In this document: positions 1 through 64,000 of the stretch, one piece after another | How the letters are laid out: every line of letters begins with the position of its first letter | Numbering within the stretch: position 1 is the stretch's first letter | NCBI GenBank assembly: GCA_905250025.1 | Contig: CAJNOJ010000203.1 | Span: forward strand, 64,001-128,000 | Direction of reading: 5' to 3' | Source of the DNA: Adineta ricciae | Taxonomy: Eukaryota | Length of the DNA stretch: 64,000 bases | Made by a program: the position numbers and the translations under genes | Notes under the pieces: generated by a model | Told to the model about the DNA's origin: nothing | What the model saw: the letters and a program-made list of their open reading frames with translations, nothing else | Database searches by the model: none

Positions 1-639
1 CGAACAGCACGTCATTCGATTCAGAATTTTCTCCTCTTTCAATGGAATTTATTTAGAAAAATTTCTGTCGATTTTTTTACGACCTAAAAATGGGAGGTTC
101 GGCATCTTGAAAAAATTTTTCGAAAAAGTTTTTTTTGAATACTTGACACATACTGCATTCGATAGAGAATTTCACGGGCTATCCGATTCACTAGTTGGAT
201 TTCGTCGAGCTATTATCGTTGTCGAAAACAATTCAAAGTTAAAGTGCCTTAAACTTTCTTCCCCTACTATAGTTTAAAATACGACAAAGGCTCTCAGAAC
301 ATATTCAAGCGATGGAACCCATCATTTCGATGCTTTCCGGATTTTGCAGCAAAGATTACTGATGGATATGATATATACAATCAATCAAAGAAAACGTGAT
401 TGTTTGATGTACGAATAGGAAGATAATAGAATGGCCGACTGAAACTTTTAATTCATTTTTTAACACATGAACTTATTTTCAAATGAACTCAGAATACAAT
501 ATTTTCATAAGAACATCCTATTGCGAGTATAAAAAGCAATGGCATAGTATCAGTTACAGTACATTTATTTCTCTTTTCTATGCTCGTCGAGTTCTTGATT
601 ATTTGGATGATAATGAATCATTGTCATTGTTAATGATAG

Positions 640-1071
640 TTAATTTGAGGATGCATCAGTTAGACCAAGCCAATAAGCCATCACAGCGAGAGCTACGTAT
701 GAGAAGAAATGAGCCACTACCATCAGATTGAATGAATAACCCACGGAGTCTTTAAAAAACGATGTAAATGCTGCTAATAGGAAGAACGTTGCAACGAATA
801 AGATGAGTGTTGGGACGTAACGAAGAATACCGCGAAGAATATCCAACATTTGCAAGACCAAAGCAACAACGGTAACAATTAATAGAATAAATGATATGAT
901 GGAAAGTGCAGGTGGAGCTCTATTACATCCATCCCCACTACAAAATATTCCATAACCACCTTGTGGTCCATATGCCCACCCTTTTGTAGCTAAGCCAATG
1001 ACGCAAAATAAGGCTGAAACCGCAGTAATAGCAATACCAGCGACAAACAAAATTCGACCTGAAATAGCCAT
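640..1071 (-). CDS. Four-transmembrane (claudin/PMP22-like tetraspan) membrane protein
   Basis: 143-aa ORF with four hydrophobic helices. The first extracellular loop contains W-x(n)-C-x(4)-C (TKGWAYGPQGGYGIFCSGDGC), reminiscent of the claudin/PMP22 signature. No recognisable catalytic motifs. Single exon as read. Confidence 0.4.
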   Translation of the reverse strand: MAISGRILFVAGIAITAVSALFCVIGLATKGWAYGPQGGYGIFCSGDGCNRAPPALSIISFILLIVTVVALVLQMLDILRGILRYVPTLILFVATFFLLAAFTSFFKDSVGYSFNLMVVAHFFSYVALAVMAYWLGLTDASSN

Positions 1072-2021
1072 GTCTTTCTCTTAATGCTATGAATCTGGCA
1101 GATTGTGAAGAAAGGCGATCGTTAGGAGAGTGGGCACAGAAGAAGGAGAAAAAAATGAGAGAGATCAAGTTTCTTTTTTTTTCTCGTGATATGCTTCCAA
1201 TGGAAGAAATTGAATAAGTCTTCTTGGTTAAATGTTAGCCAAAGAACATTTTGTATCGTTATGAGAACTATGTAAAATAGGAAAGGGAGAACGAAATGAA
1301 TAAACCTTTTCATGAGTAAAATATATGATCAACCGATGTGAGAGAAGGAAAGACAAATAGCACCTTTCTTTTAATCACCCGCTATTACATATATTAACAA
1401 AGAACTGAGAGAAAACGTTTTTTCATATGTTGACATGCATATTTCGTAGTACTGATGAATCAAAATTGATTTATTCGATTCGTTTCGATAATACTTCTAC
1501 GTATAGCAAATGTTATGCTTTATTATGTTGTCAGAAACATGCCAGGCATGTAGCAAAGTATGAGTCACTTTACTTAATCACTACTTCATATAAAGAAACG
1601 AGCATGTGTTCGTTTTGATTCGTCTTCATCGTGCAGAGATGTTCGATTGTTGACAAAAAGTATTGTATTAGCGATATCGGATATATTGCCAATATTTCAC
1701 AATCATGTCGTCGTCTAAAATGTAAGATCACAGAGAAGAACTTTGCCGTCAGTATAATACTTTATAAAAGTGAACTTTAACTCTTTTCTCATGTATTATA
1801 TTACGTACAGAACAAACGAAAATAAGTTCTTAGTAAAAGATTATAAAATTGCACATGAACAGTTATAACATGCACAACAACCGCCCATACAACCACAGCT
1901 ATTCAATGGGTAGTCATTCTCATAGATTATATGACGTCCTTGAGCATCGGAATATTGACAAAAACGAAATCGATTTCCTACGAATGAAAAGAATCAGTGA
2001 ATTATCGAATTATTCGAATGA

Positions 2022-2963
2022 TTATGTCGTACCTCGAGAAAAATCTTTCTTATTTGTATATTTCGCTTCTAGCACATATTCGATCTCTTCAAAATCCAGC
2101 CGTTCTATATCACACTCTAATCGGCGCATTTGATTCGATAGTTTCATGGTTTCATTCAAATGTTTGTCTTTATAATCACGCACTATATTGCTCTTCAACG
2201 GTACAGACGAATTATCCTCATTGATTGTGCGAACGAAATCTTCTATTGCTGACTCTTTCGTCCACGGCGTTTCCGATTTCGACCACATCGAAGCTTTGTT
2301 CACATGCGCGATTTTGTCCTCAGGTAAAAACGAATCCTGATAGTACCACATCGACACTCGCGTTTCCCACCAGACACGTAACGTAGCCGAATGGAGAAAC
2401 ACTCCATAACCTTCACATTTCGTACATTGTAATCGACCTTTTCCACTACACGTTTTACATATGATTAATCCGTCTTTACAAAGCGAACATCGAGTTCCAT
2501 CTGATTTTAATCCTTGACTACATGATAAACATTTCTCTGAGCCATTGACACAACGATGATTAGTACAAGTTAAATTTCCTTCTCCTTGACATACTTCACA
2601 ATTGCTTGTATAGTCATGTTCAGATAAAGATCGTTTTTGTTCGGACTTTTTCTCCGCGGAAATCGGTAGTTGAAATTGATAATCTAGCCAAATGTCAAAG
2701 ATGGGTTGAATCGAATGATTTATTCGTTTTTTCGTCGCTTTCTTTGTCCAAGAGAGCTCTCGGTTTTCGAAGAGGATTTTCATTCGACATTGATAAGCGG
2801 CTTTTTTTTCGATTTTCGTGATTTGTGCGTGATTTAAAGGACCAGAATAGTAACAACTCTTCGAATCTATGTACCTTTTCAATTCATCGAGATGTTTCGA
2901 AGGTTCTCTCGATGACAATTGACTTGGATCGATGATAATTCCCGTATGCACTTTATTCGCCAT
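2022..2963 (-). CDS. DnaJ-type CXXCXGXG zinc-finger repeat protein (SSUH2-like), no J domain
   Basis: 313-aa ORF containing four tandem CXXCXGXG motifs (CEVCQGEG, CSLCKDG, CKTCSGKG, CTKCEGYG) typical of the DnaJ central Cys-rich domain and of SSUH2. No HPD J-domain motif seen. Confidence 0.45.
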   Translation of the reverse strand: MANKVHTGIIIDPSQLSSREPSKHLDELKRYIDSKSCYYSGPLNHAQITKIEKKAAYQCRMKILFENRELSWTKKATKKRINHSIQPIFDIWLDYQFQLPISAEKKSEQKRSLSEHDYTSNCEVCQGEGNLTCTNHRCVNGSEKCLSCSQGLKSDGTRCSLCKDGLIICKTCSGKGRLQCTKCEGYGVFLHSATLRVWWETRVSMWYYQDSFLPEDKIAHVNKASMWSKSETPWTKESAIEDFVRTINEDNSSVPLKSNIVRDYKDKHLNETMKLSNQMRRLECDIERLDFEEIEYVLEAKYTNKKDFSRGTT

Positions 2964-3614
2964 CAGACGCAGCTTTCGATCAGCCGAAATTCGTTTTTAT
3001 GAGCGTTCTTACTAAAATCCTTTGCTGATACACACACCATAAAACATGTGTATATACATTCTTATCTTATCTTTTCCAGTAAATAGATTTTTCGATTTAC
3101 TCGTTGCCATAACAAATCAAATCATCAGCCAGTCGTCGCGATAAATCTTCTTGTACAGAGAGAACGATTTAACAATGACGGAGGAGTGGTCTTCACAAGC
3201 ATATCTCTGACATAATCATATTACTTTACTAATATCGACTGTAGTTCTGTGATGAAATTCAATCAGAACAGAGTAGACAAATCTGTAATTCAAGAGCACA
3301 GGTACATATTGATCTTATCAGACAGATGAAATCTATGTTTGATGTAACAAATTGCTTCGCCGTCGTTGTCATTTTCGACGTATTTCATCTGCGTTTACGT
3401 CTCGAGTACATAAAATACAATCCGATCATCATCATTGTCTTTTTCTCACCATCGATCGATGTACAATCAGCAAGAAAAGGACGTGCTTTAACATTTGTTC
3501 AAATAAATGCAGTTTGTATATGCGAGGGTGTTCGACGTGTTCAATCTCTGATATATAAATATCTTCAAAGTCATGCAATTCATTCATTTTTTTTAAGATT
3601 AAACTTATTCGAAT

Positions 3615-4290
3615 ATGAATTATATTCAACGTTCGTTTCATCCGACCACCGTACGAGAAAATGTTTCCTTACCATCGCAAACGGTGAAAGCATCATCATC
3701 ATCATCATCTTTGCATAATGGCGTACGTTTCAATGATTTAATACCAACAACGCAGCCTTGTGATGATCGAGAAAAATATCTCACTGCGTACAGATGAATT
3801 CAAATATTAATTTTGTCTGAATGAGTTATTTCTTCTAGGAAATATCCTCAACAGCAAATGCAATTGATACGTAAGCGTTTAAAAATTGAATTCTGGCTTG
3901 ATGATGAATTACGAATGCTTTACAATATCAAGGTATAATTTTGTAGTCAATCGAAAATGGTAGAGATGATTTTTATTATTCTAAGGATGATTCGGATGAA
4001 GACCATAACCACTGTCCGGGTGATTTGATCGATTCTCTTTTAGATATCGACGATGAATTTGAACGACGCGAATTTTTAGTCGTAAGTTGTCTTGCTTGCC
4101 ATTAATTCACTTCCTATTCGCAATCTGTAGGAGAAACTAAGAAATGTCAAACAAACTCGTTCGCTATTAATGGTAAATATTGATCAATTAGTTGATCATT
4201 GTCACATAAACATGTTTGTTTTCGTTTAGGATTTCATTGACGAATTGTTACATCGTGTAAAAATGTTGTAATTAGACAAAACTTATTTTT
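3615..4290 (+). CDS. PPP1R14/CPI-17-family-like PP1 inhibitor (multi-exon, boundaries approximate)
   Basis: Spliced reading gives ...KRLKIEFWLDDELRMLYNIK / SIENGRDDFYYSKDDSDEDHNHCPGDLIDSLLDIDDEFERREFLV / DFIDELLHRVKML*. This resembles the CPI-17/PHI-1 core (RRLDVEKWIDGRLEELY ... IDELLEL.SEEER ... FVQELLVKL). Introns carry GT..AG ends. Confidence 0.35.
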
Positions 4291-4561
4291 TATTTGTCTA
4301 TCTCGTTTGAATAGAAAAACTAATGAATGAAAAACTATTTCTACAGGTAGATGGGCACTAGCGCGACTTTGTTGGGCGAATGTATTCATGGAATTGTCGA
4401 TATTTTTCACGTTGTTTTCGAAGATATTTGTCAATTTGATATGTTATTTCATCGAAATCTTTTTGAATAATCACGTTGTATTCTCGCTCGAGATCTTTGA
4501 TTTGTTGTTGACTAGAACATGCAGAGAAAGAGTGTCAAAGTGAGAGAGCAAAGGATTCTTT

Positions 4562-5266
4562 CTACTCGACAACATTGCATGATGTGGAAAGAGCACGTGA
4601 GATTGGTTGAGGAGCATTTTTCACCGGTTTTAATTGATCGTCTCGGTACCAATCTTTACTATTCGCTGGTAGATTCTGTTCGACTTTGATTCCGACTTGT
4701 GATGGTCGCAGTGCTGGCTTAACTGCCAAGGATGTTCGTCCAGCGAAATGAGTTTGTCCCGAAGCGAAAACAGACCGAACTGAATTAATTGAATCGAATT
4801 CAATATAAACATATTCCACGCCATTGCCGGAAGAGACGCATGTACAATTTAATATGCGTCCATATCTGGTAAACGCCTGAATAACAAGGAAGACATGTTC
4901 ATTTATGAATTCGTTTGACAATCCTACTTTTTTAATAACATTTCGATCAAGTCTAGGGTTTGTATGAGCAATACAAACTTTTCTATCTAACATCAAACGT
5001 GCGTCTTCGTGGAAAGCTGCATCATATGAGTGAATATCCAGACGAATCCGACATATCGTGTGGTCGATTTTATTTGTTAGGAATACATTTATATCTGTTT
5101 CAGGCGAAAAACGTATAAAACGATAATCAATTAACCATTCGTCAGCAGCACGCGTGCAATTATGAAAGAATTCTTCAATATCACCAAACCGTTGAAAATA
5201 TTCCCGTAGGGTCTTGTCATCAATCGATTGGACATTTCCTACATAAATTACGTTGGAATAATTCAT
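4562..5266 (-). CDS. Hypothetical protein with two weak RRM-like segments
   Basis: 234-aa ORF. The N-terminal IYVGNV...LREYFQRFGDIEEF resembles RNP2 plus helix 1 of an RRM. A second VEYVYIEFDSINSVRSVF segment is RNP1-like. Assignment is weak. Confidence 0.3.
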   Translation of the reverse strand: MNYSNVIYVGNVQSIDDKTLREYFQRFGDIEEFFHNCTRAADEWLIDYRFIRFSPETDINVFLTNKIDHTICRIRLDIHSYDAAFHEDARLMLDRKVCIAHTNPRLDRNVIKKVGLSNEFINEHVFLVIQAFTRYGRILNCTCVSSGNGVEYVYIEFDSINSVRSVFASGQTHFAGRTSLAVKPALRPSQVGIKVEQNLPANSKDWYRDDQLKPVKNAPQPISRALSTSCNVVE

Positions 5267-6059
5267 CTAGAAAATGATTTCAGGACATGTACTTTTATTA
5301 AGAACATTCTCCGCCAGTCAGACAAAGTCAATTTAGTAATATCGAATCGATGATGAGGCACTGTTCGTAAACAGGATATACTAAGTAAACAGATGTCTCT
5401 AATAAGCGACCCGAGGTGTATTCTGATGTGGATGACCTATGTCATGTATGTTTGCTAGCAAGATCAACGTAAAACGATGGCGTGATTGGAATGATGTATG
5501 TGTGTTTCACTTGTCTTGCCGAATTAGTATGGGCTGTTTGTATACGCTTCGCAAAAATCTCATTTCCATTGAATTAATATCGATATACATCGATCACTTC
5601 TTCAAAATTAGTGTTAAAAATATTATCTCTTACGAAGTTTTTCTGTTTTCGACAGTATGACGTTCTTCTTTTTCTTTTCTTTGTCTGCTCCAAGACAATC
5701 TCAAATTGCGACTAAATGCCTCTCATGTTCCGCAATAGCAATTCTGCTTTCATTCGCTTTTCTATTTGTAAGAAATAGTACTCTCTCTCTTCTTCTATTC
5801 CTTGGCGAGCTCTATTCGATGAACTCTGGCTATGTGTCGATTGAACTAGATGACGCAGAGTGCTCGCAGTCAGTCAGAAAAAAAAGAATCTCATATTCGT
5901 CGTGCGAGAGAAACGCAAAAGAGGGAAAGAAGAAAAACTGGAACAACTCTGCACGAGACGTTCATTCTTTCGCTATCGACGTCAAACGCGCAACAGAAAA
6001 GCGAAGAAAAAACACAAAATATTATTGTTGTTTAGTCATCGCACGGATCTTTTGTTAAG

Positions 6060-6955
6060 ATGTCATCCGTTATTCATGCACTCACTGGACATGGTGTTCA
6101 TCCAGAAAAGAATTCCAATTCGTCCGCGGTTCACACAGTTACATATGAAGATGTCAAAGTTAAATCCGTAGTTAGTAGCCATACGGAAACCAAATCCGCT
6201 CCATCAGATGCAAAAAGTAAAATGAATGAATTGATGTCTAAATTGGGTATGTTTGTCAGATTTGTTTTTCTTAATATGAATGTTATTTTTGTATTTTCTA
6301 GGTTCGACACATGCGCAAATTGATGAATATTCACGTCGTCGTACACAAGAAATATCAGAGGCTGTCAAGGGTAGTATAGATAAGATTGTTCATCTGACAC
6401 AAGTGCAACAACAGCAGTTGCTCGATGACGCTGCAAAAGAAACGAACAAAATTGAAGACGAATTTAAGAATCGATTGATGGTGTAAGTTAGTCATTATGA
6501 GAAAAACCAAGTTCAGTTCTGCTTACTGTTTGTAGGGCGATCAATGAACTTGATCAAGATAAAGCAACGCAGTTAGTGGATTTAGAAAAGGATTTGAATC
6601 TTCATCAAGAACAGATTCTTGAATCAGCTCGCAAACGTATTGATGCAGTTCATGAGGAAGCAAATCGATTAAAGATGGTAAACAATGCAAGATTTCGTTT
6701 CTATTCGTCGTTTATGCTTCTATTTGTGTACATAGAATATTCTCAAAGAAGCTCAAGCGAAGACAAATTCAAAGATCGAAGAAATTACTGAAAAAGTAGC
6801 ACAGGTAAGACTATTAACACACTTCTCTTATATTCAAGCATTTCTGTTCGGATTTAGCTTGGAGCCGAGGATGCAGGTCGTCGTTTATCGACGAAAACAA
6901 CAACAATCATAACCACGCAAGCACAAGCTGAAAGTCATCCGACTAAACACAATTG
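6060..6955 (+). CDS. Hydrophilic K/E/Q-rich coiled-coil protein, 5 exons (~225 aa)
   Basis: Exons are approximately 6060-6247, 6302-6483, 6535-6680, 6741-6810 and 6858-6955. Introns have gtatgt/gtaagt donors and (t)nag acceptors. The translation is continuous and charged (…IDEYSRRRTQEISEAVKGSIDKIVHLTQVQQQQLLDDAAKETNKIEDEFKNRLM / AINELDQDKATQLVDLEKDLNLHQEQILESARKRIDAVHEEANRLKM …). No signal peptide. Confidence 0.5.
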
Positions 6956-7497
6956 ACCCTACTGTACATATTGTCGTTTAAACTATATAGTATTTGTAGA
7001 ATGTATGATCGTTGTATACTTCCTCGTGCGTACCATTCAGTATCATTATTACCAGTTCAGTACATTGTAATACAAGCTTATGCAATAATTATTTGTCAGT
7101 CTTATCTGGAAAATTTTATTTTCGAGTCATCATGCATTTGCGCTGTTGTTTGTGATTAATGACTAATCAGAAACGATGTAGAAAAAAGAATAAAAGAATA
7201 TTGGTGATAAGCTATTGCGATGTCCAAATAGAATTGGTACTGGAAAAATAGAAAAATATTGCGTTGAATTGATAAGCGTCTCTATGCAAGATATGATGAA
7301 AGTTATTGACCTTGTGAAAAACTAAAAAAGTGTTTTTTGTATCGATCTAACAAAACTTAATTCAACCGATAAGTGCAAAAATGATTTATTCGTTATCGTT
7401 TGACGAGAAAATCAATCAGATGACAATGTTATTCGTTTTGTATTACGCAGATGGGTGCTATCTCAGTTATACGTAGGTGTTCTCAGAAAGAATCGAG

Positions 7498-7505
7498 TAT
7501 AAAAG
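7498..7505 (+). promoter_or_regulatory. TATA box (TATAAAAG) about 82 nt upstream of the ATG of the 7587 gene
   Basis: The sequence gagTATAAAAGgagtg is seen directly. The paralogous gene at 19685 has the same element at the same spacing. Confidence 0.4.
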
Positions 7506-7586
7506 GAGTGCGTTTTTCGTTATAACTTCACCCATCATTCTCATCTTCTTATCCTCACTTACTACATTCGCACAAAACATTCAACA

Positions 7587-8391
7587 ATGAAAGCTGCTCT
7601 TGCTCTCATCTTCTTCGCTTGTGTTGCCGGTTCCATGGCTGCTGATGCCCGTGGTGACTTTCTTAACCAACTCGTCCAACAAGGACAAGTTGTTGCTCAA
7701 GGTGTCTTGAACCAACTTCAAGGTCAAATTCTCGGTCTTGTTCAACAAGCTCTCGGTCAACTCTCAACTCTTGTTGGTTCACTTGGTGGACGATTCGACA
7801 TCGACTTCAGCGCTATTCTCAACCAAATCAAACCCCTTCTTGCCGGAGCTGCCAATCAAGTTCTTGTTCAAATTCTTGGTAGCATCTCAGGTCTCATTGG
7901 TGGTATGTATCCATTTTCTCTTTGATAGCTTGCATCGCTATCGAATGTCTTCTGTAATAGGTCGTGCTAGCATTAACATTGGTGAAATCTTCAACGGTTT
8001 CCTCCAACAAATCACCACCCCACTTCTTGGTATTGGTCAACAACTCCTTAACCAAGGTTTAGCTGCCGTTCTTGGTGGAATCGCTGGATCACGTGGCTTC
8101 TCTGACATCTTCGCTTGTGAGTTTCGACACATCACCAATATCGAAAACAATACTTTCGTTATTTTCATTTTAGCACTCCAACAACAAGTCAGCGGTGTTG
8201 TGTCAGCTGCTCAAAGCGCTCTCTCAGGTGCTCTTGGTAGCCTCTCAGCTCTCGGCTCAAACATCCTCGATGCCTCAAAACCACACTGGGAACAACTTCA
8301 AGAACAACTCGTTGGTCACGGCCTCAACGTTCTTGGATCAATCTCAGAAACCATCAACAACGTCCATGGTTCAATCACCGGTGGTCGTTAA
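7587..8391 (+). CDS. Secreted Gln/Leu/Gly-rich low-complexity protein, paralog 1 (3 exons: 7587-7902, 7953-8116, 8174-8391)
   Basis: N-terminal signal peptide MKAALALIFFACVAGSMA. Phase-1 intron 1 (gtatgt...taatag) and intron 2 (gtgagt...cattttag) restore the frame. An AATAAA lies at about 8488 downstream. Paralog at 19685-20480. Confidence 0.7.
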
Positions 8392-8673
8392 GTGGCGGAT
8401 CGGAAATGATCGCTTTTTCCTCTAATCTAATTTTATTTTAATCTAATTTTAATTATATTCTCGGATGATGGGTTTGCATGAACGTCAATAAAAGGTCCCG
8501 TCATCACTGTTGACGCTCGAAATCGAAACTTTGCTATTACCTATAGAGAAAGAGAAACAAATTCCAGATAAAGTCAATACTGAATGAATATAGATTGATC
8601 ATATTTCCCCCTTTTTATATTTCAAGCAAATATACAAAGACTCAAGAATTGTAATATACATATACATAATGTT

Positions 8674-10599
8674 CTATAGGATATCTGTCGTTTGTATTGC
8701 TCCTCTTGAACACAAATCAGTATAGTCGGTTATATCATCATCATCATCATTATCAACGTCGTCGTCATCCTTCTCATCGACATCGTCGTCGTCCTCCTGT
8801 TCCTCCTCCTCCTCCTCATCATCATCGTCGTCTTGATCAGTGTTTTCTGGTTCATCTTCGTCCCAGTTATCCAGCTCGAACTCAGGACTAAACGGTGCTT
8901 GTTGATTTCCATCTTCGCGATCATGCAATAGACGATTGATAAGAAACGATGCACACGTTGTTTGAGGAAGATGCTGTGATGTTGATGGTAAACTCGTTTG
9001 TTGTTGTTGTTGCTGCTGCTGCTGACGAGAAAACTCCGTTGATATTGCCGTTGACACCAATTCGCTTTGTACGCGAAAGAAACCATCATTCCGCATAGTA
9101 TAGCTACACAAAGAAGGAAGAAACTCGCATTGACTTGAGAGATTACTCAATGACCTACCTCAATCGGGTACAGCCCATCGCTTTCCCGAGCTGATGAGCT
9201 TTCAGTAAATGCGCTGTCAGCTTTTTGCCTCGAGGAAAACGTCGTTCACATAGATGACAAGCATACTTGTATTGCCGCTAAAGAGAAAGTTTCTCACTTC
9301 TTGTTCACAAAATCTTCGCTTTTCCGTACTTCTTGTTTATCATCAGAACTTTTCATCTGTTCCTTTTCACGATTGTCTACGTCGTTGAGTTTGTCCAGCA
9401 ATGGAAGTAAATGCAAACGACGCCGATGAACAGTAAGACTATTTGCACATTTAAAACTGAGGAAGAGAGAAGAGAATGTTTATGACAATGAAGCATGAAG
9501 AGCAATGCCTTACGAGAGTGAACAATCCGGACATTGAAAATATTTGATATCAGTGTGACGATAGATAATATGTCGCTTCACTCCCGATGGGGTCGCAAAT
9601 ACTTGTGTGCAGTAAGGACACGCATGTTTCGTAGCTAAAACGAAGCGTTAGTAGTTGAATTGATTAGAATGCGAATTACTGTGTTTGTTGAGATGCTTTT
9701 GAAGGAGAGATTTCGACTGGAACTGTTGGGCACATTTTTCACATTGAAATTTCGGTGAGACTAGAAGAGACGATGTTGATTCCTTTCAAGTTCGTCGGTG
9801 TTTAGTCGTTTACCTTCGGTGGATAGTTGACAATGCTCGATAAATTTGACTCCACACGAAAACAAGGAGCCACACTGTGGACAAGCGATTGTTTTCTCTT
9901 GTGTATGCCGTCGTATATGCTCACGAATTCGATATGCTTTATCAGGACGATGTGTGCAACCTTAACATGAACAAAAGATGGTACAAAAACAAGTATTTTC
10001 TCGTCTCACCTGTCCAACGACAGACATCTGAACCGGCATGTTGATTAACATGTTCATAGAAAAGCTGTGCATGACTGTTGGTGTACTAAAGGTAAAGACG
10101 AAGAAAGAACGTCGAGCAGTGAACGAGAAGATAAATTACTTGGCAATCTCCCCAAGAACAGCGAAACTCAACGGGTAAATCTGGAATAATATTTCGATTT
10201 TCTGTCGACTTTTGACATAGAGGAATATTTGGATGATTGTGTTCGTAGGTTTTCATCCCCAAATATTTCAATTTCGTATGAAAACCATGGAATTTCACGT
10301 GTCGAATAAAGGACGAGATGTCAAATTCTTCGACATGACCGCAATTACGCCATTGACAGGCTAAGTCTATTCATAGAGAATGGACAATTTAGGCATTTAC
10401 AGTTTGAACACCATCGTTTCTTACGTGGTACTGCTTGATATTGATTGATATAGTTCGAAAGATGTTCATCTAAATGCTTATAGAATTCCTTGAGATCGTT
10501 TAATCGAACGCGACATTCAGCACCCCATTCACATTGTAAATCATATTCAAGTTCGCTAAGATTTGGTATATATCGTTTCAATCGTCGTTTCGCAGTCAT
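8674..10599 (-). CDS. C2H2 zinc-finger transcription factor (GLI/ZIC/GLIS-like fingers) with polyQ and acidic C-terminal tail; multi-exon
   Basis: The exon at 10345-10599 carries an atypical first finger C-x-W-x3-C…H-x3-H (LQCEWGAECRVRLNDLKEFYKHLDEHL). It is followed by EFRCSWGDCQ, as in GLI finger 2 (FVCHWGGC). Exons at about 9840-9960 encode classical fingers (CTHRPDKAYRIREHIRRHTQEKTIACPQCGSLFS). The terminal exon at 8674-9150 carries Q11 and a long D/E tract. Exon boundaries are not resolved. Confidence 0.55.
8998..9024 (-). repeat. CAG/CAA tract (Gln11-coding) in the zinc-finger gene
   Basis: The plus strand reads ttgttgttgttgttgctgctgctgctg, coding polyQ on the minus strand. Confidence 0.9.
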
Positions 10600-10799
10600 T
10601 TAATCTGAAACAAGAAACTCAGTGACATGAGCATTTTCTTGGCTTAGGCAAAAAATAAGTTCATTCTATGTAGAATCTGCACTGAATAAACACATTTTTA
10701 TGAACAGTCACTCATTCGGACATAGGGTTCTCTACGGCTTTGTGTTTCATGGTGCTAGCTAAATGGTACTATATTCACACTGATGTTTTATTCAGTTAA

Positions 10800-12944
10800 T
10801 TATATAGAATCATAATGAAGAAAAGAAGCAAGCCCAAGAAAGTTCTCTGCAGCCGTAGTTGGTGACGATGAGGAAGATGAAGAAGGTGAAAGCGGTGGTG
10901 GTTCAGGAGCTGGATTTGTGTTTACAATTGGTCCGTTAATAGCAGGTGATGGTAAAACAGATGCTGGGTCAGGATTTGGACGTTTATTGACGATTGCTTG
11001 GTTATTGGCAATAATTAACGGTTCTGCATATGGACGTCTGTCTACAACTGGCTGTTCAGTTGCAGTTGTTGGTGGAATTGATGGTGGTTCTGCAAACAAG
11101 CACTTACGTACGATTGGTTGTTCGACGGTAATAGTTGGCCGAAATGGTAATTGTTCAGGAGTTGACTGTTTCTTTACTATCGCTTCTTCCGTACTAATAA
11201 TCCACGGAAGCGGTCGTGGTTGTGGACTTATACGTCTATGTATCATTGATTCTTGATTCGTTGTAATAGATGCTGGCTCAGGGGACAGACGTTGACTTAC
11301 AGCTCGTTGTGTAGTAGCACTAGTTGATGAAACTGGTGGAAGCATAGGAAATTGGCGATTTGTTGCCATTGGTTGCTCACTAGCAACAACGGATGGCATT
11401 ACTGGAGGATCAGGCGACAGAAGTTTATGTACAACTCGCTGTTCGATGATATCACTTCGTGGATCTGGTAAGAATTCTATATATGAACGTCTATTCAGAA
11501 TCGGTTGTTCAACAGTTATACCTGATGAAAGTGGTACTGGCTGAGAGTGTGAAGATCTGTTTACGACTGGATGTTCACTGATAGTAATTGATGGAATGGA
11601 ACATGGTTGAGGAGGCGGACGTTTAGTCACGTTTTGTTGTCTCACAGCGGGAGCTAATGGAACTGATAGTAATTCAGGGGTTGGATGTTTTTCTATGATT
11701 TCTGGTTCAGTAGTGTGGATTGATGAAACTGCGGAGAGGGCGGTAAGTTGATGTTTTACGGCCACTGGCTGTTCTCTAATAATCACTGGTGGCATTGATA
11801 ATGGTTCGGCAGCAGGACGTTTGTGCATGAGTTCCGGTTCTCTAACAGTAGCTGATAGGACTGAGGCTGATTCAGGGTCTAAGTGTTTCTTTACAGTTTG
11901 CTGCTCAGTAGTAGCAGTTGATGAGGCTGGAAGCACACCAGAAGATTCTCGTTTTGTTGGCATTGCTTGCTCTTTAGTGGTCACCACTGGTATTACGGAT
12001 GGCTCTGGACATGACTGTTTATTCATTACTGGCGATTTCACGGTAGCAGCTGGTTCAATCAGTAACGATTCAGGACACAAATGTTTTTCCACAGTTTGTT
12101 GTTCAGTGGCGATAGTAGATGGAACCAGAGATGGTCCAGGAACTTGGTGTTCAGCAGCCAGTGGTTGCTCGATATATGGCGCTGAGGATGTAGGATGATA
12201 TGAACGTTCTTTCAATGTTTCTTGTTCAACAGGAACGGCTGATGAAATCGATAGCGGTTTTGCACACGACTGTCCACTTATTAGTGGTAGTTCAGGACTG
12301 ATAATTGTCGACGCCGGTAAAGGTTCAGTATGTAGTCGTTTTCTGGGAGTAGGCTGTTCTACAGAGGTGATTGAAGAAGTTGGGAATGATTCTTCACGTG
12401 GTCGCTTGTTGGAACTTGGTTGTCTAATAGAAGCAGTTGATGGCTCAGGAGATGAATGTTTCTTCACATCTGATTGTTCAGCAATGGTAGTTGTCAGACC
12501 TGACGTTGGCATGAGAGGCGGATGTTTCTTTGTGATCGATTGCTCAGCGATGGAAGTTGATGGCACCGGCGATTTTGGCAAACACGTATGGTCGCTTACA
12601 GTCGGTTCTTCAAAAGAAGCGCTAGATTTGACCGCCGATTTTTCTTCACATGAGCGTTTATTTACATCTGACTTTTCAATGGTGGAAATGGCCAATAAGG
12701 TTTCATTTGCCGGTGGCTGTTTGGTTGTGGTAGAAGATGAAGCGAGTGATGTCTCAGAAGACTCGCCTTTATTGGTCACTGATTGTTCCGTCGTCCTAGT
12801 CGAAGGAAGCGGTTCTGGTTTGGGAGCTGGACGTTTATCGGCAGTGGATTGATCGGTGGTAACGGCTGACGAAATAGGTGATCGTTCGGAATCTATTCGC
12901 TTGCTCGCAGGCGGCTGTTCAACAATTGTAGTCGGCCTTTTCTA
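10800..12944 (-). CDS. Mucin-like Pro/Thr/Ser-rich repeat protein (degenerate ~30-aa repeats)
   Basis: A 659-aa ORF continues upstream to an acceptor at about 12944. Repeats are of the form (S/T)…EQP.V.K(H/R)..PEP…, as expected of a heavily O-glycosylated PTS domain. More 5' exons probably lie upstream. Confidence 0.55.
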
Positions 12945-13141
12945 AATGGTGAAGGAAACGTGACTATGAACTCATATATTCCAATTGGCGTCGAAAGTAC
13001 TCAGACTATACGAATAGAATTTATCTTTATGGCTTCGCTAATCCTTTCAGTCATGTGAATTACTTTCGACTTCTGTTTCTTCGGCGTATAGATCAAGGTC
13101 AAGTTTTCCGCTTTTGGATTTTCCGGTAAATGGCTGGAGAA

Positions 13142-16100
13142 CTAAATAAAACACGAATATAACCATACACGACAAATACAACTCAGCTTCACTTTTAGAA
13201 TCGGCCGATAACGTTGAAAAGTCGACTCGACTAACTCATCCAATCGTGAATTGTGATAAAATTCAGGATAGTTTCTGATCAAATTATACAAGTGAATAGA
13301 TGTTTCGAATAGAATCGGTATTGAGACACTATTTGGATCACTTTCATCCATCGAGGCAAGGATTTTCAAACCCTCACGTTCGATGTCATCCCGCGTTTTA
13401 CTTGTCACCTACAATACCATCGAGAAATCGAACGAAACTCTCAACAAGAAAGCGAACCTTTTTCTTCACAGTTCGAACGAAATTTTTAATGATATGTTGA
13501 CACAACATCTTCCTTTCTACTTCACGAACATATTTCCTATATAAAAACAGATCATATTTCACTACTCGAAAGTTGTTTTCATTTCGACGAATTACTTGTC
13601 TGGATCTGGCTTTGCCAGTAATTGTCGTAATACTTCCAGCAGGATACCAAAGTTCTCCTCGAAGCGGAGAAGCAGATCAACAAATAATCGAGTTGATTTG
13701 TACATCGATGCATTGAATGAACCCGTACGGTCAGCGTCCAATGGTTGAATTCGCCATATACCCTACATCGATGGTCATTGTTCATTTGCTCTAGCTCAAT
13801 ACTTATCAACTTACATTGAAAAGATTATGTTTCGAACGTTCTTGATACAAGCCAATAACTCTCGGATAATTCTTCAATTCGAGTACACTTCCGCCAAGAA
13901 AGAACTCCAGACTAAGTCGATCGTTTCGATAGTATTCGTTTGTATGGAAAAAATGCGCAAGACGATAAAGCGCACGATAATGACGATTGTATCGAGCGAT
14001 GCAAATATAGAGACCTTCGACGCATAACCAAATGCACTTGTGGTACAAGGTCAGCCACGGGTCGGTAGCCTGATCTGGAAAATATGCAAACATGGCAATG
14101 GAATTACTATTTACAACGAGTTAAACCTTGTTGAGCAGGAAAATATTGCGCGCTGATCAGCTGATTCGAATGAGCGTCGTTCGGACTAAAATTTATGAGA
14201 CACGTCCATCGTTGTCGAAAGAGAAAACGACTTACATAGTTGACTTTTCATAGTAGCTCGTAGCGAATGCTTTTGTTTGCATCTCGACCAGGAACTCATG
14301 CAATTCATTCAGTTTTTCGATGGTAAAATCAACTGTTTCTTTATTATGACGATTCAAATATTTGAGAGTCGATGCATGAATTCGGTAGAACATCTATAAT
14401 GGACACGTAGTGGAACAATTTCATTACGAAAACAAAAGGACTTCATACTTCAACAGCATGGCAACCGAGTAAAGTGCCCTTAGAATTCGATGTCGATGTG
14501 TGATGACCGAGTTTACGTGGGTAGACTGCTTTATTTTCATGTAGAAGATCGAGAGCCTAAAAAAATGATGTGCTTGCCGAGAACATAAACATTCGTTTCC
14601 ATCGTACCGAAGCATATTTCTTCAATGCATGGAGTAATTTACTTCGATGGAGTTTCTCTTCGATCTTCGCCATCATATACAGGTGAGTCCAATCTTCTTT
14701 GTTGTCATCGTTATCCGTGCACAAATTCGCTTTTTCGTACGCCTCTTTGCATATGTTCAATAAAAACGATCGCTCGGGGACGTATTCCGCTGCTTTTTCT
14801 CTCTGAAAGGAGAAGATTTCGAAAGCAAAGAAGAAATCAATGCATTCGTACGTATTTCGAGCAATAGGATTGCAAAATGTATGTAATTTCAGCATATTCC
14901 ATCCATAGAGTATGATTATTACTTTCAACAGAGACCGCTTGTCGGAAATAGCACGACGCTGACATGTGAACATTGAAGATTCGCGCATCGAAATCATCAG
15001 CCTGAAAAAAATATTTTCATATTTCCAACTCTTTCTTCAACACTCACCGTGATTAGTTCTTCGATCTTAGCAAATTCAATCACAGTCAAACCAGCCCACG
15101 AATCAAACCGTTTTGTATTCATACAAAGATCTTTGATATAGTATTCTTGTGCTTTTCTATGTGATTGAAAAACGTGTTTGATGGAGCGAAGCTCTTGTTT
15201 AGTTACTTGTTTGATGATTCATTCGATACTGCATCTTTCGAACCCATTTTCAGATGATAATCAGCGAAGAGATAATATAGATCTTTTTCGAATAAACTAA
15301 AACCAAGAAGTAGAAGCTCGAAGGAGTGAAGAATAGTTTCGTTTACGCATTATTTGCTGTAAATGGCTTGTCGGATAGATGTAATAGTTCTTCGCTTTGT
15401 TTGCCTTGATTATTGATCGATGTGGCATCGGACACATACGATATCAGGAGCTTTCTTCGGCGTTCACGCTCGTCATCCCATTCGATCATTGATTCAAATC
15501 TTTGAAAAAGACTTTCCGTCTAAAAAGCGACGAATCATCGTTTTCCGGTGCATTCACACAAGTTTTCTCATACTTCGTTCGTTACTGTGCAAGTACGACC
15601 TTCATAACCGGGCAGTTGTCTTGGTCGCAAGGCATAAAACACAATACTCGCTTTTTCCAATGTTAGCTCAAGCTAAGCTTCCGATTCAAATGACTGATTT
15701 CGTGCAGAAATTCTTTCTTACCGATCGACAGTTGTGATCGTCCAAGTACTTCATCTTGGATTTACGTAGGACCAGACCGTATAGACAATAGATACACTGT
15801 TCAATTTCATCCATCACCTTTGAGAATCTATTCTTTTGTTCGTCGCCGTCTTCTAGTGACTTCGAGTCGATGTTTTGTTTCGAAAATAAAATCTTTCGAA
15901 TGTCGGGATGTTCAATTTGAATAAGTTCGAGGAGGAAATATTCCAGCAGAATACCCTTTTCGATCAAACACACTTCATGTCTATGAATAGGCACGGAACG
16001 GTCACGGAAATGTTTATAAGAAAACCGACATACTTTCCGAATAGTTCGTGGATCGTTCGTACGAATGAGACGATGAACTGTTCGGTCTTCTTCGAATCGC

Positions 16101-19100
16101 GTCTAACACGAGAAACCTCAGAGAAAGAAAGAATAACACTCGCAAAACGTACTTCATTGTAACACGATACAGAAGTATCCAAGGATTCGTTGATTTGAAT
16201 GGCCAAACATTCTCTCCTGAGCAATCTCGTTTCATGATTGAGTCAATTAAGTTCAATGTTAACTTTTCAACTGTTTTCAATGATACATCTCGCCATGGAG
16301 AATCTTCATTCAGTATTCTAAAAGTGAGAAACGATTGGAATTCGTTCACGCTCGAATTGCTCGTTCTTTACTTGATCATCATATCGATGACTTCGATGAG
16401 TATTTGATCGAATATCTTGCGAACATTGAGATTATCTTTGTCATTCAAGTGTTGGTTTTCGTTGAGAACACTGATCAATGTTTCGTAACATTTAGTTAAC
16501 GATTTCTGTTGTAATTGGCGTTGAGTGCATAGATTGGCATAGAACAACTTGATTTTCTTTTCTAATTTCTTGATCAAAGAAACTAATTCGTCTTTCTCAT
16601 CAGCGACAGCGATGCGAGAGAGAATGTAAGTTAGTTCTTGCGACGATGAAGAATTCGAAGATGTGGAACTGCTGTTCTTCAAACGAAGGCAAAGTGCTTC
16701 AATCGTACCTAAAGCAACACATGGAAATCCGTTCGATTGACAACGAACCATCTCACTTACTCTTCGAAATCGTCGCGTGATTGAAGAGATTTGGCAGGAC
16801 AATGGTGAAGTCTTCGGGCAAGATACGTTGTAGTTGATAAACGCAAGCTAATGCGTCTTCTTGAACATCGGATAAGAAATAATACAACGACGAAATCCAG
16901 AGAACTAGACATGAATAAATAGAACAAAACAGAGTGTTGGAAATGAAGATATTCACTCCGATAAAACATTTCATTGATTTCAAATTGGCTTTGTTGAATC
17001 GAGCTGTTCTTGAAGAGATACAAGAAGAATTGCAAGCGTGCGAAACAATATCCGAGGAATTTATATTTGACTTTTAACCGAGCGAAACAGCTGAATCTAA
17101 AGAAAAGATTCCCGTTCGAGAACAAAACAAACTGATCGAAACGTACCGTTCGATAGAATCTTCGGATAGATCAGATTTCGCTGATCCGAGCGCATTTTCG
17201 ACGTAGCACACACAAGCACGAAGGTGATTCGGTTCGATTTCAGCTACAAATCAAATGGCATACTAATGTAGATTCGACGTGAGTGCCTACTGGTCGGGTA
17301 TTGAATGTGATCAAGAAGACAATCGAAGAGTTTCGTGAAAATCACGCGCATTTCAGTTGACCTACGAGAAATTTCGAGAACTTGTGTAGGAGAATGTATT
17401 CAAGAGAAAACAACCGACCATAGCGTTGACGAATGTTTTGTGAGTTCATTGACGTATTTACAGATGAAATCGAGATAGTGGAACTGATGTCCAGATTTGA
17501 TTGTGTCGTCGATGAGTTGAATGAATGACTTGTATTCGATGGTGAGTGAAGGAAATGTTTCTTTTGGCACATCAGAAGGTAGCGCTAGAGCGAACTCTGT
17601 GAATGAAAATGAGCTGTGAAATTCTCTTGCGATCGGTAACTAACCTTCATCGAGATTATCAGGCGAAATCAGCGTTTCATCTGCTTCTTCATCAGAACTA
17701 GAGAACAAAACAACGACAACATGGAAATACGATCAAAATGCAATACCTATCATCCTTATTTGCAAGAAGTCGTTTTAGTTTGTCTACTGTGCTGACATTA
17801 TTTTCATCGGATATCATCCGAGTGACCTAAAACGTGGATTTACAAAAAAAGCACACAAACGATTTCATTCAACTAACACTTCGTGCGGATCGCCGTTTTT
17901 CGTAGTCATCAAGGTTGAGCGGCAACTGTGAACGCTTTTTCCGCTGGTTTGGTACCGGTGGTGGTGGCGGTGGCGGCTGTTCCTCAGATACCACTGCTTC
18001 TTGTTCCATCGGTTCAGGTTGCGGTGCTTCAACTACGACTGGTTTTTTTGGTAAGAAATTCTTGATCTCAATTAGTTTACAGAGTTTCTACAACATAATC
18101 TTTTATTCTTTTCATGACGAACTTCGCTTTACCGTATTATCATTGCTTGATTCTCGTATCTTTTTCGTTAAGTATTGACCTAACTCTTGAAAACTATGCA
18201 CAAACATATCGCTTTATCGAGTAATTCCCAAGATGTTCATTACTTTTCGATACTTGGGCTTTCATCAACACTTTTCCTCTCGACGATTCGATTGTTTCTA
18301 TTGAATAGTTTCTCTTTAAACTTCGCAATGTTTACTTCCAACTCTTGGATTCTCTTCGGAAGATCATCGTCGTGCACAATATATTCAATTTCATTTTTGA
18401 ACATCTTTTCAATCAAGACTTTCATCGACGGCTGTTTCTTCTCGAGTAGCACCAAACACAATTGACCTAAGTCGTATACCGACTGAGAGGTGGCAACACG
18501 ATCATATCCGATACGAATATATTCCAGACATTCTAAAATCGAATTCAAAGCAATTCACTCGACCGAGCAGATCCTACTTGAAAAATTGCCGAGAATGTAA
18601 TAGAAGTAAATGAGTTGTTCCAAACATTTCCAATGAATATGCTCGTGACTGATTTCAATTGTCTACGGAAAGACTATGGGTAACAAACAGCTCAGTCTTA
18701 ATGAATTACTTTCTCTAAGCATATTTTCACTTGATAGATGTCGGATAATTCAAGATAGCACATGCCCATTTCATAGTAGATCGTCGAGACGCGATTGTTG
18801 ATCGCATTCGCCTGAAAATAAACAGTCGATGTGCGAAAGAGACCAACAAAAGAACGAACGTTGTCAAAACAGCGGATCGCTTTCTGATAAGAACCTAATT
18901 TCCGATACCAAATGCCACATTCCGTGAGAACAGTCCATTTGAGATTGATCCTTGATCGTTCGTTTTCATGATTGTGATTGACGACTGTCTTCTCGATGCA
19001 TTCGAGTTTAAGGATGCGTTCAAGTAGTTCGACTTTCTTTTCACCGTCGATCGTGTTTTCATTTTTGACTTGTAAATATTCGCCGTATAAGTCGAGCGCT

Positions 19101-19300
19101 TGTGCTACCTAAAGAACTGCTCTACAGCGAATAAATCGATTGGTTTTGACGCTATGCATACTTGGTCCTTATCGTGTTCGATAGCGTTAAATAAATCATC
19201 AAGTTGAATTTCACCTCGACTAGCATCAATAATCATCGTGCTCGAAGTAAATCGAAACAAAGAATTATCAACTGTCAATGATAAATAGATCAATGGTTGT
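13142..19300 (-). CDS. CABIN1: CABIN1/HIR3 homologue (calcineurin-binding protein cabin-1-like), many exons
   Basis: Exon peptides match conserved CABIN1 blocks as I recall the human sequence. EIEQCIYCLYGLVLRKSKMKYLDDHNC (15686-15994) matches [60 protein letters not shown] (13806-14093) matches [33 protein letters not shown]. The N-terminal exons (18700-19100) are TPR-like. Extent and exon structure are approximate. Confidence 0.55.
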
Positions 19301-19607
19301 GCTCAACAACAAATAAGAAACGGGAGAAATGTTCACAAGTAGTGTCATCTATGATTCGATATGAAAAGACAGAAATAGCACATTTTTGCAATATTTTCGA
19401 ATGAAATCAATTAAGTGGGTCAACATGAATGATATAGAGTGACACGTGTTATACTTCTCAAAAGATTTCGAACTATTACACTGAAACAACGTAGGCGCCA
19501 GGCAAGTTAGAGATGAAAAAACGTATTTTCTAGTACTTAACAGTATTGGCGCGGAGGATCGACTGGCGATGTTCTCATCATGTATCAGCGATTGAAACGA
19601 GCGAAGA

Positions 19608-19615
19608 TATAAAAG
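19608..19615 (+). promoter_or_regulatory. TATA box (TATAAAAG) about 70 nt upstream of the ATG of the 19685 gene
   Basis: The sequence gaagaTATAAAAGctgtg is seen directly. It is at the same position relative to the ATG as in the paralog. Confidence 0.4.
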
Positions 19616-19684
19616 CTGTGCGAAATTGCTGAGTATCCTCATTGATACCTAATCCTTTTCGTTTGTTGGAAGAAATCAAGTACA

Positions 19685-20480
19685 ATGAAAGCTGCTCTCG
19701 CTGTCATCTTCGTTGCTTGTCTCACTGGCTCAATGGCTTCGGATGCTCAAAGCCGATTCATTGACCAACTTGTCCAACAAGGACAGAACATTGCTCAAAC
19801 CATCATGGGTCAACTTCAAACGAACATTATTGGCTTTGTTCAACAGGCTGCTAGCAATCTCGAGCCACTGAACGCTTTTATCGAAAGTCAACCGTTCTTA
19901 AACAATATTGTTGAACAAATCAAACCTCAGATCGCTGGACCCATCAACACCGTCCTTGCTCAAATCATCAGTGGACTCGGTGGTCTCATTGGTGGTACGT
20001 ACTTTTGAGTATTCTTTCAACAAGATGTTATTTCGTAACATAAACTAGGCCGTGCCAGCCTCGATCTTGGTGCCATCTTCAACGACTTCCTTCAACAAAT
20101 CACCACCCCACTTCTTGGTATTGGTCAACACCTTCTCAATCAAGGCTTAGGTGCCGTTCTTGGTGGAATCGCTGGATCACGTGGCTTCTCTGACATCTTC
20201 GCTTGTGAGTTTCAACACATCCACCAACATCGAACACAATACTTTCGTTATTTTCGTTCTAGCACTCCAACAACAAATCGCAGGTGCCGTCACTGTTGCT
20301 CAAAGTGCTCTCTCAGGTGCTCTTGGTAGCCTCTCAGCTCTTGGCTCAAACATCCTCGATGCCTCAAAACCACACTGGGAACAACTTCAAGAACAACTCG
20401 TTGGTCACGGCCTCAACGTTCTTGGATCAATCTCAGAAACCATCAACAACGTCCACGGTTCAATTGTCGGCCGAAAATAA
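19685..20480 (+). CDS. Secreted Gln/Leu/Gly-rich low-complexity protein, paralog 2 (3 exons: 19685-19994, 20049-20204, 20263-20480)
   Basis: Signal peptide MKAALAVIFVACLTGSMA. It has the same 3-exon structure and intron phases as the 7587 gene. Exon 3 and the end of exon 2 are almost identical at nucleotide level to paralog 1. AATAAA at about 20520. Confidence 0.7.
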
Positions 20481-20731
20481 ATACATCTTTGGCATGTAAT
20501 TTCTTGAAAATTCCATTTTAAATAAATAAAATTCAAAAAATCCTAAGGGATCAATCCTTTTTTCAGTATGTCGATCAGTTAGATTTGACAATGACACATC
20601 TAAGACGGTTTTTTCTCTAATCTCTTCGAATAAAAGTAAAATAAAAATAAGTTCGTTATCATCTATGTCATTGTTTGTCAATATTAGCTAAGAAACGAAT
20701 AGGGCATATATTCTTTGTCACTCTCCACAAA

Positions 20732-22372
20732 ATGTCGTTTTATCAACTAGCTATCTGGGTTACTTCAGTGCTTTTTGCTCAATGCGTAATCATACATACT
20801 CCAAATGGCGATATTTTCGGAACAACATCCGGTAATGTTGTTGATACTTACCTAGGTATTCGCTATGGTGAAATTTCAACACGTTGGTCACTAGCGCGTC
20901 TACCTCAGCCATGGGCTGGTATTATTAACGCTACACAATTCGGTTCTATTTGTCATCAATCAGGCCCGTTTAAGCTACCAGTACCAACACCAGAAAGTGA
21001 AGATTGTTTGTTCCTGAATATTTGGGTGCCAAAGAATGGTAGTCAGCCATTACCAGTTCGTGTTTGGCTGCACGGTGGTGGATACACAGCAGGTTCAAGT
21101 AATGATTATGACAGTGGGAATCTTGCTGTATTTTCTCAGTCAATAATCATTACTTTGAATTATCGTCTTGGAGTATTTGGTTTTTTCCCATTACCAAATG
21201 TTCGTCCTCGTAATTTGGGTTGGATTGACCAACAGCTAGCTTTGCAATGGATTCAAGAAAATATCCCGTCGTTTGGTGGTGATAAAACAAATATTATGCT
21301 CTTCGGTCAATCAGCAGGTGGAGGCTCCTCTATTGCTCATCTTCTGATGGAGTCCAGTTGGTCATTGTATTCGTCTGTTGTATTACAGTCATCTGGACCT
21401 TTCCGATTAGCCAATTGTGTGGAAAGTGAAGAGATCAATTGGAGAATTCTGAACACTACTTTTCCTGAATGTCAGTCAAACTTATCTTGTTTTCAGCAAT
21501 TGAACGGATCGCGATTCTACGAAGAATTGAAAATCAATTGGGCAACGTTGTGGCCGTGTATCGGTGAAACGTCTCAGTTATCTGATCAACCATTGACATT
21601 AATTCGCAAAGGATTATTCAACAAAAAGGCAAATGTTCTCGGTGGATTCAATTCTAACGAAGGTGAAAGTGCCACATTCATATTCAATAGTAATGATATG
21701 TCCGTTTCATCGGCTAGATATCAACAGTTAGCCGAAGAGTTTCAAGTGCCGCAAGAGTTAGTTAAACGATATGATCCGTCGGCAACTGATCGGAATTATT
21801 TTAAAGCGTTCAGCTGGTTAATCGGTGATTATTTATCACACTGTGCAAATATTTATCTCTTCAATCATCTTACAAAATTGTCTCCAGCTTCTCTTTATGC
21901 TTATTTCTTCATTCATCCCACGGAAAACTGGGCCTTTTCACCATTAAATTTCAATGCCACGCACATCACCGAGATTCCCTACGTATTTCATAATCAATTC
22001 GCACTAGCTGCACTAACACCACCCGAAGCCACCTTATCCTTACAAATGATTAAATATTTTACATTATTTCATCTCTCCGAACAACCGTGGCCATCTTATA
22101 AATCCAATCAAACGGTATTTATATTCGATGTTGGAAACAATACTCGAAACACTCGGCGCGGTTTCGAACAGTCGTTTCTCGACCGATGTCAATTCGTGTT
22201 GAAATATCTCGACGATGGTGATTGTCAGGCGTACTTAACGGAACAAGATTGCTTACAACTAGATACTTGCCAATGGGTAGATAGTCATTGTGGTGTAAAG
22301 CCGACGGCTTCTGCTTCGCAACATCGTTTCCCCAGTTTTTTGTTCGTTTTTGTTTTCTTATTTTTATTATAA
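20732..22372 (+). CDS. Type-B carboxylesterase/cholinesterase-family protein, secreted, intronless
   Basis: EDCLFLNIWVP matches the family motif EDCLYLNVW. The nucleophile elbow reads FGGDKTNIMLFGQSAGGGS (G-x-S-x-G). Conserved cysteines are present. An N-terminal hydrophobic signal follows M at 20732 (the ORF opens at 20675). 1.7 kb with no intron. Confidence 0.8.
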   Translation: MSFYQLAIWVTSVLFAQCVIIHTPNGDIFGTTSGNVVDTYLGIRYGEISTRWSLARLPQPWAGIINATQFGSICHQSGPFKLPVPTPESEDCLFLNIWVPKNGSQPLPVRVWLHGGGYTAGSSNDYDSGNLAVFSQSIIITLNYRLGVFGFFPLPNVRPRNLGWIDQQLALQWIQENIPSFGGDKTNIMLFGQSAGGGSSIAHLLMESSWSLYSSVVLQSSGPFRLANCVESEEINWRILNTTFPECQSNLSCFQQLNGSRFYEELKINWATLWPCIGETSQLSDQPLTLIRKGLFNKKANVLGGFNSNEGESATFIFNSNDMSVSSARYQQLAEEFQVPQELVKRYDPSATDRNYFKAFSWLIGDYLSHCANIYLFNHLTKLSPASLYAYFFIHPTENWAFSPLNFNATHITEIPYVFHNQFALAALTPPEATLSLQMIKYFTLFHLSEQPWPSYKSNQTVFIFDVGNNTRNTRRGFEQSFLDRCQFVLKYLDDGDCQAYLTEQDCLQLDTCQWVDSHCGVKPTASASQHRFPSFLFVFVFLFLL

Positions 22373-22556
22373 ACGCTAGATGGAGTTGACCACCGTCACT
22401 CAGCTCAGCGAGATATATTTAGTCCAATAGCATTACAGATCATGCGTCATATATACACATACACGACACACAATACGAAGCACAAAAACGTGGCATTTCT
22501 TTTCGCTTTATTTATAACTAACTAAACTTCGTAGTGTTTAAGATAAGGAGAAGATC

Positions 22557-23663
22557 ATGTTTAATTTAAATTTTTCGGCTAAAATTAAAGAGGCAGAAGA
22601 GCATGTCAAAGAAGGTGAAAAACATCTGAAGACATCGTTTTTGAAATGGAAACCTGATTTGGATTCTGCCATTGACGAATTCGATAAAGCCTGCACATGT
22701 TATCGCGTCGCAGAAAAGTACGAACAGTGTCGAGACCTATCGATTCGATTAGCTGAACTACAATGTCAAAAAGGTAATTTCTAATTTCTTGTTGAGTCAA
22801 AACAGAACGTCTCGATTTAGGAACTCCATTTTTTGCTGCAAAGTCGTTTGAACAAGCGGCCCAGATGACTCAACAGTTACAAGATTTACCAGCCGCTGTG
22901 AAATACTTTGACCGGGCAGGACAGTTGTATACGGAAGGAGGTCAGGATCCTACTTTAGTTACGGTTTCGCATTGATTTCGTGAGCTTTTAGGTTATCGTG
23001 ATTCGGCTGCAATACTGTATGAACGCTGTGCACCGCAGTTTCAGCAACTCGATCGTGCTATTTCCATAGATTTCTATTTGAAAGCGGCACGTTTAGCAGA
23101 GCAAGAAGAAAAGACCTTCCAAGCGGCTGACTTGTACGAAAAAGCTGCTATGCAAGCTGTTCGAACTGGTAATTTCAAACAAACAGCACAATTACTGGAA
23201 ACAGTGACGAATGTTCTGTCCAAAATGGATCGATTCGATCGTATTAATCGCGTTGTACTCTACAGAATATTACTGAAATTATTCGATGATGACAGTGTCG
23301 CTGCTCGGAATATTTTCGATCAAGCTTGTCAAACTTATCCATCGTTCGATCAATGGGAAGAACGTGATCATATTGAATTATTACTTGAAGCATTCGACCA
23401 AGAAGATAAAGACTTAATTAGTCAACGCTGTCAAGTAAGGCAATGGTTATTTCATGTACAGTATGATCCTTTTTCTTGTACAATAGAAACCTTATTTTAT
23501 GTCGATCGAACCAGAATTCGTTCGTTTGATTAAACGATGGATACGACCGACAACTAATAACCCTGATCAACAACGTACTACTACTACGATGACTGCAGCT
23601 CCGACATCTACAAGTGCAACTAAACCAATTCAGCTGGACGATGACGAAGATGATTTACGTTAA
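22557..23663 (+). CDS. NAPG: Gamma-soluble NSF attachment protein (gamma-SNAP), multi-exon
   Basis: Exon 1 AKIKEAEEHVKEGEKHLKTSFLKWKPDLDSAIDEFDKA matches gamma-SNAP EGLEHLAKAEKYLKTGFLKWKPDYDSAASEYGKA. Downstream exons are TPR-like helical and end in an acidic tail …LDDDEDDLR*. Introns are gtaatt/gtaagg…ag. Confidence 0.7.
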
Positions 23664-23722
23664 AGTAGAAAAATATCTTCTTTTGACTATTTCATCATCT
23701 TTTATATTTGTATTTGATATGC

Positions 23723-23740
23723 ATATATATATATATATAT
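23723..23740. repeat. (AT)9 microsatellite
   Basis: atatatatatatatatat seen directly in the 3' flank of the gamma-SNAP gene. Confidence 0.9.
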
Positions 23741-23860
23741 GAATCGTATTCTGATACATACACGTGTGAGAAACTGAATAAATTTGAATTTTAGATAAAC
23801 AAGCGTTTCAATTACCAATGCCACACCAGTTAATACTCCACTGATATTGCTGAGCCACAG

Positions 23861-24420
23861 TCAAGAACTGCGAGCGTACACTGTAAATCCGTTTTGAGAC
23901 GCATAATAGATTGCAGTATAGCCGGTTGTCATCCAGTGATTAGTAATACCGGTCATACTGCTGAAATGTAGTGCAGTCGATTTGAAACTACAAATTGTTG
24001 TGCTGATTGTCATGGTGATTCCATTACAGGAAGATAATGTCCAAAGTGTACAAGATGCAGCATTGCCACAGAGATATGGATGGGTATCAGTTGGTGACGA
24101 ATTCACTTGAGCTACTGAAGTTTGCACTAAAAACGAGTTACATAGATACACATCTTCAACATTCGTATAAACTATTTCTAAGATTTGAATAAAACAAACA
24201 CTCACTGATAACAGGTGATGCTGTTGTCTCGGTTGATGTGTCTAAAAAGCAAAAGAAAATTCTTGTTTTTCAGACAATAGGATCCTTACACTTTTCTCTA
24301 ATGTACAGTGTTGTTACAGAAGCTAGCGCTACACCTGCCACCAATATACCGATAAGTGTCCATGTTAGACATGAACTGTACTTTGATAATCCTGTTTTCA
24401 TAGCTTTACTTGATTCAAGA
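23861..24420 (-). CDS. Small single-pass membrane/secreted Cys-containing protein, paralog a (at least 2-3 exons)
   Basis: The 5' exon (about 24300-24419) encodes MKTGLSKYSSCLTWTLIGILVAGVALASVTTLYIREK, a signal anchor. The 3' exon (23861-24205) encodes a Cys/Tyr/Trp-rich domain (…PYLCGNAASCTLW…TGYTAIYYASQNGFTVYA). A tandem paralog lies at 24720-25300. Confidence 0.4.
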
Positions 24421-24719
24421 AACATATATTTGATAGAGGATGTCACCTATCACAAATATTTTTACTGCATTTAGAAACGTACGAGACACTTGAGAGCTTT
24501 CTTTTCATGTATGAGTCTCACAAGAGAAAAAAACATAAACACAACTGTACAGCTTTATCCCGGTATGCTCGAAAATATCCATGGAATTTTTTTAATTTAC
24601 ATAAATTATCCAAGAGCTCATCTGTTTGATTTCTTTCTTTATTATTGAGACTTTGTTCAGAGATAGCACATACACATGCTGATAGAGTTCAAATACAGTG
24701 CCACAACAAAATACATGTT

Positions 24720-25300
24720 TTAGTTGAGAAGACCAAACCAATTGACATTCCAGGTATACGTTTGGGACAACGCAAGTAGTATCGTATTGTTTGGATATTC
24801 TGCTGACTGAGCATAAATAGTGAAGCTGTTATTCTGTGCATCGTAGATTGCCGTATAGCCTGTTGCCACCCAATGGTAGCTCACCCCAGCCATGCTTGTG
24901 AAGTAGAGGGGAGTAGAATTGAAATAGCAAATCGTTGTGTCGATAGTGATTGTTATACCAGCCGTGGTAAATAATTGCCATAGCGTGTAGTTCGCCACAT
25001 TTCCACAGATATATGGTTGTTTTGATGCTTGGGATGAATTGGTTTGACTTGCTGTTGGTGCAGTCGATATTGCTGAAATACAATCGGATTTCAAAGTGTG
25101 GATCGGTTTGACCGAATGTCCTTACATTTTTCTCTAATGTATAATGTTAACACCGAGGCAAGTGCAACGCCCATAATTAGAGTGCCAACAAGCACCCATG
25201 TCAAGAACGAACTATATTTCGATATTGTCTGTGTTATAGCATTCGCTTTTCCCGTTCCCATCAGTAGAATTCACTGGAGCACCGTCAGTATTACAACAAT
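24720..25300 (-). CDS. Small single-pass membrane/secreted Cys-containing protein, paralog b
   Basis: About 60% amino-acid identity to paralog a over the C-terminal domain (YICGNVANYTLW…TGYTAIYDAQNNSFTIYA). It has a homologous 5' signal-anchor exon. Same orientation, about 850 nt away. Confidence 0.4.
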
Positions 25301-25560
25301 TTTGCTATTATATTGAAATAAATATGTCGGTCTGAATTTTCATCGCCTTTGAAACCATCAAAGAAAAGGAAAGCTTTTCAAAGACATTTCAATTTGCATG
25401 TTAATACAGGCGAAATCGATTGATACGTACCAAGAAAGAATACTACTGCATAATGTAATCCGCGATGGGCGTGCACTCGAGTGCATAGAAAACCGTCGTT
25501 TTGATTCATCCGAATAGTTTTCCTTCTTTTATTGATATGCATAGAAAAAATAAAGTATAT

Positions 25561-28500
25561 TTACTTCAACAACTGTGAAATTTGCGATACTCCACAGCAA
25601 TTATGATGTATTTTACAATATTCTTCGAAATCTTCACATGAACTGTTCTCCTTGTACAACTGCAGAGTCATATAACCATATGCCCAATACGAAGGTTTTG
25701 TATTCCCATGTCCATGACGATTGAATCCATCGCGATAAGTATACAGATTTCGTTTCATATGCTCTGCTTTGACCAGCGCCCATTCTTCAGCGTAACCCAA
25801 CGTCACAAAGACATGTTCGAATTCGGCTAGTTGAGATGTAAACAAAGCATTGCCATTATTCCAAACTGGCTCATCATTTTTTTTATAATCTCGTCCTAAT
25901 AAGATGACCTTCAGAATATCTAAACGTCGAGGAACTTGCTCGTTTAAATCTAAACATCGATTTTTCAATTCTGCATATCCTAAACTTGATGTATTGGCAA
26001 TGTTGGCTCGGACTTTCCCACGTGTTAAACCCTCTCGCAATAGCATCACCATCTCATCGTGTTTTGGCGCATCAAGAATGGACTGCACCAATGTTGAAGC
26101 TAATGCCGTTCGTTCTGTTTGTCCTTTCGTTGCCAGATCGGTTGCATATTGATTTTCAAAGCGTTTACGAATGTAATCTTGGACAATCTTTCGTGCCGCT
26201 TGTTCATCAACTAAGTCGATCATTTTCATCGTTTCGTTATCACTATTCACTCGACTCGATTTACTCGTGTAAACTAATGCTTGGAAAACATTGTAGAATT
26301 TGAATGTTTCTAAATCGTAATCAATCTGTAATTCTTTGCAAATGAAACTTTCATCGATGGCTGGTATTTGTTTGATACTTTCAATATCGCCATTCACAGC
26401 AGCGGAGAGATACTTCGGTAGAAGCGTTACATAGTCAACATAATAAACTGTTTGTAATAATTCATCGAGATAGGAATTGTCGATATGAACCTGATCATGA
26501 AAGGCAATGTCAGCCAACTGTGGTTCAGGTTCGTACAATGCTTGTAGTGGTGTTCTGTGTGCATTTAAATCTAAACCAATCAGTCGCTCAAGCATCTTCT
26601 GAGCAATCAAATCGGAATCATCACGATTCTTATATTGCCGACGAACGGCTTGCCAAATTTCATAAGTGTACAGAGCACGTAAAATCTTTGGAATCTGCTG
26701 CAATTTTTTCGTGTCCTTCTCACGAAGTAATTTTATCAGTGGACTAATCATATTCGTTGTTCCGTTATTAGCGATGTAGTACGACATGGAAGTATTCTGT
26801 TCTTTGATATAAGGCATGATATGTTGGAAGTAATTTCCAACGACAACTTCATAAGTTTTAACGAGATGTTCGAATGTTTTCAATTGCAATTCCGATTTGT
26901 TCGTGTTTAAGTCTTCGACTAGTTTCCAAATACCAGCACAGATTGTGTAACCAGCTGTCATAGGGACATCTGCTACTAAACGCCGCATGCCAATAGAACA
27001 GGTATATTCCAATACCGAAGGAGCATACTTTTGTAGAAATTTAGCAATGCGTTGGTCTTCGATGATCGGAATGACATTTGCAATGTCTTTATTCGTTGCC
27101 GGAGTTCGTAATGGTTGTCCGTGGGATTGAACAAACGCCATTAAGACATCAGCTAAACTGACGTAACAACCTGGAAAGATTTCATTCACTCGCCAAGTCA
27201 TTGGATCAGGAAATTCTCCGATTGGACCTGAACATGCTATACCTACGATATTTATCATTCGTAGGATATCATTCGCATCTAAATCATCTAACAAGTCATC
27301 GGCAACTAGTTGACATACAGCTCGAATTCCACCGAGGGTAGTATCTTGTGAGAAAAATGAAACTAAATGATTATCGTCATCGATATCTTTCAATTCATCG
27401 ACATGTTCAGCCATTTGTCGAACTTCTTTTCGAAGGATCTCGTTGAAATCTAAACCTTGTGTAACAGCACGTCGTGCTAGACCACGCGCATTCTTCGACG
27501 AACTATCGACTACACGAAGGTATTCAGCCTGTTGTGCTGAATTCAATTGAGAGACTTTATCATCATTAGCAATTTGAGACATACGCATGACGAACGATTT
27601 CTTTCGTCGAGCAATCGAAGCTTTCAAATATTGAACGCGAGCGCGTAAACTGGAATCGTTGAGAAGAGCTTGAACATCATCTTCATTGCCTGACAGGGAA
27701 CTTTCCATATTCTGAAAATAAGCCATCATTTTATTGATTTCATCGAGTGATTCTTTTGTATTGACAACTTTTAAAATCTTCATTTGATTTATATAATAGT
27801 CGATTTTCGTTTTCAATAGTTTTTCATAGCTATCGACCGTTAAACTTTGCTGCATATGAACTTCAACATTGCTGTCGCCAACAGTTAGATTTCCTGTCGG
27901 TAATTTGCTTAACCAAAATAAATTTTCACCGGAAAATAGTGGAATCGTGTCATACGTCGTACTTTGCCATGGGTTACTTTTCAGAATCGCTTCGTTGGAC
28001 TTCAAAAGAGCATTTCGATCTAAAGAATCATCCGAATATAAACTCGCGATCGTCGAAGCAATGAGTTCGTTTCCTAAATCGGTTCGTAGATCGAGTAGAT
28101 TAACACTTGAAACATTATTAAGTTGTAAAAGACTTGACACAGCTCGAGTGTCTGGCTGGGCACTCGAAGTGAACAGTCGAACTGCTTGAGAATTGATTAT
28201 GAAATCATTTTTGATCAATGTAGCTAACTGAGCTGCTAATGATTGTACAAGCTGTTGATCTGCTACTTCTCCATCCGATATTGTCAATAATCGTAAGCTT
28301 CGGCAATCTTTTGGTAATTTATTGAGAATAAAATCAGTCAATGCTGTGATGCCCGTTGCCATGTACGTTCCACCTTGACATTTAATAGCAAAGGTGCTGA
28401 AATTCTTCAAGCGCATGTCGAATACATTGGCTTGATTATCAAATGTGATTAATGTAATGACATCATCGCTATGATAGCCAAGAGCTTTGAAGATCGAAGG

Positions 28501-28692
28501 TAAGATCTGATTAACAAATCTTGGAACCGAATTGCCCATTGACCCAGATCGATCGAGAATAACAATAGTAGAAACTTTCGATTTCGATAGAAGACTCTTT
28601 TTAACATCAGCATTACCAGTAGTATTCAATGTAAGTTTACCGATAAAACCATTTTCATTTGGATATACAAACAGATCAAGCTTAGACGCCAT
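25561..28692 (-). CDS. von Willebrand factor A (vWA) domain protein with a ~850-aa uncharacterised C-terminal region; intronless
   Basis: 1043-aa uninterrupted ORF. The N-terminal vWA has a MIDAS-like DRSGSM (D-x-S-x-S) motif plus TLITFDNQANVF and ISDGEVADQQ strands. I recognise no domain in the remainder. 3.1 kb without an intron, where neighbours have many. Confidence 0.7.
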   Translation of the reverse strand: MASKLDLFVYPNENGFIGKLTLNTTGNADVKKSLLSKSKVSTIVILDRSGSMGNSVPRFVNQILPSIFKALGYHSDDVITLITFDNQANVFDMRLKNFSTFAIKCQGGTYMATGITALTDFILNKLPKDCRSLRLLTISDGEVADQQLVQSLAAQLATLIKNDFIINSQAVRLFTSSAQPDTRAVSSLLQLNNVSSVNLLDLRTDLGNELIASTIASLYSDDSLDRNALLKSNEAILKSNPWQSTTYDTIPLFSGENLFWLSKLPTGNLTVGDSNVEVHMQQSLTVDSYEKLLKTKIDYYINQMKILKVVNTKESLDEINKMMAYFQNMESSLSGNEDDVQALLNDSSLRARVQYLKASIARRKKSFVMRMSQIANDDKVSQLNSAQQAEYLRVVDSSSKNARGLARRAVTQGLDFNEILRKEVRQMAEHVDELKDIDDDNHLVSFFSQDTTLGGIRAVCQLVADDLLDDLDANDILRMINIVGIACSGPIGEFPDPMTWRVNEIFPGCYVSLADVLMAFVQSHGQPLRTPATNKDIANVIPIIEDQRIAKFLQKYAPSVLEYTCSIGMRRLVADVPMTAGYTICAGIWKLVEDLNTNKSELQLKTFEHLVKTYEVVVGNYFQHIMPYIKEQNTSMSYYIANNGTTNMISPLIKLLREKDTKKLQQIPKILRALYTYEIWQAVRRQYKNRDDSDLIAQKMLERLIGLDLNAHRTPLQALYEPEPQLADIAFHDQVHIDNSYLDELLQTVYYVDYVTLLPKYLSAAVNGDIESIKQIPAIDESFICKELQIDYDLETFKFYNVFQALVYTSKSSRVNSDNETMKMIDLVDEQAARKIVQDYIRKRFENQYATDLATKGQTERTALASTLVQSILDAPKHDEMVMLLREGLTRGKVRANIANTSSLGYAELKNRCLDLNEQVPRRLDILKVILLGRDYKKNDEPVWNNGNALFTSQLAEFEHVFVTLGYAEEWALVKAEHMKRNLYTYRDGFNRHGHGNTKPSYWAYGYMTLQLYKENSSCEDFEEYCKIHHNCCGVSQISQLLK

Positions 28693-28911
28693 GCTCCCAA
28701 CTATTGTGAACGTACTTATTCAAACTTGCATTGATTTTATATTATTCGTCAGCCTGATGCAACTGTACTGACAATTAGCGAGGATAACGTCAGCCAAATT
28801 GCACAACATCACATCAATACTTATACGAAAAACAATGGCGTCATCTATATTTTTCGTTTCGTTGTTTGAGTTCTGATACATAGAAGTTTTTATTGGATTT
28901 AAAAAAGAAAT

Positions 28912-29841
28912 TCACGGTCTAGTTACGTTCTGATTCGTGGGTATGCCTACTCGATTGAGTCGTACCCTTCGATGTACACTCTCGCGTACCTTTTTCAATA
29001 GGTCGGGATACATATTCAAGCACAGGATTGGTAAAAGCACGGGGACGAAATAAATAATATATAACATGGTATCTGTTCTATCAAGAAGGAATGTGGGCAG
29101 TATTGTATACCGAACTATTTGCGATAAAGTGAATGGCAACCAAAGAGCGAGATAGAGTGAAGAAATAATCCATAACTGAAATGTCATTTTACGATGACGA
29201 TGCCATTGAATAGCTTGATGATGAGCGATTTTCTTAGAAATCACACGCAAAAAAAGAGTTACGTTCGCCAATGCAATAACAGTTATAGGAAAAGTCACAT
29301 TCACAAGAAATTCAATCAAAGCGTAAAGAGGATCTCCCGTTGTTACAAAACATGGTAAACCACAAATATTTGCATCAAATATCCATTCATTAGTGCATAT
29401 GGGTTGGAGAACGATCAGAACGAAATGGAATATGAATATGTACGCAAAGAATACCGAAATAGGAATGAAATGTAGCATCCAAACTTTCCATCGAATACGC
29501 ATGATGGTATGAGAATGAAATACAAATAAATGCCGTTCAATTGACGCCCAAGCCATGAGATATAAATCGAGTGTGTTCAACGATAATTCGTAGCAAGTCC
29601 ACCAAAGACAATAAGCATTATTTTCAAATAAAACTCTACCTCGATAGAAGTAACTCATCGGCATGGGTAAATTCGTTATAAGGTAAAAGAAATTGAGAAT
29701 AAGAAGAATAAGCCATATGTGATTTTTCGGTTTCGATCGAACATTTCGATCGTACAAGAAATAGACGAAGATTAAAACTGAAACGCATACCGCCGGAATT
29801 TGAAAGATAAGAAGCAGAATAAATTTGAGCATATAATTCAT
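28912..29841 (-). CDS. Seven-transmembrane rhodopsin-like GPCR-type receptor (orphan), intronless
   Basis: 309-aa ORF with 7 hydrophobic helices. ERH sits at the end of TM3 (ASIERHLFVF, a DRY-type position). A conserved W lies in TM4 and a Pro-containing TM6/7. Basic residues follow TM7. Confidence 0.55.
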   Translation of the reverse strand: MNYMLKFILLLIFQIPAVCVSVLIFVYFLYDRNVRSKPKNHIWLILLILNFFYLITNLPMPMSYFYRGRVLFENNAYCLWWTCYELSLNTLDLYLMAWASIERHLFVFHSHTIMRIRWKVWMLHFIPISVFFAYIFIFHFVLIVLQPICTNEWIFDANICGLPCFVTTGDPLYALIEFLVNVTFPITVIALANVTLFLRVISKKIAHHQAIQWHRHRKMTFQLWIISSLYLALWLPFTLSQIVRYTILPTFLLDRTDTMLYIIYFVPVLLPILCLNMYPDLLKKVRESVHRRVRLNRVGIPTNQNVTRP

Positions 29842-31043
29842 GCTTTCTCTCCTAACCTATTGATTTGAAGAGAACTCCTCCAGCACTTTATATATATACC
29901 GTTCAAGTATATCTTTAGAACAACATTTGAAAACGTGCCGTTGACATCCGACATAACATGAGCGCATACATCACATTTACGTCTTTAACTAGCGCTGCTA
30001 TTATTTTTCTAATGAGAATAAGATGCAAATAGGTCGAAAATCACCTAGCAGCTATTCTTGCTTAGCCCTGTGGACAATATAATTATAGCAACCCTAACCA
30101 AGCTGATTACCGAATAATATGCATACTAATTAGATTCTCGAACATAAGTACGGAAACGTACTTTCATCTTGTACGGAAGTCTTCAGAATCCAAGTCCTTA
30201 TTCGTTTTACATGCCAACCTTCTGCCACACCTTTAACTAACTTTAAAATACGTCGAAAGAAGAATTCCAAAACGACGTAGAATCCATTTGCTCAGAGTTA
30301 GCTTGGATGCGCATTAAAAACATGATCTTATTTCATGTTCTTAGTATGTCTGACATATATGCGATTCGCAGATGACAAAAAATGCCTTCCAGTGCATTAA
30401 TGTCCCGATTTGAAAATAACTTTTTAACAAAGTTAACTGGGAACAAAAAGAAGTAACTGCATGAACGTATCAATAATCTTCCTAGAGTTTGGTTGATGGT
30501 ACATCTTGTCTATCAACTTTGATGTACTTCATCATATTGTCCTTTTCGCAACCATTTCAGAGTGAGGTTATAACTAACAAGAAAGAACACAATTCAATGT
30601 ATGATATCCGTCCGTGACAGTCGTATTAAATAAGATTCATGCTATAGAATGCCACCCACGTAAAAAATTATTTATAAGTGTTCGTCATTTACTCAAAAAG
30701 TTTATCAATATAGCTATACAACAAATATTCAATGCAAACAATTCGTAAGTCACACGTTGACAAAGTTCTACCTATTCTCTGACAATCACTAATTAGTGAT
30801 GTCTATACACCAGCACTTTTCAGTCGATCACATTCCTTTTTCTGATCAGTGTAGATCTAAAAGTAATACAAATACAATCATACATTACTTCTCGTCAAAC
30901 AAACAAGAAAATCCACATACTTGGTCGATCGATTCTTTCAGAAAATCTTTCGATTGGATCGAAAAATAACGATCGCATTCGACGATCACGATTAGCATAA
31001 ATTTCTGTTTGACTTGCTTTTTTCGAACCTACAACAGCAATCC

Positions 31044-33800
31044 TTACATTTGTTTTTCTTCGATTGGCCTCTCTTTCATGTACGAAAGAATCTCTTGATC
31101 CGCGATTTTCGTTTCTTTCGCTTGTCGAAAACTATCATTGATAATGGAAAGAAACATGCTTAAGCAAACGAACACAACTATAAATATGAACAAAGTAAAA
31201 CAGAATGGACCAAGAAATGCACCAGCTGCGATCAGTTCAGATGCATCAAATTTCATCAACGTCACTTCAAATAACATTTGTGCTGTACTCAACAGAGTTG
31301 AACATGCTGATAGTTTGGCAACAAATAACAGATAGAACAAGGTAAGAAACGCCATAAATACAACTGAAAACATGATGAAGAATTGAACAAGTTCTTTGCC
31401 AGCTATGCGAAGTGTTTCCGTGAATAATGAAATGCGATGATTGAAACGAAAGAGTTTCACAAATCGAATCAAACCAAAGAAACAACAATAAGCAAGTAAA
31501 TAGGTCAACACATCATTGACATATACTGCCAGTTGTAAATTCACATAAACGTATCCATCACCTGCATGTGTTTCATATTCACCAACATACGGATAAGTGT
31601 GTAATTCATCACTTGATCGATATCGAAATGCTTTGAGAATCGATGAACTGTATGTTCCATCAGTTTCTGTTGTTGTTGTTTCATTCGACCATCCTGGTTG
31701 ATAAGAATGTTTGTCTTCATTGAAGATGCTATAAGTATGTTCACATATGATTTGCAGATGTTGATCATCACATAGCTCTGGTTTGCTTCGAAGTTGTCTG
31801 ATGATGGCCCAGCCGATGAGTCGATTAGATTTGTCATTGAGAAAACCAGAGAGATATCGTGGTGCATCACCATTGTACCATTGTTGAGCACGAAGATTTG
31901 AGAGAAAACTCTTCTCTAGCCAGTTCCAATATTGATCAATTGTCAAAATCTACAATAGACATATTCACATGTTCAACGAACGATCTAAGTAAACAAATAA
32001 ACCTGAGTATAATCGAGAGTAGATTGTCGAGTGTTGAAGAAATACGAACGAAGATGTTTGACTTGATAGAAACTGTTTTGTTCACAATTGGCATAAGTGA
32101 TGATAAAGATCAATGTCGAAAAGATGATATGTAAAGTGAATTCTCGAATGATTAACCACATTTGAATATCTTTGAGACGTTGTTCACGGGCTTCAGCAAT
32201 TTCATTTTCACCAAGTCGTTTTATAGGTGTCCTTGTTTGAAGACTAAACAAAGTGTCATTCTAAACAAAAACAAAGAAACAAACGCGAGTTGTTTTCCGA
32301 TATCTCTGATATGACTAAATATGGAAAGATTGTACCTCAGATGAATGAAGATAACCATCAGCAATATCATCGAACTCTATTCGATCATCATCAATGTATT
32401 CCTTTGCTTCTTTATCAGTTGATGAAGATCGACAGAAAAAGGCAAAAATCACTGCCAAAACTAAGATCTAAAACGAGATTCATGTGATGAAATGAAGTGA
32501 AGAAAGTGAAACGATCTACTTTGATGGGCTGAGAGACAAGAATCGATGAGAAGAAACCAGTGAGAACAGATGTTAACCACTTTTGTGTTTTCACATCACC
32601 AAATTCAATGCCTCGTACGATAATGAAGAAAATCGAAACAACAATGATCATAAATGAGAGAGCGTAGGCAATGAATATACACCACCAAGGAAATGTACCC
32701 GACGTTGGTTTCTTCTTTTGTTTTGTTATTTGTTCGAGATTTGTAAGTCTAAAACAGAATGAGGAGATGGAAGTTTGATGTGATAGAAAGATGCACAAAT
32801 GTTTGTCCAGATGTTTTGATTTTGTACAAGGTTTGTTGTAATGGTGAGATCTGTTGTCGAGATCGAATTCGACGAAAGAATTGAACAATGAAAAGACTTG
32901 GAACTAATGTGAAAAGTTCAACGATGACGCCGATTGCAATCTAGTGAATCACTCGAAAGAGATGTGAACATATTCTAAAGACGATAATGATAATGTTACC
33001 TGTTGTGGTGTGATGTAAAGTGGACCAATGGCTAAACCATTGATCTGTGTTGTATTGGTTGATTTGGCTTCATTTGATAGATCATAATACATGATATTGA
33101 GCAACATGGAAATGAAGAAGAGAACAAAACAACAAATACATCGTTGGACACATGTAAATCGATTGGATGGCGGTCGAGAGAAGATCGAAAACCAGAGATG
33201 ACCATCAGATGCACTGTGATATGCTTTCTTCGATAAGACATAGGAAAACGCTTGTTTTTCCAGTTCACCTTACTCGTCCATCATCTTTTTCAACGGCGAA
33301 CCATCGTTGAGCAATGAAGTAGAATTTATCCATTGTTTGTAAATCACGAACAATGATATATTTGAGATACCATGATGCTGACTGGCCCTCACCTGAATTA
33401 TCATGCAAAATTCGAACGTAATTCAACAATCCCAATGATCTAGATCAACACATGGAAGAGGTGATTTCAATGTGCTCAGAATTCAACTGACTTGGGTACT
33501 GCCATCGCAAAAGCATCAATCCCACCACGTTGCAGAACTTTTCGATGTGGATCAGCCAATGCACGAATATCTGTTTGATCTTCATCACCTGACAGCACAA
33601 AATAAACCTATGACAGACAAAAGAACAAAGAGAGGAAGAGAGAGAGAGTTTCATCGTGATCAAAAATGTTTGAGAAATGTTGTACTTTGGACTTTGTACC
33701 AGCATTTGATCGTTGACCAGTAAAAATAAGAATCTGATAGAAATATTGATCTTGTTTATGATTGTCGATCATCGGTGTCACTCCCAACTATTGACAAACA
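31044..33800 (-). CDS. Polycystin-1-like (PKD1L/REJ-family) protein, 3' part: PLAT domain plus polycystin cation-channel domain; multi-exon
   Basis: Exons at about 33540-33780 encode a PLAT/LH2-like segment (YQILIFTGQRSNAGTKSKV… / FYFVLSGDEDQTDIRALADPHRKVLQRGGIDAFAMAV). Exons at 32415-32888 and 31044-31946 encode TM helices and a PKD-channel region (FVKLFRFNHRISLFTETLRIAGKELVQFFIMFSVVFMAFLTLFYLLF, like the S4-S6 pore region of polycystins). The 5' extent beyond about 33800 is unresolved. Confidence 0.55.
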
Positions 33801-34615
33801 ACAAAAGATGTTGATTTGTAAGAATAATTTCGATCATTTACTTTTTCGATATCTTTTCTATCTTTGAACCGACTGTAGAGCAGAAGAATGACATAGAGAA
33901 CGGATGAGTAGAACCTTCAAGGGAACTATTAATCAATTTACTGCTTCACATTAACTATTCAAAAATGTTCTATGTGTTATTTAGAAACAATGATACTTGG
34001 CTTTTATATTCGAGATAATTAAGAAACTTTCTGTGTTGTCAAATCCTAATTTCGATGTATTTCTAAGTGTAGTAGTGCACATCAATAATTGAATTTGGAG
34101 AATAGTTATGAGGCACAAAATACATGTTAGTAATAAGACTTAGGTTTCTCGTTTGGTTGTGTTGATCTGAAAAACAGTACAATTGCTTCAAAATGCCATC
34201 GAAATTTATTACGTATGTCTTTCCAATTCTCAGCATATTTTCGTCATTTTTAACACAAATGCTAAAACACTGGAATCAATCATCATTAGTAAAGTATGTT
34301 TTATATTAACTACAGCAAGCATTCTTGTTTTCCTGGTAAAGTTCTACTGAGGAAAATCCGATTGAAACGATGGAGCTTGATAGGAAATACTCTCATGTTC
34401 AAAGATAATAGGTCCACAATATTTAATATACTCAACTGCTCAAAATTTGTTCCACGATTAATTCACGCAGACATTCCGTCCACCTGCTACAGATTTCAAT
34501 ATTTCGAGATACTGTTAATGTACGACTACAGAATATACTGAACAAGATCTTTTTATTTCAGTGAAATGCTTGGGTATATTTTTTTTTCTCAGGGATAGGA
34601 AGGAACATGTGTTTG

Positions 34616-35105
34616 TTAAAGTATAAAAATAGACAACCATCCTGCTAGAAGAAGAAGTCCACCGTATGGGGTAACACGACGGTATCGTGCATCGTTTTGA
34701 ATAGCATGATAATACATAGGACCACAAAACAAAGTTACACCGCTGATCAACAATGAACCAGTAATCACCGGGCGACCGACTAATGGTAAACCAAGTAAAG
34801 CAACTGAATGAAGCAGGTGATAGGTTTGTGCCAATTGAAATAACTAAATAAATACTATAAAGAAAGAATAATTGAACTTTTTCTGAGCATACGCGACGAA
34901 GTTCTTCAGATGCACTGTCCTTCATTGTATGAGCCCCGTACACACCTAAACATATCGCCACAGTACCAGACAAGCCAGCGCAGCGAACAAAGTTCTTCGC
35001 TGTTGGTGATAGAAGTACGCCTGTGAATGAAGCAGGTGTCACGGGAGGCGGTGGTGGTGGCGATGGTGTTGGTGGGAGTGGTTTGATTCTAAGTAAAATC
35101 ATTTG
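34616..35105 (-). CDS. TMEM256: TMEM256 (DUF423) family membrane protein, 2 exons
   Basis: The last exon HLLHSVALLGLPLVGRPVITGSLLISGVTLFCGPMYYHAIQNDARYRRVTPYGGLLLLAGWLSIF matches human TMEM256 [40 protein letters not shown]…APAGGTLLLLGWLAL. The upstream exon GLSGTVAICLGVYGAH matches GALSGAAALGFASYGAHG. Confidence 0.65.
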
Positions 35106-35357
35106 GAAATCTCCATGAAAGTAACGAAACAAAAATACTAACCCAATCGATTTTAGAAGACCATCAGTCCATCGACTGATATCTCGAATAATTGCTACGT
35201 CCATCGATATATAGAAACGATCTATAAAACAGTTCGAACATAGTACACAAACATACATTTTCGATTGATCGTTTATATTTTCATAAATAGAATCGAATAA
35301 TGAATGAACAAAAAAAAGCAATACATATCATGTATAGATTCAAAAGAGTGTTCATTA

Positions 35358-38300
35358 TTATTGTCGACGTCGTGCTGCTTTCCATTGTTCAATGGTTTGT
35401 TTCAACTCTGGTTGAGGAATCACGTCTTGCATACGTAATGGATTTCGATTGAATGGATCGATTTGATCACTCAGAAGATGCCGAGCAATCGTTGCGCGGT
35501 CAACAATTTGACGTGAACTTGGTAACATCACGGGATCAGTCATAAGGGTGCTCGTAATCGGATCGAGATATTCATCCGGTGCGTCGTCATACACAGCATC
35601 GTCTTCTTTTTGTTGTGCGGCAACGTCTTTGATGTGTTGGCCAAGCTTGATAAAAGCTTCGATTCGTTCAGGTGGATGACGAATTTTTTCGAGTACTTCA
35701 GCTGCTTGAGGAAACAATTGCTCGTTATACGACCTATGGAACGAAACAGATTTGTTTTCGAGTGTGTATTGATCTTTTTTTCCTCTTACATTCCATCCAC
35801 ACAAACAGCTGCACAAAATTCTTCGCGTTCGGCAAAATTCAAGTAAATGTCCGTCACCTTGGCAACTAATTTTTGTGGATCGAACTGATATTCATTGAAA
35901 TCGCGTACTTTTAGATTGCGTCGTTTCGGTCCGACCTATGCAGATCAAATGTTTGAACAATTTGGAATGAGACGGAAAACAAAAGTACGAACTAAATGCT
36001 GAAGAAAATAGTTCAACATCGAAGCCAGCCGTTCACAAATTGCTGGATTGCAAAAGATTGACTGAATATCACGTGTAATCATATCAAGAATAGTTAACTA
36101 AAGAAGCGAAATTATCAAAATTGGATACAGATCGTTTTTTTTCTCCGCTTACAGTTTTGATGCCCATAAGGTTTGTATATCGAGCTATTTGGCCTGTATG
36201 TCGAAATGTATTCTCTAGCTCTTGTCTCTGTTGATCTGGAAGACTTGCCCATTCACCACGATCCATCGCTTCTTGATTCTCCCTCAAACGAGCCATGTGC
36301 TGCAAACAAAAGAACAACAGTTTTCCAAAGCAACTATATTTAACTTTACCGATAATGCCTCGTCTAGTAAGTAGTTAGCATCGTTCATTAATAAACTTAT
36401 GAAACGAAGAAAGAGCGGAGCTTCTGCATCATCGATATGTTCCTCAGCATACTCTGCAAGTTTCTGAAGAAAAAGGTCAAGGAAATAATCATCAATGGTC
36501 GGTTTTGGACGAGAACATACTTTCACTTGTTCACGATGTTTATCAAATTTCCAAAGATATTCAAGAATTTCGTACATAGGCCGACGATAATTGAATTTCT
36601 GTTCGAATGCAACTGCCTGTCCAGTTAATTCAATCGAAACGAAAACATCGAGAAGAACACGTGGCAAATGTTCGATCAATGGATGATTCGTGAAAATTGT
36701 CTCTGCAAAGGAACTAATAACCAAAGAAAAGAAAATCTTCAGTTTCGTCAAATAACAAAACAAACCTGTTCAATGTTCGACCGCTACCATGTTGTTTGTT
36801 AGGGAGAATAGCTTCGAATGCTTCTGCCAGTGCAGCACGTAGATGTGGATTGCGTAGACGACTTGCATCACCCATAAATACCAAGACCAAAGTAACATAT
36901 TCATTAACATGTGCAAGTGACTTGAGAAAAACAAGAAATATTACTCGAAGCTCAATGATTAACAAGCAAAGTGTTTACTTCGAACAATTGCACATTAAAC
37001 CTGCTTAGAAACGTTAAATAGTTCGTGATGTTCTCCATAATAAATTCAGGAATAAAGCTCAGTTGTCGATTGGGTTTTGATAATAGCGGCAATTCTTTAA
37101 TCGGACGTAATTCCTCCGCACTTTCCGGATGATCGCATGCGGCAAGATGAACAAGCCATGAACATGTCGCAGTAAACAACGCATTTGATAGTTCCAATAA
37201 ACGAGGTTCATTTAGTACAGTTTTTATGTTGAGAAAAGCCGTCATGCCTGAAACGAACATATCAGTCAAATTGTTTTGGTGTTCAAGTTAAAGAAATCTC
37301 ATCACCTTTTTCCATTGCACTTTCTAGTCTTTGTGCACCTTCGTGACTCGCTCCATGTAATCGAATTGCATTGTTGTACGCATGTTGAACACGTGATAAC
37401 TCTTCATTGATCTGAGAAAACCAAATATCAACGAGGTTTCAGCTGAAACGAAGTATTTACCTTGAGTAAAGTCCGATGAAGTCTTTGTACTGAACATGAA
37501 TAACTTAGATGAGACATGAAGAAGATTTCAGTAATGAAATTAAATGTAATTGGACTAGTTTTTTCCGGAAGATTATCTTCATCACGAACGATCAATGGTG
37601 TATCCTTATGAAGATCTAACAAACGGAAACGAAGTCTAGGGGAAAGTGATACTTGATTGCATGCTATACCTCTCAAATGCACATTCTCATTTTCACTAAT
37701 TGCATAGATAGGATTGATCTTTAATAATTTCGGCGAATAAGGTTCACAAAATGGTCCAGCAAGGTTTAACAGCACAATATTCAAATTTAGTAGAAACCCA
37801 TCACTAGCATATACATAAGCAGTTAATGGGTTATGTGATGCCCATTCTTTGTTTTTGCCTAAAAGAAAATCAAGTTTCAGCTGTAGATTTGCAGGAAACA
37901 AAATACCTCGATTCTGAAATAAACAATCGCCAATCCATTTTAATACATCGTTACGTGCATCGGCACTTTTGACAAATGACCGAAACACTTGTGACAAATA
38001 TTCTTGATATCTTCCCATTGGCTACAGTGACTCGTAATGAAATCAACGAGAGAGTATACTGGATTCAATCTTACCTCCCACATGGTTCCAGCAGTTAGTT
38101 CAACATCACGCTCAGTCATTACTTTCGGTTTTTCAAAGAATAAATAAGGTTTGTCAGGTGTTGACGGTAGACATGATTTGGAAACAAGAGTTCCAACTAT
38201 CGTATCTTCAAAAGCTCGACCGCTAGTATTTCCTGTTCCGAGCGGATTTCGAAATGGACGATTCGATGATGTTTTCGGATCAGATAATCGAAACAGAAGC

Positions 38301-39201
38301 TAAACAGAATCGAATGAATGCAAATCATTGTCGACGAATATCTCACTCACTCGAACAAGTATTCCCCATTTTGCCAGCTGAGTCAATATTCCAATGTATG
38401 AAAACAATTCCGTTGAGTAATAATAGAGCGGTTTAATCGCTATATACATATGACGAAAGACCGACTCATAGAGATTTTCCATTTCATCGGTAGATGTCGA
38501 TGATAATACATCATTGTTAATACAATCTGTATACTCGTGTATCGATGGATTTTCTAAATTGTTTCAAATAGAGACAATAAAATGGCTGAGTTCAAGGTTT
38601 ACCTTGACCATCAAGTAACAAATCTAACCATTGTTTGGATAGATCTTGCCCATCGTAAAGATCCGGTAGAGAAATTGCTGTTTTACTATGATTGACAAAT
38701 AATTGCTTAATCTCATCAAGTACTGATTGAAAACGATCCTATTTTGTAAACAAAATTCATATGCATGACTATGTTGAAAAGAAGAATGCTTACCCGTTGT
38801 CGAAGTAATCTCTGATAACATGCAGATAAGTAAATCAAACATCGCGTTTCTACAATTACACTTTCATCCGTTCGACTTGTTGACTTTTTTGTTGTTGTTG
38901 ACGATGATGACGATGACGTTAACAATTGACTGACTGGATCAGTCATTCGTAAACGTTCGAACAGAGCTTGGTCTACTAGATTTTTGTCCCAGTGTTCCGG
39001 TTGTTCATTTCCTAATTCTGCAAGATAAATGAGTGACGATGAGGGTTGCTCGTTGACTGTACAAAGAAGAACATATTCAAGTACATCTTGATAGATATTC
39101 GATACTATTGAGGGATTGTTAGCGATCGAGGCAGGTTTTGTAGACGAAGTTGAATACGGGCTCGACGATGAATCCGAGAGAATTAGAAAGGGATTCGACA
39201 T
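35358..39201 (-). CDS. UFD2: Ubiquitin conjugation factor E4 (UFD2/UBE4 family) with C-terminal U-box; multi-exon
   Basis: The terminal exon contains a U-box ([48 protein letters not shown]). Upstream exons (36284-38018) encode the UFD2 core (…[42 protein letters not shown]…). The likely start is [10 protein letters not shown] at 39201. Confidence 0.7.
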
Positions 39202-39711
39202 GATGAAAAATCAATAAATAATGATGCTAAGCGGACGAGACGTTGCAATGAATTGTAGGAAAAGGAGAAAACAGAGTAAAACAGAACACGTTGTTTCATT
39301 TGTCCTTCTCAACTTTCTATCAGGCAACGAACGCTGAGTCATCTAGAATATAGATGTCACTGATTTATTAGTCTATCAGTAATTGATTTTATGCAAAAAA
39401 ATACGCTTTATCATATTGTTTGCGAATAGAAATTTATTTTCACGAAACAACAAAGGAGAAAATATTTATCATAGATGTGTTGAGCAGACGGGAGAGTAGT
39501 GTCACTGAGGTATACCGAATATTCTCCAAGTAGATGAGGAAGAGTTCGTTGTTCGTTGTTGAGATTGATTCGTAGTGGGTTTCGTTAGTGATGTGTGTGG
39601 GTTCGAACTAAATAAAAATGAATAGATTGGTTGATTTTTTGAGAGAATACTCTTACTGGTTTTGGTTAAACACTTGAGAATATGATCGGGGAGTGTATTT
39701 TGGTGATTGAG

Positions 39712-40788
39712 CTAGTGTTTTAGAATAGTTGATTCGAGAGAAAGAAAACAGAGATATTTACCATTATGTTTTATATCTTGTACAGCTGCATTTTGATTGA
39801 AATGTCGGTCATAGGATGTTGAATAGTACGACACTGGTTCACGTTTATCGAAAAAGCGATTTTCCTCAACGAGTCTTTTCAAGCGTTCATTTCTCTCTTG
39901 ACCTGATGAGTGTTGTCTTTGTGAGGGTACTAACCAAGATGTAGATGATTGAACTGGCTGTTTGAGAGACGAGCTTTTCTCTTTGGAATTTGCAACGATT
40001 GATTCAGTGAAAAATCCTTGATAAACAACAAAGTTGTTAACCTGATGGATAGGCGAGCAGAGATTGTAATGTTTATGAAGAAATGCTAAACATTTGCTCG
40101 ATGGACGATCCACCGGTAGTTCGTGTGGAGCACATTTTTCAAACTAAATTCAGTTTCAAAGTTTTGTCAACATCGAGAACAAACGTATTGTTGTTCACTC
40201 ACACTGAGCATGGTGTCGAATAATTTTTTGCCATAGCCTAATCTCTGTTTGCTTTCATGAACATAAAAATCCAGGACACACAATGGCGTTCGTTCGTATA
40301 CTTGACCATTTGTGTCGTAAATATACAGATGTTTTGGGCCGACTTTTAAAATGCCAACAACTGAACCTTTGTTGCTAGAAGATGAGAAACTATAATAACT
40401 TTGACTTTTGCAAGAGAACTATACTTGTTATCGTCGGATTTCTTTACGATATATAAATGATGATCGGACATGCGTAGTTTACGTGCTGTGGTTATCGGAC
40501 CGTATAATCCCTGTGCCTAGATGATTGAAATAACGAAAAAAATGTGCTGAAAATTAGTTTGAACTGATTTTACTTTAAATGAAGCGTCACCCATCGCATC
40601 AATAATCGACGTAAGTTTTTCCGGAGCGCTGCAAAGCAATTCTATTGTGATGAAAGAAGTGAGGCCAACAGTTGACGTACTCACACTATTCGAATCGATT
40701 CACCTGGATTGAGAACTCGATAATCTCCATTGATTATTGTCAATTCAAAAGGTAAAACTTGATTTATATCAAATGGAAATTCCATCCT
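39712..40788 (-). CDS. ATAT1: Alpha-tubulin N-acetyltransferase (ATAT1/MEC-17), multi-exon
   Basis: Exon 1 [22 protein letters not shown]… matches human ATAT1 MEFPFDVDALFPERITVLD. A later exon [28 protein letters not shown] matches [28 protein letters not shown]. The last exon [27 protein letters not shown] matches [27 protein letters not shown]. Confidence 0.75.
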
Positions 40789-42699
40789 ATTTCTTTATGA
40801 AACTTTCCTATATTCCCATACTCTTGTAGCCATTACACTTGTCATTCCTCCGAACGACATCCTCTGTTATTGTTTCTTTCCAATGAAATTAAAGACCAGT
40901 ACAACGAAATCAGCGCGCTATATCGTGTTTCACTCGGCCTTACCGTATTGCACTCGGAGAAAATATGAAGAGTTCAGATACAATTTGTGCTTGAACCATT
41001 TTTCTTCAGTTTTGAATTTTGGCATCAACTGCATGTGTGCCCTTAGGAAATCTAGAATTCAACGAAAATATTCGTTAGCAGTTGTTATGTTATTAGGTAT
41101 ATCATTGATTAGGTTGAAAAGTAACTGATTGCATTTGAAGATTCATCATTGTACAGTATATAGGGAATCTTTCGAAATTTTATATAGATCATGTGTCTAA
41201 ATGTGATATCATCTTAGGGGATCACTGGATATACATGATTGACTACAATTTAAGATATTTTTAAAACTCGTGGAATAGCAGTATTTTGTACAAAGTTCTC
41301 ATGCTGTTAAATGTCTGTTTCTGATAGCGTACATTAAAAACAAGATAGATATTCATGATCCTTTTGATGCATTCAAAAGGGAGCGGTGCATTACAACACG
41401 TGTTTCGAATAATCTTTAAAATTTATAGGGCTTTTACGAAGAGTTTTTGCGTCAATACTATGATGGAGAATGCAGGAGCTTTCCGTTGCATTAAATTAAC
41501 GAGCAACTTGAAGTGGCCGAGCTGTTGCTATGAAACTAGGAACCGTTATCCATTACATCTACTTACTGATAATTCTATTGAAGGACGACGAGGATACGCT
41601 TCACATTATTGAATTTGTGTATAAAGTAGATAAGTTGTAAAAAATCATGAGACTTTTCCAGTACACTTCGAAGTATTAGAATTATACTCATCCAGCAAAC
41701 TATCTCTGTAATAATTCTTTGAATGATATACAAGACAAAGAGATTATTGTTCGTAATACCTCTTCGAATATTTAACCTACCTTTGATCAATCTTTTCACT
41801 GTGAATACCTTTTTATAACAAAGATTTATCGGACATATCAGTAAATTACACATGGTTTTTATTCTATACAAACAAAATGTTTCAATCAATAAGAGAATTT
41901 GATCCGTGGTTGTTGTCGTTGTATATTGGTTCTGGTTGCATTGGAGATACCGTTATTACCAACTAGGTATATAGCTTGTATCGTCTAAAAACAAAAAGAC
42001 GGACGTCGAAATGAAGAAAGGCCGAGTCATTCACTATGTGGTTTCTTATTGAATCTACAAGAGATCGTGTCCCATTATCTATGATCTAATTATTTCAAAG
42101 GTTTAAAGTAGTAAGTATCGGTGCAAACATTAACAAAACCTGTGTATTATCCATTGATTGTCAATATCTCATTGCTTTCGATGGTTAAGTAGATCCATAA
42201 GCTGACAAATAATTCTAATAGCGTGTTAAGCCTTAGTTCAAAAGGGTATTTCAGGCGCTGTACAAGTGTAACTATTCTATGTGACTTTTTATTAGACTTG
42301 TCATCATCTCAAATATGTTCTTTATCTGTTTATTTTCTTACAAAAAAAGATCGACCGTTTCTCTAACAGTTTTTATATAGAAAAAAATTTACCCTATGAG
42401 TTGACCTTAACTCATCACATCCAAAAGGAATGTGTTATTTCATTCGAACCTTGAATATTTAAAATAGAACAAGAATGTGATGACTGGTGTAATCTCTCTC
42501 TCTTCATGCTCTAAGATTTTATTGACTATTTAAATACAATATTCACTAATGCGTTTCCTTTCTCTACTGTGGAGTATTTACAGTCTATTCTGCCTTATGT
42601 GGTGCTTTTTTGAAAACATTTTACTATTTTTAGACACAAATAAATAATTGGATAAGGATCTCTGTCGTTGTATCTGGAAACTTAGTTAAACAAAGTAGC

Positions 42700-45600
42700 T
42701 TACTCTGTTCTGTCCCAATGCGTTGCTCAACTGTTGTGCTCCGTCATTTCCAATCTGATTACCAGAAAGATACAACTCCTTGAGTCCCTAGGTAAAAATA
42801 CAGAGATGATTAAAAATCAAAGTAAGAGTGCTTTTCTCAAAAATTAACTTTTAGTACGTTATTATATCAGAACTCATCGTAAACAACATATTTTTGAAGT
42901 GAAATAAAACGACGAAAGCTCTATCTTCGCAATAGAGATACATCTATTATTCAAACAAAATAAATCCTCTGTATTTACGATGCACGATATTCCGTTTCTT
43001 AAGAGAATATTTTCTACAGTTCGTAACGTTCATCAACACACTGGACACTCATCGACCGAATAGATAGCTTACTTGATTCTGAGTCAGCATACCAGCGAGG
43101 TGCCGTGCACCCTCATCCTTGATTTGATTTTCATGTAGATATAGATGCGTTAATGTCTATACATACAATTGAAAAACATTATCAAAGATGTTCACTGTCA
43201 TTGTTAAATTTTCCTAACTGTGTCTCTCGTGTCATTTCGGTTCTCGAAGTAACTACAAAACAATCATAAATGTCGTGTCATACGTTCTTTTCATTCTACT
43301 ACCAATTTTCCCGGTTAGATTTGTTTCGAAATGATCGCATTTTGATGGTGACTAGTAATATCAAACTTAATCACGATTTTGCACAAGATGATCTTATTGA
43401 AATTATTTGCTCATAGAACTAACAAATAGAAAACCTTGTTATTATTAGTGTGTATATTCGCTTCAATCTTGAAGTCTAATTATTTCACTTTCTCGATCAA
43501 ATTTGAGAATAATTAATGATAAAAATGTAAATTACACTCAACTATTCATGTTCTATTTCATTATACTGCAGCTAAATCGAATTCTACACTACTAACGAAT
43601 ATTTTTAGTTGGAAAAATCACCTACCCTATTGTTATTCAGCGCATTGGCTAATTGTTCTGCTCCTGTGTTTGTAATTTGATTTCCACCCAAATACAGAAC
43701 GGTAAGAACCTATTCGTAAAAGTAAAAAGTTCAATTACAACTCATAGTCTAACTAAAATGATTTAACTAATTTTCTTATTTTCTAAGAACAAAACACAGA
43801 CGAATGATTGAAAAGGTGTGTGATGATCGTTATGAATAAAAAGAAATACATCTCGTCTCACAAATTGATGTCAGTGATCACATTCTCAGAAGTCTTTTCT
43901 TATTATCGTGAGATTAAATATTTTCGATTAGGATTAAGAATTCTGTGAAATACAAAATGCATCCATATATCAAAACAGAAAAGCAAAAGTTCGCATTTAC
44001 ACTAATGAAATGCTCTAAACTAATCGTTCATGGTCTTCTATTTATTATTCGCTAATAAGACTAATTATAACAAGAGTAAATCACAAATAATCATTGTTTA
44101 TCGATTAAAAACATTCTTCCAGTGATAATAATTTTAGAATGAAACTGTGATACGAGATGATTTCTCTTCTTGATAATTGAATTAATCAATGATTTATATT
44201 TATCACTATGTAGATCTGCATCAAACAAAGTATAGAGCCCTTCATTAAGAGAATCGGAAAAATATCGTATTTCCCTTGCACAAAACTGATGCTCTGATCA
44301 ATCTTCGACGAGATTTATCGAAAAATCTCAGCGTATGTTTTTAGGATTAATTATCAATATATCGTACAAACTGTCGATATAATCTCAATTTCAGATCATT
44401 TGATGATGATCGTATTTCAAACAACATCCGTCGATTAGTTTGCTAGACTATGACAGATAGTTCTTGCGTAAAGCAGAAGAATACTTCGAACTAGGGAGAG
44501 CAGTTTACCTGGTTTCTTATCAATGCTTCGGCAATACGCTGTGCTCCAGTATCTTTAATTTGGTTTGCTTCCAAACCAAGGTGAGTTAACGTCTACAACG
44601 AAACGGTAGTATGAAGAGGGATGCATAAATACTGAATGAAAACAATTGAATGTCATTTGTTTTCGAGAAAGTCGCTCTGTTTCGTACATAGAAGATAGAA
44701 GTACTCTTCTGGTTGGTGTGATAACAGTTTCAAGAGTCATGAATATCAAGTTTAATGAACTTGATGGAGAAGTAAAAGCAAGAGGAGACATAAAGCAAAG
44801 TGTAAATTTGGAGGACGAAGACAATATAAATATTTAAACAAGTGAAGAATCACTTGTTTTGTTACAATAAGAAACAGCTTCACAAATTTACAACTAACCT
44901 ACTGATAAATCACTTAACTATCTGTAGACAAAGTGTTTTAAAGGAAATGGTTTAGTAAAATTTTCGTTATCGATATAAACATGATACTACGATGAAATGA
45001 ACATCAAAATTCGAATGTATAATTCAAATTAAAAAATATCTTATTCGTTCTCAGCACTTCTTCAATATATTACATGTCGATATAAATAATTTTATGTCAG
45101 TTGTTGTACTGAACAGTATAAAGAAATAATCGATGACACAACAAGGAAACTCAAATTGTTCTTTCAAAATTAAACATTTCTTTATTGGTTACTTCTGAAG
45201 CGGTGTTGTGACTTTACATTATACACATAGCCTAGTCTCAATCTGGGAAATATTTGCATTTTATTCAAACTTATTAGATGATCTTCTTCTAAATTGAAAA
45301 GTGCTCTTCACCCTCAATTGTCTTATTCGATACGGTTCAAGATCTATCTATAATTTAAAAACTGACTATCAAAGATAGTTACCTGATTAGTTCGAAGAAC
45401 ATTAGCTAAATACTCCGCACCTGTGTCGGTAATTCGATTTTGATAAAGTCCCAATTGAGTAAGTGTCTACTCGTCAGAACGATAAAAGAAATTAAGTCAA
45501 AATTTAGAAGAAAAGTATTTAATTTATAAATCAACTAGATAGTCTGATTATTTAACAGTACGATTTAAATTATTATAAAAAATTCAATTCAATTATGTTT

Positions 45601-48600
45601 TATTAATGAAATGAGGTTTTGTAAGGAATTGAATTCTATTTAACTAAGGAAAATATTTATTAGATAAAAATTTGCAATTTTGATAATATCTCACACAATG
45701 ACGCATGAATACGTGCTCATAAAATACTACCTAAGTTTAAAACTACCTTATTTCAATGTAAAACTATGTCGAATGCGACATTTTCTTCGAACACTCAAAA
45801 TTGATTCGCTCAGATGTCATGAAAGGATCTCAAGGTTTGTATTTTTACGAATTTGAACATTTTCTCAAGAAATAAATCCAAAGTAAAACTCACTGTGTTG
45901 TGTTCTAGTGATCGGACAAGGTGCTGCACTCCATCATCTCCGATCCTATTCGAGCCAAGACCCAAAACAGTGAGAGTCTACACGAAAAAATACCGATTGA
46001 GAGTGTTAAAGTCATGTAAGCATCAGAATTTTCATTCGATTCATTATTAACTGACAATAAGTGCCAGGAAGTGTGAACGATATAAACCTTTCATTTCAAA
46101 TATTCTTATCTGACCAAAAATATACGTGAAAAAACAATCGCAAATAAGTTAGATGGACAAGACTAAATTAAATCATAGAATAGAGATGATTACGGAAAGT
46201 GTGTGGAGAACAAAAGAAATATCTTCAATAAAATTCATATCTCTCACCGCGAAACTTGTTTGCTTATACATATACGTCGATCAAAAGAGTTTATTTCAAT
46301 GGAAAAAAACTTCTTACTCGATTGTTCTCTAACATATTTGCGAAGTGTTGTGCTCCAACATCTGTGATTGCATTAGCACCGAGATAAACTTCTTTAAGAG
46401 TCTACGGATACAAAACGAAGAAATGAATAAGAATTGAAATCTAATTTATTATCTACTCGATTATTAGTAACTTATCAAACGTTAACAACTTTACTATTTA
46501 TAATCGACATGGAGATGATAACTAAAATTTGAAGTCAAAATCAGCAACTGATATTCTAATTCTTCTGACAGTTAAATATATTCATCCGATGGCTAATCTA
46601 ATGCAAAAAATTGATCTGGAACAACATAAATCATTCCAATGAACTCAGAAGTAGATCTACTATCAAAATAATATTAATCGTAAATATTATTTCTGAAAAA
46701 GAAAGCGAAATAGAAGACTTTGTAAAAATCGGTTGTGTATGCAGAGGACACGATGAAGACTTAATTGATACATTCGTGTGTTCGTTTTTAAACTGAGAAA
46801 AAGTGTCTCAGATCGTTTCTCATATATTTAACCAATGTGAGAAATTGATTTGAGAAAAATGACGCGAGGAGTTTTTGAATGAGTCAAATAGAAATTTCAA
46901 GGTAATAATGAAAGTGATTTTTGACGAATAACTATTTGAATTTGGTGCATTCATACTGTTCCATAACATAAAATTGAGGAAAATTGTTCAAAATCGATAT
47001 CCATTCACTACGAATTCAATCTACAACCCTCAGTCGTTGGCACTCAAATGTGGTTGTAAAGTATTCAAAAATTGATAGAAAAAACGTGTGTTATAGAATG
47101 TAGTTCTCCGCACTCAAACAATTGCTAATAAACTCAACTCACTTGGTTAGTTGTTAAAGCATTTGCGATGTGCTGAGCTCCACCATCTCCGATCTGATTA
47201 TTATGTAACCAAAGCTGCTGCAGTGTCTGTAATACAAACACCAGACATGTTTAGAAATAGTAATGATCGTACAGTAAATATTTTCTCAAGAAGAAATTAA
47301 CTTCACTTTATGGATTCTCCTCAAATATCGTTTCGAATTTCAATGTATCGTTTTTATCAAAGTTTCCGAGTTAATATTAAATGATATCTATTCTATGCTT
47401 TCGTCATTGTTTCTTCTATTTTATCATTAACGGAATGAGATCATCTCTTCAAATGTTTTATTCATACAAACCTAAAGTTTAGCAATCTGATCGTATACTG
47501 TCTCATTCTGAATATCTTCGAGCTGTTTTTATGACTTACAAAATATCAGCACTAAGTAATCTAATTTATGAAACTAACTTACTTGATTTGTTCGTAACAT
47601 TTCAGCTAATTTTTGTGCTCCATTATCTCCGATTTGATTTACACCCAAATCGATGATAGTTAAACTCTATATTGAATGAAATTCAAAAGTCATGTGGCAT
47701 CTTTAGTACGCGCTTGAGTAAATCGATTAAACAAGATATTGAAAGCTCTATCACTATCTCAATGAAATCTGAACTGACTTAGTCAACTGAATCTGAACTA
47801 ATAACACAACTACTATACTCAAAATATAAGCATTAAAATAAGTAAAAAGCAATACGACAGAATGTACGAAGTGTTTATGTTTGATTGATGTCACATCTGT
47901 GTTCATCGTTACTATTAGTGAAAATGAATACTCACTCTATTGACTGTTAAAGCATTTGCTAGATGCTGAGCGCCATTTTCACCAATCTGGTTACTTCGAA
48001 GATCCAAAATTTCAAGTGTCTATATTTATCGATTGGGATGAGATTATTTTAGAGAGTATATGAATAGTCTGAACTATGGATCACTATGTTCACTATTCAA
48101 GTCTTATTTCTTCGATAAGTATATCTCTTATTCTAGCAATTCTCGCATTTACCTTCTCAAAACTACTCTATGCTGTAATCGAACTCAAATCTCCATTTCT
48201 AACAGTTTCATAAAACTATTGAAAACGCAATCGACATCTTTATTTGAAGGATATACAAAACAAATAAACTCACTTGATTTCTCGTTAACGCGTCGGCTAA
48301 ATGTCTTGCTCCGATGTCTCCAATCTGATTATTATATAAATTCAACTCCTTCAACACCTATAGAAAAAAGAAGAAGATGATGATAACATCGAGTAACTGT
48401 CTGTAAAATATTCAGTTTGATCGATTAACACTATGCTTAACATGAAATTTAAAGAACGCAACTCTTTCACGGTTAGTCATAATTCGAATAATTATTTTAA
48501 AAACTCACTCACGCTGTGGATATAATAAAGTAATCTATTTCTCGATGATCCTATTCTTATTTGTTAAATCAACTCACTGTGTTAACTTTCAATGCTTCTG

Positions 48601-64000: not shown

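What the first reader, a model, noticed from the sequence alone, without database searches (positions are those of the whole stretch)
7587..20480. Paralogous secreted Q/L/G-rich protein genes with a sharply bounded, near-identical 3' tract (gene-conversion signature)
The genes at 7587-8391 and 19685-20480 share signal peptide, exon-intron structure and intron phases. Their first exons have diverged substantially at both protein and DNA level. From the end of exon 2 through intron 2 and almost all of exon 3 the two copies are nearly identical, including the intron and synonymous positions. For example, gctctctcaggtgctcttggtagcctctcagctct…caacaacgtcca(t/c)ggttcaat differs at about 2 positions in about 150 nt. 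A mosaic of an old divergent 5' half and a young identical 3' half indicates non-allelic gene conversion or a partial re-duplication. The proteins, ~230 aa with amphipathic LNQLxQGQ-type repeats, match nothing I recognise.
Basis: seen in the sequence. Interest (0 to 1): 0.6.

Follow-up and report, generated by a model that had tools for sequence, protein, structure and literature searches.

The report
Gene conversion between two rotifer paralogs
Two neighbouring genes of the bdelloid rotifer Adineta ricciae that encode an uncharacterised secreted helical protein keep overwriting each other's 3' part by gene conversion, a well-known process shown here in an unusually clean example.

Summary
The window is Adineta ricciae (bdelloid rotifer). 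Genes A (7587-8391) and B (19685-20480) are three-exon paralogs with identical intron phases. Identity is about 60% up to ~7987 and about 91% after it (permutation P<1/2000).

The decisive test used Adineta vaga, which has the same A–zinc-finger gene–large gene–B arrangement.
- In exon 1, 47 informative sites group the genes by orthology and 3 by species.
- In 8005-8375, which includes intron 2 and synonymous sites, the count is 0 versus 40.
- In the last 16 nt it is 4 versus 1.
- In the exon-3 tract, dS is 0.00-0.08 between paralogs and 0.45-0.50 between orthologs.

On the second A. ricciae haplotype, the paralogs on one chromosome are closer to each other than alleles are. Conversion is therefore recurrent, intrachromosomal and recent.

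Three refinements apply. The tract begins within exon 2 at about 8005. It contains a divergent island at 8188-8207. The C-terminus is also under very strong protein-level constraint across the family.

The protein family is restricted to bdelloids and unnamed environmental transcripts. It has no Pfam domain and is predicted to form four amphipathic helices. Its function is unknown. This is a new instance of a known mechanism and of modest interest.

The parts
7498..7505 (+). TATA box (TATAAAAG) of gene A
   Evidence: The sequence was read directly. It is conserved in all five aligned copies. It lies 28 nt upstream of the 5' end of the environmental A-type mRNA L008, which aligns from window 7533.
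7533..7586 (+). 5' UTR of gene A
   Evidence: It is homologous to the 5' end of the spliced, polyadenylated metatranscriptome contig L008. It is also homologous to the translated leader of transcriptome proteins P0002, P0004 and P0122. It groups by orthology with A. vaga gene A.
7587..7902 (+). Gene A exon 1: signal peptide (aa 1-18) plus the divergent N-terminal half
   Evidence: Gene model; the protein is identical to P0001. Identity to B is 63.9%. Paralog dS is 0.985. 47 sites support orthology and 3 support concerted evolution.
7903..7960 (+). Gene A intron 1 (58 nt, phase 1), not homogenised in A. ricciae
   Evidence: GT..AG boundaries. Identity to B intron 1 is 59%. The two A. vaga genes have a 98.3% identical intron 1.
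7961..8116 (+). Gene A exon 2; homogenised from about 8005 onward
   Evidence: Gene model. All differences up to 7998 are paralog-specific on both haplotypes. In 8005-8116, 11 sites group by species and 0 by orthology.
8117..8173 (+). Gene A intron 2 (57 nt, phase 1), inside the converted tract
   Evidence: Identity to B intron 2 is 89.5%, against 54% to the A. vaga ortholog. 14 sites group by species and 0 by orthology. There is no Rfam match.
8174..8391 (+). Gene A exon 3
   Evidence: Gene model.
8005..8375 (+). Whole conversion (concerted-evolution) tract in gene A; the partner in gene B is 20093-20464
   Evidence: Across 8005-8375, 0 sites support orthology and 40 support grouping by species (Fisher P = 2e-22 against exon 1). 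Coordinates in both genes were checked.
8188..8207 (+). Divergent island inside the tract (aa 163-169: VSGVVSA in A, IAGAVTV in B); the partner in B is 20277-20296
   Evidence: 10 of 20 nt differ. Eight sites are paralog-specific on both haplotypes. A-type environmental mRNAs keep the A state. Both A. vaga genes carry a B-like sequence here.
8208..8375 (+). Youngest sub-tract, encoding the family-wide conserved C-terminal motif; the partner in B is 20297-20464
   Evidence: There are 3 differences in 168 nt (8217, 8253, 8367) and a perfect run of 113 nt. dS is 0.077 between paralogs and 0.45-0.50 between orthologs. Sites 8265 and 8341 group A with B and Ah with Bh, that is, by haplotype.
8376..8391 (+). 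Last codons plus stop of gene A, outside the tract (3' boundary)
   Evidence: 9 of 17 nt differ from B. Sites group 4:1 by orthology. The boundary sits at the same position in A. vaga.
8487..8492 (+). Polyadenylation signal AATAAA of gene A (poly(A) site about 8518)
   Evidence: It aligns with the AATAAA and poly(A) tail of the environmental mRNA contig L008.
19608..19615 (+). TATA box (TATAAAAG) of gene B
19685..19994 (+). Gene B exon 1 (signal peptide plus divergent N-terminal half)
   Evidence: Gene model; the protein equals P0123.
20049..20204 (+). Gene B exon 2
20263..20480 (+). Gene B exon 3
20093..20464 (+). Conversion tract in gene B (partner of 8005-8375)
   Evidence: In the part matching 8064-8187, B shares the A/Ah state while its own allele Bh is the outlier. 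This indicates an A-to-B transfer on this haplotype.

Best explanation
A and B are old paralogs on one Adineta ricciae chromosome, in the same orientation and 11.3 kb apart. A zinc-finger gene and a gene of about 2260 aa lie between them.

The duplication predates the A. ricciae / A. vaga split. Since then, a bounded stretch has been repeatedly homogenised by non-reciprocal, intrachromosomal, non-allelic gene conversion. The stretch covers most of exon 2, intron 2 and exon 3 up to five codons before the stop: 8005-8375 in A and 20093-20464 in B. The likely process is repair of a break in one copy using the other copy as template, without crossover (inferred).

Transfers have gone in both directions.
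- A to B over about 8064-8187 on this A. ricciae haplotype.
- B to A over the start of exon 3 in A. vaga.

The 3' edge sits where homology ends, at the divergent last codons and 3' UTR. The 5' edge and the island at 8188-8207 are where the copies are too diverged, or are kept different by selection, for conversion to spread (inferred).

The converted part encodes the C-terminal motif LDASKPHWEQLQEQLVGHGLNVLGS(I/L)SETINNVHGSI. This motif is nearly invariant across the whole family, so homogenisation there costs nothing. The N-terminal halves are free to differ.

The proteins are abundant, secreted and cysteine-free, rich in Q, L and G, with four predicted amphipathic helices separated by G-[GS]-R turns. 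Their biochemical role is not established. My best guess, which is inferred and weak, is an extracellular amphipathic-helix protein that acts at a surface or lipid interface.
For: **Shown: origin and synteny.**
- The window is A. ricciae.
- Gene order A–ZnF–large gene–B–carboxylesterase is shared with A. vaga chromosome CP075492.1.
- Flanks, UTRs and exon 1 group by orthology (47:3 sites).

**Shown: concerted evolution of the tract.**
- 8005-8375 groups by species with 0:40 sites, of which 14 are in intron 2 and 14 are synonymous sites of exon 3.
- The last 16 nt group by orthology, 4:1.
- dS in the exon-3 tract is 0.077, 0.025 and 0.000 for the three paralog pairs, against 0.45-0.50 for orthologs. 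Exon 1 paralog dS is 0.98.
- Intron 2 is 89.5% identical between paralogs but about 50% identical between species, so it is not a conserved element. There is no Rfam hit.

**Shown: recent, within-chromosome events.**
- The second haplotype (L002/L006) is 93-95% identical to the window.
- In 8263-8375, paralogs on the same haplotype differ at 1 nt and alleles differ at 3 nt.
- Sites 8265 and 8341 are shared within each haplotype.
- In 8064-8187, B equals A and Ah while Bh is the outlier.
- The genome-wide homolog Ks in A. ricciae is 0.135 (PMC5916493). This is higher than the paralog dS in the tract.

**Shown: the genes are expressed as modelled.**
- A spliced, polyadenylated environmental mRNA of the A type exists.

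**Shown: the protein.**
- Family-wide C-terminal conservation.
- An all-helical prediction with pLDDT 67.9.
- Amphipathic periodicity and extreme codon bias.
Against: - No population or experimental data show a conversion event directly. The number, direction and timing of events rest on few sites: two haplotype-grouping sites in exon 3, and about ten Bh singletons in intron 2.
- Part of the low divergence in exon 3 could come from codon bias in a highly expressed gene (Q is CAA 26/26). However, orthologous dS of about 0.5 in the same codons shows that silent sites are free to change.
Confidence: 0.9

Rival explanations
1. There is no DNA exchange. The 3' part is similar only because purifying selection (on the protein, on codon usage, or on an RNA element) has preserved it since the duplication.
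For: - The C-terminal motif is nearly invariant across Adineta and Rotaria proteins.
- dN in the tract is about 0 and orthologous dN/dS is about 0.02.
- Codon usage is strongly biased.
Against: - Selection cannot make silent and intron sites agree within a species yet differ between species. In 8005-8375, 40 sites group by species and 0 by orthology, including 14 intron sites.
- Orthologous dS in the tract is 0.45-0.50, so silent sites do evolve.
- Intron 2 is only about 50% identical between species.
- There is no Rfam family.
Confidence: 0.04
2. A single event in the A. ricciae lineage pasted the 3' part of one gene into the other, by partial re-duplication or unequal crossing-over. There has been no ongoing conversion.
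For: A single sharply bounded tract with a common 3' edge would fit a single event.
Against: - The same region is independently homogenised in A. vaga, with different 5' limits. There the exon-3 island and intron 1 are also homogenised.
- Within A. ricciae the tract has layers of different age. Exon 2b and intron 2 are 89-93% identical, against about 98% for 8208-8375.
- Haplotype-specific states are shared by the paralogs on each haplotype.
- Unequal crossing-over would have deleted or duplicated the two intervening genes, but synteny is intact on both haplotypes and in A. vaga.
Confidence: 0.04
3. Assembly artefact: reads from two similar 3' ends were collapsed or swapped, creating a false near-identity.
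For: Short-read assemblies of bdelloid genomes do collapse similar regions (PMC5916493).
Against: - The two copies still differ at defined sites inside the tract (8217, 8253, 8367, and six intron positions).
- The same pattern is present on the separately assembled second haplotype.
- It is also present in the chromosome-level A. vaga assembly.
- The window sequence is reproduced exactly in another contig record.
Confidence: 0.02

Closest known systems
Interlocus (non-allelic) gene conversion and concerted evolution of linked paralogs. Examples: Caenorhabditis paralogs (PMC3966223), human duplicate genes (bioRxiv 10.1101/135152) and GOT1 paralogs of Tigriopus with islands of divergence (PMC3728101).
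   Same: - Linked paralogs in the same orientation.
- Bounded tracts of a few hundred nt that include introns and silent sites.
- Paralogs more alike within a species than orthologs are between species.
- Divergent islands that persist inside or beside tracts.
- No change in gene order.
   Different: Nothing in kind. The particular features here are:
- The host is an asexual, degenerate-tetraploid bdelloid rotifer.
- A second haplotype shows that paralogs on the same chromosome are closer than alleles.
- The same tract is homogenised independently in two species.
Allelic (homolog) gene conversion and loss of heterozygosity in bdelloid rotifers (Nowell et al. 2018, PMC5916493; Vakhrusheva et al. 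2020, PMC7749112)
   Same: Same organism group, and presumably the same recombinational repair machinery (inference).
   Different: The exchange here is between paralogs 12 kb apart on one chromosome, not between homologous chromosomes. The alleles of A and of B remain 3-7% diverged.
Exchangeable apolipoproteins and other amphipathic-helix proteins (Pfam PF01442 Apolipoprotein A1/A4/E)
   Same: - Secreted and cysteine-free.
- Long amphipathic helices with periodicity near 3.7 residues per turn.
- Weak sequence echoes: ApoA-IV at E = 0.005, and a precomputed PF01442 tag on one relative.
   Different: - No Pfam match at or near the curated cut-off.
- Very few charged residues; Q, G and L dominate.
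- Fold search gives only generic helical hits.

This is a resemblance of style, not membership.
Multi-peptide precursors cleaved at G-K-R sites (neuropeptide or antimicrobial peptide precursors with amidation signals)
   Same: - A signal peptide.
- Three internally similar segments, each ending in G-[GS]-R.
- Distant environmental relatives carry canonical GKR at exactly those columns, and G, GK or GY at the C-terminus.
   Different: - Bdelloid members have a single Arg, not a dibasic site.
- Segments are 38-79 aa, long for such peptides.
- There is no peptide evidence.

This is a lead only.

Membership tests
Non-allelic (interlocus) gene conversion / concerted evolution | The duplication is older than the species split (orthologous copies exist in a second species, with conserved flanks and gene order) | tested here: met
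   Synteny A–ZnF–large gene–B is shared with A. vaga. The 5' flank, UTRs and exon 1 group by orthology, 47:3 sites.
Non-allelic (interlocus) gene conversion / concerted evolution | Inside a bounded tract, paralogs within a species are more alike than orthologs between species | tested here: met
   In 8005-8375, 0 sites support orthology and 40 support species grouping. Fisher P = 2e-22 against exon 1.
Non-allelic (interlocus) gene conversion / concerted evolution | Homogenisation includes selectively neutral positions (synonymous sites and introns) | tested here: met
   Tract dS is 0.00-0.08 for paralogs and 0.45-0.50 for orthologs. Intron 2 is 89.5% identical between paralogs and about 50% between species.
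Non-allelic (interlocus) gene conversion / concerted evolution | Divergence along the alignment is significantly non-uniform, with discrete boundaries | tested here: met
   Max chi-square is 101 at 7987, reached by 0 of 2000 permutations. The 113-nt perfect run is reached by 0 of 20000 permutations.
Non-allelic (interlocus) gene conversion / concerted evolution | Non-reciprocal exchange without crossover (intervening genes retained) | tested here: met
   The intervening ZnF and large genes are present on both haplotypes and in A. vaga.
Non-allelic (interlocus) gene conversion / concerted evolution | Direct observation of a conversion event (pedigree, mutation-accumulation line or population polymorphism) | not testable with these tools
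   Only reference assemblies are available.
Exchangeable apolipoprotein (Pfam PF01442 / apolipophorin-III type) | Sequence match to the family profile above the curated threshold | tested here: not met
   hmmscan of A and B gives no PF01442 hit; the best hits are unrelated at E = 0.13-0.42. The PDB profile search gives ApoA-IV at E = 0.005 with no stretch that passes on its own.
Exchangeable apolipoprotein (Pfam PF01442 / apolipophorin-III type) | Up-and-down amphipathic helix bundle that opens on lipid | tested here: inconclusive
LEA proteins of bdelloids (group 3 LEA, e.g. ArLEA1A/B; recalled from own knowledge) | Highly hydrophilic, charged 11-mer repeats and a match to LEA Pfam families | tested here: not met
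   There is no LEA Pfam hit. The mature protein has only 7 K+R and 10 D+E in 211 aa, and the helices have positive mean hydropathy.
Multi-peptide precursor processed at basic sites | Signal peptide followed by repeated units separated by dibasic (K/R-R) sites, often preceded by Gly | tested here: inconclusive
   A signal-peptide-like N-terminus and repeated units are present. Bdelloid members have G-G-R or G-S-R (a single Arg). Distant relatives have GKR at the same columns.
Multi-peptide precursor processed at basic sites | Detection of the mature peptides | not testable with these tools
   This needs peptidomics.

The most novel reading that the evidence does not exclude
The family could be a rotifer-specific, very highly expressed precursor. 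It would be cut at the conserved G-[GS]-R sites (GKR in distant relatives) into several long amphipathic helical peptides, some of them amidated, acting outside the animal as antimicrobial or surface-active agents. Under this reading, conversion keeps the invariant C-terminal peptide identical in linked copies while the N-terminal peptides diversify.
Probability: 0.12. Interest if true: 0.55.

Novelty: new member of a known kind. Interest (0 to 1): 0.3.

Why it matters
This is a clean, fully bounded case of recurrent non-allelic gene conversion in an asexual bdelloid rotifer. A second species and a second haplotype serve as controls.

It shows three things:
- Exchange between linked paralogs can be more recent than the divergence of the two homologous chromosomes.
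- Phylogenies or Ks-based dating of this gene family would be misled if whole genes were used.
- Homolog, ohnolog and paralog classes in bdelloid genomes can be blurred locally.

It also flags an abundant, bdelloid-restricted secreted protein family of unknown function as a target for experiment. It does not reveal a new mechanism.

Tried and rejected
- **Pfam search of A and B.** Nothing near threshold.
- **Profile search of PDB sequences.** Only composition-level hits.
- **Exhaustive profile search of 1.84 billion representatives.** Beyond bdelloids it found only unnamed environmental transcripts, plus a tail of long repetitive helical proteins that I regard as compositional.
- **Conversion between ohnologous loci on different chromosomes.** The evidence is equivocal: 3 orthology sites against 2 species sites in 8263-8375. 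I do not claim it.
- **GC-biased conversion.** GC3 in the tract (0.36-0.42) is not clearly above exon 1 (0.32-0.42).
- **A conserved RNA in intron 2.** There is no Rfam hit, and the intron is not conserved between species.
- **Literature searches for the protein family.** Nothing relevant was found.
- **Loci for P0074 and P0125.** Look-ups failed, so the A. ricciae ohnolog array could only be sampled through one 837-nt contig.
- **Automatic splice enumeration for the upstream gene.** It failed or timed out. The gene was spliced by hand instead.


Full report
**What is there**

The window is from the bdelloid rotifer Adineta ricciae. The protein of gene A is 100% identical to an NCBI A. ricciae protein (P0001). 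An 18.4-kb stretch of the window is identical to contig CAJNOR010000840.1.

Both genes have three exons.
- A: 7587-7902, 7961-8116, 8174-8391 (229 aa).
- B: 19685-19994, 20049-20204, 20263-20480 (227 aa).

Introns are GT..AG, 54-58 nt, and both are phase 1. My translation of B equals the annotated protein P0123. tblastn finds no further copy in the window.

Each gene has a TATAAAAG box (7498-7505 and 19608-19615). A 947-nt metatranscriptome contig (L008) is an intron-less, polyadenylated A-type mRNA. Its 5' end aligns at window 7533, and its AATAAA and poly(A) tail align at 8487-8492 and about 8518. This confirms expression, splicing and the transcript ends.

**Check of the observation**

Identity between A and B by region is as follows.

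| Region | Identity |
|---|---|
| 5' flank | 44% |
| exon 1 | 63.9% |
| intron 1 | 59% |
| exon 2 | 88.5% |
| intron 2 | 89.5% |
| exon 3 to 8374 | 93.5% |
| last 17 nt | 47% |
| 3' flank | 42% |

- A maximum chi-square scan puts the main breakpoint at 7987, with 60.2% identity to the left and 90.6% to the right. None of 2000 permutations reach the statistic.
- The longest perfect run is 113 nt (8254-8366). None of 20000 permutations reach it.
- The repeat finder independently reports 8133-8375 vs 20222-20464 at 93% and 7958-8133 vs 20046-20221 at 89%.

High similarity begins within exon 2, at about 8005. A 20-nt island at the start of exon 3 (8188-8207) is strongly diverged, with 10 differences.

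**The decisive test: a second species and a second haplotype**

Adineta vaga chromosome CP075492.1 carries the same arrangement: A, a zinc-finger gene and a large gene on the opposite strand, B, then a carboxylesterase gene. The duplication is therefore older than the species split.

In a five-sequence alignment, the 5' flanks, UTRs, exon 1, the last codons and the 3' UTRs pair A with A and B with B across species. Exon 2, intron 2 and exon 3 pair A with B within each species.

Informative sites for the quartet A_ric, A_vag, B_ric, B_vag are as follows.

| Region | Sites supporting orthology | Sites supporting species grouping |
|---|---|---|
| exon 1 | 47 | 3 |
| 8005-8116 | 0 | 11 |
| intron 2 | 0 | 14 |
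| 8174-8207 | 0 | 1 |
| 8208-8375 | 0 | 14 |
| last 16 nt | 4 | 1 |

Fisher P is 2e-22 for exon 1 against the tract.

Nei-Gojobori dS in the exon-3 tract is 0.077 (A/B), 0.025 (Ah/Bh) and 0.000 (A. vaga A/B). For the orthologs it is 0.45-0.50. In exon 1 the paralog dS is 0.98.

Silent sites and an intron that is only about 50% identical between species are homogenised within each species. This is concerted evolution by DNA exchange, not conservation.

**Timing and direction**

Contig CAJNOR010000124.1 (L002, L006) is the second A. ricciae haplotype. It is 92.8-95.2% identical to the window over 19 kb and carries Ah and Bh.

- In 8263-8375, paralogs on the same haplotype differ at 1 nt (A/B and Ah/Bh), while alleles differ at 3 nt.
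- Sites 8265 and 8341 are shared by the two paralogs of each haplotype. No site in 8208-8375 groups the alleles.
- In about 8064-8187, B shares the state of A and Ah, while its own allele Bh carries more than ten private states, some of them equal to A. vaga. This points to an A-to-B transfer on the window's haplotype after the haplotypes diverged.
- The tract dS (up to 0.08) is below the genome-wide homolog Ks of 0.135 reported for A. ricciae (PMC5916493).

In A. vaga the homogenised parts differ. There is a 171-nt perfect run equivalent to 8207-8377. The exon-3 island is homogenised to a B-like sequence. A second tract covers the end of exon 1 and intron 1, with 1 difference in the 60-nt intron.

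The A-specific island sequence (V-x-G-V-V-S) is kept in A-type transcripts from other Adineta-like animals. The A. vaga state is therefore best read as a B-to-A transfer.

Conversion has thus been recurrent, bidirectional and intrachromosomal, with a shared 3' limit at the point where homology ends.

**Rivals**

- *Purifying selection alone.* It explains the invariant C-terminal peptide: orthologous dN/dS is about 0.02, and the motif is nearly invariant in 101 family members. It cannot explain silent and intron sites that co-vary by species.
- *A single partial re-duplication or unequal crossover.* This does not fit the independent homogenisation in two species, the layers of different age, or the intact intervening genes.
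- *Mis-assembly.* This is unlikely. The pattern recurs on a separately assembled haplotype and in a chromosome-level assembly of another species, and the copies keep fixed differences inside the tract.
- *Exchange with the ohnologous locus on another chromosome.* This is not supported (3:2 sites).

**The protein**

There is no Pfam family and no solved relative.

More than 200 relatives were found. All named ones come from bdelloids (Adineta, Rotaria, Didymodactylos). Many others are mRNA-sized contigs of about 900-1000 nt from environmental samples.

The mature protein is 16% G, 16% L and 12% Q. It has no cysteine and few charges. Codon bias is extreme.

The helices are amphipathic, with a periodicity of 94-98 degrees. 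They are separated by conserved G-G-R or G-S-R motifs.

Distant environmental relatives have GKR at exactly those columns. The three N-terminal segments resemble one another in profile comparison. This allows, but does not show, proteolytic processing into peptides. Function remains unknown. I rank an extracellular surface- or lipid-active helical protein first and a peptide precursor second, both as inference.

**Comparison with what is known, and verdict**

Non-allelic gene conversion between linked paralogs is well documented. The documented cases include tracts of a few hundred nt, inclusion of introns, and persistent islands of divergence. Examples are PMC3966223, bioRxiv 10.1101/135152 and PMC3728101.

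Allelic conversion is a known theme in bdelloid genomics (PMC5916493, PMC7749112). I found no paper describing this gene family or its concerted evolution.

The finding is a well-supported new example of a known process in an uncharacterised, lineage-restricted gene family. Interest is modest.

Noticed in passing
L005 10001-10802, 12666-13467, 15280-16081 (A. vaga chromosome CP075497.1): The ohnologous region of A. vaga holds three tandem copies of the same family. They are spaced about 2.65 kb apart and are 97-98% identical over the whole gene, including introns. A. ricciae likewise has three near-identical ohnolog proteins (P0074, P0124, P0125). This could be whole-gene concerted evolution or a recent triplication; I did not resolve which.
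   Followed up: partly
window 6060-6956 (+): Directly upstream of gene A lies a five-exon gene for a 225-aa hydrophilic, K/E/Q-rich, probably helical protein. It has no signal peptide and no Pfam hit above threshold. It is conserved at the same place in A. vaga (L001 8383-9286) and on the second A. ricciae haplotype (L006 1471-2365).
   Followed up: partly
L001 about 10282-10370 and L003 about 3282-3370 (A. vaga genes A and B; equivalent to window about 7868-7960): A. vaga has a second near-identical tract that A. ricciae lacks. It covers the end of exon 1 and intron 1, with 1 difference in the 60-nt intron. The 5' reach of conversion therefore differs between species.
   Followed up: yes
window aa positions 67-69, 105-107, 148-150 and 227-229 of protein A (DNA about 7785-7793, 7899-7902 + 7961-7965, 8090-8098, 8380-8388): Conserved G-G-R or G-S-R motifs separate the predicted helices. 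Unnamed environmental relatives (P0193, P0165, P0166, P0203) carry GKR at the first and third of these columns. Their C-termini end in G or GK, which looks like a prohormone-type cleavage and amidation signal.
   Followed up: partly
window 8674-10599 (-) and about 10800-19300 (-): The two genes between A and B are a C2H2 zinc-finger protein (about 500 aa) and a very large protein without Pfam hits. The large protein is 2245-2267 aa in A. ricciae but 1598 aa in the A. vaga annotation. The size difference was not examined.
   Followed up: no
window 8274 and 8277 (GATGCCTCA): Two synonymous states are shared by all A. ricciae copies, including the ohnolog copy C_ric. They differ from all A. vaga copies, including the ohnologs. 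This is too few sites to claim exchange between ohnologous chromosomes.
   Followed up: partly
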